64,000 nt of DNA from an uncultured Oleispira sp. (lineage in GTDB: Bacteria; Pseudomonadota; Gammaproteobacteria; Pseudomonadales; Oceanobacteraceae). The notes under the pieces are model-generated. The model saw only the letters and a list, made by a program, of their open reading frames with translations, did no database searches and was not told where the DNA came from. Every line of letters starts with the position of its first letter. The stretch's first letter is position 1. The stretch lies in contig CAJXUD010000006.1 in assembly GCA_913061415.1 (NCBI GenBank), positions 63,505-127,504 on the forward strand, read 5' to 3'. Of the stretch, positions 1 to 64,000 are shown in pieces. A program made the position numbers and the translations under genes.

Positions 1-1
1 T

Positions 2-829
2 CAGCAGCAAGCTTATACCGTATTTGCTCAGAGTATGGATCGCACAGGTTATGCACGAGGCACGTTATCGGTCGCCGCGGGTTTGACGGCTCCAGTACCT
101 AAGCTAGATCCGGTTGAATGGCTAGCGATGAAAGACATGATGGGGAAAATGGATCACGGCTCAATGGAAGGTGGCTCAATGGAAGGTAGTGATGCTAAAG
201 ATGGCAAAATGGATCACGGTGCCATGGATCACGGAAACATGGTGATGGACCATAGTCAGCATGGCATGCATCACGAACGTAAAGGCGCATTGGCTAAGCC
301 TTCTCAAACCGTCAATCATGCAAAAACGGAGTATGGGCCTTCGGTTGATATGAGAGTCGACATGCCAAGAACCAACCTAGACGACCCCGGTATCGGCTTA
401 AGAAACAATGGTCGTCGAGTACTGACGTTAGCAGATTTGCATTCTTTAGACGGCATACTTGATGATCCGCGTGAACCGGTACGCGAGATAGAGCTGCATC
501 TTACGGGAAATATGGAACGCTATAGCTGGTCATTTGATGGTTTGGAATTTGGCGAGAGTACCCCAGTTGCAATGAAGCAAGGTGAACGCATTCGGGTTAT
601 TTTGCAAAATGACACCATGATGACCCACCCAATGCACTTGCACGGTATGTGGAGTGATTTAGAAAGTGATGATGGTCAGTTAAGAGTGCGTCGGCATACG
701 ATACCGGTTCAACCAGCACAACGAATTAGTTTTTTAACCACACCACATGATTTAGGGCGTTGGGCATGGCATTGCCACCTGTTGTTCCACATGGATGCCG
801 GTATGTTCCGCGAGGTAGTTGTATCATGA
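2..829 (+). CDS. copA: Multicopper oxidase, CopA/PcoA type, C-terminal part (5' end lies outside the window)
   Basis: The frame is open from the window edge (codons from nt 2). Copper-ligand blocks HPMHLHG and HCHLLFHMDAGM are present, with a Met/His/Asp-rich MDHG repeat region. The stop overlaps the copB start (ATGA at 826-829). Confidence 0.85.
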   Translation, partial: QQQAYTVFAQSMDRTGYARGTLSVAAGLTAPVPKLDPVEWLAMKDMMGKMDHGSMEGGSMEGSDAKDGKMDHGAMDHGNMVMDHSQHGMHHERKGALAKPSQTVNHAKTEYGPSVDMRVDMPRTNLDDPGIGLRNNGRRVLTLADLHSLDGILDDPREPVREIELHLTGNMERYSWSFDGLEFGESTPVAMKQGERIRVILQNDTMMTHPMHLHGMWSDLESDDGQLRVRRHTIPVQPAQRISFLTTPHDLGRWAWHCHLLFHMDAGMFREVVVS

Positions 830-1764
830 AAAATACTCAAAATTTAACGCTGGTATTAACCATCGCTGGGCTTTTAAGTAGCCCACTCACTCTTGCGAGA
901 GAGCATGAAAAATACCCTGGAGAGCATCGAGAGATTGTTCGCGGGGCTCAAGAGATGGATCATTCAGGGCACGATATGTCAGGTCACGATATGTCAGGTC
1001 ACGATATGTCGAGTATGCAAGCTCAGGGTGGTGATGCGCCGATGGATGCTCGCGATCCTCATGCCTATTCTAATGGTTATACCCTTACCGAAGGACCTTA
1101 TGCACAGCCTGGGCCGAGACAGCTCAAACTTGCGGATGAGCATGCCTTTTGGGCGGTGATCGCTGATCGCTTGGAATATGACCTTGAAAGCGAGAATACC
1201 GTATTCGATTTACAAGGTTGGTACGGCACAACCTTTAACCGCTTGGTATTGAAAACAGAGGGTGAGTTTTCTGATGGCATACTTGAGGAAGTGCAAGCCG
1301 ATGTTTTATATAGTCAGGCTGTCAGTGGATATTTTGATGCCCAGGTCGGTGTGCGTTTAGATCAGTACGACGAAGGCAAAGATCGACAGTGGTTAGCCGT
1401 GGGTCTGCAAGGTTTAGCACCTTATTGGTTTGAACTTGATATAAGCGCCTACTTAGGCGAAGACGCCAGAACGGCATTAGCGGTAGAGGCAGAATATGAA
1501 TTACTGTTTACTCAAAAACTCATTTTGCAATCGCGCGCAGAGTTGACCGCCTATGGCAAAGAAGATTTGGATAATGGTATCGGCTCTGGCTTATCCAGTG
1601 GGGCAGTGGGTATGCGTCTTCGTTATGAAATTAGCCGCCAGTTTGCTCCGTATGCCGGGGTTGAGTGGAGCCGAGGCTTTTCTGCAACGGCAGATTTGAT
1701 GAGAGACGCTGGTGATCACGTTACTGATACTCAATACGTTGCTGGTTTACGTTTTTGGTTTTAA
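826..1764 (+). CDS. copB: Copper resistance outer-membrane protein CopB/PcoB
   Basis: Signal peptide MKNTQNLTLVLTIAGLLSSPLTLA, a Met/His-rich (GHDMS)x3 tract, then a beta-barrel-like region ending ...YVAGLRFWF. It is translationally coupled to the oxidase. The ORF-track start at 760 is an in-frame extension inside copA. Confidence 0.85.
   Translation: MKNTQNLTLVLTIAGLLSSPLTLAREHEKYPGEHREIVRGAQEMDHSGHDMSGHDMSGHDMSSMQAQGGDAPMDARDPHAYSNGYTLTEGPYAQPGPRQLKLADEHAFWAVIADRLEYDLESENTVFDLQGWYGTTFNRLVLKTEGEFSDGILEEVQADVLYSQAVSGYFDAQVGVRLDQYDEGKDRQWLAVGLQGLAPYWFELDISAYLGEDARTALAVEAEYELLFTQKLILQSRAELTAYGKEDLDNGIGSGLSSGAVGMRLRYEISRQFAPYAGVEWSRGFSATADLMRDAGDHVTDTQYVAGLRFWF
967..1011 (+). repeat. Three tandem 15-bp units (ggYcacgatatgtcR) encoding (GHDMS)x3 inside copB
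   Basis: Direct reading: gggcacgatatgtca / ggtcacgatatgtca / ggtcacgatatgtcg. Confidence 0.95.
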
Positions 1765-1780
1765 ATAAAAGGATATAACA

Positions 1781-2098
1781 ATGAAAAAATTAATGATTCA
1801 CTCTATGGCTTTATTGGCTACCGCCTTTATTGCATCAACGACCTTAGCTCATGATCCATCAGAGCATATGACAAAAAATGAAGAGCCAAAGTGTGCTGGC
1901 ATGGACCACAGTAAAATGGATATGACCGACCCTGTCGCTCAGGCCATGATGGAGCAATGCTCAATGTCGGGTGATAAACAAAAAATGGATATGAAGCACT
2001 CACAACACAAAAATATGCACTCATCTGAAAAAGATAAAGAATCGATGAGAATGAAAATGAAAGCGAATCATGACAGTCATGATGAACATCAACATTAA
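1781..2098 (+). CDS. Small secreted Met/His-rich protein, probable periplasmic copper-binding protein (PcoE/SilE-like composition)
   Basis: Signal peptide MKKLMIHSMALLATAFIASTTLA. The mature part is dominated by M, H, D and K (MDHSKMDM, MDMKHSQHKNMH, HDSHDEHQH). It sits directly after copAB and is followed by a terminator. Confidence 0.6.
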   Translation: MKKLMIHSMALLATAFIASTTLAHDPSEHMTKNEEPKCAGMDHSKMDMTDPVAQAMMEQCSMSGDKQKMDMKHSQHKNMHSSEKDKESMRMKMKANHDSHDEHQH

Positions 2099-2108
2099 TC
2101 GTTTTAAT

Positions 2109-2132
2109 GGCGCTAATCTTAGCGCCTTTTTT
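2109..2132 (+). terminator. Rho-independent terminator after the Met/His-rich gene
   Basis: Stem ggcgcta / tagcgcc with loop atct, followed by tttttt. Confidence 0.8.
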
Positions 2133-2158
2133 ATAGTTAATTTAAATAGGGCATCAAG

Positions 2159-2728
2159 ATGAAAACGATGACGACAATATCTTGTTTTAAAAAATTACTG
2201 CTTCTGGCGAGCATTTTATTATTGGGCGCACTCGCTTTTATTTATTCAGGCATCTACCCAATGGGTGCTGACTCTAAACATTTTCCAGCAACCTACTGGG
2301 TCTTAGAAACATTAAGAGAGCAATCGATCGCGCGTGCGGCTAAAGACATCGTTGTACCTGACAATATTAATGCATCAACGCGATTATTGGCAGGTGGCGC
2401 AGATTACAATGATATGTGTGCGAGCTGTCACCTTAAACCGGAAAAAAGCAGCAGTGACTTTAGTTTAGGTTTATACCCAGTGCCTCCTAATTTAGCGATA
2501 AAACATGATGATCATGCCCATAGTGATGATGAAAATACAGAAGATAAACGCCGCTTTTGGATTATTAAGCACGGAATTAAAGCATCGGGTATGCCTTCTT
2601 GGGCACCGGGCCATGATGATGAACGTATCTGGAATATGGTATCGTTTATAAAACGATTACCTGATTTAAATGCTCAGCAGTATCAAGTGCTGACTGCGAG
2701 AAAAAAGGGCGACACTGGGCATCATTAA
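2159..2728 (+). CDS. Membrane-anchored mono-heme c-type cytochrome
   Basis: N-terminal hydrophobic anchor LLLLASILLLGALAFIYSGIY and a single CxxCH motif (CASCH). Its context is the copper-resistance cluster. Confidence 0.7.
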   Translation: MKTMTTISCFKKLLLLASILLLGALAFIYSGIYPMGADSKHFPATYWVLETLREQSIARAAKDIVVPDNINASTRLLAGGADYNDMCASCHLKPEKSSSDFSLGLYPVPPNLAIKHDDHAHSDDENTEDKRRFWIIKHGIKASGMPSWAPGHDDERIWNMVSFIKRLPDLNAQQYQVLTARKKGDTGHH

Positions 2729-2856
2729 TAATCAGAGTAATAATTAAGTAGTAATAAAAATTAAGCATTAAGCAGCTCGCGAAACAGCTCGCGAGCACAA
2801 TGTCAGAAGAGAATACTAGAAGTGAACTGTATGAAGCGACTAAAATAAAAAACACA

Positions 2857-2904
2857 TAGTCGCCGCTTTAGTTGCCGTTTTAGTCGCCGCTTCAGTCGGC
2901 TACG
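2857..2904. repeat. Degenerate tandem 12-mers tagtcgccgctt / tagttgccgttt / tagtcgccgctt / cagtcggctacg
   Basis: Direct reading. The repeats lie in the convergent intergenic region and run into the stop codon of the cupredoxin-like gene. Confidence 0.8.
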
Positions 2905-3268
2905 ACACTGTAATTTTTCCTTGAATCATATTCATCTGACAATGAAAGTCATACTCGCCAGCATCCATGGCTGGTAGCTGAATCGTTTTCAGCTTATTCA
3001 ACGGCAAAGACTCACTGATCTGCAATGCAGGGATTAAAACCGCCTCTGCGCAGGGGGATGGATCTTTGCGCATAAACTGAATGCTCATTGGTTTATTGGC
3101 TGCGATTTTAATGCGTGACGGCGAATAAGTACCGTTTTCTACCGTGATCACAAACTCATTATTGTCGACCTTGCTTGTATCAATCACGACGACTTCTGGT
3201 TTATACAACCAAAACCACCAGATTATTAGTGCGATGAGTAGCAGCCCAGCTAAATTAATCATTAACAT
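2900..3268 (-). CDS. Membrane-anchored cupredoxin-like protein
   Basis: N-terminal TM helix LAGLLLIALIIWWFWL. The C-terminus ...GEYDFHCQMNMIQGKITVS has an H-C-x-M arrangement like type-1 copper ligands. It lies 37 nt downstream of the Cu-ATPase on the same strand. Confidence 0.6.
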   Translation of the reverse strand: MLMINLAGLLLIALIIWWFWLYKPEVVVIDTSKVDNNEFVITVENGTYSPSRIKIAANKPMSIQFMRKDPSPCAEAVLIPALQISESLPLNKLKTIQLPAMDAGEYDFHCQMNMIQGKITVS

Positions 3269-3305
3269 AATCTTATTCCTTTCATATTCTTTTCAACGAT
3301 TTTTT

Positions 3306-5552
3306 TTAATGCTCTTCGGCTTTAAAAAAACGTAAACGGTTGGCGTTGGTTACCACGGTTACCGACGAAAATGCCATCGCTGCACCGGCAATGACTGGGT
3401 TTAATAACAAACCAAATACTGGGAATAAAACACCCGCCGCAATCGGCACCCCAGCAGCGTTATAAATAAACGCGCCAAACAAGTTTTGTTTAATATTACG
3501 CAAAGTGGCTTTACTAATGGCAATGGCATCAGCCAAACCGTGTAGCGAGCCACGCATTAAGGTAATGTCGGAGCTTTCGATGGCCACATCGGTGCCAGTG
3601 CCAATGGCAAAACCGACGTTGGCAATAGCTAAGGCAGGGGCGTCGTTAATGCCGTCGCCCGTCATGCCGACAATTTCGCCTTGGGCTTGTAACTCTTGCA
3701 CCTTGGCGGATTTTTCTTCTGGCAGCACTTCGGCGAAAAACTCGGTAATGCCGACTTTATCGGCCACCGCTTTTGCTGTGGCGCGATTATCACCAGTGAG
3801 CATAATCACGCGCATACCATTGTCTTGCAGACGTTTAATCGCAGCGATGGAATCGTCTTTAATCGGATCGGCAACCGCAATGATGGCGGCCAACTGATTA
3901 TCAATCGACAGATACATAGGGGTTTTTGCTTCAGCTGCAAGCTGTTGTGCTTGTTCAACAAAATCATCTAGGTCGATCTTGTTTGAACGCATCAGTTTTT
4001 CGTTACCAAATAATAACGTTTTGCCATCAACCTCGGCTTGCACGCCATGACCTGCAATTGCCTTAAAGCTATGGGCTGTGCCTGCTTCGATGCCTTTTTC
4101 ATTAGCGGTTTCCATAATCGCCATGGCAAGCGGGTGTTCAGAGCCGCTTTCTAAGGTCGCCGCTAATTGCAAAATAGTCGCTTCGGTAAAGCCTTTGGCA
4201 GCCATTATGTCGGTAACTAATATGTCAGTCAGCTTAGGCGCGCCTAACGTGATGGTGCCTGTTTTATCCAGCACCATGGCGGTGATTTGTGAGGCGGTTT
4301 GTAAGGCTTCGCCATTACGGATTAATACGCCAGCTTCGGCCGATTTACCAATGCCTACCATTACCGACATCGGTGTTGCTAACCCAAGGGCGCAAGGGCA
4401 GGCAATGATCAATACAGTGGTCGCAGTGACCAATGCATAAGCAATGGCTGGGTGAGGGCCAAAGTTCAGCCACACCATGGCGCTGACCACCGCGATGATC
4501 ATAATCACGGGTACAAAGTACGCTGAGATAACATCGGCTAAACGCCCAATCGGTGGTTTAGAGTTTTGGGCTTGTTTCACCATGCGAATGATGTGAGCGA
4601 GAGAAGTGTTTTTACCTACTCGTGTCGCTTTAAAAAGAATCGAACCGGTTTTATTAATAGTGCCAGCCGCAACGTTTGCCCCTTCGGTTTTTTCAACGGG
4701 CATGGGTTCACCGGTGAGCATGGATTCATCAATGGCGGTATGACCTTCAGTCACAATGCCATCAACAGAAATTTTCTCACCCGGGCGAACGCGCACGATG
4801 TCGTTTAATACTACTTGGTCAATGTCGATATCAATTTCTTGCCCGTCACGAACCACTCGTGCGGTTTTCGGTTGTAGGCCGATTAAACGCTTAATCGCAT
4901 CGGAAGTTCTGCCACGGGCTTTTAATTCCATCGCAAGGCCAAGGTTGATTAAACCAATGATCATCGCCGTCGCTTCAAAATACACATGGCGCGCCATTTC
5001 TGGAATGGCTTCAGGGGCGAAGACCACGACCATGGAATAGAGCCAAGCGGTGCCAGTTCCGAGTGCGATTAAGGTGTCCATATTGGCAGAATGGTTTTTA
5101 AATGATTGCCATGCGCCGACATAAAAATGTCTACCCGAAAATACCATCACTAATAAGGTTAATACCCCAACCACAAACCAAACGATTTGTTCTTGGCTGC
5201 TATTAACACTCATTTCGCCAGTGATTAAACCGTATAACATCAGTGGTACACCCAAGCTCAGAGCAAGGATCATGTCTTGCATTAATTTTTTATAATAAAC
5301 CCAGTCGGCGGCTTCTTTTTCGCTAAGAGCTTGTTCTTCGTTTTCGGCTTGGCTCAGGGTGGCGTTATAACCGGCTTTTTCTACCGCCAGAATCAAAGCG
5401 TCGCTGTTAGAAGTCGTGCTAACTGAAACTGTGCGCTGGGCAAAGTTCATTTCCGCTTTTTCAACGCCTTCGACTTGTTGAATAGCGGTTTCAATTTTTT
5501 TGACGCAGCTACCGCAAGAAGCGCCATCAATTAATAATTCATAAACGGGCAT
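3306..5552 (-). CDS. copA: Copper-translocating P1B-type ATPase (CopA type; shares its name with the oxidase above but is unrelated to it)
   Basis: HMA domain [15 protein letters not shown] motif [18 protein letters not shown] and GDGINDAP; 748 aa. Confidence 0.95.
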
Positions 5553-5624
5553 GTCGAGCCTCCTTAAAAAAATGGTGAGAGCATAGCATCAATGTAGGAC
5601 TAAAATGCTTAACCTAGAGGTTAC

Positions 5625-5645
5625 ACCTGTGTCCCAGACACAGGT
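5625..5645 (-). terminator. Hairpin immediately downstream of fumC
   Basis: acctgtgtc-cca-gacacaggt has 9-bp arms and lies 14 nt after the fumC stop. There is no clear U-run, so confidence is low. Confidence 0.4.
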
Positions 5646-5658
5646 CAAGGACTAAAGG

Positions 5659-7062
5659 CTAATCTGATTTTTTATCTGGCGAGAGCATATTTTTAGGCAC
5701 GACCCATTGGTTGAAATCTTCTTCACTCAATAGCTCAAGTGCGAGCGCTGCTTCTAACAATGTAGTGCCTTCGTGATGCGCTTTTTTAGCAATTTTAGTC
5801 GCGTTGTCATAGCCAATATGAGGGTTTAATGCCGTCACTAGCATTAAGGATTCTTCGAGTAACGAATGAATACGTACTTCATTCGCGGTAATACCGACAA
5901 TACATTTATCGCTGAAGCTCTCGCAGCTATCGGCTAACAGTCGGATAGATTGCAGAAGGTTGTAAATCATGACGGGTTTAAACGCATTCAATTCAAAATG
6001 GCCATTAGAGCCAGCGACAGAAATGGTAACGTGATTGCCCATTACTTGAGCGGCTACCATCGTTAAGGCTTCGCACTGAGTTGGATTCACTTTACCGGGC
6101 ATGATGGATGAGCCGGGTTCGTTTTCTGGCAAACGGATTTCGCCAATACCACTGCGAGGGCCAGAGCCTAAAAAGCGAATGTCGTTAGCTATTTTCATTA
6201 AACTCACCGCTAACGTATTAAGTGCACCGCTGGCTTCAACAATGGCATCATGGGCAGCAATGGCTTCAAACTTATTTTTAGCCGTGGTAAAAGGAAGCTG
6301 GGTGATTCGGGCAACTTCTGCGGCAATGTGTAGATCAAAACCTTCGGGAGAATTAATCCCAGTCCCCACCGCTGTCGCTCCTTGGGCCAAAGGATATAGC
6401 GCGGGTAATATCGATTCGATTCGTCGAATACCGTATTCAACTTGAGTCGCATAGCCAGAAAATTCTTGGCCGAGTGTGATTGGCGTCGCGTCTTGCGTAT
6501 GGGTCCGGCCAATTTTTATTAAATGACCAAATTCTTCTTCTTTATGTTTCAGAGCACCATGAAGATGGCTGAGTGCAGGAATTAAACGATGAACAATTTC
6601 TTCAACTGCTGCAATGTGCATAGTGCTAGGAAAAGTATCGTTTGAAGACTGGCTCATGTTGCAATGATCGTTTGGGTGCACCGGAGTTTTACTGCCAATT
6701 ACACCGCCTAAAGCCTCTATTGCACGATTAGAAATCACTTCGTTGGCGTTCATGTTGGTCTGAGTACCCGAACCCGTTTGCCAGACCGATAGCGGAAAAT
6801 GATCGTTGAGTGTACCGTCCATCACCTCGGTGGCCGCTTCAACGATGGCATTGCCAATGGTTGGGTCTAAGCCTGCAAGTGTCATATTAACCTGTGCTGC
6901 AGATCGTTTAATAATGCCAAATGCTCGAATTAAAGGCTCGGGCATCGTCTCTATGCCTATGGGGAAGTTGATGAGCGAGCGCGCCGACTGAGCACCATAA
7001 TATTTGTCTGCGGGAACCTTTAGCTCCCCAAAAGAATCACTCTCTATACGATACTCAGTCAC
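5659..7062 (-). CDS. fumC: Class II fumarate hydratase
   Basis: Signature [16 protein letters not shown]-terminal [21 protein letters not shown], 467 aa. Confidence 0.95.
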
Positions 7063-7279
7063 GGGCTTATTCCTTTAATTGATATCTGTTTAAATGGATG
7101 TCGACTTAGTGGGGGGTAATTAGTCGACTTCACACATTGAATAGATGAAAAATCAGCGCCCTTAGTGCGCACGCCTTGACGGGTTTATTCACTATTATCG
7201 TTCATGAGGTGATCTCATCGTATTAAATAAAAGAGGGTAGTAAGGTGAAACATTAACATGAGATGTTCTATGAAAGGAT

Positions 7280-7306
7280 AGCAGCCTAATAGAGAATTAG
7301 GCTGCT
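7280..7306 (-). terminator. Hairpin downstream of the porin gene
   Basis: agcagcctaat-agaga-attaggctgct has 11-bp perfect arms and lies about 75 nt after the stop at 7382. Confidence 0.4.
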
Positions 7307-7381
7307 AAGGCAGGCTGGCTGCTATTTTAATCTAGATTTAGAAATCTACGATTAAAATTCGACTGATTAAAATTCAGTTTA

Positions 7382-8113
7382 TTAAAAATGAACTTTAACC
7401 AATGCGCTTACAACGTTTTCTTTGGTATCGAAACCAGAGGAGTGCTCGATTGCAAACTTGTTGTCCCAAGTTGCATGCTCGATACCCACATAGACTTTAT
7501 TGTCAGTACCAAGAGCTTGTGCCGCATCCCATTTCAACTGGTATGTGAAGTTGCTAGTGGCTGCTTTATTATCTTCATCTGTCGCAGTTGCCCAATCCCA
7601 AAAACCATCAAACATAAAGTTTTGGCCTGCAATTGCGAACGGTACGCCCCAAACTAACGTTGTTTGGTAGTTGTTTTCGTAGTTATCGTTCAAACGCTGA
7701 TAAGCATTTAAGCTAAGATTTTGGAAACCAGGAACATTAAAATCCGTTCCTAAACCGACCAAAAGGTTATCTTCGTCTTCACTCATTTCCCAAGTGGTCG
7801 CAACGTATAAGTTTTTAACCAAACCGCCATCAAAGTCAGATACTTTAAAGCGTGGTGCAACTTCGATATACGTTTGAGTTTGGTCACCATCTTCATCACC
7901 TGTAGACATTAGGCGATCAGCAAAAACAAAGATATCGCCCCAGCTATTAGCGCTAAAGTGTTCAAAAGTAACAACAGCTTGATCAGACTCTATTACTTCA
8001 TAGTCTTGGCCATACAACACAGATACGCTGTTATCATAAAAGAAGGTTTCTGCACTGGCAGCACCAGCGGTAACAGTCATTGTTGTTGCTAAAGCAAGCT
8101 TGGTAAAATTCAT
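7382..8113 (-). CDS. OmpK/Tsx-family outer-membrane channel (probable)
   Basis: Signal peptide MNFTKLALATTMTVTAGAASA/ETF and a beta-rich sequence ending ...ALVKVHF. The blocks IFVFADR, FKVSDF...LYVATTWEM resemble Vibrio OmpK as I remember it. I prefer the start at the second Met (8113). Confidence 0.55.
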   Translation of the reverse strand: MNFTKLALATTMTVTAGAASAETFFYDNSVSVLYGQDYEVIESDQAVVTFEHFSANSWGDIFVFADRLMSTGDEDGDQTQTYIEVAPRFKVSDFDGGLVKNLYVATTWEMSEDEDNLLVGLGTDFNVPGFQNLSLNAYQRLNDNYENNYQTTLVWGVPFAIAGQNFMFDGFWDWATATDEDNKAATSNFTYQLKWDAAQALGTDNKVYVGIEHATWDNKFAIEHSSGFDTKENVVSALVKVHF

Positions 8114-8254
8114 GGTTATTCCCATTATAATAATCGTTATAAACTTCGGTTAGGTCACCACTAAGCATTGCTTTTGCTGCAATATCCAACGGCTATGCGA
8201 GTATTATAGCCTTGAGGCAGAATAATTGTCCAACTGGTCAGCTGCCGTAATAAA

Positions 8255-8695
8255 TCAATCAGATATGCGCATATCGATGTTATTAATCGGATAACCGCGT
8301 TCTTTATAGAACTTATAGTGGAGTCGAGTCGCCGCTAGAACCGCATCTTGCTGAATTACAATTTCCAGTAAACGCTTATGGCGGGCAAAGGTCGCTGGAA
8401 TTTCAGTGGCTAAGTTCAGTAGTACATCAAAGTGGGGTGCTTGTTGATCACCAGAGCCAATGTACACGGGGCAGTTCTCTTCAAGGTCATCACTGCCTAC
8501 GAGACCGTGGGGAATAAAGCTATTTTCGCGATAGTTCCATAACAACTCATCAAAAGCTTTCGCTTCGGCGTCGTTATCAAGGTGAATATAAACCTTACAG
8601 CGGCTGCGGTAAGCTTTTTCAACGAGGCGGCAAGCAAAGTCTAATCTTTGCTGCGGCTCTTGTGCGGATAATATATAGAAGTCGATATCAGTCAT
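8255..8695 (-). CDS. holC: DNA polymerase III chi subunit
   Basis: MTDIDFYIL...RLDFACRLVEKAY...LLWNYRENSFIPH; chi-like size (about 146 aa from Met at 8695). Confidence 0.8.
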   Translation of the reverse strand: MTDIDFYILSAQEPQQRLDFACRLVEKAYRSRCKVYIHLDNDAEAKAFDELLWNYRENSFIPHGLVGSDDLEENCPVYIGSGDQQAPHFDVLLNLATEIPATFARHKRLLEIVIQQDAVLAATRLHYKFYKERGYPINNIDMRISD

Positions 8696-8773
8696 GGCGG
8701 CATTGTAACAGAATAAATACGCGGCTCGCATCTTCGTTAACCTGTTTAGTACGCGTACTAATTAATACACCGG

Positions 8774-9628
8774 CTAATCTTGTAGGTTTGGTAGTTGTTC
8801 GTTATTTTTCAACTTATTCAGCTCAGCCTGTTCTGCTCTTTGGCGCTCTTCCCATTGCAGTTCGCCAATAAGACGATCTAGGTAACGCTGGCCCATGCCA
8901 GAAACAATATTAAAAGCAAAGCCAACTTGGGTATTGCCATTTTGTGTGCCGACAACGTGGCGTGCGATCAGGCTGCAATCCATGTTGTTTTGGTCATTAA
9001 ACTTGATGCGGGCGACGGCAATATTACTATTGTTTTGTAAGCGCTCTACAGAATCACCTTTAAAAATAGCCTTAAAACCACTCGAAGAAAGATCAGCAAG
9101 CTGGCCTATGAGGTTATCCCCACCATCCTCCATTTTTAACTTTACTAAGATCTTGTGAGCTGGAGAGATCATCACTCGGTATGCGGTGCGACGTTGTAAA
9201 TAAAGTACTTGAGTCGGAAATTCAACACGATATTGCTCATTACTAGGCTGGTATTTGATTCGGCCCGTCATATTAAATTCGATTTTCACACCCTGGCTAT
9301 CGGCTAGCACAGAAAAACGACTGCCAGAACGAATTAATTCGTTACCACTATCAGGTACAACCTTGTCCAGAAAGAAGCTGCTGTGCTTGAGGCTAGCATT
9401 GGTAATTGCGGATGTGTAATGTTCGTCACTGCCTTCGATAGTGATCGACACAGGTTGCTGCATTAAAATAATTTTTCGTAATGCGCCATAAATATCCTCT
9501 AAGGTTTCTAAAAAATATTCGTCATTACTGGCTGCAGTGCTTACTGTTGCAGTTTTTTGCTCTACTGCGTTACTTTCATCAAGGTCACCTTCAACTGCAT
9601 TTTCGTCTGCCATAATTCCCTCTGCCAT
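8774..9628 (-). CDS. flgZ: PilZ-domain flagellar brake protein (YcgR/FlgZ type)
   Basis: c-di-GMP motifs RRTAYRV (RxxxR) and DLSSSGF (D/NxSxxG) follow a YcgR-type N-domain. It sits directly after flgN, as flgZ does in Pseudomonas. It has an acidic N-terminal extension of about 40 aa. Confidence 0.8.
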   Translation of the reverse strand: MAEGIMADENAVEGDLDESNAVEQKTATVSTAASNDEYFLETLEDIYGALRKIILMQQPVSITIEGSDEHYTSAITNASLKHSSFFLDKVVPDSGNELIRSGSRFSVLADSQGVKIEFNMTGRIKYQPSNEQYRVEFPTQVLYLQRRTAYRVMISPAHKILVKLKMEDGGDNLIGQLADLSSSGFKAIFKGDSVERLQNNSNIAVARIKFNDQNNMDCSLIARHVVGTQNGNTQVGFAFNIVSGMGQRYLDRLIGELQWEERQRAEQAELNKLKNNEQLPNLQD

Positions 9629-9643
9629 TTATGTTATGGCTTA

Positions 9644-10129
9644 CTAAGCTTTTGCGTAGCCTAAACCCGTTGATGTACCCTGTGTTTGGCCGCTCTTAGT
9701 ATATAAGTTAGGAGTATTCTTTTGTCCGCGCAAGATTTTCATTAAACCTTGTGTCTTTTTTCGGGCATTAAGCACGATAATAGACAGAATGTCGGTTAAT
9801 CGACGGTTCTCTATAAACTGATCGGCAAGTTGTTGCCACAAGGCGGCTAACTGCTCGTTATGTTCACTTTGGGGTGATTGTAATAATGGGTGCTGAAAGC
9901 AGTGTTTATCAAGAGGGATTTGCTGCTTTTCTAACCAAGCACATCGTGCCTGGCTTAAAGATTGAAGCTCATCAAGTTGCTGTTGTTTAACGGCTTGTAG
10001 CTTGCTGAGTTCTTCTATATTCGGTGGGTCTAGCAAATCGCGTTCGTCACAAAGGAGTCTATGCAATGTACGTGCGACTTCTAATTCTTGGCTTAGCTGT
10101 AAGTAAAATATTTCATGTAAGTTGGACAC
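9644..10129 (-). CDS. flgN: Flagellar export chaperone FlgN
   Basis: 161-aa helical Q/L-rich protein immediately after flgM. GTG start preceded by GGAG. Confidence 0.7.
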   Translation of the reverse strand: MSNLHEIFYLQLSQELEVARTLHRLLCDERDLLDPPNIEELSKLQAVKQQQLDELQSLSQARCAWLEKQQIPLDKHCFQHPLLQSPQSEHNEQLAALWQQLADQFIENRRLTDILSIIVLNARKKTQGLMKILRGQKNTPNLYTKSGQTQGTSTGLGYAKA

Positions 10130-10143
10130 GGTGACTCCAAGGA

Positions 10144-10452
10144 TTAATTAAGCTTTCCTTCGAAATCAAGCATTTTTCCTGCCAACTGTTGATAATCTAT
10201 TTTATATTCACCACTATCGATAGCACTGCGGATGCGATCAATGGTTTTATCATCGACATCAGGCATCTTGCTCACTTCAGCTTCAATTTGCTGAATGTTC
10301 ATGCTGCTGGAGCTCAATTTTACTTGATCGCCACTGCTGACATTCGCCGTCGTTTTACTATTTTCTTCTGTTTTTTGGTTTTGTTGGCTGGCAGCATCAG
10401 TTTTTGCTCTGCTCCCGCCATCAAGACCACTTGTTAACTTATTGATATTCAT
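10144..10452 (-). CDS. flgM: Anti-sigma-28 factor FlgM
   Basis: C-terminus ...DDKTIDRIRSAIDSGEYKIDYQQLAGKMLDFE is typical of FlgM. Start at MNINKL with a GGAGA RBS. Confidence 0.85.
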   Translation of the reverse strand: MNINKLTSGLDGGSRAKTDAASQQNQKTEENSKTTANVSSGDQVKLSSSSMNIQQIEAEVSKMPDVDDKTIDRIRSAIDSGEYKIDYQQLAGKMLDFEGKLN

Positions 10453-10499
10453 GGATATTTCTCCAAGCCATTGCATCTAGTTAGACTCCTATGGGTATT

Positions 10500-10526
10500 G
10501 TATCGGCTATTGCCTTGAGAACTTTA
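10500..10526 (-). promoter_or_regulatory. Sigma28 (FliA) promoter of flgMN(-flgZ)
   Basis: The minus strand reads TAAAGTTC-N11-GCCGATAC, compared with the consensus TAAAGTTT-N11-GCCGATAA. Confidence 0.8.
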
Positions 10527-10547
10527 ATCTTTTTTTACTAAAAAGCA

Positions 10548-11282
10548 TCAATCTATTAAAACTAAGTCAGAGCCTGCGACTCTGCCGTAGAGAACCTTGT
10601 TACTATTGCTATTTTTAACCTTGATTCGATCGCCTTTACGACCCTTTTTTAGGGCGATTCCATTCATGTTTACCGAGAAACCAGGGCGCTCTGCTTTTAG
10701 CGTGATGGCCTGGCCGCGCTTGATGATAATTGGCAAGTCGATCATGCTTGGGCTAATCGCTGTTCCGGCTTTAAGTGAGCGCTTACTAATGTTGCCAAGA
10801 ACGTCTGCTATATCGGTGTAATAGCCGCGTTGCAGATCGCCAATATTACGCTGCTGCAGGGCAATGTTGGTATTATTCACCCGCTGTCCACGCGGCAGAT
10901 GGTCCCGTAAAACGACAACATCACGCCATACTTCAATATCGGCATTCAGCATTAATGACCAACTTGCCCGATGCTGGCAGCTAACTTCAATGCTATTTCG
11001 TCCTAATCTAAGTGTATTTCTAGATACGACACTTAATGGGCTTTGGCACTCTGGGGCTTTATAGCCATCAGGAATTCCCGATATGATGACTTTATTCGTT
11101 GTCCCTGAACGCTGTCCTATGGTTTGCCACTGAGCCAATACCATATCGTTCACATACTGTTCTAATGTTATTGAATTAGGGACCAAATTGGCCTCGTTAG
11201 AGTGGCTAAAGGATGAAAAAAAACTCAAACAGATAAAAAATATTAAAGAGTGTTTATTCAATCTTCCACATTTGCTATTCAT
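10548..11282 (-). CDS. flgA: Flagellar P-ring assembly chaperone FlgA
   Basis: Signal peptide and a C-terminal SAF-like block GQAITLKAERPGFSVNMNGIALKKGRKGDRIKVKN...GRV. Confidence 0.85.
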   Translation of the reverse strand: MNSKCGRLNKHSLIFFICLSFFSSFSHSNEANLVPNSITLEQYVNDMVLAQWQTIGQRSGTTNKVIISGIPDGYKAPECQSPLSVVSRNTLRLGRNSIEVSCQHRASWSLMLNADIEVWRDVVVLRDHLPRGQRVNNTNIALQQRNIGDLQRGYYTDIADVLGNISKRSLKAGTAISPSMIDLPIIIKRGQAITLKAERPGFSVNMNGIALKKGRKGDRIKVKNSNSNKVLYGRVAGSDLVLID

Positions 11283-11408
11283 TTATTGATTCTCAACTAT
11301 GCTAAAAACAATGAACTGTAATTGCTGTGTCATTTTTACGACACCTTGGTCGATTTTATAGAGATACAGCAAACGTCATGCCGAAGACGTTAGCGTTAGG
11401 AGATATTT

Positions 11409-12344
11409 ATGGCAGGACTGATGGAGTCCGTAGATCAGCGAACCCAGCTAGTAGGGGCAAACCGCTTAGAGCTTCTGTTATTTAGAATGGAAGGCCCTCA
11501 GATATACGGTATTAATGTATTTAAAGTGAAAGAAGTTTTGCAATGCCCAAAGATGACGGTATTGCCTCACAGCCATCCTGTTGTTCGAGGCGTGGCGCAT
11601 CTGCGGGTAGGTACTTTACCCATTATGGACCTGAGCCTAGCGACCGGCGGTACTAAGGTTGGGGATGTTGATAATGCTTTTGTTATTATCACTGAATACA
11701 ATTTAAAAACGCAGGGCTTTTTGGTTGGCGGTGTTGAACGTATCGTCAACATGAATTGGGGGGATATTCATCCGCCACCAAAAGGCACTGGTCGTGAGCA
11801 TTATTTAACGGCGGTAACCGAAGTTGATGGAAAACTGGTTGAGATCATTGATGTTGAGAAGGTCTTAGCCGAAGTTTCACCGATGAATGAAACCATGTCG
11901 AATAATGTCGTTTCGGAAGAAGTTGCCGAAGAAGCGAAAGCGCTTCATGTGTTGATTGTTGATGATTCTAAAATTGCACGCAAACAGGTTAGTCGCTGCT
12001 TAGAAGAAATTGGTGTAGAAGTTACCGCACTCAATGATGGTAAACAGGCTTGGGAGCATCTTCAGCAGCTGACAGATTCGGGCATTAGGATTCAAGATAA
12101 ATACTTGATGCTCATTTCTGATATCGAAATGCCCGAAATGGATGGGTATACCTTAACGACCAATGTGCGTAATGATTCTCGTATTTCCGACTTTCATATT
12201 GTATTACACACCTCTTTAAGTGGGGTGTTTAATAAGGCGATGGTAGAAAAGGTTGGCGCTAATGGTTTTATCTCTAAATTTAATCCAGACATCCTAGGTG
12301 ATGTTGTGGTTAAACGCATAGAGCAATTTAAAAAGCCCAAGTAG
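11409..12344 (+). CDS. cheV: CheV (CheW-like domain fused to a receiver)
   Basis: N-terminal CheW-like domain (LLLFRMEG..YGINVFKVKEV) and a C-terminal receiver (VLIVDDS...SDIEMPEMDGY). Confidence 0.9.
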   Translation: MAGLMESVDQRTQLVGANRLELLLFRMEGPQIYGINVFKVKEVLQCPKMTVLPHSHPVVRGVAHLRVGTLPIMDLSLATGGTKVGDVDNAFVIITEYNLKTQGFLVGGVERIVNMNWGDIHPPPKGTGREHYLTAVTEVDGKLVEIIDVEKVLAEVSPMNETMSNNVVSEEVAEEAKALHVLIVDDSKIARKQVSRCLEEIGVEVTALNDGKQAWEHLQQLTDSGIRIQDKYLMLISDIEMPEMDGYTLTTNVRNDSRISDFHIVLHTSLSGVFNKAMVEKVGANGFISKFNPDILGDVVVKRIEQFKKPK

Positions 12345-12440
12345 TTAATAGATAAAAACAGTTAATCGCTAAAACGATTAATTGTTACAAATTAATTATT
12401 AAAAGCTAATTACTAAAAGTTAATTAAAAGATGAGTTAAG
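12345..12440. repeat. Seven quasi-periodic TTAAT(T)-N-AAAA units (13-17 bp spacing) filling the cheV-cheR spacer
   Basis: TTAAT/TAATT/TTAAG cores start at 12345, 12362, 12378, 12392, 12407, 12420 and 12436. Confidence 0.7.
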
Positions 12441-12443
12441 TAC

Positions 12444-13286
12444 ATGAGTTTCTTGATCAGCGCAACGGAATACGATCAGTTTCAACAGAAGCTAGAGCAA
12501 TACAGCGGGATTAAGCTGGGTGATAATAAAGAATATTTAATTACCAGTCGCTTAAGACGCTTATTCGAAAGTGAAAGTTTTACCACGCTTGCTGAGCTCA
12601 ATACTGCCATGGAGCGTAACTTAACATTGAAAGGGTTGGTTATTGATGCAATGACCACCAATGAAACATTATGGTTTCGAGATGACCACCCTTTTAGAAT
12701 CTTCAGTGAAAAACTCCTGCCAGAGCTGGCTAAAACCCGACGACCTATCAGAATTTGGTCAGCGGCGTGCAGTACGGGTCAAGAGCCTTACTCGCTGAGT
12801 ATTGCCGTAGAAGAATTCAAACGAAAAAATCCTGGAACGCTTAGTGGTGATGTAAAAATCATTGCGACGGATATTTCGCCGACGGCTTTAGATATCGCTA
12901 AAGAAGGTATTTATCCACAGTTAGCTTTAAAGCGTGGAATGAGTGATGTTCATTTAAAAAAATATTTTACCCAGCAAGGCGATGATGAATGGAAAATTAA
13001 TGCGGAAATACAGCGTCGCATAGAGTTTCGCTCATTAAACTTGCAAACAAGCTTTGGCGCGTTAGGAAAATTCGATATCGTCTTTTGTCGTAATGTTCTG
13101 ATTTATTTTTCGGCCGACTCCAAGCTTGATATATTAAAACGAATGCATACCACCTTGAATGACAATGGCCATTTGTTTGTGGGTGCGTCGGAAGCGGTTA
13201 ATCAATTATCCAAGATGTATCGCATGCAACAGTTTAATCCAGGGATTTCTTATCAAGCCTTACCACCCGAAAAAAATAGTCGGTAA
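12444..13286 (+). CDS. cheR: Chemotaxis methyltransferase CheR
   Basis: TNETLWFRD, IWSAACSTGQEPYS, VFCRNVLIYF. Confidence 0.92.
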   Translation: MSFLISATEYDQFQQKLEQYSGIKLGDNKEYLITSRLRRLFESESFTTLAELNTAMERNLTLKGLVIDAMTTNETLWFRDDHPFRIFSEKLLPELAKTRRPIRIWSAACSTGQEPYSLSIAVEEFKRKNPGTLSGDVKIIATDISPTALDIAKEGIYPQLALKRGMSDVHLKKYFTQQGDDEWKINAEIQRRIEFRSLNLQTSFGALGKFDIVFCRNVLIYFSADSKLDILKRMHTTLNDNGHLFVGASEAVNQLSKMYRMQQFNPGISYQALPPEKNSR

Positions 13287-13410
13287 GGCTTTGCCGCTCA
13301 CCCATCTCATCTTTTCCGCTTTACTTCTCTTCTGTTCTATCTTGCCGCTTAAAAAAACTCGAAGTCTTCTAAGTTGTTGAAAAACAACGAAATAAAATAA
13401 TTTTAAAAGT

Positions 13411-13426
13411 TGGTATGGCCTTTGCT
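13411..13426 (+). promoter_or_regulatory. Sigma54 promoter of flgBCDE
   Basis: TGGTAT-N5-TTGCT (consensus TGGCAC-N5-TTGCW), 39 nt before the flgB start. Confidence 0.8.
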
Positions 13427-13464
13427 ATAACTCTTACATGCACATTTTAGAAGAGAGTTACGTT

Positions 13465-13866
13465 ATGGGTTCAATCAATTTCAACAATGCTTTAGGGGTT
13501 CATTCCGATGCGATGTTATTGCGCGGCAAGCGTGCAGAAATTTTGGCCAATAACTTAGCCAACTCTGATACCCCAGGATTTAAAGCACGCGATATGAACT
13601 TTCAAGCGATGCTTGCCAAAGAAACTCAATCGGGTATGGCGATGAGCTCAACCAACAGTGCTCATATCTCAATGGGTTCAAATAGCACTAGTCAATCTAA
13701 TCAACTGATGTATCGCAATCCGTCTCAGCCTTCGATTGATGGTAATACGGTTGATACACAGTTAGAGCAAACCATCTTTTCTAGAAATGCCATGGACTAC
13801 AATACAAGCTTTGAATTTTTGAATGGAAAATTCAAAGGCCTTAAATCTGCGATCCGAGGAGAATAA
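13465..13866 (+). CDS. flgB: Proximal rod protein FlgB
   Basis: ANNLANSDTPGFKA block. Start at MGSINF with an upstream purine-rich RBS. Confidence 0.9.
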   Translation: MGSINFNNALGVHSDAMLLRGKRAEILANNLANSDTPGFKARDMNFQAMLAKETQSGMAMSSTNSAHISMGSNSTSQSNQLMYRNPSQPSIDGNTVDTQLEQTIFSRNAMDYNTSFEFLNGKFKGLKSAIRGE

Positions 13867-13868
13867 TT

Positions 13869-14315
13869 ATGTCATTAGGTAATATTTTTGATATCGCAGG
13901 TTCAGGCATGAACGCGCAATCGATTCGACTAAATACCACCGCCAGTAACATTGCCAACGCTGAAAGCGCAAGCAGCAGTATTGATGAAACTTATCGTGCT
14001 CGTAAGCCTTTTTTTGCGGTCATGCATAACGAATTTTTGAATGTGAATAAAGATAACGAATTTCATGCAAAGGGCGACGAAATTGGAGCGGGGGTTGAAG
14101 TACTCGGCATTGTAGAAAGTGATGCTCCTTTGCAGCCAAGATTTCAGCCTGACCATCCGTTAGCGAATGAAGAAGGTTATGTGTATTACCCAAATGTAAA
14201 TGTCGTTGAAGAAATGACGGACATGATGTCGTCTTCTCGCAGCTACCAAATGAACGTAGAAGTACTTAAAACAGCGAAGCAAATGCTGCAACGTACTTTG
14301 ATGTTAGGAGAATAA
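13869..14315 (+). CDS. flgC: Proximal rod protein FlgC
   Basis: SNIANAES near the N-terminus and SSSRSYQMNVEVLKTAKQML at the C-terminus. Confidence 0.92.
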   Translation: MSLGNIFDIAGSGMNAQSIRLNTTASNIANAESASSSIDETYRARKPFFAVMHNEFLNVNKDNEFHAKGDEIGAGVEVLGIVESDAPLQPRFQPDHPLANEEGYVYYPNVNVVEEMTDMMSSSRSYQMNVEVLKTAKQMLQRTLMLGE

Positions 14316-14317
14316 TC

Positions 14318-15115
14318 ATGTCGACTATTGATAATTCAAACCCAGCTTCTTCGGTACTCGATCAATATTCGAATACAGTAAAAAATGCTGATAAGCCTAA
14401 AAGCAATGAGATGGGGCAAGATGAGTTCTTAAAACTGATGATTGCCGAACTCAACAATCAAAACCCTTTAGATCCTCAAGATAATGGCGAATTTATTGCT
14501 CAACTTGCCCAGTTCTCCACGGTAGAAGGGCTGGATAAGTTAAATAATACAACGGAAGGCATGTCGGATGGTATGCGTTCAAGCCAAGCACTGCAGGCTT
14601 CATCTTTAGTGGGGCAGTCGGTCATTGTTGAAGGTAACGACATGGGCTTGCTACTGAATAAAGGCATTGTCAGCAGCTTCAGCGACTTACCAGAATCAGC
14701 CGCTAATTTGACGTTAACCATTGAAGATGAAAATGGTCAGTTGTTGGAACAAATTCCATTAGGCAATCACGAAGCCGGTGAAATGTCGATTCGTTGGGAC
14801 GGACTTAACCTAATGAAAGACGGCGAGATTGTTGATTTAGATTACAGCCAATTGAATCGCCAAGAGTTTTACGTTGATGAAAATGGCGAACAAGTTTTAG
14901 ACGAGGCGGGTAAACCTATTTATGCACCTTACCCTCCTGGTGAATACAGCTTTAAAGTGAGCGGCGGCGTCGGTGGCAAAACAGAAGAGTTTACAACTCT
15001 GATGAGTGCGCGTGTTGATAGTGTCAGCTTAAGCTCAACCGGTTCTGCAACGCTAAATCTTGCCGGTGGCAAGCGTGCAGGAATGGATGAAATCAAACAA
15101 ATTGTTAACGAATAA
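14318..15115 (+). CDS. flgD: Hook capping/assembly protein FlgD
   Basis: QDEFLKLMIAELNNQNPLDP motif and FlgD-type C-terminal beta domain. Confidence 0.9.
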   Translation: MSTIDNSNPASSVLDQYSNTVKNADKPKSNEMGQDEFLKLMIAELNNQNPLDPQDNGEFIAQLAQFSTVEGLDKLNNTTEGMSDGMRSSQALQASSLVGQSVIVEGNDMGLLLNKGIVSSFSDLPESAANLTLTIEDENGQLLEQIPLGNHEAGEMSIRWDGLNLMKDGEIVDLDYSQLNRQEFYVDENGEQVLDEAGKPIYAPYPPGEYSFKVSGGVGGKTEEFTTLMSARVDSVSLSSTGSATLNLAGGKRAGMDEIKQIVNE

Positions 15116-15139
15116 TCGTGGCGTCGTGGAGAAATTATT

Positions 15140-18100
15140 ATGAGCTTTAATATTGGTTTAAGTGGTATTCGCGCGGCTTCCACAGATTTGGAAGTAACGG
15201 GTAACAATGTTGCCAACGCAAGCACCACGGGTTTTAAAGAATCCCGTGCAGAATTTGGTGATGTCTATACCAATACATTGCTCGGTACCGGCAGTAAACC
15301 TGTGGGTAGCGGGGTGATGGTTGAAAACGTTCGCCAACAATTCAGCCAAGGTAATATTAGTGGCACCGAAAATGCGCTAGATATGGCCGTTGATGGTAAT
15401 GGTTTTTTTGTTTTAGAAGATCAAGGTGTTGTTTCATATACACGCGCTGGTTTGTTTGGGTTGGATAAAGATGGCTATATTGTTGCCAATAATAATGCCC
15501 GAGTGCAGGGCTTTGCGGCTAATGGCGAGGGTGTTGTTGGTGGTGTGCTAGGAGATCTTCAAATACAAGTAAGCAACCAAGCTCCAGCATTAACCAGTTT
15601 AGTATCAGCGCAGTTGAATCTAGATGCAGGTGAAGATGTACTGCAAGAGCAAGGCTTAGAGTTAATTGCAAGTGGGCTAGCCATTGGTGTGCCAGATTCT
15701 GGCATTATAGAATCAACGGCTTCTACATTAGTTGCTGCAGGGCAACCAACGACAGCGGGTACTCCTGCCATGGTTGACTGGACTATAGGCACTAATACTG
15801 TGGCGGCAATTGGTACAGCCGGTACCGCAGGTGTTGCAGATATTCAATTTGATATTGGTGATGGTAATGGCCTACAAACAGTTAGCGTACCTGCCATTAC
15901 TGCTGGAACACCGGAAGCGGGTGTATTATCGCAAATTCAAACGGCTATTGATGATGTGTTTGGATCTCAGCAGCTTGCGGCGACAACGTCAGCGACGGGC
16001 GAATTGATTATTCAACGTGCAGGCATTAATGCAACGAATGGCACGAGTTTCTCAACCAATGATATCAGCTTCAATGCGGTATTTGGTGCAAACTCTGGTG
16101 CAGTTCCGGGAACCGCTGGTTCGCAATTATTCGTAGGTTCAACGCCAATTAGTGCGGATTTCCGTTCAATTCCGGGTACTTCAACGACGACTCGAACAAC
16201 GGCTACGCCGCCTCTTGCTCTTGTAGCTTCAAGCCCTGGCGCCCCACATGAATTGACAGCGAACAACCCATACAGTGGTGCTGGTCTAGATTTTAGTGGA
16301 GCCAATGAGTTAGCGTTTAGTATCGCAACGGAAGGTGGTGCAACCTATAACATTACATTGGATGCAGCGACGTTTGGCGGTTCGGCCAACGTCGACGTGA
16401 CCTCAATGGCCAACGCTATTAATGCGCAAATTACTGCGATTGCCGGTGCAGGTAACGAAGAAACCCTTGTGGAAGTTCCTGTTGTATCGGGTCGCCTTAG
16501 ATTTCAAGCTCAAGTCGGGCCAGCAGCCAACGGTGATTTTGTTCAGATAGCCGATAATGCTGGGGCTTCATCGGGTCTTAGTTTAACGGATCTAGGTTTC
16601 TTATCGACCAACCGTTTTGACGGTGGTACAGAGCCTGTTCAAGCCAATAATCAGTTTGCTTTAGAAGTAACGAGTTCGAGCGGTAATGGTGCAGGTCCAT
16701 TTGATATTATTATCCCACCTGCAACTTATGCCAGCCTTGATGATGTCGTGAACGCAATACAGGAACAGATTGATGTACGCATCGGAGCAACCGGATTAAG
16801 CGGTAAGGTAACGGTTGATGCAGTGGGCGGACAATTAGTCTTTACCAATAGTATTACTGGGACGGGTGAGGGTATCGCGATAACGGGCACAGTAGCAGAA
16901 CCTTTAGCCGCTGCAGCGCTTGGATTAGATAGTCTATTTGCTGTTGCTGGTCAGGACGAAATTGATAGATCAAACTCCTTTCGTTTAAACTTAACGGTTC
17001 CTGCTCCTGATGAAGAGAATCGCTCAGGCTCAGTGTTAATTTCATTAGACGAAGAATATCGCTCGGTGCAACAATTGGCGACCAGTATTAATCGTCAATT
17101 GAACAGCCAAAACGCGGATGACTATGTTGGAATTAGAGCGCAGGCCGTTGAAGTATTGCCTAATACCGTACCACCAGAATTTACCTTAGAGCTTGTTGCA
17201 GTAGAAGAAGGTGAAGGCTCTATTATTAGTATTTCTAATATTTCAGCTCCGGGCGAAGAAGTGAATACCAATGACTTATTCGCAATATTGCAATCCAATC
17301 CAGCGAATACTAATTTGTTAACAACCGGTATTGAAGGGGTTAATAACCAATATCCAGAGCAGCAAGTAACGCTTATGGATCCTGAAGGAGCTGAAACAGT
17401 ATTAACGATTCCTGAAGGTACAGAAGCAAACGAAGTAGCCAGTATTTTTAATCAGCAGGCGGGTATTACCTCCATTGCGAATACGGTTATGACTGTGCCG
17501 TTATCCAGCTATAACAACCCGGGTAATACCATGACCCTAACGGTTAATGGACAGGCATTAAGCTCGACCAGTTTGCCGGAAATTGCGGATGAAATTAACG
17601 GCTTCCGTGGCACGACGTTACCAGGGTTTTTAGCGTCTATTACTGAAACTGGCGATCTGATCATTACGAACGAAATCGGTCGTGATGTGAAGTTAGAGAT
17701 CAATAGCACCTCGCCAACTGACAGTGTCATGGTATTAGGAGCTGAAAATACCGGTCCTGTTGTATTGGGTGGAACAGTATCCGCGCCAACAGCCGCGGCA
17801 GTAGGCGGTAGCGTTACGTTCACTTTGAATGAAGGTTATTCTTTGGCGAACCCACAGCCAAGTGTATCGGGATTATTTGGTGCGCTATCGGAAGATGAGT
17901 TCACCCCTGTTATTTTGAATGCGTTTGATCCTACTGATCAAGATACTTACAATCATGAAACGTCGTCCGAGATATTTGACAGCTTGGGGAACAGTCACTT
18001 TATGACGCAGTATTTTGTGAAAGAGCCGCTAGATCCTAGTCGTCCAAATGAACAAAATATCTGGGCTATGTATGTACAGGTTGATGGCCAAAATGTTGGA

Positions 18101-18757
18101 GATCCAGATTCCACATTAGATTTCCCTGAGAACCTTGCCCCTTCGCAAGCTCGTTTTGAATTGTTCTTTAATCAAGATGGAACTTTAGATACTCAAGCCA
18201 CTGGAGACATGTATATTTCTAACTGGGATCCAGTGGACGAAAATGGCGATCCTACTGGGGCGGTTAATTCTGTAAACGTTTTAGAAGGGGGGTTGCCGTT
18301 AACAAGCCCTGCAACAAACTCGAACTTTCAAATTGTATTGGACGGCACTACTCAGTTTGGTAGTTCATTCTCGGTCAGTGATGTGAATCAAAACGGTTAT
18401 ACAACAGGGCGTTTAGCGGGCCTACAAGTTGATCAAGAAGGGATGATCTTTGCGCGTTATACTAACGGCCAAGCACAAGCATTAGGCCAAGTTGCGTTAG
18501 CGAATTTCCGTAACCCTGAAGGATTAACACCATTAGGTGGCACCGGTTGGGCGGAATCATTTGAGTCGGGCGTGGGAACGGTTGGCTCGCCAAGAACCGC
18601 ATCGTTCGGTCAGGTGCGAGCGTCGGCATTAGAAGACTCTAACGTCGATATCTCAGAAGAGCTGGTGGGCTTAATCATCGCTCAGCGTAACTTCCAAGCC
18701 AGTGCTAAGACGATTGAAACCATGGACCAAGTGACGCAGACCATTTTGAATATATAA
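15140..18757 (+). CDS. flgE: Flagellar hook protein FlgE, giant form (1205 aa)
   Basis: Canonical N-terminus MSFNIGLSGIRAAS..NNVANASTTGFK and C-terminus LEDSNVDISEELVGLIIAQRNFQASAKTIETMDQV. An insertion of about 750 aa lies between ...AQLNLDAGEDV and FDPTDQDTYNHETS (about nt 15650-17905). Confidence 0.95.
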   Translation: MSFNIGLSGIRAASTDLEVTGNNVANASTTGFKESRAEFGDVYTNTLLGTGSKPVGSGVMVENVRQQFSQGNISGTENALDMAVDGNGFFVLEDQGVVSYTRAGLFGLDKDGYIVANNNARVQGFAANGEGVVGGVLGDLQIQVSNQAPALTSLVSAQLNLDAGEDVLQEQGLELIASGLAIGVPDSGIIESTASTLVAAGQPTTAGTPAMVDWTIGTNTVAAIGTAGTAGVADIQFDIGDGNGLQTVSVPAITAGTPEAGVLSQIQTAIDDVFGSQQLAATTSATGELIIQRAGINATNGTSFSTNDISFNAVFGANSGAVPGTAGSQLFVGSTPISADFRSIPGTSTTTRTTATPPLALVASSPGAPHELTANNPYSGAGLDFSGANELAFSIATEGGATYNITLDAATFGGSANVDVTSMANAINAQITAIAGAGNEETLVEVPVVSGRLRFQAQVGPAANGDFVQIADNAGASSGLSLTDLGFLSTNRFDGGTEPVQANNQFALEVTSSSGNGAGPFDIIIPPATYASLDDVVNAIQEQIDVRIGATGLSGKVTVDAVGGQLVFTNSITGTGEGIAITGTVAEPLAAAALGLDSLFAVAGQDEIDRSNSFRLNLTVPAPDEENRSGSVLISLDEEYRSVQQLATSINRQLNSQNADDYVGIRAQAVEVLPNTVPPEFTLELVAVEEGEGSIISISNISAPGEEVNTNDLFAILQSNPANTNLLTTGIEGVNNQYPEQQVTLMDPEGAETVLTIPEGTEANEVASIFNQQAGITSIANTVMTVPLSSYNNPGNTMTLTVNGQALSSTSLPEIADEINGFRGTTLPGFLASITETGDLIITNEIGRDVKLEINSTSPTDSVMVLGAENTGPVVLGGTVSAPTAAAVGGSVTFTLNEGYSLANPQPSVSGLFGALSEDEFTPVILNAFDPTDQDTYNHETSSEIFDSLGNSHFMTQYFVKEPLDPSRPNEQNIWAMYVQVDGQNVGDPDSTLDFPENLAPSQARFELFFNQDGTLDTQATGDMYISNWDPVDENGDPTGAVNSVNVLEGGLPLTSPATNSNFQIVLDGTTQFGSSFSVSDVNQNGYTTGRLAGLQVDQEGMIFARYTNGQAQALGQVALANFRNPEGLTPLGGTGWAESFESGVGTVGSPRTASFGQVRASALEDSNVDISEELVGLIIAQRNFQASAKTIETMDQVTQTILNI

Positions 18758-18923
18758 GTCATTCATTAGCCTGCTTCCTATTTTTTGTAGCGGCAATCTT
18801 TCTCGTCTTATCTTCAATAAGGCGGGGCGAGGTTGCCGTTTTTTATTGCCGTTTTGCATCCTTTCTTGCTCTATTTCCCAAAAACTTCCCTTGAAGCCCC
18901 GAATAACCAGACTATTTCAGTTT

Positions 18924-18939
18924 TGGCATCTACTTTGCA
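18924..18939 (+). promoter_or_regulatory. Sigma54 promoter of flgFGHI
   Basis: TGGCAT-N5-TTGCA, 53 nt before flgF. Confidence 0.85.
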
Positions 18940-18991
18940 ATACCTCTAGTTAATAGCAATACACACAGATTTAAGTTTCAGGAGTTAGGTT

Positions 18992-19744
18992 ATGGATCGC
19001 GCATTATACATTGCCATGTCCGGTGCCAAGCAAAACGTAGTGAGCCAAACGGCCCACTCAAACAACTTGGCCAACGCCAGTACCACAGGGTTTCGATCGG
19101 ATTATACCCAGTCGCGAGCACAGCCTGTATTTGGTGATCACTTTCCTACTCGCGCATTTGCTATGGCCGAACGTCCTGCTAGTGATTTTCGCCAAGGCCC
19201 TTTGCAAGAAACCGGACGTCAGATGGATGTTGCCATCGAAGGCCCAGGTTGGTTTGTCGTTGAAGGGGCCGATGGTGAAGAAGCGTATACCCGAGCGGGT
19301 GACTTATCGGTTGATCCGCAAGGGCGCTTAATGAATGCGCGTGGATTACAGCTTATGGGCGATGGTGGCCCCATCGAAATTCCGCCTTTTGAAACCATTG
19401 AAATTGCTCGTGACGGTACGATCTCTATTCGCCCACAAGGTGTGGGTGCTGAAGCCGTTGCCGAAGTTGTGCAAATTAGATTGGTAAACCCCGATGCAAA
19501 AACATTAGAAAAAGGCACCGATGGTTTATTTAGAATTCGTGACCGCCAGCCAGGTGATCCTGGTGCAAATGTTGATCCTAACATGTCATTAGTCAATGGA
19601 TTTGTCGAAGGCAGTAATGTCAATGCTGTTACCGAATTGACCCAAGTATTAGCGATGAATCGTCAGTACGAAATGCAAATCAAACTAATGAAAACGGCCG
19701 ATGAAAATAGCGCGGCCGCCACACAACTATTAAGTGCGCAATAA
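18992..19744 (+). CDS. flgF: Proximal rod protein FlgF
   Basis: NNLANASTTGFR and a C-terminal NRQYEMQIKLMKTADE block. Confidence 0.92.
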   Translation: MDRALYIAMSGAKQNVVSQTAHSNNLANASTTGFRSDYTQSRAQPVFGDHFPTRAFAMAERPASDFRQGPLQETGRQMDVAIEGPGWFVVEGADGEEAYTRAGDLSVDPQGRLMNARGLQLMGDGGPIEIPPFETIEIARDGTISIRPQGVGAEAVAEVVQIRLVNPDAKTLEKGTDGLFRIRDRQPGDPGANVDPNMSLVNGFVEGSNVNAVTELTQVLAMNRQYEMQIKLMKTADENSAAATQLLSAQ

Positions 19745-19769
19745 TAGAATTAACGTGCAGAGGTGATGT

Positions 19770-20555
19770 ATGCATCCAGCATTATGGGTCAGTAAAAGTG
19801 GGTTAGAAGCACAAGATTTAGCACTAACCACCGTCTCGAATAACTTGGCGAACGTATCAACAACGGGCTTTAAAAAAGACCGTCCGGTATTTGAAGACTT
19901 GTTATATCAGATCAAGCGCCAACCAGGGGCAAACTCTTCGGCCGATACGCGTTTACCTTCGGGTTTACAGGTCGGTACAGGGGTAAGAACCGCCGGTACG
20001 CAAAAAGTATTTACCACGGGCAGCTTACAGCTTACCGACCAGCCATTAGACATGGCGGTTAACGGTCGCGGATTTTTCCAAATCCAAATGCCGGATGGCA
20101 CGCAGTCGTATACCCGCGATGGTACCTTTCACATTAACGCCGAAGGCACGATTGTGAACGTTAATGGTTATGCACTAGAGCCTCAAATAGACATTCCAGA
20201 GCTGACCAATCAACTGACGATTAGTAACGACGGTATTGTGCAAGCGACCTTGTTTGGTGATCCTACACCGCAAGAGTTAGGGCAAATTGACTTGGTTGAT
20301 TTTATTAACCCAGCGGGTTTGCAATCAACGGGTGGAAACTTATACAAAGAAACCGCCGCCAGTGGTGCCCCTAATGTGGGTATTGCCGCGAACGATGGCT
20401 TTGGTTCGATAGAGCAAGGTGCGTTGGAAAATTCAAACGTAGAAGTGGTCGAAGAATTGGTGAAAATGATTACCGTTCAGCGCGCTTACGAAATGAATTC
20501 AAAAGTCGTATCAGCAGCCGATCAGATGTTGCAGTTCTTAACTCAAAATACGTAA
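19770..20555 (+). CDS. flgG: Distal rod protein FlgG
   Basis: NNLANVSTTGFKKDR and TVQRAYEMNSKVVSAADQML. Confidence 0.95.
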   Translation: MHPALWVSKSGLEAQDLALTTVSNNLANVSTTGFKKDRPVFEDLLYQIKRQPGANSSADTRLPSGLQVGTGVRTAGTQKVFTTGSLQLTDQPLDMAVNGRGFFQIQMPDGTQSYTRDGTFHINAEGTIVNVNGYALEPQIDIPELTNQLTISNDGIVQATLFGDPTPQELGQIDLVDFINPAGLQSTGGNLYKETAASGAPNVGIAANDGFGSIEQGALENSNVEVVEELVKMITVQRAYEMNSKVVSAADQMLQFLTQNT

Positions 20556-20597
20556 TTAATTAAACATGCGAATAGATGAAACACGCGGAGAAATAGT

Positions 20598-21281
20598 ATG
20601 AAAATTATTAACAGTTTAATTCCCGCAATATTACTGCTTACTGGCTGCACCAGTGTGCCATTAGAAAAAGATGTTTTTCCTAATGATCCGCAGTATGCCC
20701 CAGTGCCATCGTCTTCCTTGCGCGCTGCGCCGAATATTAATGGCTCGTTGTATAAATCAAATTACAGTTTAAGTTTATTTTCCGATCAGCAAGCAACGCA
20801 GGTTGGCGATATTATTACTGTCATCTTTGATGAACAATATAACTCATCCAAGTCGGCCGAAACAAAATCACAAAAAGATTCAAGTAATTCTTCAAATCCA
20901 ACCAACATCCTTAATACCGTACCGGGTTGGAGAAACTTAGGACTTGATATCGATCTTGATCATAAGCGCTCGTTTAAAGGAAAAGGCGACGCTGATAGAA
21001 GTAATAGTTTAAGTGGCACGATTTCTGTAACGGTTTCAGACATATTACCCAGCGGTGTTTTGCAAATACGCGGAGAAAAGTGGTTAACCTTAAGTGAAGG
21101 TGATGAATACATTCGCATTATTGGATTGATCCGCCCGCAAGACATCACCCCGCAAAATACCGTGATGTCTAGTAAAGTTGCCGATGCACGAATCAAATTT
21201 GGTGGCCGTGGCAACTTAAATAACTCGACCAAAGAAGGTTGGTTTGGTCGCATGACGAATAGCGCTTGGTGGCCCTTCTAA
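20598..21281 (+). CDS. flgH: L-ring lipoprotein FlgH
   Basis: Lipobox LLLTGC, QVGDIITV block and FlgH-type C-terminus. Confidence 0.92.
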   Translation: MKIINSLIPAILLLTGCTSVPLEKDVFPNDPQYAPVPSSSLRAAPNINGSLYKSNYSLSLFSDQQATQVGDIITVIFDEQYNSSKSAETKSQKDSSNSSNPTNILNTVPGWRNLGLDIDLDHKRSFKGKGDADRSNSLSGTISVTVSDILPSGVLQIRGEKWLTLSEGDEYIRIIGLIRPQDITPQNTVMSSKVADARIKFGGRGNLNNSTKEGWFGRMTNSAWWPF

Positions 21282-21361
21282 TTGCAGGACTTCTATAAAA
21301 GTGTCAATTTCTGGAGACGATGATGAACAGTTTGACTGATGAAGGGCTTAGGAAAATATAT

Positions 21362-22465
21362 ATGATGATTATTTGGCGCTTTATCGCGTTCGTATTTTTA
21401 ACATTACCGTTGGTATTAAATACAGCCTATGCCGAACGCATAAAAGATATAACGTCAATTGCAGGTGTTCGCAGTAATCAATTAATCGGTTATGGCTTAG
21501 TGGTTGGTTTAGACGGCACAGGTGATAAAGCGCCTTTCACAACACAAACCTTTAAAAACATGATGGCCGAATTTGGCATCACCATTCCTAATGGCACTGA
21601 CCCTAAGCTAAAAAACGTAGCCGCGGTATCGATTACTGCCGAGATGCCTGCTTTTGCTAAACCTGGCCAGCGTTTGGATATCACGGTTTCATCGTTAGGT
21701 AATGCCAAAAGCTTACGCGGTGGCTCTTTATTGTTTGCGCCATTGAAAGGGGCTGATGGGCAAGTCTATGCGTTAGCACAAGGTAATCTAGTGGTGGGTG
21801 GTTTTGGCATTCAAGGAAACGATGGCTCTAAGCTTACCGTTAATGTTCCTAGTGTTGGTAGAATTCCAAATGGTGCGACAGTAGAACGTGCGATTCCAAA
21901 TGGGTTTGGACATGGAGATAGCTTGGTGCTGAATCTGGATCAAGCAAACTTCACAACGGCTAGACACATCATTGATACTTTAAATGATCTGTTAGGTCCA
22001 GGCACTGCAGAAGCCTTAGATGGCACCTCGATTAGGGTTAGTGCGCCACGAGATCTAAGCCAACGTGTTTCGTTTTTATCGATAATCGAAAATATGGAAG
22101 TCAAGACAGGTGATGCACGAGCGAAAGTGATTATTAACTCGCGCACAGGCACTATTGTAATGGGGCAGCATGTAAGGATAGAGCCCGTCGCAGTAACGCA
22201 TGGCAGCTTAACGGTGATGGTGCAAGAAGACTTAGATGTTGTGCAGCCTAACGCATTGGGCGATGGAGAAACCGCCGTTGTCCCACGAACTAATATCACT
22301 GCTACCCAAGAAAATAGCCGCATGTTTAAATTTGGCCCGGGAGTTTCCTTAGATCAAATCGTGCAAGCGGTAAATGAAGTCGGCGCAGCACCAGGCGACT
22401 TAATGGCTATACTAGAAGCATTGAAGCAAGCAGGCGCATTAAAAGCCGAGCTTGTGGTTATTTAA
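21362..22465 (+). CDS. flgI: P-ring protein FlgI
   Basis: Signal peptide [24 protein letters not shown] followed by [31 protein letters not shown]. Start chosen at 21362 (AGGA RBS) rather than the ORF-track 21320. Confidence 0.92.
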
Positions 22466-22512
22466 TGCGGGTTTCATTATCTGAGGCCTTAAGAAGAGCT
22501 TAAGGAAGCACA

Positions 22513-22815
22513 ATGGCAAAGAGCAATTCGTTACTTGACGAGATAGAAACCATGACGGCAGAGATACATTCGTTGTTGAGACAAGGGGTGAAAGAGTTAA
22601 GTGATCAAAGGATAGAACAGCGCCAACGAAAAATAGAATTGTTATTTATTCACCCCGAGAGAATTACAGCTCAAGATCAGGCTCGCTTAAAAGCGATGGT
22701 AGAGCAAGATGACGGGGTAAAAAAACAGCTAAAAAAAGAACAACAGGCTTATCATAACCGCAACCTGAAGCGGTCGAAGTTGAAAATGTATGGACAGAAT
22801 AGTTCTGGTGTTTAG
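22513..22815 (+). CDS. Small helical protein of unknown function between flgI and flgJ (possibly a FliT-like export chaperone)
   Basis: 100 aa, no signal peptide, predicted all-helical with a basic tail. The segment SDQRIEQRQRKIELLF and the tail ...QQAYHNRNL recall FliT-family proteins by eye only. No fliT follows fliS in this locus. Confidence 0.35.
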   Translation: MAKSNSLLDEIETMTAEIHSLLRQGVKELSDQRIEQRQRKIELLFIHPERITAQDQARLKAMVEQDDGVKKQLKKEQQAYHNRNLKRSKLKMYGQNSSGV

Positions 22816-22944
22816 GTTTGTCATCCGCTCCTTTTATACGCCGCTGTAGTGAATCGTTTTTTATGCGGCAATTCCTTGCCACTTCCACATCCAACTTTAC
22901 GTCCAATCCTCCCGAATCCCGCATAAAACAAGCATTTTAAAACT

Positions 22945-22960
22945 TGGCAAAGAAATTGCT
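22945..22960 (+). promoter_or_regulatory. Sigma54 promoter of flgJKL
   Basis: TGGCAA-N5-TTGCT, 49 nt before flgJ. Confidence 0.8.
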
Positions 22961-23008
22961 CTGTTAATCACTAGAAACAAAAAAAGATGAACCGAATAGG
23001 GTCAATCC

Positions 23009-24064
23009 ATGATTAACAGCCAGATTGCACAGCCACAAGATGTTTATACAGACCTTAATAGTCTGCAAAGCATTAATGCTATTGGTCGCGAAGACAAAGG
23101 CGAAGCTTTGCGTAAAGTGGCTGAGCAGTTTGAATCTATGTTTGTCAAAATGATGATGAAGTCGATGCGTGATGCGAATAAGGTTTTTCAAGAAGATTCG
23201 ATTATGCATTCTCCGCAAGAAGATTTTTATCAACAAATGTATGACGACCAATTATCGGTCAGTTTAACCGGTAAGCAGGGTATGGGATTGGCAGATGTTA
23301 TTTATCGTCAGCTTAATCAAGAATATGGCGATCCTGAGGGACGTAAAGAGGTTCAGTGGCAGCCATTGGATGATCGTCGCAAAAACTTTTCTCATGCGAT
23401 CGACTTTAACCAAATTGAAAAGAAAAATACTCAGCTTAAACCTAAAAAAGAACAAGCGGGTTTTGAAATCGATGCGTCGTTTGTGAATAAAACTGAGCAA
23501 GATACATCCCCTGAAAAGCAAGCTGATAAACTGCAAACGTTTGCCAGCCCCGAGGCGTTTATAGAAACACTTTATCCGGCGGCGCAAAAAGTGGCTAAAG
23601 AAATGGGTGTTAGCCCTCAAGCGATTGTTTCTCAAGCCGCATTAGAAACTGGCTGGGGAAAGTTTGTGATCCATGGTGAAAATAGCCAAGGCGAGCAAGA
23701 AAACAGTTTTAATTTTTTTGGCATTAAGGCTGATAGTCGCTGGAGTGGTGAAAAAGTGAGTGTCACTACTCATGAATATCGAGATGGTCAGCGCGTAACA
23801 GAAAAAGCAGATTTCCGCTCATACCCTAGCATCGAAGCGGGCCTAAAAGATTATGCTGATTTCTTGCAGGCACAGCGTTATGAAAAGGCGATGGCGGCAG
23901 GAACAGATATCGAACAATACGCAAAAGAATTGCAGCAAGCTGGATACGCGACAGACCCTAAATACGCACAAAAAATAACGCGCATCGCCAACAGCGAACT
24001 GATGCAGCAAACTTTAAATACTACGCCATTAGCGCAAAATAGCGAAGAGGTGCCTCGTGGGTGA
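23009..24064 (+). CDS. flgJ: FlgJ: rod-binding domain plus peptidoglycan glucosaminidase
   Basis: N-terminal AEQFESMFVKMMMKSMR and a C-terminal muramidase/glucosaminidase region (AALETGWGK, FFGIKA, AGYATDPKYAQKI). Confidence 0.92.
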   Translation: MINSQIAQPQDVYTDLNSLQSINAIGREDKGEALRKVAEQFESMFVKMMMKSMRDANKVFQEDSIMHSPQEDFYQQMYDDQLSVSLTGKQGMGLADVIYRQLNQEYGDPEGRKEVQWQPLDDRRKNFSHAIDFNQIEKKNTQLKPKKEQAGFEIDASFVNKTEQDTSPEKQADKLQTFASPEAFIETLYPAAQKVAKEMGVSPQAIVSQAALETGWGKFVIHGENSQGEQENSFNFFGIKADSRWSGEKVSVTTHEYRDGQRVTEKADFRSYPSIEAGLKDYADFLQAQRYEKAMAAGTDIEQYAKELQQAGYATDPKYAQKITRIANSELMQQTLNTTPLAQNSEEVPRG

Positions 24065-27035
24065 TTTATTAGGCATAGGTATTTCTGGCTTAAAAGCTCA
24101 GCAAACAGCGCTGAGTGTTACGGGTCATAACATTACTAACGCGGGTACTGAAGGTTATAGCCGCCAGACGGTAAACTTTAATGAAAATACGCCTCAGTTT
24201 AGCGGCGGTGTTTGGACCGGTAATGGCGTTAACGTTGATTCTATTAAGCGCGTTTATGACGAATTCTTAACCGAGCAAATGCAGCGCGACTCATCGGCAT
24301 TTAATGAGAATGAAGTTTTGTCGGTTAACGCTTCACAAATTGACAGTTTATTGGCCGATTCAGGAACTGGCATACAGCCAGGCATCGAAAGAATGTTTGG
24401 CGCTTTGCAATCGGTGGTAGATGATCCTTCGTCACTTCCGGCCCGACAAGTTTTGATCAGTGAAGCCAACGGGCTTAGCGATCGATTTTCTACTATCAGT
24501 GATCGACTGAATGACCAAAGCGAAATTATTAATGGGCAAATGGATGTTATTGCTGGAGAAATTAGCACCATTGGTAATGCGATAGCTGACCTTAACGAAC
24601 AGATTCAATTTGCTTTAGCCGCATCTAATGGCCAACCACCGAATGATATGCTGGATCAGCGTGATCGACTAATAACCCAGCTTTCTGAATTGGTCTCAGT
24701 TGAGGTAACGATCCAAGATGGCAGTGCAATGAATGTCATGATCGGTAATGGGCAATCTTTAGTAATTGGAAATGAATCAAGTGAGCTATTTACCCAGGCT
24801 GGAGATTCTGATTCTTCCAGATTCGGTCTGTATTTCCGTAAAGGTGATACCGTCGTAGACGTCACAGCTGAAATTAAAGGTGGACAGCTGGGTGGAATGC
24901 TACAGTTTCGTGAGGTGGTATTAGAGCCAGCGATTAATGGTTTAGGTCGTCTCGCAGTAAGTATTAACGAAGCATTTAATCAACAACATCAGCTGGGTAT
25001 TGATTACGAAGGCTCAAAAGGCGGTAACTTTTTTGACGACGTAAACTCGCCGAGTAATAGCTATGCGAGGGTACATGGTGATGGCCGCAACAAAGCACCC
25101 AATGATCGCTTAGTTTCAGCGCATATCACCGATAGTTCGAAGTTAACCACCGATAATTATCGATTAGAATTCCCTGGTCCTGGGGAGTATGTGTTTAAAG
25201 TCTATAACGATACCACCGGCCAAGAATTAGAAGCAACTGCGCTAACCGGAGAGCTTCCGCAAACGGTTGAAGTTGATGGCTTTGAAATACGCTTAGAAGC
25301 GGGTACTTTTCAAGCAGGAGATCGTTTTTTAATTACACCAACGCGTGCCGCAGCAGGCAATCTTGATGTGCGCGTGACTCGACCAGAAGAAGTCGCCATT
25401 GCCTCACCGATTTCTACTGACTCGGCCATTGGTAACCGCGGAACAGGGGCTATTTCACAAGGTGCTGTTTACGATATTACAACACCTTATTTGGCCAGCG
25501 AAGGCGAGATGGACCCTCCTTTATTGGTGAAGTTTACGTCAGCCACAAGTTATGACGTATTGGATAACTCAGACCCTGGTAATCCGATACCACTCTTTCC
25601 ACCCTTGATGAATCAACGTTATATTCCGGGTATATCGAATAATATTTTACCACCCGACGAAGGTAAAACCGCCTTCACCAGTTTTGGTGGATATCTACCA
25701 ACAATGCCCACGTATCAGGCACCATCACCAGCGCCTACAGTAACGGCTGTAAATGGTTTTTTCCCTGAACGTATTACCATTAATCGTGAAGATCCTATTA
25801 CAGGGGCGCAAATAGCTCAGCCGCTATTAATCACGCCAGAAAATGCATCGGCGAAAGAAATAGCGCGGCTAATTTCAGAGAGAGATGGGGTGGAAGCAAG
25901 TGCACGAACAACGGTTCAGTTAAGCGACTTCACCCTAGATGCTAATCCATTTATGGATACAAACTTATCTCTAAATGGCATCACGCTCACCGATACCTTG
26001 GCTTTGACGCAAACAAAATATGCCGATGATTATCCTGCAGTTGTGCCCGAGCCTTTAGATGCCAACTTTATAGCCGATCGAATTAATGCCAATTTTGATT
26101 TTCGGGATATGGGAATTGTTGCCAAGAGTGATGGCGAAACTGTAACGATTATTGCGCTAAATGGCGAAGACTTAAGCTTTGAATTAACCGGAGATTTAGG
26201 AGATGGTTTTTCAATATCTAACTCTCAAGACATTCCACTGATTCAAACGGGACAGTCGCCTGTTGTTAACCTAACAGAAATAGATGGTTATGACTTTTCA
26301 ATAGACGGTCCTTATACTTATGAGTTTGAAGGCCCAGATAAAAAAATGTACAGCATAGAGCTGACGGGGAATCATAGTTCAGGGGCCGCTGTCTTAAATG
26401 AAATTCAAAATAAAATTGATAATTCAGGCCTTGTTCACCCAGGTAACTTACAAGTAGATATTGATGAAAAGGGCAGGATTAGTTTTCAAACAAAACTGCC
26501 CGTAACTGCAACAGGGATTAATGGCAGTAGCAAAATTGCCATGGGCGGTGAAATTAAAGTTGTACTTGATGAAGGTCACAGCTTAGAAATAGACCCACCT
26601 GGAAATAATTTATTTGATAGCAACCCCGTAGGTGAGTCTGTTCACTTTGGCTTTGATGTTGAAATAGAAGGGCTGATTCAAAATGGTGACGAATTTACTG
26701 TACAGTTTAATAAAGACGGTACCTCTGATAGCCGCAACGGTGTTGCACTGGGTAACTTGCAAACAAAAAAAATTGTTAATGGAAATACCAGCTTTAGCGG
26801 TGCTTATGCGACGCTGGTAGAAGAAGTGGGTTCTATAACCAGTAGAGCGCGCATAAATAAAGAATCAAGTGAAGTATTGCTGCGTAACTCTAAAGATGCG
26901 GTGAATAGCAGCTCTGGGGTTAACCTAGATGAAGAAGCCGCCGCCTTAATTCAGTATGAACTTGCTTACAATGCTTCTGCCAAAGTGATTCAAGTTGCGC
27001 GTGATATTTTTGATACTTTAATAAATACATTTTAA
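24057..27035 (+). CDS. flgK: Hook-filament junction protein FlgK (HAP1), enlarged (992 aa)
   Basis: GTG start overlaps the flgJ end. N-terminus LLGIGISGLKAQQTALSVTGHNITNAGTEGYSRQ and C-terminus GVNLDEEAAALIQYELAYNASAKVIQVARDIFDTLI. Confidence 0.93.
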   Translation: MGDLLGIGISGLKAQQTALSVTGHNITNAGTEGYSRQTVNFNENTPQFSGGVWTGNGVNVDSIKRVYDEFLTEQMQRDSSAFNENEVLSVNASQIDSLLADSGTGIQPGIERMFGALQSVVDDPSSLPARQVLISEANGLSDRFSTISDRLNDQSEIINGQMDVIAGEISTIGNAIADLNEQIQFALAASNGQPPNDMLDQRDRLITQLSELVSVEVTIQDGSAMNVMIGNGQSLVIGNESSELFTQAGDSDSSRFGLYFRKGDTVVDVTAEIKGGQLGGMLQFREVVLEPAINGLGRLAVSINEAFNQQHQLGIDYEGSKGGNFFDDVNSPSNSYARVHGDGRNKAPNDRLVSAHITDSSKLTTDNYRLEFPGPGEYVFKVYNDTTGQELEATALTGELPQTVEVDGFEIRLEAGTFQAGDRFLITPTRAAAGNLDVRVTRPEEVAIASPISTDSAIGNRGTGAISQGAVYDITTPYLASEGEMDPPLLVKFTSATSYDVLDNSDPGNPIPLFPPLMNQRYIPGISNNILPPDEGKTAFTSFGGYLPTMPTYQAPSPAPTVTAVNGFFPERITINREDPITGAQIAQPLLITPENASAKEIARLISERDGVEASARTTVQLSDFTLDANPFMDTNLSLNGITLTDTLALTQTKYADDYPAVVPEPLDANFIADRINANFDFRDMGIVAKSDGETVTIIALNGEDLSFELTGDLGDGFSISNSQDIPLIQTGQSPVVNLTEIDGYDFSIDGPYTYEFEGPDKKMYSIELTGNHSSGAAVLNEIQNKIDNSGLVHPGNLQVDIDEKGRISFQTKLPVTATGINGSSKIAMGGEIKVVLDEGHSLEIDPPGNNLFDSNPVGESVHFGFDVEIEGLIQNGDEFTVQFNKDGTSDSRNGVALGNLQTKKIVNGNTSFSGAYATLVEEVGSITSRARINKESSEVLLRNSKDAVNSSSGVNLDEEAAALIQYELAYNASAKVIQVARDIFDTLINTF

Positions 27036-27094
27036 ATAAAGACCGTTTTTAAAGAAAGACCGTTAATTAATTCAGTCATAAGGAGACTTTTAAC

Positions 27095-28333
27095 ATGCGT
27101 ATCTCTACCTTGCAGTCGTTTAATAAAGGGCTGAATTCGATTATGGATAATCAATCTCAGGTCAGTAAAACCCAGCAACAAGTTTCTACCGGTCGACGAG
27201 TATTAACCCCGGCAGATGACCCCATTGCGGCGACAAAAATATTACAGCTGCAGCAAGACTCGGCTTTAAGAGAGCAGTTTGGAAAAAACATGACGGGGGC
27301 CAAGGGCCGATTAGCGTTAGAAGAAACCCAAATGGCAGGGATTACCGAAAATTTGGATCGTCTAAAAGAGCTGACTATTCAGGCGGGAGGTGGAGGCGTC
27401 AACATCAGTGACCGTCAAGCTATAGCCTTCGAAGTTAATGTTATTCTAGAAGCCACCGTAGATTTGATGAATTCAAAAGATGCGGGTGGTGAATATTTAT
27501 TTGGCGGCTTTAAAGGCAATACACAGCCCTTTCAAAAAAATGAAAATGGCCGCTATGATTACGCAGGAGACGAAGGCCAGCGATTTATCTCCATTGCGTC
27601 CTCAACAACCGTTGCCACTGGGGATAATGGGAAAAAGTTATTTGTTGATGTAAAAGCTTCTGATAATACCTTTAATACACAAGTAAACCCGACTAACGGT
27701 GGCACCGGCGTAATTAATCCTGGTTTTGTCGTCGACCAAGAAGAGTATGATAAATTATACCCAGAAGACCTTATTATCACATTTAACCCAGAAACCGCCA
27801 TCTCGCCGCCGGGGCCTAACTATACCGTTCGTCAAGCGTCTGATGGGCGAGTTGTAGAGGGTGTTGATAATCGAGCGTTTAAACCAAGTGATAAAGTCAT
27901 AATCGCAGGGCTTGAACTTAAAATCAGTGGCAAGGTACAGCCAGGTGATGAATTTTTGGTTAATTCGTCAGAAAAACAAAGTTTAACCGATACACTTTAT
28001 CGTTTAAAAGATGGTTTGAATTCCTTAGAAGATATTCCAGTAGATAGTGAAGCATTAAAAAATCTACTAGCGAATACATTAGAGAATTTAGATAATGCAC
28101 AGGCAAGCATTTCACAAATACGCAGTGAAGTTGGTGCGCGGCTCAATGTAGTAGAAAATACTGAAGCACAAGCCGCAGATATCGACCTAGTCAGTAAGGA
28201 AGTTCTATCAAAAATCAGTGATGTAGACTTCGCAGAAGCTGTCAGTCGTTTAAGTTTACAAACATTTTTGCTAGAAACAGCACAGCAAAGCTATGCAAAA
28301 ATACAAAACCTTTCTCTGTTTAACCGCCTGTGA
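27095..28333 (+). CDS. flgL: Hook-filament junction protein FlgL (HAP3)
   Basis: Flagellin-like termini (MRISTLQSFN...; ...DFAEAVSRLSLQTFLLETAQQSYAKIQNLSLFN); 412 aa. Confidence 0.9.
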   Translation: MRISTLQSFNKGLNSIMDNQSQVSKTQQQVSTGRRVLTPADDPIAATKILQLQQDSALREQFGKNMTGAKGRLALEETQMAGITENLDRLKELTIQAGGGGVNISDRQAIAFEVNVILEATVDLMNSKDAGGEYLFGGFKGNTQPFQKNENGRYDYAGDEGQRFISIASSTTVATGDNGKKLFVDVKASDNTFNTQVNPTNGGTGVINPGFVVDQEEYDKLYPEDLIITFNPETAISPPGPNYTVRQASDGRVVEGVDNRAFKPSDKVIIAGLELKISGKVQPGDEFLVNSSEKQSLTDTLYRLKDGLNSLEDIPVDSEALKNLLANTLENLDNAQASISQIRSEVGARLNVVENTEAQAADIDLVSKEVLSKISDVDFAEAVSRLSLQTFLLETAQQSYAKIQNLSLFNRL

Positions 28334-28372
28334 AAAATATAAATATAAGTAGAAATAAAAAAAACCCTAAGT

Positions 28373-28396
28373 AGGTATTCAAAAAATTGAATACCT
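28373..28396 (+). terminator. Hairpin after flgL
   Basis: aggtattcaa-aaaa-ttgaatacct has 10-bp perfect arms. No T-run follows on the + strand. Confidence 0.45.
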
Positions 28397-28659
28397 GCGA
28401 AATTACCAAACCAAAACTGATAATATCATCTCTATGAAACGCTGCGCCTCGATACCCTTCGTGGCACATATCTGTATCTGATTATTGCTCAGCACCCCCC
28501 ATGCCACGATGGTAAAGCCCGCCAGCTCAAAGCAGTCTACCTTCATTGCTACAACGATGAAATTTTATAAAAACCTTAAATAAAACTCCAAAACCAAACA
28601 AGGTAGTAAAAACCCATTCCTTTATTCCAAATGCAACTAAACAATAATAAATTAATTTC

Positions 28660-28686
28660 TAAAGTAATCCCAAACTGTGTCGTTAA
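28660..28686 (+). promoter_or_regulatory. Sigma28 promoter of the flagellin gene
   Basis: TAAAGTAA-N11-GTCGTTAA, about 64 nt before the ATG. Confidence 0.75.
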
Positions 28687-28749
28687 CCTTATTGAAATAA
28701 AGAATTGTCCAGAAGTTTGGGCGTTCAGAACTAACAGAGGGTTAAAAAA

Positions 28750-31212
28750 ATGCCACAAATTATAAATACCAACATTGCCTCGTTGAACGCACAGCGTAAC
28801 TTGGACAAATCACAGTCTTCAAACCAGCAAGCGTTACAACGCTTATCATCAGGTCTTCGCATTAACAGTGCAAAAGACGATGCAGCAGGTATGGCGATTT
28901 CTACACGCTTCACCTCTCAGATTAAAGGTCTGAACGTAGCAGTACGTAACGCAGGTGATGGTATCGCACTAGCACAAACCGCAGAAGGCGCATTGGGCTC
29001 AATGAATGAAAGCTTACAGCGTATTCGTGAGCTAGCCGTACAGTCTTCTAACGCAACCAACTCAGATGTTGACCGCGATGCACTTCAAGCAGAAGTAAGT
29101 CAGTTGGTTTCTGAGATCACGAGAACGTCTGAAGAAACTGATTTTAATGGTCGTAAGTTACTTGATGGTTCTTTCACGGCAAGCTTCCAAGTTGGTGCAA
29201 ATGCTGGCCAAACTATTGATGTTTCGATTGCTGAACTAACATCTGAGAAGTTGGGTTCTGATTCTCAGGCGGGTGTTTCTTCGCAGGGTAATAGTTCTAA
29301 GCTTGGAAATGGTGATCTTGTCATTAATGGTGAGAATATTCGAGCTTCTGTTTCTGGTGATGATCAATTATCGTTTTCTGGAAAAGAATACTCGGCTATT
29401 GCAAAGGTTGCGGCAATTAATGATTCTAGTGAGAAGACTGGCGTGACTGCAACAGTTGATGAAAACGTTGTTCTTGGTGCTGATATGTCAGATCAAGCTG
29501 CGATTACTCCAGATACAGCAACGATCACCTTGAATGGTGTTGATATAGCCTTGCAGAGCACCGCTAACTCCTCTGATGCCGATAAAGCAGCGACCCGTGG
29601 CTCCGTAATCCAAGCAATCAATGCTAAAGCCGAACAAACTGGCGTAATGGCTTCTGATGGTGGTAATGATGGTGGTGTTATTTTAACTGCTGCAGATGGT
29701 CGAAATGTTACATTAACATCTGACTCTGGTACGGATGATGTCAATGATTTAACAATTTTTGGATTGTCGGATTCAAATACAGCAGGTACTGCTGCCGTGC
29801 AGTCTCAAGCAGGCTTTACGCTAACTGCTGAAAATGCGAATACCAGTATTAACATCACTGGTGGTGATGATACAGGCAATGGTAATCTAGCGAATTCAGG
29901 CTTAGCGGCCGGTAATTATTCAGCTCAGACTGCTTTTACAAGCTCTACTAAGCAAGAAGTTGGTGGCGCAGATGCCGCAGCAACTACCATTAATTCTACA
30001 GCAGCTACGGCAGCCTTAGCAGTAACTCAAGCAGCGGCTTCTGGCGTAACAATTGCGCTTCCGGGTGCAGACACACTGGTTGCTATTCAAGCTGAATTTG
30101 ATGCAGCTGGATATGATGTAACGGTAGGAGCACTAACACAAGAGGGTGTGGCAGTTGCTTCTGGTGAAGCAAAAGCTTCTGAAAAACGCTTGGCGGATGG
30201 TGATTTAGTTATTAATGATGTTGTGATCAAAGCATCAAGTACTTTGGATGATACGGCATCCGATACCAGTGCGGCATCATCAGATGCAGCTGCTTCAGGT
30301 ATTTCCATTGCAGCCGCAATTAATAAGGCTTCTGATTCAACGGGTGTTACCGCTGAAGTTAATGCAACAGAGGTTGTAGGCGGCGCTAATGCTCGATCTG
30401 GGGCTGTAGGGCTGACGTTTGGTGCAACGGCTGGTGCGGTTGCTGCTGGGGATAGCATTACATTAACGGTGAATGGCGTAGATATTAGCCTTACAGAAAC
30501 TGCAGATTATGAGAAGAATAAGGCTGCCGCTATCACTGCGTTTAATGAAGTTTCTGGTCAAACGGGTATTGTTGCTACAGACAACGGACAATCACTTACC
30601 TTAACCGCTGCAGATGGTCGAAATATATCATTGTTTGCTGATGGTGGTGCTGGTGAGGCTATGACTGACTTAGGCACAAGTATAGAAAACTTTGGTCTTA
30701 ATGCATCAAACGTTGGCCAGAATACTGGGGCGACAGGTGTGAAAGCATATACTAACGCAAGTGGTGCTGAAACAACCTATTCAACGGTTTCCTTAACTTC
30801 TGCTTCAGCATTTGAAGTAAGCTTTGGTACTGGTGGGGCCGAGGGCCTATCAGATTCAGGCTTGGTTGCAGGTAAATTTGGTGGTGGTGAAGATGGTCAA
30901 GCCTTGGTTGATGTGGACATCTCAACAGTAGCTGGTGCTCAAGAAGCCTTGGTTGCCATTGATAATGCCATTGGCCAGGTAGCGAGCCAGCGAGCTGACT
31001 TAGGTGCGATCCAAAACCGTATGGAATCAACAGTTAGTAACTTGCAGATTTCGTCTGAAAATTTGAACGCGGCTAACTCGCGAATTCAAGATGCCGATTT
31101 CGCAGCAGAGACAGCAGAACTGCAACGTACTAACGTGTTACAGCAGGCAGGTATTTCAGTTCTAGCGCAAGCTAACGCATCAGGCCAGCAGGTTCTATCT
31201 CTTCTAGGATAA
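28750..31212 (+). CDS. fliC: Flagellin, large form (820 aa) with an internally duplicated variable region
   Basis: N-terminus [18 protein letters not shown]...[16 protein letters not shown] and C-terminus [33 protein letters not shown]. The central region contains two paralogous modules of about 150 aa. Confidence 0.95.
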
Positions 31213-31316
31213 GTCGTAAGACTTAACGAGACTCTTCTATTGCTCAAATGGAACCATTAAGCATAGGAGAGTTTCAACCATTTAGAGATTATGAATCTAA
31301 GCCATTGAGGTGATTT

Positions 31317-31718
31317 ATGAATGATATGAAAGCAACCTTGAGCGATCGCGTTTCGCTAGTTCAACAAAACGCAAAGCCGCTTTCATTCTCTTCTGCTGCA
31401 GATGCTTATGGCAAAGAGCGAGCATCAGTTGTTGGTAAAATCGAGAGTGGCCAAGAGTTGCCACAGGGTGTTAGGGCTATTGCCGATATCAGTGATGAAC
31501 AAGTAAAAGATGCTGTTTCTAAATTGAATGAATATGTGCAATCGACCGAACGTACACTAGACTTTCAAATGGATGAAGACAGCGGAAAGACAGTGATTAA
31601 GGTGTTTGATAAAGCATCTTCAGAATTGATTCGTCAGATTCCTAACGAATTAGCTTTAGAGTTGGCGCAGAACTTGAATGATGATGAACCATCGTTATTG
31701 TTTAGCGCACAAGTGTGA
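31317..31718 (+). CDS. flaG: FlaG family protein
   Basis: 133 aa with the block RTLDFQMDEDSGKTVIKVFDKASSELIRQIP. It occupies the conserved position between the flagellin gene and fliD. Confidence 0.85.
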   Translation: MNDMKATLSDRVSLVQQNAKPLSFSSAADAYGKERASVVGKIESGQELPQGVRAIADISDEQVKDAVSKLNEYVQSTERTLDFQMDEDSGKTVIKVFDKASSELIRQIPNELALELAQNLNDDEPSLLFSAQV

Positions 31719-31767
31719 CATTAAGAACTATTTAGTAGAACTTAAGCCACTAATTTAACAAAGCAGC

Positions 31768-31794
31768 TAAAAATAACCCCAGACTGGCCGATAA
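31768..31794 (+). promoter_or_regulatory. Sigma28 promoter of fliD
   Basis: TAAAAATA-N11-GCCGATAA, 65 nt before fliD. Confidence 0.75.
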
Positions 31795-31858
31795 GGTTAG
31801 TACTGGGGTTTTTGCGTTTAAGCTAAAGGCGCGGTTTACAAGATACTGGAGGCAGGCC

Positions 31859-34800
31859 ATGGCTGCTATTGAATCATTAGGGTTAGGCTCAGGGGTTTTA
31901 ACCAATGACTTGGTCGATAAGATTGTCGGGGCCGAGCGTGAAGCGGCGGATAAGCGCTTTGAACGTGAAGAAACGATTATCGATGCTCGCATTACTGCCT
32001 ATGGTGAAATTAAATCTCTATCGTCTACCCTACAAGTTGCTACCAGCGCACTTTCTTTACCGTCCACGTCGGGTTCAACCACAGCGTCGTCTTCTGATGA
32101 AGCTATTTTAACAACTGAAGCGTCTATTTTAGCCGAGCCAGGCACTTACAGTGTAGAGGTGTTAAATACCGCAAAAGCACACAGTGTGGTTACCGATGCG
32201 TACAGCAGTATTGATGAAATAATTGGTACGGGTGAAATTCAAATTACCTTTGGTGAAATTACTTATGATGGTACGGGTGGCTTTTTAAGTCAGGATGTTG
32301 ATCCTGCTAAAGGCGGCTCACCCATTGTGATTGACGATTCGAATAAAACATTGAGTGGTATTCGAGAAGCAATCAATAATGCGGACATTGGGGCAAAAGC
32401 ATCGATCATTAATGATGGTTCTGGTTATCGCTTAGTAATCACCTCTGAAGAAACCGGTGAAAATAATGCCATGCGCATTATGACCAAGGATGACTTGGGC
32501 GGCACAGCAACATCGGGATTGTCTTCTATTGCTTATAACGAAGTTCAAACCGGTGCTGGCACTATGTCAGAAACGGCAAAAGGTGAAGATGCATTATTGA
32601 AAGCCAATGGTCTCACCATCACTCGTGAATCAAATAGTATTCAAGAAGTTGTTCCTGGGGTGACATTAAATTTATTATCAGCCGACGTCGGTAAACCTAT
32701 TTCAATTGTAGTTGCTCCCGATACGGCAGGTATTCAAGAAAAAATTCAGGATTTTGTTAATGCTTATAATGAATTCAAAAAATTCTCTGATGACTTAACC
32801 TCGTACAATTCAGAAAGTGATCAGGCAGGTTTGTTATTAGGTGATTCGACAATTCGAGGGATTCAATCGCAAGTACGCTCTATGATCAGTCAACCAATCG
32901 CCGGTTTATCAGGTACTAAATACCGCTCATTAACCGAGCTGGGCGTGAATACAGATAAAAATAATGATTACCTTTTAGAGTTTGATCCGGCTGTTTTTGC
33001 AAAGGCGATACGAGAAGAACGTGATACCGTCGTTAGCATTATGTCTAAAAGTGGTGAAGCTACCGATTCACAAATTCGTTATGTGAATGACTCAATTAAT
33101 ACGCAGCCAGGCACGTATGGTATAGAAGTTACTCAACTTGCCACTCAGGCTACTTATTCGGGAGGCAGTGTTACGGGTTTAGATTTTTCTAGCCCTGTTA
33201 TGATTGATGGTAGTAACAATAATTTTAGTATTAATATCAATGGTACAACTGCTGCGATTGAATTAATTCAAGGGAGTTATGCTACGGGTGAAGAATTAGC
33301 CAAGCAAATCAGTTTTCAAATAAACAGTAATGATGCATTTAAAAGTCTTTCTTATGCGGTATCGACTAGCTATAGCGCTACCGATAAAAACTTTTCAATA
33401 ACGTCAAATAAATACGGCGCCGAATCACAAGTTTCTTTTACCAGTACCGATTCAAATACTGCCAATACTTTAGGGTTTAATACCACGGGTAAAGGTGCAT
33501 TTGATGCCGTTGCTTTAACAACACTGAACAGTGATGCATTTTTAGGAAAAGGTTCTACTACTCAGCCGGGTTCACGCACGGTTTTAGAAAGTAATGGTAT
33601 TAATTTTGCCACGAACAATGCGTCATTTTCTTTGGATATTGGTGGTGGTCCTGTTGCCGTTACGGTGAACTTGAATGCGGCGGGTAATGATCTAAACGGT
33701 GATAGTGATATTGGTAACCGTAAAGATACTCTACAGGCGATTCAAACCGCTATTGATGCAACTGCTTTGAACGGCGCTGTCATTGCCGACTTTGATGATA
33801 ATGGGTATTTAACCTTTACGACATCGGCTTTGGGTAGCAGTGAACAGATTGAAATTACCAGTGTCGGTAGCACAAGCAGTGATACGGCATTGGGTTTAAA
33901 AGCGGATCAGGGCGTACAAACCAATGGTGATGATCCTGGTTTAACGTTTGCATCGGCCACTGAGTTTAATATGGCTGTCGATGGTATTAGCACAACGACA
34001 AAGGTCAGCGTGCCATCGGGTACTTATTTAAGCGGTGCTGACTTAGCCACAGCGATTGAGTTGGCGATGGATACTGCTTTGGCGGCAGATCCTGCGTTTG
34101 TCGGATTAACCAAAGGTGGCGTGAGTAATATTGGAACACGCGATATTAGTGCTCCTATCGATTTCTCTACCAGTAATTCTGGATTTATGCTGAATGTGTC
34201 GGGTGTCGAAAAAGAAATTATTGTTAATGGTAATGACCCCGATAATATTGTGAATATTCAAGCGGCGTTAGATACCGCCTATGGCGCTGGAATTGTTTCC
34301 GCAAGTTTGGATGGTTCGGGTGTTAAGTTGTCGTCGGTAACGACGGGTCATAATGAATACATTGAAATTACGGCTGATGGGCGGGGTGCTATTAGTGATA
34401 CCAGTTCTGCCGTGACCAATATCACAACCGGTATTGATTTTAGTGGTGTGGGTGATAATGCAACTTTTACTTTAGCGGTTGATGGCGTTGATATTAACGT
34501 TGATGTGAACGGCGATGGTACTGCAGGTACGAATGATGCTGCATCCACGTTGAATATTGTGCAAAGTGCTGTTGATACGGCCTTGGTAGGCAGTGGGCAG
34601 TTCTCTGAAGGCGATGTGGTTGCCAAACTAGATGGTAGCGGTAATTTATATTTTGAAACGCTGGCTAAAAATGGCGTTAAAACGGCTGCAACTTATGGCT
34701 CGGGTGCGAGCATTGAAGTTAAAAATATCGATGCAAATGCTTCGGCTGACTTAGGCTTAGCTGCCAGTACCGTTTCTAATGGTTACGATACTTTTGGTTT

Positions 34801-35818
34801 CGATGAAACCCGACGTTACGGTTATGATTTAGAGGCTGATGTTGAATACAAGTACGATCCAGTCACCGATTTGGGTTCGTTTAAAATCAATGTTGGTGGC
34901 AATGCTACCGAAGTCTCTTTTAGTGATATTGATGCCGCCGCCATCTCGCTAATCGGGCTGCAGGATGTCAGTATTTATACGCCAACCGTCGCACAAGGAA
35001 AGAACATTGAAGGCAAAATTAATGGCGTTGAGGCTAAAGGCAATGGCCAATATTTGTCAGCAACAGATGGTAATAAAAAAGCCAGTAATGGGTATTACAT
35101 TGCAAATTCCGCGGCTGATTTTACCGCTGGAGTTAATTTAGACGCAACCAATAATAGCTTTACAATTGAAGTTGATGGTGTCGAAAGAACGATTAGTCTG
35201 GCTCAGCCAAGTTCTTATAACTCGGGTGCTGGCTTAGCCGCCGCGTTACAGAAAGCGATTAATGACGATGTCACATTTAAAGCAGATGGTATTGAAGTTA
35301 AGGTCGAATATGACGATGACCCTGCGTCTTTTTCTTATCAAAAATTCGGCATTATTTCAGGCTCTACGGGGGCGTCCTCATCGGTTAAAATGGTGGACGT
35401 ACCTGGGCCAACTTCTGCAATCTTTGGTTTTATCAACGGACAAGCGGATGGCCAGACGGGTAAAGCCCAAGAAGGTCAGATTGATCCATCAAGTGGTGTG
35501 CGCTTAAAAATTACTGGAGGCGCGTTAGGGGATCGTGGCTCTGTTACTTATATTTCGGGCTTTGCTGATCAATTAAATGCTAGTTTGTTATCGCTGCTCG
35601 ATAATAAGACGGGTTTAATTACCACAAAACAAAATGCGTTAGATAATGATAAAGTGCAATTAGAAGAGGAGAGAGAGCGACTTGATACGCGAATGTCTGC
35701 ACAAGAAGCGCGTCTTAAGAGTCAGTTTTTATATAATGATGCGATCGTATCAAAGTTAAATTCAACGTCTGATTTTATAACCCAGCAGTTTGAGGCAATG
35801 AATAACTCTAAGAAGTAA
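31859..35818 (+). CDS. fliD: Filament cap protein FliD (HAP2), giant form (1319 aa)
   Basis: N-terminus MAAIESLGLGSGVLTNDLVDKIV...ITAYGEIKS and C-terminus ...LDTRMSAQEARLKSQFLYNDAIVSKLNSTSDFITQQF. The central part carries at least 7 repeat modules. Confidence 0.93.
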   Translation: MAAIESLGLGSGVLTNDLVDKIVGAEREAADKRFEREETIIDARITAYGEIKSLSSTLQVATSALSLPSTSGSTTASSSDEAILTTEASILAEPGTYSVEVLNTAKAHSVVTDAYSSIDEIIGTGEIQITFGEITYDGTGGFLSQDVDPAKGGSPIVIDDSNKTLSGIREAINNADIGAKASIINDGSGYRLVITSEETGENNAMRIMTKDDLGGTATSGLSSIAYNEVQTGAGTMSETAKGEDALLKANGLTITRESNSIQEVVPGVTLNLLSADVGKPISIVVAPDTAGIQEKIQDFVNAYNEFKKFSDDLTSYNSESDQAGLLLGDSTIRGIQSQVRSMISQPIAGLSGTKYRSLTELGVNTDKNNDYLLEFDPAVFAKAIREERDTVVSIMSKSGEATDSQIRYVNDSINTQPGTYGIEVTQLATQATYSGGSVTGLDFSSPVMIDGSNNNFSININGTTAAIELIQGSYATGEELAKQISFQINSNDAFKSLSYAVSTSYSATDKNFSITSNKYGAESQVSFTSTDSNTANTLGFNTTGKGAFDAVALTTLNSDAFLGKGSTTQPGSRTVLESNGINFATNNASFSLDIGGGPVAVTVNLNAAGNDLNGDSDIGNRKDTLQAIQTAIDATALNGAVIADFDDNGYLTFTTSALGSSEQIEITSVGSTSSDTALGLKADQGVQTNGDDPGLTFASATEFNMAVDGISTTTKVSVPSGTYLSGADLATAIELAMDTALAADPAFVGLTKGGVSNIGTRDISAPIDFSTSNSGFMLNVSGVEKEIIVNGNDPDNIVNIQAALDTAYGAGIVSASLDGSGVKLSSVTTGHNEYIEITADGRGAISDTSSAVTNITTGIDFSGVGDNATFTLAVDGVDINVDVNGDGTAGTNDAASTLNIVQSAVDTALVGSGQFSEGDVVAKLDGSGNLYFETLAKNGVKTAATYGSGASIEVKNIDANASADLGLAASTVSNGYDTFGFDETRRYGYDLEADVEYKYDPVTDLGSFKINVGGNATEVSFSDIDAAAISLIGLQDVSIYTPTVAQGKNIEGKINGVEAKGNGQYLSATDGNKKASNGYYIANSAADFTAGVNLDATNNSFTIEVDGVERTISLAQPSSYNSGAGLAAALQKAINDDVTFKADGIEVKVEYDDDPASFSYQKFGIISGSTGASSSVKMVDVPGPTSAIFGFINGQADGQTGKAQEGQIDPSSGVRLKITGGALGDRGSVTYISGFADQLNASLLSLLDNKTGLITTKQNALDNDKVQLEEERERLDTRMSAQEARLKSQFLYNDAIVSKLNSTSDFITQQFEAMNNSKK

Positions 35819-35923
35819 TGGCTTAGTGGTTATTCGTTGTTTAAAAGCTTTAGATGAAATTATCAAAATTGATGTTTTAAAAATGTTGTACGCAGTTATT
35901 AAAAACTCATAAATCACTTATTG

Positions 35924-35958
35924 AAAAGGCCTTTGGTATTTAGTCAAAGGCCTTTTTT
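35924..35958. terminator. Bidirectional rho-independent terminator between convergent fliD and the methyltransferase gene
   Basis: aaaaggcctttg-gtatttagt-caaaggcctttt has 12-bp perfect arms, an A-run before and a T-run after. Confidence 0.8.
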
Positions 35959-36012
35959 ATTGCAGATTCTATTGATAATTAATGCAGATTTAAATATTAG
36001 TTTTAGATCATT

Positions 36013-38103
36013 TTATAAAAACTTAATATTTGATTGCTTACGGCAATAAAATTGATACATTCCTGCAAAAATCCCCTCATGCTCTTGTTCAACGGTATGC
36101 CAGTTATCTAAGGTATTTTTATCGTATAAGTCGCCTACCTGCTGCTTGAATGCATTTAACGCATTTGGGGTAGGTAACATACCGATAAAGTCCATGTGAT
36201 TGCTTGCTAACAAATCTGTAATGCCTTGCGGTGTAAATTGATGCTCTTGCTCATGAAAAATCAGATCACGGCAGTTACTCATACTATAAAAATCATGTGA
36301 ATTAACTATATCCGACCAATTACCAGGTATTTGATTCATTAACAGGGCTTGGCGTAATAGACGCTGATTGATATCGGCCCCTGTTTGCTGTTTGTTTTTA
36401 GCCACTATTTCTCTCAAAGTGATCACTTGCTTACGTGCTGATTGGCTGTAGAGCGCAATTTTCATAACGCCTGTAGGAGATAACAATTTATTCAAACTTT
36501 TTAAGCCCGCTTCTGGATGCTCCATGTGGTGCAATACCCCAGAGCATTCAATAACATCAAACAGCATTGGAAAGTTATTAAATTCTAAAATATCTGCTTG
36601 AATAAATTGGATGTTATTAACACCGTATTTTTCGGCCTGTTTTTTTGCATAAGCTAAGGCGCGGCCACTTAAATCAATGGCTACAATGTTTAAATCATTG
36701 AAATAACTCGCAAGGCGAATAGCTTGTCGGCCCGTACCACAGCCGGCAACTAAAACATTGAGCTTTTGCTTACCTTGCCAATGACTTAAATTTAAATCAG
36801 GAAAATTCTTAAGTAGAGCACTCTGGTAACTACTTGCGGTATTAAAACCAATATCTTTCCAACGAGGATAAGGGTTGTCTTCGTATTGATTTTTGACTCG
36901 TTCAGATATTACATTTCTATTAGCTGGGTTGCGGTTAGACCAGAAGGGTAATTTTTTCGCGAGTTGAATTTCATCATTGCGAGTATTAATTGCGTACTTA
37001 ACAATGTCTTTTAAATTGCTATGCTCAAGTGCTTGTTGTACGGTCTCACTGTTAAAGACGGTTGCAATGCTTGTAGTCGATAAGTCTTGGTATTGAGCCA
37101 ATATAATGACCGCAGGCGCAATATCGTCTAGCTGCCATTGTGTTTCTTCAGTGATTTGTAATAACAGCTGCTCTAGGCTTTCAATTATTTTTTCTTCATC
37201 GGATGTGATTGGCCAGACATATTCGTTCAATTGCGCTTGTATTGCCATGCTGTGAGCGAAGTTTAAATGGCTGCTAGGAATCGTCATATCTTGAACGGTA
37301 TTAAATAACATTGTTTGTCGAAGGCTAATAAAAAGTCGTTCTAATAACGCATCGCAAAAATGAAAATGTTGTAAGCTACTGAGTAAGAGTGGATCACCAG
37401 CAATTTGGTCGAATGAAAGTGGTGTGCTGGCTTCATTAATTTGAAGTTTATGATGTAATAGTGTTGTTGTCAGGTTTCTCAGTAATGAGTGGTCGACATT
37501 TTCAAACTCTAAGTAACGTAATACGTTTGCTTCTAATTCTTCGGAATAAAAATCCGCATTGATATAAGACGCAGATTCGAACAACTTGTTTCGAATATAA
37601 GGATCATGTGCTTCTGTCTTGATCAGTTCTTGATACATCTGAAAAGCCGGTACGTATTTGCCTTGCTCTAAATAGGTGTATGCTAATAATGATGCCGAGC
37701 GAGTTGCTACCTTAGAAATCTTCAGTGAAGCATTAAGATATTTTTCTGCTTGCTCTAACTGCCTAAGTGCTAACGCAATGTGACCGGCTGTGTATAAAAC
37801 GGCTGGACTATCATTGCTTATACTGAGTGCACGATTAATCAGTGTTTGCGCTTGGTTTGGCTTATCTCGGAACAACTCAATACGTGCAGCTAAGTTTAAA
37901 CCTTTGATGCCTGTTGGGTTGATATCGAGCGCTTTTTTAACCTTATACAAGGTCGCATCCAATAAGCCATTATTCAGCGTACTGTCATATTCAGGTGATT
38001 GTAGTTTGGCAAAGTCATAGCTCGCTTCTTGCACCCATAACGAATAAGCGTCGAGGTCAATTGGGTGAGCCGTTTTTGCATCAGAGGCGTGTAAAAAGTT
38101 CAT
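36013..38103 (-). CDS. TPR-repeat protein fused to a class I SAM-dependent methyltransferase
   Basis: The N-terminal ~220 aa have TPR-like periodicity (A..Y...G.Y..A). The C-terminal Rossmann motif I is LNVLVAGCGTGRQAIRLA, followed by VAIDLS, FIQADI and FDVIECSGVLHHM. It is the only minus-strand gene inside the fliC-fliS block. Confidence 0.8.
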   Translation of the reverse strand: MNFLHASDAKTAHPIDLDAYSLWVQEASYDFAKLQSPEYDSTLNNGLLDATLYKVKKALDINPTGIKGLNLAARIELFRDKPNQAQTLINRALSISNDSPAVLYTAGHIALALRQLEQAEKYLNASLKISKVATRSASLLAYTYLEQGKYVPAFQMYQELIKTEAHDPYIRNKLFESASYINADFYSEELEANVLRYLEFENVDHSLLRNLTTTLLHHKLQINEASTPLSFDQIAGDPLLLSSLQHFHFCDALLERLFISLRQTMLFNTVQDMTIPSSHLNFAHSMAIQAQLNEYVWPITSDEEKIIESLEQLLLQITEETQWQLDDIAPAVIILAQYQDLSTTSIATVFNSETVQQALEHSNLKDIVKYAINTRNDEIQLAKKLPFWSNRNPANRNVISERVKNQYEDNPYPRWKDIGFNTASSYQSALLKNFPDLNLSHWQGKQKLNVLVAGCGTGRQAIRLASYFNDLNIVAIDLSGRALAYAKKQAEKYGVNNIQFIQADILEFNNFPMLFDVIECSGVLHHMEHPEAGLKSLNKLLSPTGVMKIALYSQSARKQVITLREIVAKNKQQTGADINQRLLRQALLMNQIPGNWSDIVNSHDFYSMSNCRDLIFHEQEHQFTPQGITDLLASNHMDFIGMLPTPNALNAFKQQVGDLYDKNTLDNWHTVEQEHEGIFAGMYQFYCRKQSNIKFL

Positions 38104-38140
38104 GGTTCAATACCAAATTTATTTCTAGTTAATGAGACTA

Positions 38141-38156
38141 AGCAAGCCTAATGCCA
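38141..38156 (-). promoter_or_regulatory. Sigma54 promoter of the TPR-methyltransferase gene
   Basis: The minus strand reads TGGCAT-N5-TTGCT, 38 nt upstream of the ATG at 38103. Confidence 0.75.
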
Positions 38157-38277
38157 ATATAAGAAAGCTATATTTTTCAATGGGTTAGGGTCTTTATGAC
38201 GTGTTGGATGTTTAGATTGCCGCTTTTAGCGGCAGCGACTTACCGTTAATTCCTTTATAAGTAAGCAAATTAATTAT

Positions 38278-38304
38278 TAAAGTATTCTCAACTCTGGCCG
38301 CCAT
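38278..38304 (+). promoter_or_regulatory. Possible sigma28 promoter of fliS
   Basis: TAAAGTAT-N11-GCCGCCAT. The -10 element is degenerate relative to GCCGATAA. Confidence 0.45.
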
Positions 38305-38340
38305 AAGTAAGGAGAGAAGAATCAATTAAGAGGCTGAGTT

Positions 38341-38796
38341 ATGTATAGCAAAGGTGCAAATCAATACCGCCAAGTCGGTATGACATCAGAAGTAGAAGGT
38401 GCTGACCCACATCGTTTGATTCAGATGTTAATGGAAGGTGCGCTGACGCGGATGTCACAAGCTAAAAATATGATTGATGATAAAAACTATGAAGGCAAAG
38501 CTAAGTTGCTGGGCCGAGTAATGGAAATCATCGCGACCTTACAATCAAGTCTTGATCATGATCATGGTGGTGAAATTTCATCAAACCTTGAACGTTTGTA
38601 CGACTATATGAATCGTCGTTTATTAGAGGCTTCTAGTGCAAATGACACATTAATGATTGATGAAGTCATGAAGTTGCTGTTAGAAGTGAAATCAGGCTGG
38701 GATGGTATTCGTGCAGAGTATCTAACTTCAACCAGCAAAAGTGTCAATAAAAGCGCCAATATCAGCGAGTCTTCTCTAAAGTCTTTGACTGTATAA
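38341..38796 (+). CDS. fliS: Flagellin-specific chaperone FliS
   Basis: YRQVGMTSEVEGADPHRLIQMLMEGAL and a four-helix FliS pattern. It has a C-terminal Ser/Lys-rich extension of about 25 aa. Confidence 0.9.
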   Translation: MYSKGANQYRQVGMTSEVEGADPHRLIQMLMEGALTRMSQAKNMIDDKNYEGKAKLLGRVMEIIATLQSSLDHDHGGEISSNLERLYDYMNRRLLEASSANDTLMIDEVMKLLLEVKSGWDGIRAEYLTSTSKSVNKSANISESSLKSLTV

Positions 38797-38952
38797 AGAC
38801 TAATCAAATACTGTAAAAAAACAGCTTTTTTAATGATAATCATCTTTAAGCACTCTTTAGGGCTTAAAGATGCTTGTCATCTTGCGTCAAAATCAGCTAT
38901 AAAAGCCTACAGAGAAATAAATTATAAAAATAAAAATATGAGTGCCAGAAGT

Positions 38953-38981
38953 TTGACCTATCAGTGAATAGCTACTTTACT
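38953..38981 (+). promoter_or_regulatory. Possible sigma70 promoter of fleQ
   Basis: TTGACC-N17-TTTACT, about 80 nt before fleQ. Only 4 of 6 positions match in the -10. Confidence 0.3.
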
Positions 38982-39061
38982 ATTAACAGCAAAGTCAAAA
39001 TGATGGCGGGGCCTGGCTTGGATGCTAGTGATAATAAATTTTAAATTAAGGCATGTATCCC

Positions 39062-40525
39062 ATGTGGAGAGAAATTAAGGTTCTGTTGATTGACGATGAT
39101 GTTCAGCGGAGTCATGATCTTAAAGTTGTTTTAGACTTTCTTGGGGAAGAAGCGATTACAGTGAATTCGGATACTTGGTGCAAACAAGTAGAAGCGGAAA
39201 TTACTGAACGCAATGATATTTCGGCTGTCCTTCTAGGCAGTTGTACGAATATTGGTCTGTCTAAAATGGTTGAAGATATTATCGCTTGGGATAATGGCGC
39301 ACCTATTTTGTATTTTGGTGATGAATCCACAGACGCTGTTCCAGAAAATTTACGCCGTGCGATTTTAGCCAATGTAAAAATGCCACCTAGTTATAACAAC
39401 TTATTAGATAGCCTACATCGTTGCCAAGTTTATCGTGAACAGTTCACTCACAACCGAAGCCGCGCTGAGCGCCGAGATGTTCAGTTGTTTAGAAGCCTTG
39501 TGGGTACTAGCCGACAGATTCAGACCGTTCGTGAACTTATTATGCAAGTCGCTGATAAAGATGTGAGCGTATTGATTACGGGTGAATCGGGTACGGGTAA
39601 AGAAGTGGTTGCTCGTAACCTGCATTATCATTCCAATCGTAAATCGGGTCCATTTGTACCTGTTAACTGTGGTGCGATTCCTGCAGAACTTTTAGAAAGT
39701 GAATTATTTGGCCATGAAAAAGGCGCGTTCACGGGGGCGATTACTACACGCCAAGGCCGTTTTGAAATGGCCGAAGGTGGTACACTTTTCTTAGACGAAA
39801 TTGGTGATATGCCTTTAAACATGCAAGTTAAGATATTGCGTGTTTTACAAGAACATACGTATGAGCGGGTGGGTGGTACTAAGACCATGAAAACCAACGT
39901 TCGTATTATTGCTGCGACCCACAAAAATTTAGAGCAGATGATTGATCGTGAAATCTTCCGTGAAGATTTGTACTACCGATTGAATGTTTTTCCTATCGAG
40001 ATGCCTGCATTACGCGATCGAGTTGAAGATTTACCTTTATTATTAAACGAATTAATTTCTCGTATGGAGTATGAAAAACGAGGTTCTATTCGCTTTAACT
40101 CAGCGGCTATTATGTCGCTATGCAGTCATGAATGGCATGGTAACGTTCGCGAACTCGCCAATTTGGTAGAGCGATTAGCCATTCTTCACCCTTATGGTGT
40201 GGTGGGTGTTAATGAATTACCGAAGAAATTCCGTCACGTTGATGAAACCGATGAAAATGGCATGATGCAAGCGCCAGTTTTAGCCGATGTGACACAAGTA
40301 GAAAACGGTTTGGTTGGAATTGACTCACCAGCACTACTGCCGGTTAATGGTTTGGATTTGAAAGAATATCTTAATGATTTGGAAAAATCGTTAATTCAGC
40401 AAGCGCTTGATGATGCCACGGGTGTGGTAGCACGAGCTGCTGAGAAGTTAAAAATTCGTCGTACGACATTAGTAGAAAAAATGCGTAAGTACGATATAAG
40501 CCGTAAAGAAAAAGAAACGGCGTAA
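39062..40525 (+). CDS. fleQ: Sigma54-dependent flagellar master regulator FleQ/FlrA
   Basis: The N-terminus [30 protein letters not shown] resembles P. aeruginosa FleQ as I remember it. AAA+ motifs GESGTGKE and [15 protein letters not shown] are present, with a C-terminal Fis-type HTH. Confidence 0.93.
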
Positions 40526-40574
40526 TAAACGGTATCTGTCTGCCTTTATATATGTCTTTATATGAAGCAAAAAA

Positions 40575-40630
40575 GTTAGACGCATAAAAGCCCCCACTTT
40601 TATGCGTCTAACGTGTTATTTTCTTTTCTT
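40575..40630 (+). terminator. Rho-independent terminator after fleQ
   Basis: gttagacgcataaaag-ccccca-cttttatgcgtctaac has 16-bp perfect arms and is followed by a T-rich tract. Confidence 0.85.
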
Positions 40631-40751
40631 CCCTTTTCTTGTATATCCTTTCATTTTTGATAATTGATGTCTTTTTACCCTCATCCTGCTTTGTTCGTTC
40701 TGATCCTTATTTATTTTCTGTCACTTTAATTAAAAAATCACGACGTAAAGT

Positions 40752-40767
40752 CGGCACGCTAATTGCT
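40752..40767 (+). promoter_or_regulatory. Sigma54 promoter of fleSR
   Basis: CGGCAC-N5-TTGCT (GG/GC dinucleotides correctly spaced), 56 nt before fleS. Confidence 0.75.
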
Positions 40768-40822
40768 GAATAGCTAGTAATACTATTTTGATGTCGAATT
40801 ACCGACACAGGCAGGAATATTT

Positions 40823-42115
40823 ATGGCTAGCGTCGCTTTATTAGATACAGCGCAAAAAAATCTTTCAAGTCGAGAACACTTGTCGCAAGAGCAGCTTAAC
40901 CGTGAGCAGCTAAAAGATGCCTTTAACTTATTCAGTTCGATGTCGGATCGGCTTTCGCAGAGCTATGAATTTTTAGAATCTAAAGTAGAGGAGCTTAGTG
41001 GGGAACTTGCAGAAGTTTCTTATCAGCGAATGCAAGAGTTGGCTGAAAAGGAGCGGATTGCAGAGCGTCTTGAAAGTTTATTGCACATGCTGCCTGGTGG
41101 GATTTTATTATTAGATGGTGATGGGCGTATTCGTGAGTGCAACCCAGCAGCATCGGCGCTATTACTGCCTGACGCAGTTAAGCGCAATGCAAATAATGAT
41201 GTGAATAAACAAGCGAATAGCGACTCGTTATTAGGTGAACTATGGCGCGATGTGATTAAAACAAGCTTTAGCCCGAAGCCCGATGATGGGCACGAAATAT
41301 CTTTAGTCGATGGCCGCCGAGTGAGTTTACAAACCGCATCGCTAGGCTCCGAGCCAGGGCAAATCATTTTAATCACAGATCAAACAGAAACACGAAAGCT
41401 GCAAGAAAGTTTAAGCCAGCACCAGCGCTTATCGTCGATGGGGAATATGGTGGCGTCATTGGCTCATCAAATTAGAACGCCCCTAAGCGCAGCCATGATT
41501 TATGGCGAGCATTTGCAAAGTTCAGAACTGCAGCCAGAGCAGCGAGAAAAATTCGCCAATAAAATGATGCAAAGACTGCATCACTTAGAGCATCAAATTC
41601 GTGACATGCTTATTTTCGCTCGCGGAGAAGCCCCTCTTAATGATGATCTTGCTTTATCGCAGTTATTGCATGATTGGCAAGAAGCGCTAGAAATTCCTTT
41701 GCAACAACACCGTGCGACCTGTGAGTTTGAGGTTAATAAAGTAGATGTTCATATTCACTGCAATCGAGATGCATTAATTGGCGCTCTGATGAATTTGGTG
41801 AATAACGCTTTAGAAGCCTGTGGACAAGATGCCAAGTTAAAAGTACGGGTGAGCGTAAATGTTCAGTATCAGGTGAATATCGAAATTGAAGATAATGGCC
41901 CAGGGTTTACCAGTGCGATTAACGATCAGATCTTACAACCATTTTTTACGACCAAAAGTAACGGCACAGGCTTAGGGCTTGCGGTTGTGCAGGCGATTGC
42001 GCGAGCGCATTACGGTGAGTTTTCGATTCGTTCTGCTGGTGAAGTCGGTGCTATTGCCAGCTTCCGCTTACCAGCACAGCCGATTGCAAAAGATAAAACA
42101 AACATCAGTCATTAA
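40823..42115 (+). CDS. fleS: Flagellar two-component sensor kinase FleS/FlrB
   Basis: PAS-like region, H-box SLAHQIRTPLSAA, N-box LVNNALEA, and G-boxes EDNGPGF and GTGLGLAV. No TM segments. Confidence 0.9.
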   Translation: MASVALLDTAQKNLSSREHLSQEQLNREQLKDAFNLFSSMSDRLSQSYEFLESKVEELSGELAEVSYQRMQELAEKERIAERLESLLHMLPGGILLLDGDGRIRECNPAASALLLPDAVKRNANNDVNKQANSDSLLGELWRDVIKTSFSPKPDDGHEISLVDGRRVSLQTASLGSEPGQIILITDQTETRKLQESLSQHQRLSSMGNMVASLAHQIRTPLSAAMIYGEHLQSSELQPEQREKFANKMMQRLHHLEHQIRDMLIFARGEAPLNDDLALSQLLHDWQEALEIPLQQHRATCEFEVNKVDVHIHCNRDALIGALMNLVNNALEACGQDAKLKVRVSVNVQYQVNIEIEDNGPGFTSAINDQILQPFFTTKSNGTGLGLAVVQAIARAHYGEFSIRSAGEVGAIASFRLPAQPIAKDKTNISH

Positions 42116-42203
42116 TCCTTGCTTCAAGGTATTAATGGTCAATAACACAATAATAATGAAATGTTGCAGCGCAGCTAATTGCACATAAGTAACGGAGAAA
42201 AAT

Positions 42204-43589
42204 ATGAAAATTCTAGTGGTTGAAGATGATCCGAACTTAAGAGAAGCCATTGTTGATTCTTTGATGATGAAGGGCCATCAAGTGCATGAAGTTTGTAATG
42301 GCGTAGAGGCCGTTAAGGTTATTGCTCAAACCTCGTTGGATATTGTATTGAGTGATATCAATATGCCGCAAATGGATGGGCTGCAATTATTGGCGCATGT
42401 TAAAAAAAATCAGCCGTGGTTGCCGATGATCTTAATGACGGCATATGGCGATGTTGGCCAAGCGGTTAAAGCGATGCAGTTGGGGGCTAACGATTATTTA
42501 ATGAAGCCGTTTGAAGTTCAAGAACTGCTTTCGTTACTTAATAAATACCAAACGACAGCTGCTGTGGTGGAAGAGGATAAGCCGATCGCGGAATCGGCGG
42601 TAAGTAAAAACTTATTCCGAGTGGCCGAGAAGGTCGCGGCAACGGATTCTACCGTTTTGATTTCAGGAGAAAGCGGAACCGGTAAAGAAGTATTGGCACG
42701 CTATATTCATCAGCATTCACAGCGAGTTGGACAGCCGTTTGTGGCTATTAACTGCGCGGCCATTCCAGAGAATATGCTGGAGGCGATGTTGTTTGGTTAT
42801 GAAAAAGGTGCCTTTACTGGCGCTTATGCCGCTACACCAGGAAAGTTTGAGCAAGCCAATGGCGGCACGTTATTGCTAGACGAAATAACAGAAATGGATA
42901 TTTCGCTGCAAGCTAAGTTATTACGTGTTTTGCAAGAGCAGCAGGTTGAACGCTTAGGTGGCAAAAAGGTCATCGATCTTGATGTGCGAATTATTGCGAC
43001 CACTAACCGTGAGCTCGCAGATTATGTGGCGGACGGGCATTTTCGTGAAGATTTATATTATCGCCTAAGTGTATTTCCATTGAACTGGATGCCATTACGC
43101 GAACGGATTGAAGATATAAAACCGCTGACGCAATTACTGTTGCAAAAACATGCGGGAAAAATGAAAAAACCGGTACCGAATCTCAATGCCGAGGCACAGA
43201 AAAAATTATTATCACACCCATGGCCAGGTAATGTCCGAGAGTTAGATAATACCGTACAGCGCGCGTTGATTATGCAGCAAGGAGTTGAGATTACTGCTGA
43301 AGATTTAGTCTTAACCCCTGTGCCGAAAAATCGTCGCTTTGACATGCCAGAAACGTCAGAAAATATTGTAAGTAGTTTATCTGACGCTTCAGTGGTTGAT
43401 AATGCAACGGGTAGCGCGTTAGGCAGTGATTTGAAACAACGAGAAGTTGAATTAATTGTTCAGGCATTAAACGAAGAGCCGAGCCGTAAAGAAGCAGCTG
43501 AAAGGTTAGGTATTAGCCCACGCACCTTACGTTATAAGGTTGCCAAGCTGCGTGAAGAGGGAATCGATATAGAAGCGCAGCTGGTATAA
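42204..43589 (+). CDS. fleR: Sigma54-dependent response regulator FleR/FlrC
   Basis: Receiver (KILVVEDD...SDINMPQMDG...KP), AAA+ motifs ([18 protein letters not shown]) and a C-terminal HTH. Confidence 0.93.
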   Translation: MKILVVEDDPNLREAIVDSLMMKGHQVHEVCNGVEAVKVIAQTSLDIVLSDINMPQMDGLQLLAHVKKNQPWLPMILMTAYGDVGQAVKAMQLGANDYLMKPFEVQELLSLLNKYQTTAAVVEEDKPIAESAVSKNLFRVAEKVAATDSTVLISGESGTGKEVLARYIHQHSQRVGQPFVAINCAAIPENMLEAMLFGYEKGAFTGAYAATPGKFEQANGGTLLLDEITEMDISLQAKLLRVLQEQQVERLGGKKVIDLDVRIIATTNRELADYVADGHFREDLYYRLSVFPLNWMPLRERIEDIKPLTQLLLQKHAGKMKKPVPNLNAEAQKKLLSHPWPGNVRELDNTVQRALIMQQGVEITAEDLVLTPVPKNRRFDMPETSENIVSSLSDASVVDNATGSALGSDLKQREVELIVQALNEEPSRKEAAERLGISPRTLRYKVAKLREEGIDIEAQLV

Positions 43590-43636
43590 GGCTGCACTTC
43601 TTGAAAATAATTCTAATCTTTAATCAATTCTAAAGT

Positions 43637-43652
43637 TGGCCCACAAGTTGCA
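43637..43652 (+). promoter_or_regulatory. Sigma54 promoter of fliEFGHIJ
   Basis: TGGCCC-N5-TTGCA, 95 nt before the fliE ATG. Confidence 0.8.
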
Positions 43653-43746
43653 AAAAGGAAAGATAGATGGCAAAAGTGCCAAAAAAATATAGATGAAGTT
43701 GATTCAAAAGCGTCAACTTCACCAATAAAAGGTCGAGGTGTTGGTT

Positions 43747-44361
43747 ATGGTTAATCGTGCGGATATCAACTCTGTTTTATTACAGATGCGTCAAGTGCGC
43801 CAGCAAATGCAAACCGCAGATCCAGCGTCTGCAGCGGGTCTGCAAAACTCGATTCAACCAACCCAGCAAAATGCTTCCGTAGGGGCTCCGCAAAATAGTT
43901 TTGCGGCTCAGCTTCAGCAGCAAAGAAGTCAGCTAGATCCTTCGATGATGACATCACCTAGCGCGTCTAATTTTAATACGCCTTCTGCTAATAGCCTGAA
44001 TAGCTCAAACATCAATCCGGCAAGTATGACGCCTTCTCAGTTTCGTAATGAACTTACTCAACAAGATTTGATCAACCAAACCGCTGCTTTTGAAACACGC
44101 CCAGGTAATCAGATGAATTTATCTTCATCGTCGTCGACGCCCAGTATTGGTGAAATGATGGGTAATGCGGTTAATCAGGTTAATGATACGCAAATGCACG
44201 CAGGTAGCTTGAGCACTCGATATACGCAGGGCGATCCTAATATCGATCTACCAGAAGTGATGGTAGCGATGCAAAAATCCAGTGTGTCTTTCCAAGCAAT
44301 GTCGCAAGTACGCAATAAGTTATTAGAAGCGTATAAAGACATTATGAACATGCCAGTATAG
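43747..44361 (+). CDS. fliE: MS-ring/rod adaptor FliE, enlarged (about 204 aa)
   Basis: The C-terminus GDPNIDLPEVMVAMQKSSVSFQAMSQVRNKLLEAYKDIMNMPV is canonical and the N-terminal helix is INSVLLQMRQVRQQ. A Q/S/N/P-rich insert of about 100 aa lies between them. ATG at 43747 follows GAGG. Confidence 0.88.
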   Translation: MVNRADINSVLLQMRQVRQQMQTADPASAAGLQNSIQPTQQNASVGAPQNSFAAQLQQQRSQLDPSMMTSPSASNFNTPSANSLNSSNINPASMTPSQFRNELTQQDLINQTAAFETRPGNQMNLSSSSSTPSIGEMMGNAVNQVNDTQMHAGSLSTRYTQGDPNIDLPEVMVAMQKSSVSFQAMSQVRNKLLEAYKDIMNMPV

Positions 44362-44375
44362 TGGGGCATTCTTAA

Positions 44376-46091
44376 ATGGCTAATGCAGTTGCTAACCCAG
44401 AACAAAATAAAGCCGCGGATGATGCGTCATCAGACTTGATGGCCCAAGACACTGACGAACAAAATGAGGGTAATCTTCATCCTGTCGTCGCCGGTTTTAA
44501 TAAGCTATCCATCGTTCGACAAGCGGCTTTGTTAGGTGGATTTGCTTTAGCGATTGCGCTGACAATTGCCATCTTTATTTGGTCGAAAGAACCTAACTAC
44601 AAACCTCTGATCAATCGCATGCAGGATTATAATGCACAAGAAATTGTTGAGGTTCTGCAGCGCGAAGGCTTTGAATTTGAAATAGATCCTACCTCGCAGG
44701 TATTGATGGTACGTGCCGACGAATTGCATGATGCGCGGTTAAAGCTTGCCGCTGCCAGTTTGATTGATGACAAAACGGTCGGGCTTGAGCTGTTGGATAA
44801 TGAATCCAATCTTGGGACTAGCCATTTTATTGAAACAGCGCGCTATCGTCGTGGGTTAGAAGGCGAACTTGCGAGAACAATTGCCAGTATTCAGGCGGTA
44901 AGAAATGCACGAGTGCATCTTGCGATACCCAAGCAATCGGTTTTTGTTCGAGATCATCGCCAGCCAAGAGCATCGGTGTTTTTAGAACTCTATGCCGGTG
45001 CCAACTTGCACAAAGATCAAGTTGAGGCGATTGTGAATCTGGTTTCTTCTTCGATTAGCGAAATGGATAAAGGGTCTGTTTCGGTGGTCGATCAAAAGGG
45101 CAACCTGCTATCGAAGATTGAGCATAATAATCAAGAGCTATTAGCGACAAAGCAATTGCAATATACCGAGCGTGTTGAAGACTCAATCAGCACCCGTGTA
45201 AATAGTATTTTAAAACCTGTATTAGGCATTGAAAATTATAAGGCTGAGGTATCGGCGGATATCGACTTTACGGTCGTGGAGCAATCTGAAGAAACATTTA
45301 ATCCTGATCTAATAGCGATTCGCAGCGAACAGCTAATCAACGAACAAACCGTGAGTGGTGCAGAAGGCGGTATTCCGGGTGCTTTAACAAATCAGCCTCC
45401 AGGGCAAGCTGAAGCCCCAGAGCAGATCGACCCAGCGACTGGTTTACCTATGAATCCAATGGATAAACGCAGCGAAACTACTCGAAATTATGAAGTTGAT
45501 CGTACCTTAAGTTATAAACAGCAGCAGGTTGGGCGTATTAATCGCTTAACCGTCGCGGTCGTGATTAATGACAAGCAGTTGATGAATGCTGAAACTGGCG
45601 AGATGGAATTTTCTCCTTGGAAAGAGAACGACTTAGAACGTTTAGAAATATTAGTGAAAGATGCGGTTGGCTTTAATGCCGCACGGGGTGATAGTGTTAA
45701 TGTCATTAACTCGCCGTTTATGGGTAAGAGCGAAATTGAACTGGGCAGCCCTGAGTTTTGGAGTCAGCCTTGGTTCTGGGAAATTATGAAGCAGGTATTA
45801 GCAGGGCTGTTCTTGTTAGTACTGATTTTTGGTGTCATTCGTCCTACCATTCATAGTATTGCCAATAAAGGCCGTAGTGATGAAGACGGCATGGGAATGG
45901 ACGACTTCTCAGATTCTAGTGATGAGTTTGATGAAGATCGAGTGACCCTGTCTGGTGCTGATGATTTCTTATTACCCGGTGCTTCAGACGGCTTTGAACG
46001 CCAGCTGGATGCATTGAAAGGTCTGATTGCCGAGGACCCAGCACGTGTTGCCCAGGTGCTGATTCAATGGATTAACGCTGAAGATGAATAA
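44376..46091 (+). CDS. fliF: MS-ring protein FliF
   Basis: 571 aa. The TM helix ALLGGFALAIALTIAIFIW, a YscJ/FliF-type periplasmic region, a second TM and an acidic C-terminus give FliF topology. It sits between fliE and fliG. Confidence 0.93.
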   Translation: MANAVANPEQNKAADDASSDLMAQDTDEQNEGNLHPVVAGFNKLSIVRQAALLGGFALAIALTIAIFIWSKEPNYKPLINRMQDYNAQEIVEVLQREGFEFEIDPTSQVLMVRADELHDARLKLAAASLIDDKTVGLELLDNESNLGTSHFIETARYRRGLEGELARTIASIQAVRNARVHLAIPKQSVFVRDHRQPRASVFLELYAGANLHKDQVEAIVNLVSSSISEMDKGSVSVVDQKGNLLSKIEHNNQELLATKQLQYTERVEDSISTRVNSILKPVLGIENYKAEVSADIDFTVVEQSEETFNPDLIAIRSEQLINEQTVSGAEGGIPGALTNQPPGQAEAPEQIDPATGLPMNPMDKRSETTRNYEVDRTLSYKQQQVGRINRLTVAVVINDKQLMNAETGEMEFSPWKENDLERLEILVKDAVGFNAARGDSVNVINSPFMGKSEIELGSPEFWSQPWFWEIMKQVLAGLFLLVLIFGVIRPTIHSIANKGRSDEDGMGMDDFSDSSDEFDEDRVTLSGADDFLLPGASDGFERQLDALKGLIAEDPARVAQVLIQWINAEDE

Positions 46092-46114
46092 CGTGCATAA
46101 GGTAAAGCAATCAC

Positions 46115-47155
46115 ATGGCTGAAAATACAACGCCTGCAGAAACCAGTCCGAAAGAGTTATTGGCGAATTTATCTCGAGTTGAGCGCTCGGCTATCTTGTT
46201 GATGAGTCTTGGTGAAAAAGACGCCGCTGAAATTTTAAAGCACTTGGGGCCAAAAGAAGTTCAGAAAGTAGGTACTTCGATGTCGAGTCTAAAAGGGGTT
46301 CGACAAGATGAAGTTGAAGGCGTAGTGCTTGAGTTTCTTCAAGCCGTTGGCGGCCAAACAGGTATGGGCTTAGGCTCGGATGATTATATTCGTAATATGC
46401 TGACTCAAGCGTTAGGTGATGATAAAGCAGGTGCTTTGATCGACCGTATTTTGCTGGGTGGCAGTACCACTGGGTTGGATTCCTTAAAATGGATGGAGTC
46501 TCGTCAGGTTGCTGATTTGATTCGACACGAACACCCTCAGATTCAAGCCATTGTTATCTCTTATCTTGACGCCGATCAGTCGGCTGAAATTCTGTCTAAC
46601 TTTGATGAAAAAGTACGTCTCGATATTATTATGCGAGTCGCCTCTTTAGAGGCGGTTCAGCCTGCGGCACTGCAAGAGCTCAATGATATTCTAGAGCGTC
46701 AATTCTCTGGTAAAGCCGGAACACAAACTCAAACCATGGGTGGGGTTAAAGTGGCGGCAGGTATTGTTAACTTGGTTGATAGTACGATTGCCAATGACTT
46801 GCTTGAACAAATCAAAGAAACCGATGAAGACATGGGTAACAAGATCCAAGATCTGATGTTTGTATTTGATAACTTGGTTGATGTCGATGATCGCGGTATT
46901 CAGGCATTAATGCGTGAAGTATCGACTGATCTTCTCGTGGTTGCACTTAAAGGTGCTGATAATGCGGTGCAAGAAAAAATCTTTAAGAATATGTCTAAGC
47001 GTGCAGCAGAATTGTTACGTGATGACTTAGAAGCAAAAGGTCCAATGAAGGTGAGTGAAGTAGAGAATGCTCAGAAAGAGATTCTTACCATTGCTCGTCG
47101 CTTGGCTGACGCGGGAGAAATTATGCTTGGTGGTGGTGGTGAGGCTATGGTGTAA
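46115..47155 (+). CDS. fliG: Rotor/switch protein FliG
   Basis: 346 aa with ERSAILLMSLGEKDAAEILKHL and MFVFDNL blocks and a C-terminal charged helix region. Confidence 0.95.
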   Translation: MAENTTPAETSPKELLANLSRVERSAILLMSLGEKDAAEILKHLGPKEVQKVGTSMSSLKGVRQDEVEGVVLEFLQAVGGQTGMGLGSDDYIRNMLTQALGDDKAGALIDRILLGGSTTGLDSLKWMESRQVADLIRHEHPQIQAIVISYLDADQSAEILSNFDEKVRLDIIMRVASLEAVQPAALQELNDILERQFSGKAGTQTQTMGGVKVAAGIVNLVDSTIANDLLEQIKETDEDMGNKIQDLMFVFDNLVDVDDRGIQALMREVSTDLLVVALKGADNAVQEKIFKNMSKRAAELLRDDLEAKGPMKVSEVENAQKEILTIARRLADAGEIMLGGGGEAMV

Positions 47156-47169
47156 ACCATTGAATAGCG

Positions 47170-48345
47170 ATGACGACTACGGAGAATATAATGAGTGATG
47201 AGGACGAAGAGTTTCAAGCGAGTAGTGAAGATATTGAGATTAAACCGTGGGATTTGCCATATTGGAGTGGCGGCCCAGCGGTTAAAAAGAAACCCGCTTT
47301 AGATGAAAAAGACTCTGAAGACGAGGTCGAAGTGGTTGAACCGATTACGGTAGAAGAGTTAGAAACTATTCGTAATGAAGGCTATGAAGAAGGATTTTTA
47401 CAAGGCTTAAACGAAGGCCGTGAAAAGGGCGAAAAAGAAGGTATCGCTACGGGCAAATCAGAAGGCCATAAAGAAGGGCATAAGCAAGGTACCCAAGAAG
47501 GAAATCGTTTGGGTTTTGAAGCAGGGCAAGCAGAAGGCTTGGCTGCAGGAAAAGAAGAAATCGCCTTGGCCGCCAGTAACTTGGCAAAGCTAACTCAGCA
47601 GCTAGAGCAAAGCCTAGTTGAAAAGGACAGCGCTTTACCCGCGGTATTAAGCCAGTTAATAAAAACCGCTTGCGAAACGATTATTGGCCGTGAATTAGAG
47701 CAGGGTGATGATCAAATTACACAAAAAGTGCTTATGGCATTAGAGCAGCTTCCTAGTGGTGCTGAAAATATTAAAATCTTTGTGAGCTCAGCCGATTCCA
47801 CGTTTTTAGAAGAGGGTTTAAAGACGGCAGGCTGTGAAATGAATTACAAAGTAGATGCTAGTTTAGAGACGGGCAGTGCGAAAATTACAACGACTCAGTC
47901 GTTATTAGAATTCAGTTTGCAAGAACGTATGGACGTTGTGTTTGAACGAATAGATCAAGAATGTGAAAAGCTTGATTTAACCGATATTGAAGGCGAACCG
48001 CTAATAGAAAGCAATAATAATGATGAGTCTATTGCTGATGACACTTCAGGTATTGAAGAGTCAGGTATTGAAGAGTCAGGTGTTGAATCGAAAGAATCAT
48101 TGGATGCAGAATTAGATACTTCAATTGACACTGAAACCACTAATAAACCCGACGCCGCGATAGAAGCAGAGGCGGTGATAGAAACAGAGACCCCAGAGCT
48201 AGCGGTTGTGGAAGAGGTTAATACTGAAGAAGCTCTCGTTGAAGAAACGGTTGAAGAGGCTATAGAAGAAACTGTTGAAGAAACTATAGAAGACACCGCA
48301 ACCGATAATCAAAACGATCTATCCGCAGAAGATGACGTGACATGA
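47170..48345 (+). CDS. fliH: Export ATPase regulator FliH, enlarged (391 aa)
   Basis: Glycine-repeat segment [55 protein letters not shown] and a FliH core. A C-terminal tail of about 130 aa is extremely acidic. The stop overlaps the fliI start. Confidence 0.88.
48046..48090 (+). repeat. Three tandem 15-bp units (tcaggtRttgaaKMg) encoding [15 protein letters not shown] in the FliH tail
   Basis: Direct reading. Confidence 0.9.
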
Positions 48346-49694
48346 GTTTAAGCGATCAGATTAGCGACATTAATTTCAATAAATTATCACTGCAAAAAAA
48401 AGCCAGTGGAAGATTAATTCGCATGGTCGGCTTAACTTTGGAAGCCGAAGGCTTAGTCGTTAAGATTGGCGATCGCTGCATGGTTGAACGCCGCGATGAT
48501 ACTGACATTGAAGCTGAGGTTGTCGGTTTTGATGGCAGCCGTATTTTTTTAATGCCTATTGAGCAAGTTGATGGCCTGCAAGCAGGCACCAAAGTTAGCC
48601 CTTTGTCAGGTTCTAGCGGCGTGCCAGTGGGCTTTCAGCTGTTAGGAAGAGTCCTTGATGGCGTAGGGCGTCCTTTAGACGGTAAAGGCCCCTTACAGGC
48701 TGAAGAAGGCTCGCTACAAGGCGAACAGATAAACCCCTTACACCGTGATCCCATTCGCACCCCCTTAGATGTTGGCATTCGTTCGATTAATGCCTTAATG
48801 ACCGTTGGCCGTGGCCAGCGTTTGGGTCTATTTGCCGGTAGTGGTGTGGGTAAAAGTATGCTGCTGGGAATGATGACTCGGTTTACCGAAGCCGATATTA
48901 CGGTGGTTGGTTTAATCGGTGAACGTGGCCGAGAAGTAAAAGAATTTATTGATGAAATTTTAGGTGAAGAAGGTATGGCGCGCTCTGTTGTGATTGCCTC
49001 ACCGGCAGACGATTCTCCTTTGATGCGTTTACGGGCCGCCATGTATTGCACATCGGTTGCTGAGTATTACCGCAAGCAAGGTAAAAACGTATTATTACTG
49101 ATGGACTCTTTAACCCGTTATGCCCAAGCCCAGCGTGAAATTGCATTAGCCGTCGGCGAACCACCGGCGACGAAAGGCTATCCACCTTCTGTATTTACCA
49201 AGATCCCTAAATTGGTAGAACGAGCGGGTAATGGAGAAGCGGGTGGTGGTTCGATTACGGCGTTTTATACGGTATTAAGCGAAGGCGATGACCTGCAAGA
49301 TCCGGTGGCCGATGCCAGTCGAGCCATCTTAGATGGCCACATCGTATTATCTCGAAAATTAGCCGATGAAGGTCATTACCCCGCCATCGACATCGAAGCG
49401 TCGATCAGTCGTGCTATGCCTCAAATTGTGTCGAAACAATGGCTGCAAAAGGCGCAGATGTTGCGTCAGCTATATGCGCATTATCAAGAAAATAAAGATC
49501 TTGTGAGTGTAGGGGCTTATCAAGCAGGCACAGACCCAACGCTAGACCTAGCGTTGAATCGAATTCCTATGATTCAAAGCTTTTTACAGCAAGAATTAAG
49601 TGAGTGTGTAAAAATTGACGCGAGCCTTGAGCAACTAAAAGCTATCTTACCGGATGTGCCGCAGGCCGATGTGAATGGGCAAGTGAATGAGTAA
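48342..49694 (+). CDS. fliI: Flagellar export ATPase FliI
   Basis: Walker A GSGVGKS and Walker [11 protein letters not shown]; F1-beta-like, 450 aa. Confidence 0.96.
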
Positions 49695-50136
49695 GCAAAG
49701 AATCAAGCGTCTTGGCTTCGTACTTAAAATGGCCGCAGATAAAGAGCAGCAAGATTTGCAAGTATGGGGTCAGTACCAACAGAAACTGGAGCAAGAAATA
49801 CAGAAACTCACTCAATTAGAACAATATATGGCTGAGTACCGCAACAGCTTAACTAGCCAGCACGCGGCCCCGATTCAAGGTGGACAGATTCAAAATACCA
49901 TTGCCTTTATTGAACAGATTAAAGATGCCAGTGGCCATCAAGAGCAACAGATTAACTTAGTTCGCCAGCAAGCTGATGGCGCTAAGCGAGTTTATTTAGA
50001 TGCTCGCGCCAAAGCTGAGGCATTACGTAAGTTAATCGAAAAACTTGCCCTGCAAGCCTCTGCGCTAGAAGATAAGCAAGATCAAAAAATGATGGATGAG
50101 TTTGCCGCGCGCAGTGCTCGTAACCGCCAAGTCTAA
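49687..50136 (+). CDS. fliJ: Flagellar export stalk protein FliJ
   Basis: 149-aa coiled-coil protein that overlaps the fliI end. It occupies the conserved position. Confidence 0.8.
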
Positions 50137-50293
50137 TACTCGTTCTATCTAATATTCAGCTCTAAATGCCTGCCCTTAACTACGAGCAGCCCGCTAGCTG
50201 AAGTAAAAATTTCTTATTAATATTCAAATCAAAATTCGCAGCTTTCTAATTGCCGTCTATTCTTAGAGTAAACGTCAATAGGAATTAAATGAC

Positions 50294-50587
50294 ATGTCTG
50301 AAGGGCATCAAATTGTATGCAGTGAGCGGATGACCATCGAAAAAGTGGAAAGCTTTTATACCGAGTTAGAATCTGCCTTATTGGAACATACCGAAATAGA
50401 ATTAATCGCTGAAGGCGTACAGCAGTGTGATACCGCCTCGCTGCAGTTAATTACTCATTTTATTGATGCCGCGAAGCAACAAGGTCACCGGGTGACTTGG
50501 GTTAAACCTTCAGAATCCGTTCTTAATGTGGCTGAGCTATTAGGCTTACTTGAGCCGCTTGAACTAACACAACATATTACGCAGTAG
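50294..50587 (+). CDS. STAS-domain protein at the head of the chemosensory cluster
   Basis: 97 aa with a SpoIIAA/MlaB-like pattern (IELIAEGVQQCDTASLQLITHFI). Confidence 0.65.
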   Translation: MSEGHQIVCSERMTIEKVESFYTELESALLEHTEIELIAEGVQQCDTASLQLITHFIDAAKQQGHRVTWVKPSESVLNVAELLGLLEPLELTQHITQ

Positions 50588-50603
50588 TTATTAGAAAGGG
50601 AGT

Positions 50604-50972
50604 ATGCCAATGGCAACTATTTTAGCGGTAGACGATTCAACCTCGATGCGACAGATGGTCTCGTTTACCTTAAAGGGTGCAGGCTATGACGTGAGAGAGG
50701 CATGTGATGGAAGTGAAGCCCTAGACATTGCCAAAACTCAGCAGTTTGATTTGGTCTTATCCGATGTGAATATGCCTGTGATGGATGGTATTCAATTGGT
50801 AACGGAGCTGCGTAAATTGGGCGAGTATAAATTTGTCCCCATCTTGATGCTCACAACCGAATCTTCTGGCGATACAAAAATGGCCGGAAAGAAAGCCGGA
50901 GCAACCGGGTGGATAGTAAAACCTTTTAATCCGGACCAGTTATTAAATACAATTAAAAAAGTGTTGGGTTAA
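50604..50972 (+). CDS. cheY: CheY-like response regulator
   Basis: ILAVDDS...LVLSDVNMPVMDG...MLTTE...KP. The alternative ATG at 50610 has better RBS spacing. Confidence 0.9.
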   Translation: MPMATILAVDDSTSMRQMVSFTLKGAGYDVREACDGSEALDIAKTQQFDLVLSDVNMPVMDGIQLVTELRKLGEYKFVPILMLTTESSGDTKMAGKKAGATGWIVKPFNPDQLLNTIKKVLG

Positions 50973-50977
50973 TTATT

Positions 50978-53152
50978 ATGAGTATTGATCTCTCACAATT
51001 TCACCAGGTCTTCTTCGAAGAGAGTTTCGAAGGGCTTGATATTATGGAATCCAATTTATTAGCATTAAATATCGCTGAAGTTGATTCTGAGACGATTAAT
51101 ACTATCTTCCGTGCGGCCCATTCTATCAAGGGTGGCGCGGGTACTTTTGGATTTATGCAAATATCCGGATTTACTCATGTATTAGAAACCTTATTAGATG
51201 AAATTCGCAGCGGTGAACGTGATATTGAGCAAGAACATATTGATATGCTCTTGCAGTGTGTTGATTGTTTACGTGGATTGATGAGTGATCTACAAGCAGG
51301 CAATGAACCAGATATGGCTCAAGCTGATGAGCTTAAAATACATTTTGAAAAAGTACTGGCAAATAATAGCAAAAACTCTACGGAGAGTGAGAATGCGGGT
51401 GAACCGTGCGTCGATGATAAAAGCACGAGTGAGCAAGGCAGGGCAGGCTGGATAGTCCATTTTATTCCATGCGAAGACGTGCTTTGTACGGGCAATGAAC
51501 CCTATCGAATGTTTCGTGAACTGAAAGACTTAGCTGAAGCCGTAAACGGAAGTTTTGAGGTGGAGTGTCATCGACAATCATTGCCAAAGTTTTCAGAAAT
51601 GCACCCTGAAATGTGCTATCTCTCGTGGACTATTCATATTCGCGCTGACGTTGAACTATCCGATATAGAAGAAATATTTGAGTGGGTCGTAGACGATTGT
51701 GATATTCGTTATGAACCTCTGTCGGATAGTGGTAGTGATACAACTGTCGAAGCGGTTCCTGAGTCACTCGTCCCTGAAGGTGAAACTTCTCCTCCATTAC
51801 ACAATAACGACGCCGTCAATACCGACCCCAAAGTCAGTGCTGCAGCAGAGGATAACCTCAAAATTGATAGCCGCGAGATAGATAGCTGCGAGATTGATCG
51901 TAACGAGGTTAAAGCAAAAGCCAACGCTAGCGTAAAAGTCACCAAAAAGAGTACAGAAACCACATCAATTCGAGTATCCATCGATAAGATCGATGGCTTA
52001 ATCAATATGGTTGGTGAGCTGGTAATCACTCAATCAATGCTCGGACAGTTAGGGCAAGAATTTGATATGAGTCGAATTCAACGTTTGCAAGAAGGGCTTG
52101 CTCAGCTTGAGCAAAATACTCGAGAGCTACAAGAAAGTGTAATGAAAATTCGTATGCTTCCCATTAGTTTTGCCTTCAGTCGCTTTCCACGGTTAGTCCG
52201 AGATTTAAGTAAGCAGCTTAGTAAAGAAGTTGATCTTGAAATGATCGGAGAAAATACTGAGTTGGATAAAACAGTCATGGAGAAAATCGGTGACCCACTG
52301 GTGCATCTTGTCAGAAATTCTTTAGATCATGGGCTGGAATGTCCCGAAGAACGAATCCGTAATGGCAAGACGAGCGTCGGAAAAATAACCCTCAATGCTT
52401 TTCATCATGGCGGCTCCATTGTCATCGAAGTGAAGGATGATGGCGCAGGTTTAAACAAAGATAGAATACGTGATAAAGCCCTAGAAAAAGGCTTAATTAC
52501 GAAAGACGACAATCTAACCGATGGCCAAATTTATGACCTGATATTTCAGCCAGGATTTTCAACAGCCGATGTTGTAAGCGATGTATCCGGTCGTGGCGTC
52601 GGTATGGATGTGGTTAAACGAAATATTACAGAGCTGAATGGTTCGATAGAAGTATCGTCAATTCCTGGAGAAGGTTCCATATTTTCCATCAGATTACCCC
52701 TGACATTAGCCATACTTGATGGCCAGCTCGTTAAGGTGGGTAACGAAATTTATATTTTCCCTTTAGTGTCTATTGTCGAATCCATTCAGTTAGAAAAATC
52801 CATGCTAAACAATATTACGGGCAGTCAATACGTTATGCAGTTGCGTAATGACTACGTTCCTATTATTTGTCTGCAGGATATATTTAACATTAAAACGGCA
52901 AGGCAGGATCTTGAAGGTGCAATGTTAGTCGTTGTTGAAGGGGATAATGGCAAGGTGGGCGTTGTGGTTGATGAGTTATTGGGTCAGCAGCAAGTGGTCA
53001 TTAAAAGCCTTGAGAAAAATTATCAAAAAGTCGACTCAATCTCTGGCGCGACTATTCTAGGCGATGGAACGGTAGCCTTAATCTTAGATGTATCAGGGTT
53101 AAATACTCGGACTTCGGATAAAAAAAATGACTCTCACATTCATGCTGCTTAA
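50978..53152 (+). CDS. cheA: Chemotaxis histidine kinase CheA
   Basis: Hpt motif AAHSIKGGAGTFGF, dimerisation and HATPase domains (HLVRNSLDHG, DDGAGL, GRGVGMDVV) and a C-terminal CheW-like domain. Confidence 0.95.
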   Translation: MSIDLSQFHQVFFEESFEGLDIMESNLLALNIAEVDSETINTIFRAAHSIKGGAGTFGFMQISGFTHVLETLLDEIRSGERDIEQEHIDMLLQCVDCLRGLMSDLQAGNEPDMAQADELKIHFEKVLANNSKNSTESENAGEPCVDDKSTSEQGRAGWIVHFIPCEDVLCTGNEPYRMFRELKDLAEAVNGSFEVECHRQSLPKFSEMHPEMCYLSWTIHIRADVELSDIEEIFEWVVDDCDIRYEPLSDSGSDTTVEAVPESLVPEGETSPPLHNNDAVNTDPKVSAAAEDNLKIDSREIDSCEIDRNEVKAKANASVKVTKKSTETTSIRVSIDKIDGLINMVGELVITQSMLGQLGQEFDMSRIQRLQEGLAQLEQNTRELQESVMKIRMLPISFAFSRFPRLVRDLSKQLSKEVDLEMIGENTELDKTVMEKIGDPLVHLVRNSLDHGLECPEERIRNGKTSVGKITLNAFHHGGSIVIEVKDDGAGLNKDRIRDKALEKGLITKDDNLTDGQIYDLIFQPGFSTADVVSDVSGRGVGMDVVKRNITELNGSIEVSSIPGEGSIFSIRLPLTLAILDGQLVKVGNEIYIFPLVSIVESIQLEKSMLNNITGSQYVMQLRNDYVPIICLQDIFNIKTARQDLEGAMLVVVEGDNGKVGVVVDELLGQQQVVIKSLEKNYQKVDSISGATILGDGTVALILDVSGLNTRTSDKKNDSHIHAA

Positions 53153-53179
53153 TACGCTGCTTAAAAGGAGAAATGCATT

Positions 53180-53749
53180 ATGAATGCAGCTCAATTAAAC
53201 AATAAGGATGCTGATTCTGGACACGGTACAGATGATGAACAACAGTATTTAACGTTCATTATGGCCGGTGAAGAATATGGCGTAGATATTCTAGCGGTTC
53301 AAGAAATTAGAGGTTGGGAGCCAACGACGGTTATTCCTAATGCACCAAATTACATAAAAGGGGTCATTAACCTGCGAGGAACCATTGTCCCTATTATGGA
53401 TTTACGCAGCCGTTTTAATCTAGCAAGTGTTGAATATAGCCCTGTTACCGTTGTTATTATTTTGAAAATTGAAACAGAGCGTGGCGAACGCGTTATGGGT
53501 ATTGTTGTTGATGCTGTATCTGAAGTGCATGCCATCAGTGATTCTGATACACAAAACAGCCCTGATTTAATAGAAGATTTGAATACCGAGTTTATTAAAG
53601 GACTGGTGTCAATTGAAGATAACATGATTATTTTGTTGGATGTGAATCGACTGTTAACGATCGATAAGCAGCTGCTAACGTTAACTTCAGAGCTGGCTTC
53701 AGGGTTGGATTCAGAGTCGACTGCAGAGCATGAAGAAAACAAACAATAA
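53180..53749 (+). CDS. cheW: CheW coupling protein
   Basis: [24 protein letters not shown]...[14 protein letters not shown]. Confidence 0.92.
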
Positions 53750-53774
53750 CAAGGTGACAAAAAGGGAATATATC

Positions 53775-56312
53775 ATGTCAAAAGAGTATAAGACGACTCA
53801 TTGGATTACGCCGGCACTCACTGCATTGCCACTTACAATTGCCCTATTGTATTTCGTTGTAACTGCGCTTAATACTGTTTTTGCCATAGTGGTCGTGATG
53901 CTAGCGTTTGCTGTATCTATTGGGCTTGGCTGGTGGCACTTAACAAAAGAAGATGATCAAGACGAGGTTGAAAAATTAGAGCATCTTGAGCGTTTGGTCA
54001 AAGCGTTGGACATGTGTAATACCAATATCATGATTGCGGATACGAATAATGATATTTGTTATACCAATACCACAATGAATCTTATGATGAAAAATGCCGA
54101 AGCTGATATCCGCAGCGAGTTGCCAAATTTTAGAAGTGGCGACCTGGTCGGTAGCAATATGGATACTTTCCATAAAAAACCTCTTCATCAAAGAGATATG
54201 ATTGCGAGTTTAAAGAATACTTATAAAACAACGTTTGTCATTGGTGGAAGAACGCTACGGCTCATCGCTACTCCTCTTTTTAGTGACGAACAGATACGTT
54301 TAGGAACGGTGCTTGAGTGGTCTGACAAAACAGAAGATGTTGCGCAAGAGCATGTAGAGAAGCAGGCTGCTAAAGAAAATATTCGGATTCGCAAAGCGTT
54401 AGATGCTTGTAATACCAATGTGATGATGGCAGATGAAAATTTAAACATCATTTATATGAACGAAACGGTCACAGAAATGATGATTGCGGCTGAAGCCGAT
54501 TTGAAAATGGCATTACCGAATTTTGATGCACATAATTTGATGGGTGAGAACATAGATGTTTTCCATAAAAATCCAGCGCATCAGCGCGAGATGCTGGAAA
54601 AATTAGCCAGTGTTTATAAAACGGTTATCCAAGTGGGTGCGCGCACCTTTAGTTTGATTGCTACGCCCGTCTTCGAAGAAGGCCAGCGCCTAGGCACCGT
54701 TGTAGAGTGGCTTGATAAAACAGAAATGCTAGCACAAGAAACGGCCGAGAAAGTGATTGCTGATACAAATGCCAGAGTTAAGCAAGCGCTAGATTCTGTC
54801 ACCGGCAATACCATGATTGCCGATAATGATTTTAATATTATCTACATGAATGCTGCTGTGCTAAAAATGATGAAGCATGCAGAGGCGGATATTCGCAAAG
54901 ACCTTCCGAATTTTGATGCGAGTCATTTGCTTGGGCAAAGTATCGATTCATTTCATAAACACCCATCTCATCAGCGAGACCTCGTTGCTAAATTAACGGG
55001 TACTTATAAGGCCAATATCGTTTTAGGTGGACGAACTTTTGTACTGGTTGCGAATCCGATTGAAAATGAGCAAGGGGAGCGATTAGGTGCTGTAGTTGAA
55101 TGGTTGGATCGTACTGATGAAGTTGCCGTAGAAAAAGAAGTTGATGGTTTGGTTCAGGCAGCGATCAATGGAGACTTATCTCATCGAATAAAAGTTGATG
55201 ATAAAGAAGGTTTCTTTTTAACCTTAGCGACAGGGCTTAATGATTTAGTGGGTGTTGCTGATAATGTCGTGAATGATATGGCGCGAGTGTTTAATGCTTT
55301 AGCCAATGGTCGCCTGACAGAAACCATTACGGCTGATTATCAGGGTTCGTTTGAGCAGCTTAAAATAGACTCAACGGCGACGGTCGAGAAACTGACCGAA
55401 ATTATTAATAATATTCGTGATTCTGCGTCTGCGGTTTCATCAGGGGCAAGCGAGATATCTCAGGGGCATGCTGACTTGAGTCAGAGAACGGAGTCTCAGG
55501 CTTCGAATCTTGAAGAGACAGCTTCAAGCATGGAAGAAATGACCAGTGCCGTGAAGCAAACCAGTGATAACTCAACCCACGCTACTGAATTAGCCGTTTC
55601 AGCCAGTAAACAAGCAGTAGAAGGCGGTGAAGTAGTGAGTCGCGCAGTAGCGGCAATGGATGAGATTAATCAGGCCAGCAATAAAATTGCCGACATTATT
55701 GGAGTGATTGACGAGATTGCCTTTCAAACCAATTTATTGGCATTAAATGCCGCCGTCGAAGCCGCTCGGGCCGGAGAGCAGGGGCGTGGTTTTGCCGTTG
55801 TCGCCGGAGAAGTGCGTAATCTTGCACAGCGCTCTGCTGGTGCTGCAAAAGAAATTAAGGATCTAATCCGCGACAGTGTCGATAAAGTGACCGTAGGCAC
55901 CAACTTAGTCAATGAGTCAGGCAAAACACTCAAAGATATTGTTTCGGCGGTTAAGCGCGTTACCGATATGATTGAAGAGATTAGTATTGCAGCAAAAGAA
56001 CAATCCTCTGGAATAGATCAGGTCAATACTTCAATTGTACAGATGGATGAAATGACCCAACAAAATGCCGCTTTAGTCGAAGAGGCAGCTTCAGCAGGCG
56101 AATCAATGGCGGAACAGTCTCGAGCGATGATGACGTTGATGGACTTTTTTACGCTGGATAATAGCCCTATTACGCGTATGGCAGAATATAAGCCTGAGTC
56201 TATTGTCGAGGTGCAGTCATCAACAACAGCATTACCTTCATCGCCAACCACCATACCTAGTCAAGGCGCTATTATGAGTGATTCGGAAGATGATGAATGG
56301 CAGGAGTTTTAA
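53775..56312 (+). CDS. Aer2-like methyl-accepting chemotaxis protein with a TM hairpin and three tandem PAS domains
   Basis: Two adjacent TM helices with no periplasmic domain. Three paralogous PAS units each contain N(I/V)M(I/M)AD..., FHK.P.HQR and VEW.D+T. They are followed by HAMP segments, an MA domain ([42 protein letters not shown]) and a C-terminal EWQEF pentapeptide. Confidence 0.88.
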
Positions 56313-56321
56313 TTAATCTTT

Positions 56322-57173
56322 ATGTCGAGAGATCATGTAAATACAGATTATAGGAATAAGGAATTTCCTATGACGGATAAAGATTTTCAACGCATTGCTG
56401 GGCTTGCGGGGCGATATACAGGAATCGTTCTTGGGGATCATAAACGCGATATGGTTTATGGTCGAATTGCCCGTAGAGTAAGAAAATTAAATTTATTCAG
56501 TTTTACTCATTATTTGGATTATTTAGAAGCGAATACGACTCAAGAGCTGTCCTGTTTTATTAATGTTATTACGACGAATCTGACGTCTTTTTTTCGCGAA
56601 AATCATCATTTTGACTACTTAGAAAAGACCGTGTTGCCGGAATTACGTAAAAAAAATGCTACGGCTAAGCGCCTACGTATCTGGTCGGCTGGCTGTTCTT
56701 CCGGGCAGGAACCTTATTCTATTGCAATGACGTTATTAAAAGCGTCAATGCCGGGCGATTGGGATATCAAGATCTTGGCAACAGATCTTGATTCAGATGT
56801 ACTGGCTAAGGCTAAGCAGGCTGTGTATTCGATAGCCGACGTTGACGGCTTAAATGATGCGACCATTAAGGGATCTTTTCAGCACAGCAGTAATAACAAG
56901 GAAGTAAAAGTTAAAGAGAAGGTCTCTAAATACATTCACTTTAAACGTTTGAATCTGTTAGAAAATTGGCCGATGTCAGGGCCGTTTGATGTGATATTTT
57001 GCCGAAATGTCGTCATCTATTTTGATAAGCCCACGCAAAAAATATTATTTAATCGATATGCTGATATGTTGTCTATTGGTGGCTATTTATTCATAGGTCA
57101 CTCTGAGAACTTAAACGGTGTCAGTAATCGTTTTGAAAATATAGGACACACTATTTATCGGAAAATTTTCTGA
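56322..57173 (+). CDS. cheR: Chemotaxis methyltransferase CheR (second copy)
   Basis: TNLTSFFRE, IWSAGCSSGQEPYS, IFCRNVVIYF. Confidence 0.92.
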   Translation: MSRDHVNTDYRNKEFPMTDKDFQRIAGLAGRYTGIVLGDHKRDMVYGRIARRVRKLNLFSFTHYLDYLEANTTQELSCFINVITTNLTSFFRENHHFDYLEKTVLPELRKKNATAKRLRIWSAGCSSGQEPYSIAMTLLKASMPGDWDIKILATDLDSDVLAKAKQAVYSIADVDGLNDATIKGSFQHSSNNKEVKVKEKVSKYIHFKRLNLLENWPMSGPFDVIFCRNVVIYFDKPTQKILFNRYADMLSIGGYLFIGHSENLNGVSNRFENIGHTIYRKIF

Positions 57174-57847
57174 TGGGATTTTTAAACGATATTTCTAGTG
57201 TTCCCCAGCCACCAGTCACTATAGGTTTTGAACATATTAATCGCTATTGGGATGGACTTAATAAAGTCTGGTCGGCAAAAATACTGCCTGGTGAATTGTA
57301 TGTTTCTAGTCATGGAGAAATGATTTCGACCGTATTAGGCTCTTGTATTTCGGTTTGTATTCGCGATACAAAAAAAGGAATTGGAGGTATGAATCATTTT
57401 ATGTTGCCGCAAACGAATGAGTTTTCGAGTGATAGCTGGGGAAGTAACTCAGTGACTTCAGCGTCACGCTATGGTAATTGGGCCATGGAGTATTTGATTA
57501 ATGCGATTATAAAACTGGGTGGCGAAAAGAAGAATTTTGAAGTTAAAGTTTTTGGTGGCGGCCAAATGATGGCGAGCATGACTGATATTGGCCAAAAGAA
57601 TATTCTATTTGTTTATCAGTACTTAGCAGAAGAGCAGTTAAATATAGTCGCCAGTGATGTGGGTGATATTTATGCCCGAAAAGTCCTTTTCTTTCCAGAT
57701 ACAGGTAGCGTTAAAGTTAGGCGTATTAAAAATGTTAAGAACGATACGATTATTCGCCGTGAAACAGCATACGAAAAACATGTGGGTGTAGAGAGCAAGT
57801 CTGAGAGTGATACGTCTAATATCGAACTTTTTGGTGATACAAAATGA
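57173..57847 (+). CDS. cheD: Chemoreceptor glutamine deamidase CheD
   Basis: LGSCISVCIRD...GGMNHFMLP block. Start and stop overlap cheR and cheB. Confidence 0.88.
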   Translation: MGFLNDISSVPQPPVTIGFEHINRYWDGLNKVWSAKILPGELYVSSHGEMISTVLGSCISVCIRDTKKGIGGMNHFMLPQTNEFSSDSWGSNSVTSASRYGNWAMEYLINAIIKLGGEKKNFEVKVFGGGQMMASMTDIGQKNILFVYQYLAEEQLNIVASDVGDIYARKVLFFPDTGSVKVRRIKNVKNDTIIRRETAYEKHVGVESKSESDTSNIELFGDTK

Positions 57848-58869
57848 AAAAAACTCGGGTATTAGTTATTGATGATTCTGCTTTGATTAGAAAAATGCTC
57901 ACCGAAATACTCAATAGTTGTTCTGATATCGAGGTCATCGGTTCGGCGGAAGACCCTATTGATGCAAGAGAAAAAATTAAGCAGTTATCTCCGGATGTTT
58001 TAACCCTTGATATCGAAATGCCAAAGATGTCAGGTCTGCAATTTTTAAAGAATCTAATGCGATTGCGCCCAATGCCTGTAATTATGGTCTCGACACTCAC
58101 GGAACGCGGTGCTCCTGAGACGTTAGAGGCCTTGGAGGTCGGGGCGGTAGATTATATTTGCAAGCCCAAAGCAAATACTGAAGTTAAACTTAAAATATTT
58201 TCCAATGAGCTTATTACAAAAGTGCGAATGGCATCCTCTGCACACGTCCAGCCTTATCGTCAGAATAAGGCCGTCATGGCGCTTACAAAATCAGAGGCAG
58301 GCTACTCAAAGATTATTGCTATTGGTGCTTCTACAGGAGGCATAGAGGCGATTAAGCAGGTATTAGCCTCGGTCCCCGCTCATTGTCCGCCTATTTTGAT
58401 TTCACAACATATTCCTAAAGTTTTCAGTACTTCATTTGCAGAGCGATTAGACCGTTTCTTGGAGGTGAGTGTATTTGAGGCACAAGAAGGGATGCTTATT
58501 CGCCCTGGTTGTGTCTATATCGCGCCGGGAGACTATCATCTTACTGTGGCTAACTCGGGCAATAATAAAGTGTGTAGAATCATACAGACTGAGAGAATCA
58601 ATCGCCATCGGCCAGCGGTTGATGTCATGTTTGAGTCTATATTAAGTATGTATGGCTCAAGTGTTGTCGCCGTAATGTTAACGGGTATGGGAAATGATGG
58701 CGCACACGGCATGCTTAAACTAAAACAAGCAGGAGCGATTACATACGCTCAGGATGAGGCTACTTCGGTGGTATGGGGGATGCCACAGGCGGCTTATAAG
58801 CTGGGGGCTGTCGATGAGCTCTTACCCTTATCGAAGATTACTGAAAAAATGCTTAAATCAGCACAATAA
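57844..58869 (+). CDS. cheB: Chemotaxis methylesterase CheB
   Basis: Receiver (VLVIDDS...LDIEMPKMSG) plus esterase domain (IAIGASTGG, MLTGMGNDG). Confidence 0.94.
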   Translation: MKKTRVLVIDDSALIRKMLTEILNSCSDIEVIGSAEDPIDAREKIKQLSPDVLTLDIEMPKMSGLQFLKNLMRLRPMPVIMVSTLTERGAPETLEALEVGAVDYICKPKANTEVKLKIFSNELITKVRMASSAHVQPYRQNKAVMALTKSEAGYSKIIAIGASTGGIEAIKQVLASVPAHCPPILISQHIPKVFSTSFAERLDRFLEVSVFEAQEGMLIRPGCVYIAPGDYHLTVANSGNNKVCRIIQTERINRHRPAVDVMFESILSMYGSSVVAVMLTGMGNDGAHGMLKLKQAGAITYAQDEATSVVWGMPQAAYKLGAVDELLPLSKITEKMLKSAQ

Positions 58870-58943
58870 AAAGGATTCTTTAAATTACTAGGCTAGTATC
58901 AAATATAGACTAAAGTATAAAGAGATCATTAAGGAGTTAAGGC

Positions 58944-59249
58944 ATGGGTGTTCAATCGAAGATTGATGAAAGTGGACAAGAGGTAACGATCAAGGTTGAA
59001 GGTCGTTTTGACTTTAGTGCGCACCAAGAGTTTCGAGAAGCTTATGAAGTAGCGTCATCAAAAATTACGTCTTATGTTGTCGACTTAGGGAATGCCTCGT
59101 ATTTAGATAGCTCCGCGTTAGGTATGTTATTGCTATTACGAGATTATGCGGGTGGTGATGATGCGTGTATAACCATCACTAAGTGCAACGACGATGTGAG
59201 AAGAATTTTGAGTATTTCAAATTTTGAGCAGTTGTTTACGATTAAATAA
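58944..59249 (+). CDS. hsbA: STAS anti-sigma-factor antagonist, HsbA-like
   Basis: 101 aa. VVDLGNASYLDSSALGMLLLL has the phosphorylatable Ser at position 56 of this ORF. It is followed by an HsbR-like gene. Confidence 0.75.
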   Translation: MGVQSKIDESGQEVTIKVEGRFDFSAHQEFREAYEVASSKITSYVVDLGNASYLDSSALGMLLLLRDYAGGDDACITITKCNDDVRRILSISNFEQLFTIK

Positions 59250-59261
59250 CGGGTTGCGTTC

Positions 59262-60980
59262 ATGAAGATTCTTATTGCTGACGATAATCCTGTTGATCGA
59301 TTGTTATTGAGCAAAATTGTCAGTAAAGAAGGGCATCATGTTATTGAGGCCAAAAATGGCAAAGAAGCCATTGAGTATTTTTTACAAGAATCCCCAGATA
59401 TTATTTTATTAGATGTCATCATGCCGCTGCTAAACGGTAAAGATGCTGCGAAAGAAATCAAGCGTCTTGCCGGTGAAGAACTCGTCCCTATTATTTTTTT
59501 AACATCACTTGTTGACGCTCAAAGCCTTGCGGATTGTCTAGAGGCTGGTGGCGATGATTTTTTAACAAAACCTTATAATCATATCATTCTAAAAGCGAAA
59601 ATTGATGCATTTGTGCGTATGAGAAATATGCATGGAATACTGCAAAAGCAACGCGATACCATTGTTGAGCATAATCAGCATATGTTACGCGAACAGCATG
59701 TGGCGAAAACTGTTTTTGATAATGTAGCGCACTCAGGTTGTCTAGATGCCGAAAATATTAAATACATGCTTTCTCCATTGGCGGTCTTTAATGGTGATGT
59801 ACTGCTTGCTGCGCGAAAGCCTGCAGGTGGTATGCATGTTCTATTGGGCGATTTTACCGGACATGGCTTACCGGCAGCTATTGGTGCGATGCCCGTTGCA
59901 GAGATATTTTATGGTATGACCGCAAAGGGCTTCGGCCTTCAAATGATATTACGAGAGATAAATACCAAACTTAAAAAGATACTTCCCGTTGGTTTTTTTT
60001 GCTGCGCTGCTGCGGTTAGTTTGAATTTTTCTGAGCGCAGTATGAGTGTATGGATGGGTGGAGTGCCGGATTGTTATTTATTAACTAACAAGGGCAGTCA
60101 TCTTGAATCTATTCAATCTCAGCACTTACCACTGGGTGTTTTAAAAACTGAACAGTTTAATGATGACATGACCGAACACAGTATGGACATTGAAGATCGA
60201 TTTTTTATGTGGTCGGATGGCATTGTTGAGGCCCGAAATAGTCAAGGTGAAATGTTTGGAGAAGAGCGTTTAAGGTCTATTTTTAGTAATGATATTGATC
60301 CGAATGTATTATTTGATGCGGTACAAAAAAGCATTAATGAGTTTGTTGGTGAGACAGAGAAAGATGATGATACAACGCTTGTTGAGTTGAAAATGGTTGA
60401 TGATGAGGCCGTGGATCAAGCAGTATCTTCTCGAAGGTCATCATCAGTGGCTAGTGATTGGAAAATTGATTATGAACTAGGGGCTGATTCGTTAAGAAAT
60501 TTTAATCCGTTGCCACTGGTTATGCACATAATGATGGAAGTTCCTATTTTACGAGTGATGGGAGGACAATTATTTACGGTGGTATCAGAGCTATTTTCTA
60601 ATGCGTTGGAGCATGGCTTATTAACATTAGATTCTGCAATGAAATCAACACCGGCAGGTTTTGCTGAATTTTATGCGGTACGTGAACAGCGGTTAACTGC
60701 ACTTCAATCTGGGTTTATTAAAATACAGATGCAGCATACGTCTAAAAATGGCCGTACAGGTATATTTAAACTCAGTATAGAAGACAGTGGTGAAGGATTT
60801 AATTATAAAAAAGTAAGCCATGAAAAAGCGCTTGAAATTGCTGATAATACCTCAGAAAAAAACATATATAGCGGTCGAGGTTTACCCCTTATTAATGCAT
60901 TATGTCATTCATTAGAATATGTCGGGTGTGGCAATAAAGTAGTTGCAGAGATACACTGGCCACAGAAAAATAAAGTTTAG
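59262..60980 (+). CDS. hsbR: Response regulator with receiver, PP2C phosphatase and RsbW-like Ser kinase domains (HsbR-like)
   Basis: Receiver (ILIADDN...LDVIMPLLNG...KP), a PP2C/SpoIIE-like centre (GDFTGHGLPAA...DDDTTL) and a C-terminal HATPase_c-like part (ELFSNALEHG, EDSGEGF, GRGLPL). Confidence 0.8.
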   Translation: MKILIADDNPVDRLLLSKIVSKEGHHVIEAKNGKEAIEYFLQESPDIILLDVIMPLLNGKDAAKEIKRLAGEELVPIIFLTSLVDAQSLADCLEAGGDDFLTKPYNHIILKAKIDAFVRMRNMHGILQKQRDTIVEHNQHMLREQHVAKTVFDNVAHSGCLDAENIKYMLSPLAVFNGDVLLAARKPAGGMHVLLGDFTGHGLPAAIGAMPVAEIFYGMTAKGFGLQMILREINTKLKKILPVGFFCCAAAVSLNFSERSMSVWMGGVPDCYLLTNKGSHLESIQSQHLPLGVLKTEQFNDDMTEHSMDIEDRFFMWSDGIVEARNSQGEMFGEERLRSIFSNDIDPNVLFDAVQKSINEFVGETEKDDDTTLVELKMVDDEAVDQAVSSRRSSSVASDWKIDYELGADSLRNFNPLPLVMHIMMEVPILRVMGGQLFTVVSELFSNALEHGLLTLDSAMKSTPAGFAEFYAVREQRLTALQSGFIKIQMQHTSKNGRTGIFKLSIEDSGEGFNYKKVSHEKALEIADNTSEKNIYSGRGLPLINALCHSLEYVGCGNKVVAEIHWPQKNKV

Positions 60981-60996
60981 ATGTTAGGAGTTAATT

Positions 60997-61341
60997 GTGG
61001 ATAAAAACGCTCATTTTGATATTGAAGCGCTTGCTATGCTAGAAGAAATTATGGAAGATGAATTTTCTGAATTAATTCAGGTTTTTATCATTGATTCTGA
61101 TCCTCGAGTACCTGCAATGCAAAGTGCGTTTGATGAGCGGAATGCTTTATTATTAAAAGAAATTGCTCATAGTTTTAAAGGCGCTTCCAGTAACCTTTCA
61201 GCACTGCCTTTAGCAGAAGTTTGTTTTAACATAGAACAAAAAGCGCGAGACGTTGATTTTGACGGTATTCAGTCTCTTATTTCAGAAACGGATGTTGAAT
61301 ATCAATCCGTTAAAACGATTCTTTTATCACTCATTAAATAA
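60997..61341 (+). CDS. hptB: Histidine phosphotransfer protein (HptB-like)
   Basis: GTG start 6 nt after AGGAG. Hpt motif AHSFKGASSNL; 114 aa. Confidence 0.8.
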   Translation: MDKNAHFDIEALAMLEEIMEDEFSELIQVFIIDSDPRVPAMQSAFDERNALLLKEIAHSFKGASSNLSALPLAEVCFNIEQKARDVDFDGIQSLISETDVEYQSVKTILLSLIK

Positions 61342-61362
61342 TTTTTATCCTCCCTTCCTAGT

Positions 61363-61378
61363 TGGCCCGCCCTTTGCT
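61363..61378 (+). promoter_or_regulatory. Sigma54 promoter of fliK
   Basis: TGGCCC-N5-TTGCT, 30 nt before the preferred fliK start. Confidence 0.8.
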
Positions 61379-61407
61379 CTCACTAAGTATGATTAATGGG
61401 AGCACCT

Positions 61408-62658
61408 ATGGAAACTCAATCGACACAACATGGCTTAATGCAAATATTCTCAGCCGGAGTGGCTGCTGATCCTAAGTTATCTGGAATAGAGGGTCTTGGA
61501 GAGCAAGGTTTCTCCAGTGTACTTTCAGGTTTGTTGCCAGATAAGGCAGGACAGTCCATGCCTTTAGAGGATGAAGGTTTGCCGCACCTAGGCCAAGCTT
61601 TGCCGCTTGAAGCGCTCGCTTCAAATTCATTGTTAATTAATACCAGCGTTTCGAATACAGACGCTTCTAATTCGGACACCTCACTTCTGTTGAACCCTAT
61701 TGCAGAGGGGGAGAGCGTTACAGAAGCATCTACAGAAAACGAAACGCCTTCAAATTTGCTTGAGCAGCAAGGCTTTTATGCACAATCATTAGTGTCTAGT
61801 TTAATCGATCAGAAAACCGTGTCTTCTCAGGCTAATACTTTGAGCGCAGTGGCTGTTGCCACAGAATCCTCTAAATCCCCTTCTGTCATGGCACAGCACT
61901 TAAACCAGAATACGACCCCCGACATTATGACGGCGAGCGACCTAGAGGATGAAGGTGAATTAAATGAACGTTTTCTTGGTTCGGAGTCTACGTCAACTTC
62001 AGCAACTTCTAAAAAATCAACTCTCGAACTCATGACGACACCGCAAGCCCCTGTCGCATTGAAGACTTTAACCTCTGCTGAAGCAAATATTAATCTTGCA
62101 TTGGCTTTGAACGAAGACCCTACGAGTCAATCTTTAGATGAGTTGATTGATGGTGAGATGATAGAAAAGGGCGAACTTGAAGCGAAATCAAATTCATTAG
62201 AACGCAAACAAGATGACCAAACTCTTAAATTAAGTAAAGGGCAACAAGCATGGGGTGATGCATTAACAGAGCGCATCACAATGAACGCCGCTAAAGATAT
62301 TAAGCAAGTGACCATTCATTTAGACCCCCCGGAGTTGGGGAGTCTTGAGTTGAAGTTACACATTAAAGATGATCAGCAAACACAGGTTCATGTGCAAGTG
62401 CAGAATCATCAAGTAAAAGAGGCGCTTGAAAGTAGCGCGCATCGACTGCGCGATATGCTAGCGGGTCAGGGATTAGAGCTTTCTGAGTTTGATGTGCAGG
62501 CCGATACTGGGCGAGGAGATCAGTCAGCGTTTGATTCTGACTCGCAGCAAGGTAAGGAACAATCACCGGATTCTGACACTTTTCAGCAAGAGGGAGAAGA
62601 AATCAGTGTCGATATAGCAAAAGCAAAAAATAATAATATATTAGATACCTTTGTTTAA
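61408..62658 (+). CDS. fliK: Hook-length control protein FliK
   Basis: Low-complexity S/T/Q/E-rich N-terminal ruler region and a C-terminal FliK domain (VTIHLDPPELGSLELKLHIKDDQQTQVHVQVQNHQVKEALESSAHRLRDMLAGQGLEL). Start chosen at 61408 (GGGAG RBS); the ORF track starts at 61396. Confidence 0.88.
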   Translation: METQSTQHGLMQIFSAGVAADPKLSGIEGLGEQGFSSVLSGLLPDKAGQSMPLEDEGLPHLGQALPLEALASNSLLINTSVSNTDASNSDTSLLLNPIAEGESVTEASTENETPSNLLEQQGFYAQSLVSSLIDQKTVSSQANTLSAVAVATESSKSPSVMAQHLNQNTTPDIMTASDLEDEGELNERFLGSESTSTSATSKKSTLELMTTPQAPVALKTLTSAEANINLALALNEDPTSQSLDELIDGEMIEKGELEAKSNSLERKQDDQTLKLSKGQQAWGDALTERITMNAAKDIKQVTIHLDPPELGSLELKLHIKDDQQTQVHVQVQNHQVKEALESSAHRLRDMLAGQGLELSEFDVQADTGRGDQSAFDSDSQQGKEQSPDSDTFQQEGEEISVDIAKAKNNNILDTFV

Positions 62659-62689
62659 CGCCTGCTCATACCTTGTCTAAGCTGTCTTT

Positions 62690-62718
62690 AGGGCCTGTTA
62701 ACAAATAAAACAGGCCCT
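62690..62718 (+). terminator. Hairpin after fliK
   Basis: agggcctgtt-aacaaataa-aacaggccct has 10-bp perfect arms and no clear T-run. Confidence 0.5.
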
Positions 62719-62752
62719 TAGATACCGTCTATGTTTTTTTGACGCAAAAACA

Positions 62753-62768
62753 TGGCATGCGTATTGCT
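62753..62768 (+). promoter_or_regulatory. Sigma54 promoter of fliLM...
   Basis: TGGCAT-N5-TTGCT, 33 nt before fliL. Confidence 0.85.
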
Positions 62769-62800
62769 ATTTTGACTATAAGCACCGGAGAACTGACGTT

Positions 62801-63334
62801 ATGGCTGAAGAACAAGATTTGACCCTCGATCAAGACAATGCTGAAGAGCAGGGTGGAGGAAAGAAAAAGCTAATCATCATTATTGTGGCAATCGTATTAT
62901 TAATTGGTATTGCTATAGGCGTTACGGTCTTTTTAATGGCTGGCGATAGCGATGAGAGTGAAGATGGAGCGGTTACCGAAGGTGAGACTGCGGAAGTGGT
63001 TGAAGATATACCAACTCCTGCAATTTATATAAAAATGAAGCCAAGATTTATTGTTAATTACAATGTGGGTACTCGACAGCGATTTTTGCAGGCCAGCATA
63101 GAAATTATGACTCGCTCTCAACCGGTTATAGCGGCGATTGAACTGCATAATCCAATGCTACGAAATACCATTGTTGGGGTATTGGCAGAGCAAGACTTTA
63201 AACAATTACGTACTCCAGAAGGTCGTAGTGAGCTCATTGATATTCTTCATGAACAGTTAGCGGCCGTCTTACAAGCGGAAGCAGGTGTAGAAGGTATCGA
63301 GGCCGTTTTATTCACTGACTTTGTGATGCAATAA
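62801..63334 (+). CDS. fliL: Flagellar basal-body-associated protein FliL
   Basis: Single TM KKLIIIIVAIVLLIGIAIGVTVFLM followed by a FliL-type periplasmic domain. It sits before fliM. Confidence 0.9.
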   Translation: MAEEQDLTLDQDNAEEQGGGKKKLIIIIVAIVLLIGIAIGVTVFLMAGDSDESEDGAVTEGETAEVVEDIPTPAIYIKMKPRFIVNYNVGTRQRFLQASIEIMTRSQPVIAAIELHNPMLRNTIVGVLAEQDFKQLRTPEGRSELIDILHEQLAAVLQAEAGVEGIEAVLFTDFVMQ

Positions 63335-63344
63335 GGGAACGCGC

Positions 63345-64000
63345 GTGCAAGACTTACTAAGCCAAGACGAGATTGATGCCTTATTACATGGGGTCGATGA
63401 TGTAGATTTAGAACCCGAGTCGGATATCGATTCTGCGGGTGTTAAGGCTTACGATATTACCAGTAACGACCGCATTGTGCGTGGTCGTATGCCAACCCTG
63501 GAAATGATCAACGAACGTTTTGCCCGTTATACCCGAATTAGCATGTTTAACTTTTTACGCCGCAGTGCCGATGTTGCATCGGGTGGCGTGCAGATAATGA
63601 AGTTTGGTGAATACGTTCATACCTTATATGTACCCACTAGTTTGAATCTCGTAAAAATTCGCCCTCTTAGAGGCACGTCACTTTTTATATTGGATGCCAA
63701 ATTAGTCTTTAAGCTCGTGGATAACTTTTTTGGTGGTGATGGGCGTCATGCAAAAATTGAAGGGCGTGAATTTACACCCACAGAAATTCGAGTTATCCAG
63801 CTAGTCTTGGCGCAAGTATTCAAAGATTATAAAGAGGCTTGGAGTACTATTTTAGATGCTGATTTTGAGTATGTTGGCTCTGAAGTGAACCCCGCAATGG
63901 CTAACATTGTGAGCCCTTCTGAAGTGGTCGTGGTCAGTACATTTCATATCGAGTTGGATGGTGGTGGCGGTGACATGCACATCACAGTACCGTATTCGAT
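63345..64000 (+). CDS. fliM: Switch protein FliM, N-terminal part (runs off the window)
   Basis: My translation from GTG at 63345 reads VQDLLSQDEIDALLHGVDD...RGRMPTLEMINERFARYTRISMFNFLRR, which contains the CheY-P-binding LSQDEIDALL motif. It is absent from the ORF track because there is no stop in the window. Confidence 0.9.
   Translation, partial: MQDLLSQDEIDALLHGVDDVDLEPESDIDSAGVKAYDITSNDRIVRGRMPTLEMINERFARYTRISMFNFLRRSADVASGGVQIMKFGEYVHTLYVPTSLNLVKIRPLRGTSLFILDAKLVFKLVDNFFGGDGRHAKIEGREFTPTEIRVIQLVLAQVFKDYKEAWSTILDADFEYVGSEVNPAMANIVSPSEVVVVSTFHIELDGGGGDMHITVPYS

Follow-up and report, generated by a model that had tools for sequence, protein, structure and literature searches.

A TPR-methyltransferase gene divergent from fliS as a candidate flagellin-modifying enzyme in an uncultured Oleispira

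In the 64-kb stretch of DNA from an uncultured Oleispira sp. that was analysed here (the window, 64,000 nucleotides), a gene for a TPR-fused methyltransferase stands between the flagellar genes fliD and fliS and faces the other way, which raises the question of what a methyltransferase might do in a flagellar cluster and which molecule it might modify. A preliminary description of this DNA had proposed a flagellum-specific protein methyltransferase expressed with the hook-stage genes. The in silico predictions for a candidate flagellar protein methyltransferase were all favourable (relatives of the PKMT type, a conserved sigma54 site and non-random synteny), and the gene's product is, in our view, a good candidate for an enzyme that modifies flagellin and has not been described before. 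The genes and elements of the locus are as follows:

36013..38103, minus strand: TPR-methyltransferase ORF, 696 aa plus stop codon, ATG start (ORF list)
38341..38796, plus strand: fliS, flagellin export chaperone, the divergent neighbour (TIGR00208, above cutoff)
38278..38304, plus strand: sigma28-like promoter TAAAGT-N13-GCCGCCAT of the divergent fliS (pattern scan)
31859..35818, plus strand: fliD, giant filament cap, 1319 aa, the convergent neighbour (NCBIfam FliD models, sub-cutoff)
28750..31212, plus strand: fliC flagellin, 820 aa with 20 lysines (NCBIfam flagellin models; composition)
35923..35957, both strands: predicted hairpin terminator between the convergent fliD and methyltransferase genes (folding and sequence)
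40823-42115: fleS-like kinase gene
42204..43589, plus strand: FleR/FlrC-like sigma54-dependent response regulator (receiver-AAA+ enhancer-binding-protein models)

The ORF list agrees with the preliminary description that this reading frame is the lone opposite-strand gene of the flagellar block, since it is the sole large minus-strand ORF from flgB (13438) to the end of the flagellar and chemotaxis block. The antisense placement once assigned to it held in part: the gene does lie in opposite orientation between fliD and fliS, but it overlaps neither of them and is therefore not truly antisense. The N-terminal ~400 residues of the giant FliD align with the NCBIfam FliD models, at scores below the curated cut-offs. 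The product of 42204..43589 matches NtrC, FlbD and FlgR models, every one below its equivalog cut-off, and from the position of its gene after fleQ and fleS we infer that it is FleR, the predicted activator. The sigma28-like promoter belongs to fliS and lies outside the methyltransferase unit; a site resembling it was also found by pattern scan 5' of fliC, at 28660, and the P. putida fliS promoter is FliA-dependent according to published work.

The hairpin between the two convergent genes folds at -17.7 kcal/mol on the plus strand and -16.1 kcal/mol on the minus strand (z = -3.6 and -4.2), with a U6 tail on the fliD strand and a U4 tail on the methyltransferase strand. It looks like a strong terminator for fliD and a weaker one for the methyltransferase gene, and it bears out the earlier proposal of a bidirectional terminator common to both. 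Its loop exceeds 8 nt, which is why the sigma70/terminator scan overlooked it; it was confirmed through folding. An Rfam search of 35500-39100 gave nothing above noise (two matches, E 0.36 and 0.72), and the GC profile carries no clear sign of horizontal acquisition, at 38-39% for the gene and 38-47% nearby.

Upstream of the methyltransferase gene lie two elements, and related sites stand at other flagellar promoters of the window:

38141..38156, minus strand: sigma54 (-24/-12) promoter TGGCATTAGGCTTGCT, an exact match to TGGCAT-N5-TTGCT
38217..38234, no strand assigned: inverted repeat TTGCCGCT-TTT-AGCGGCA, a putative FleR/FlrC enhancer site (palindrome and motif search)
13291..13349, plus strand: two TTGCCGCT sites upstream of the flgB sigma54 promoter (13411-13426)
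18789..18796, minus strand: AGCGGCAA site upstream of the flgF sigma54 promoter (18924-18939)
22865..22871, minus strand: GCGGCAA 7-mer site upstream of the flgJ sigma54-like promoter (22945-22960)

The sigma54 promoter, already read on the minus strand in the preliminary description, lies 53 bp upstream of the ATG and is one of three exact matches to TGGCAY-N5-TTGCW in the 64 kb, all of which are intergenic and directed at a downstream gene. An equivalent site is found 5' of the orthologue in 21 of 24 loci, across more than ten Oceanospirillales genera, and with an exact match that is conserved in this way the promoter is, judged by its DNA, a real one. The inverted repeat, 62-78 bp further upstream, is the window's only perfect palindrome of its kind; with up to three mismatches allowed, no second full palindrome was found in any promoter region, and it is the half-site alone that is shared. 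The 8-mer TTGCCGCT has seven copies in the window, and the four intergenic ones (13291, 13342, 18789 and 38217) are found only upstream of flgB, flgF and the methyltransferase gene; extra TTGCCG copies lie upstream of flgF at 18833 and 18846. An inverted pair 60-80 bp upstream, built from an element also present at the flgB, flgF and flgJ promoters, had been noted before and was recovered here, as the 8-mer at flgB and flgF and as the 7-mer at flgJ. The fleS, fliE and flgA promoters lack the 7-/8-mer element, and a distribution of this kind fits the hook-stage class. The inverted repeat also carries TTGCCG, the reverse complement of CGGCAA, which has been proposed in the literature as the FlrC motif, with such sites in Pseudomonas PflgB and PflgF. 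Among the orthologous promoters, TGCCGC/GCGGCA occurs between -160 and -30 in 15 of 21, mostly 66-92 bp upstream, as against 12% of background windows. Element sharing and the CGGCAA match both accord with the proposed expression alongside hook-stage genes, and from these sites the methyltransferase gene seems to be turned on together with the hook genes, presumably in dependence on FleR.

What kind of enzyme, then, would be made at this stage? The protein was modelled by AF2 (pLDDT 88.3, pTM 0.83) and compared with full-length homologues of 40-91% identity, and it consists of the following parts:

37570..37971, minus strand: TPR region, residues ~45-178, eight helices in about four repeats (Pfam, profiles, model)
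36919..37551, minus strand: all-helical middle domain, residues ~185-395 (AF2 model; homologue conservation)
36016..36906, minus strand: Rv2067c/PKMT-like seven-beta-strand SAM methyltransferase domain, residues ~400-696 (Pfam, PDB, Foldseek)

The N-terminal TPR-like repeats and the C-terminal class I methyltransferase fold with its motif I, both recognised in the preliminary description, are matched by Pfam above the gathering score, with TPR_19, TPR_14, TPR_2 and TPR_8 at residues ~55-180 and Methyltransf_31 (73 bits, cutoff 27), _25 (69), _12 (68) and _11 (60) at 445-570. A profile search with the TPR region finds consensus TPR proteins and the TPRs of OGT. The middle domain matched no Pfam family and contains motifs that are invariant in homologues (ADFYSxELE, LLHHK and NEYVW); distant homologues align from residue ~190-235 onward, and the middle and methyltransferase domains are conserved as a pair across the wider family. 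The methyltransferase domain itself is marked by an N-terminal YxxNPYPRW, by GCGTG within motif I VLVAGCGTGRQAIRLA (residues 450-465), by D477 and by ECSGVLHH. All 48 homologues share VLVAGCGTGR (residues 450-459) and D477, which supply the two marks of class I, GxGxG and a SAM-ribose-binding acidic residue closing beta2, and motif I, D477, D504, ECSGVLHH and many further residues of the domain are invariant or nearly so in these homologues at identities down to 40%. In the AF2 model, beta and alpha elements alternate across 448-689 with pLDDT ~90, a four-helix insert (558-615) comes after beta5 (strand 541-553), a two-helix insert (646-674) separates beta6 (637-642) from beta7 (682-689), and the protein ends 7 residues past the last beta strand. 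By motif, profile and predicted fold this is a class I (seven-beta-strand) SAM-dependent methyltransferase, and its two helical inserts are predicted to form a dimerisation domain through which the protein may dimerise.

The best PDB sequence match is 8hkr (Rv2067c), at E 7e-17 to 2.7e-16 and, with a profile, 6e-24, in an alignment that runs ~90 residues beyond the Rossmann core; Rickettsia PKMT2 and PKMT1 are further matches (5doo 6e-8, 5dnk 2e-6). Foldseek ranks 1-9 are taken by 8hkr, which comes first, and then by the PKMT1/2 chains 5dpl, 5do0, 5dnk and 5doo (E 1e-11 to 1e-8), and in both searches the sugar methyltransferases AtmM and RebM rank below the protein-lysine methyltransferases. 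The HHpred-type check of the C-terminal domain that had been called for thus places Rv2067c and the Rickettsia enzymes at the top by sequence and by fold, and not small-molecule methylases. The protein is most likely, from homology and modelled fold, an Rv2067c/PKMT-type protein methyltransferase, with lysine N-methyltransferase as its probable chemistry. The NCBIfam matches to the small-molecule and RNA methylases UbiG, BioC, CmoM and HemK all stayed below threshold; the common Rossmann core explains them, and no name for the protein was taken from them.

To which flagellar gene is the enzyme tied? In 24 of 24 Oceanospirillales loci (L001-L014, L016-L017, L019-L023, L026, L027 and L054) the orthologue is divergent from fliS, and this adjacency is kept even where housekeeping genes replace fliD downstream, as in L011, L012 and L006; linkage to fliD has been lost in many genera, while that to fliS is retained. 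In Thalassolituus, Saccharospirillum and Parathalassolituus the flagellar cluster is split at the methyltransferase gene. A homologue adjoins fliC in four other lineages (L015, L018, L034 and L050). Complete neighbouring flagellins are large in all 11 cases (718-2003 aa), and 12 of the orthologous loci encode a giant FliD. The co-occurrence that the preliminary description had asked about is therefore non-random, with fliS (24/24) or fliC (four lineages) as neighbour, large flagellins always and giant FliD mostly. The wider family comprises about 2,900 clusters at 50% identity (E<=1e-30), with the methyltransferase domain C-terminal throughout, and includes members in non-motile Prochlorococcus; most of the 80 loci that were fetched have heterogeneous contexts with no flagellar gene within 10 kb. 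Since most members are non-flagellar, the fold alone does not imply a flagellar role, and the term flagellum-specific suits the fliS/fliC-linked subset but not the family at large. A neighbour-joining tree of 80 homologues is star-like at depth, with the fliC-adjacent ones at two or three separate places, and so does not decide between an ancestral flagellar linkage and several origins.

As it is filament genes (fliS, fliC) that stay beside the methyltransferase gene, flagellin is a likelier target than the hook; the 820-aa FliC is most likely the substrate, with FliD as an alternative candidate. The explanation that we favour, with somewhat more confidence than doubt, is that the gene encodes a cytoplasmic methyltransferase of the FleR/sigma54 class III tier that would act on flagellin, or on another filament-stage protein, before export. 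In the proposed sequence of events, FleQ would turn on fleSR, and phosphorylated FleR (of FlrC type) would bind the inverted repeat at 38217-38234 through TTGCCGCT/AGCGGCA and activate the sigma54 promoter at 38141-38156 along with the flgB, flgF and flgJ operons, all as class III, with the transcript stopping at the hairpin common to fliD. Given such class III activation, the enzyme would already be in place by the time flagellin and FliS are made from their sigma28 promoters. Substrate recruitment would fall to the N-terminal TPR and helical half, the large flagellin being the likeliest partner, perhaps in its FliS-bound form, and the C-terminal domain would methylate substrate side chains before flagellar type III export. 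The low lysine content of the flagellins (0.6-3.1% in the neighbouring ones, 2.4% in the window's FliC) counts against the reading in which flagellin lysines are the target.

The alternative that survives best, though we think it unlikely, is that the enzyme methylates a flagellar protein other than flagellin, namely another exported axial protein (giant FlgE, FlgK, FlgL or FliD) or the chaperone FliS. Hook-stage expression and the FlrC-type element common to the flgB, flgF and flgJ operons agree with it, and hook or junction proteins would be equally compatible with class III timing. Giant fliD and fliS flank the gene, the first convergent and the second divergent, and lysine makes up 4.2% of FliD but 2.4% of FliC. 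FlgE, however, has only 7 lysines in 1205 aa, linkage to fliD is the one that was lost while linkage to fliS was kept, and in four other lineages fliC itself is the neighbour.

Somewhat less likely again is the methylation of a flagellin-linked glycan or nucleotide-sugar precursor, and not of an amino-acid side chain, with the TPR half holding flagellin. This idea stays alive because in two lineages the homologue keeps company with nonulosonic-acid genes: in L015 it lies between fliC and an island of PIG-L, WbqC, DegT, hexapeptide transferase and NeuB genes, and in L050 it is near a PseB-like dehydratase gene; methylated flagellin glycans are also known from the Shewanella literature. Against it, no nonulosonic-acid, maf or glycosyltransferase gene was found in the gene order of the window and among its ORFs scanned with Pfam and NCBIfam (a set that leaves out some, for example 9644-13286 and 43738-50136), in agreement for the scanned parts with the earlier claim that none lies near the flagellin gene. 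The downstream genes in L011, L012 and L006 are housekeeping and not sugar genes, and among solved structures the closest relatives have protein lysines as their substrates and rank ahead of AtmM and RebM.

We consider it improbable that the enzyme has no flagellar function and is a general protein or small-molecule methyltransferase at a rearrangement-prone cluster edge, next to fortuitous promoter-like motifs. The mostly non-flagellar family with its Prochlorococcus members, the cluster splits in the three genera named above and the sub-threshold matches to UbiG, BioC and CmoM would agree with such an enzyme, but the sigma54 site and FlrC-type half-sites are conserved in more than ten genera despite diverged intergenic DNA, fliS adjacency is invariant, and fliC-adjacent homologues recur at two or three places of the poorly resolved tree. 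That the protein serves flagellar export mainly as a TPR scaffold or a chaperone-like partner of the exported substrates, with a methyltransferase domain of no catalytic relevance, is very improbable: residues 99-166 have a weak, sub-threshold similarity to SctY, a TPR chaperone of type III secretion (NCBIfam), whereas the near-invariance of motif I, D477, D504 and ECSGVLHH in 48 homologues argues for a conserved enzyme.

If the favoured reading, a pre-export methyltransferase for flagellin, is true, a modification enzyme joins class III of the polar-flagellum hierarchy, and the maturation of giant flagellins gains a handle. To our knowledge, few systems of lysine methylation on bacterial surface fibres have been described (FliB/flagellin, PKMT1/2/OmpB and KmtA/AtaA), and the flagellin-methylating enzyme of species that do not carry FliB is mostly unknown. 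The TPR-methyltransferase is a concrete candidate from another enzyme family, with a sigma54 promoter and a FlrC-type enhancer element; in marine oil-degrading Oceanospirillales it goes strikingly together with large and giant flagellins, which are themselves unexplained. More broadly, and tentatively, it may represent a FliB-independent, TPR-guided maturation factor of PKMT type for large and giant flagellins, FleR/sigma54-controlled and co-inherited with these flagellins in several lineages of gammaproteobacteria (Oceanospirillales, a Pseudoteredinibacter genome, an Azotimanducaceae MAG and Thiocystis); by extension, the ~2,900-cluster family, with its N-terminal repeat array, helical domain and C-terminal PKMT-like domain, might consist of substrate-specific protein methyltransferases in which the repeat array picks the target, which would give this large uncharacterised fusion family a functional annotation. 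In the literature searched, we found no description of a TPR-methyltransferase at a flagellar locus, and the giant-flagellin paper mentions neither methylation nor the gene described here.

How does the locus compare with known systems? Its promoter is arranged as in the FleR/FlrC class III promoters of Pseudomonas and Vibrio (flgBCDE, flgFGHIJKL), with a sigma54 -24/-12 element and CGGCAA-type sites upstream. We know of no modification enzyme in the FleR/FlrC regulon of those genera, and fliS directly follows fliD there, whereas here the methyltransferase gene stands between them. The architecture recalls the TPR-fused flagellin glycosyltransferases Caulobacter FlmG, Listeria GmaR and Pseudomonas FgtA, as well as OGT and SPINDLY, in which an N-terminal TPR array recruits the protein substrate for a C-terminal modifying enzyme, and Foldseek returns OGT and SPY over the whole length of the window protein. 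Their catalytic domain is a glycosyltransferase and not a methyltransferase, so that this is an analogy of architecture between catalytic parts that are not homologous.

FliB, which shares the proposed biological role, is a Cys-rich [4Fe-4S] enzyme of a separate family. The preliminary description had called it unrelated, and no FliB-type domain is found among the best 25 of 36 Pfam families (E<=1) or the best 25 of 63 NCBIfam families; the five cysteines of the window protein are scattered (250, 455, 520, 611 and 687) and form no cluster. The flagellin methylase of Shewanella is reportedly a FliB analogue. The likeness between FliB and the window protein lies in gene position and proposed target: Salmonella FliB methylates flagellin lysines and is encoded beside the filament genes in published work.

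Rv2067c of M. tuberculosis, a class I enzyme reported to trimethylate free histone H3K79, has in common with the window protein (~23% identity by Foldseek) the seven-beta-strand core, motif I, xGVLHH and the four-helix and two-helix inserts, which in Rv2067c are at beta5-alpha5 and beta6-beta7 and form a dimerisation domain and substrate trough. It is a secreted protein of 407 aa with a host target, unlike the flagellar role proposed here, and has a ~100-aa C-terminal domain and no TPR, whereas the window protein has ~400 N-terminal TPR/helical residues and stops after beta7. The C-terminal domain that completes the substrate trough in Rv2067c and PKMT1/2 is thus missing, and the PKMTs, which have neither TPR nor flagellar linkage, possess middle and C-terminal domains that the window protein lacks. 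Their AdoMet-contacting His (His146/His118) is not conserved either, since the His of 5doo CHGV aligns with S521 of ECSGVLHH, a motif that resembles the xGVLHH of Rv2067c and not CHGV; the missing domain and Ser521 count against the PKMT-type reading. PKMT1, PKMT2 and KmtA nevertheless have homologous AdoMet-binding and dimerisation domains (16-21% identity for PKMT1/2 by Foldseek), and the AdoMet-binding Asp of RtPKMT2 aligns with D477. In the literature, PKMT1/2 and Acinetobacter KmtA methylate many lysines of OmpB and AtaA, respectively, in the cytoplasm before export, and this logic, in which a large surface fibre or outer-membrane protein is methylated ahead of export, is the one that we propose for the giant flagellin.

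The TPR-methyltransferase gene sits in a polar-flagellum cluster whose host is an Oleispira-like gammaproteobacterium, and the closest homologues of its product come from Oleispira MAGs and O. antarctica (70-91% identity). The gene and the features discussed with it are:

36013-38103, minus strand: TPR-methyltransferase ORF (696 aa), between fliD and fliS
38156-38141, minus strand: sigma54 promoter TGGCATTAGGCTTGCT, exact match to TGGCAY-N5-TTGCW
38217-38234: inverted repeat TTGCCGCT-TTT-AGCGGCA, 62-78 bp upstream of the sigma54 promoter
35923-35957: hairpin common to the convergent fliD and TPR-methyltransferase genes
28660-28686, plus strand: sigma28-like promoter of fliC (pattern scan, TAAAGT-N13/14-GxCGxxAx)
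38278-38304, plus strand: sigma28-like promoter of fliS (same scan and pattern)
10526, minus strand: sigma28-like promoter (same pattern) of a small ORF, 10144-10476, likely flgM
15140-18757: giant FlgE (1205 aa)
24057-27035: FlgK (992 aa)
28750-31212: FliC (820 aa)
31859-35818: FliD (1319 aa)

The gene is convergent with fliD, divergent from fliS and the sole large opposite-strand ORF of the flagellar block in the ORF list. The observations of the preliminary description hold overall, except that 'antisense' applies to orientation only, because the ORF overlaps neither neighbour, and that the 'bidirectional terminator' shared with fliD is a common hairpin with a good U-tract on the fliD strand only. 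Among the window's ORFs, flgB, flgF, flgJ, flgK, fliS and the giant flgE are confirmed by NCBIfam, the first five above its cut-offs, and the flagellin and FliD match their models, yet below cut-offs. NCBIfam also finds two sigma54 enhancer-binding proteins, which we call FleQ-like and FleR-like from the order fleQ-fleS-fleR.

Every exported axial protein in the window (FlgE, FlgK, FliC, FliD) is oversized and free of cysteine, and FlgE has only seven lysines. A complete chemotaxis set (CheY, CheA, CheW, PAS-MCP, CheR, CheD, CheB; 50604-60980) lies within the flagellar cluster between ORF 49687-50136 and fliK; after it come an HsbA-like STAS protein and an HsbR-like RR-PP2C-kinase. The left end (35-5552) holds a copper-resistance group (multicopper oxidase fragment, CopB, cupredoxin, P-type ATPase with HMA domain), unrelated to the methyltransferase.

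The promoter had been called excellent, and it is indeed one of three exact TGGCAY-N5-TTGCW matches in the window, all intergenic and correctly oriented. Allowing one mismatch yields 14 matches where 7.0 ± 2.5 are expected; nine of the 14 precede flagellar operons, flgB, flgF, flgJ, fleS, fliE and fliK among them. The inverted repeat is unique in the window as a palindrome; its half-site recurs, with seven copies of TTGCCGCT in the 64 kb, four of them intergenic (two upstream of flgB, one each upstream of flgF and the TPR-methyltransferase gene). The claimed sharing of this element with the flgB, flgF and flgJ promoters thus stands, as an 8-mer at the first two and a 7-mer at flgJ; no half-site precedes the window's fleS, fliE or flgA promoters. 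Read on the other strand, TTGCCG is CGGCAA; work on the flagellar cluster of Pseudomonas putida cites this hexamer as the motif proposed for FlrC binding and finds it conserved in both PflgB and PflgF. The flgB sigma54 promoter (13411-13438 region) ends just 12 bp before the listed ORF's first ATG, and the alignment to FlgB family models begins at residue ~12-15; the true start codon is therefore probably further downstream; a 100-aa ORF (22513-22815) lies between flgI and flgJ, directly upstream of the flgJ sigma54-like promoter.

We compared this upstream region between the window and 23 ortholog loci (24 in all), representing Oleispira, Thalassolituus, Bermanella, Saccharospirillum, Bacterioplanes, Gynuella, Oceanobacter, Oceaniserpentilla, Parathalassolituus and Natronospirillum. 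A TGGCAC-N5-xTGCW site lies within 300 bp of the start in 21/24, and GCGGCA/TGCCGC occurs 30-160 bp beyond it in 15 of these 21, mostly at -66 to -92, against a rate of 12% in random 130-bp windows drawn from these loci; the loci are related, so that these counts are not independent events, yet their remaining intergenic DNA has diverged. The sigma28-like promoter of fliS occupies the same intergenic region in the opposite direction, so that fliS seems to be served by a late promoter of its own, apart from fliD.

A homologue scan with one genome per species gave 593 relatives; the top 80 loci, retrieved with 10 kb on either side, were searched by tblastn with the window's flagellar proteins. 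In all 24 Oceanospirillales loci fliS is immediately upstream and divergent, with fleQ in nearly all; fliD is downstream in some only, ung, lysS and prfB intervening in Thalassolituus and unrelated genes following in Saccharospirillum alexandrii and Parathalassolituus. Since the fliS neighbour is constant and the downstream genes vary, the conserved unit is the divergent TPR-methyltransferase-fliS pair with its promoter region. On inspection of translations in Thalassolituus alkanivorans (L006:11982-15239), the three intervening genes and a 145-aa ORF appear inserted, splitting the filament module. The homologue adjoins a flagellin gene, in other arrangements, in four more distant loci:

L015: uncultured Pseudomonadales MAG
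L018: Pseudoteredinibacter
L034: Azotimanducaceae MAG
L050: Thiocystis violacea, with a PseB-like gene nearby

In L015 (11964-17534) it has fliC on one side and a nonulosonic-acid island (PIG-L, WbqC, DegT, hexapeptide transferase, NeuB) on the other, the usual place of Maf-type flagellin glycosyltransferases. Large flagellar proteins accompany the gene: the complete flagellin ORFs in these loci are all large and measure 718, 721, 833, 841, 847, 938, 1061, 1062, 1300, 1306 and 2003 aa, and FliD 800-1324 aa. The 2003-aa flagellin (0.6% lysine; L034:7848-8984 and surroundings) far exceeds the 'giant' flagellins described to date. Genera with reported giant flagellins overlap those of our loci, and the giant-flagellin paper makes no mention of the TPR-methyltransferase gene.

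Pfam bears out the proposed architecture, with TPR families at residues ~55-180 and class I methyltransferase families, far over threshold, at 445-570. A confident AlphaFold2 model (48-homologue alignment; pLDDT 88.3, pTM 0.83) is entirely helical over residues 17-390, with ~4 TPRs and then a helical domain without a Pfam family, and places a seven-beta-strand methyltransferase at ~400-690, with a four-helix insert (558-615) after beta5 and a two-helix insert (646-674) between beta6 and beta7. Motif I, D477, D504 and ECSGVLHH show little or no variation across the 48 homologues, at identities down to 40%, and D477 corresponds to the AdoMet-binding Asp of PKMTs, so the enzyme is very probably active.

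Among solved structures, the C-terminal domain comes closest in sequence to Rv2067c of M. tuberculosis (8HKR; E 2.7e-16, or 6e-24 with a family profile) and to PKMT2 and PKMT1 of Rickettsia, lysine methyltransferases of outer-membrane proteins; these also head the Foldseek ranking for the PDB (E 1e-11 to 1e-8). Rv2067c is a protein-lysine methyltransferase of free histone H3K79 whose dimerisation and catalytic domains form a substrate trough; the match extends ~90 residues past the Rossmann core, and both inserts of our model share its dimerisation-domain topology. Unlike the PKMTs, the TPR-methyltransferase lacks any domain on the C-terminal side of its catalytic core, a weak point of a lysine-methyltransferase reading, and Ser521 aligns with the AdoMet-contacting His of PKMT1/2. 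In Foldseek, OGT and SPINDLY match over full length because they share the layout of TPR plus catalytic domain. FliB had been considered unrelated, in agreement with the lack of a FliB-type family among the listed Pfam and NCBIfam matches and of a cysteine cluster in the sequence.

The best-supported reading of these sequence data is a putative cytoplasmic protein methyltransferase of the FleR/sigma54 class III tier, probably lysine-directed. It would be made ahead of sigma28-dependent flagellin and FliS; the half with the TPRs and the helical domain would bind a filament-stage protein prior to its export, with the large flagellin as the likeliest substrate. The earlier proposal of a flagellar protein methyltransferase with hook-stage expression is supported as a hypothesis. 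Flagellins are lysine-poor (2.4% in the window, 0.6-3.1% in other loci), a weak point of flagellin methylation. That another flagellar protein is the substrate is unlikely. Methylation of a glycan is somewhat less likely again. For it, sugar genes adjoin the homologue in two lineages (L015, L050), which also weakens the main reading; against it, small-molecule, sugar and tRNA methylases rank below Rv2067c and the PKMTs in Foldseek. That the protein has no flagellar role is improbable; the proposed flagellum-specific linkage holds for the fliS/fliC-linked subset and fails for the family at large, most of which is non-flagellar, a further weak point of the main reading. In the other ~50 of the 80 loci (Prochlorococcus, Thalassospira, Geobacter and Gemmatimonas included) the 10-kb flanks are free of flagellar genes and the neighbours are heterogeneous. 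An exhaustive search found ~2,900 clusters (50% identity, E<=1e-30), in all of which the conserved core (residues ~230-690) occupies the C-terminus, behind N-terminal extensions of variable length; ancestral and recurrent flagellar linkage are not told apart by a rough NJ tree. In non-flagellated Prochlorococcus sp. MIT 0916 (L051:5107-13850), two more TPR proteins and a 2OG-Fe(II) oxygenase flank the homologue, hinting at a different protein-modification cassette. A non-catalytic scaffold is very improbable, given how well the methyltransferase motifs are kept across the 48 homologues.

The flagellin methylation known so far is ascribed to enzymes of the FliB type, and in the literature searched we found no description of a TPR-fused PKMT-like methyltransferase at a flagellar locus. 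Neither the catalytic family nor the TPR-recruitment architecture is new in itself; what is new is their combination, its place in the flagellar regulon and the association with large flagellins. The gene is a well-defined, testable candidate that would not surprise a flagellum specialist. TPR-fused flagellin glycosyltransferases exist and parallel the proposed TPR capture of flagellin. A further parallel to methylation of a large flagellin before export, as proposed here, is offered by PKMT1/2 with OmpB and Acinetobacter KmtA with AtaA, whose substrates are very large, multiply methylated surface proteins.
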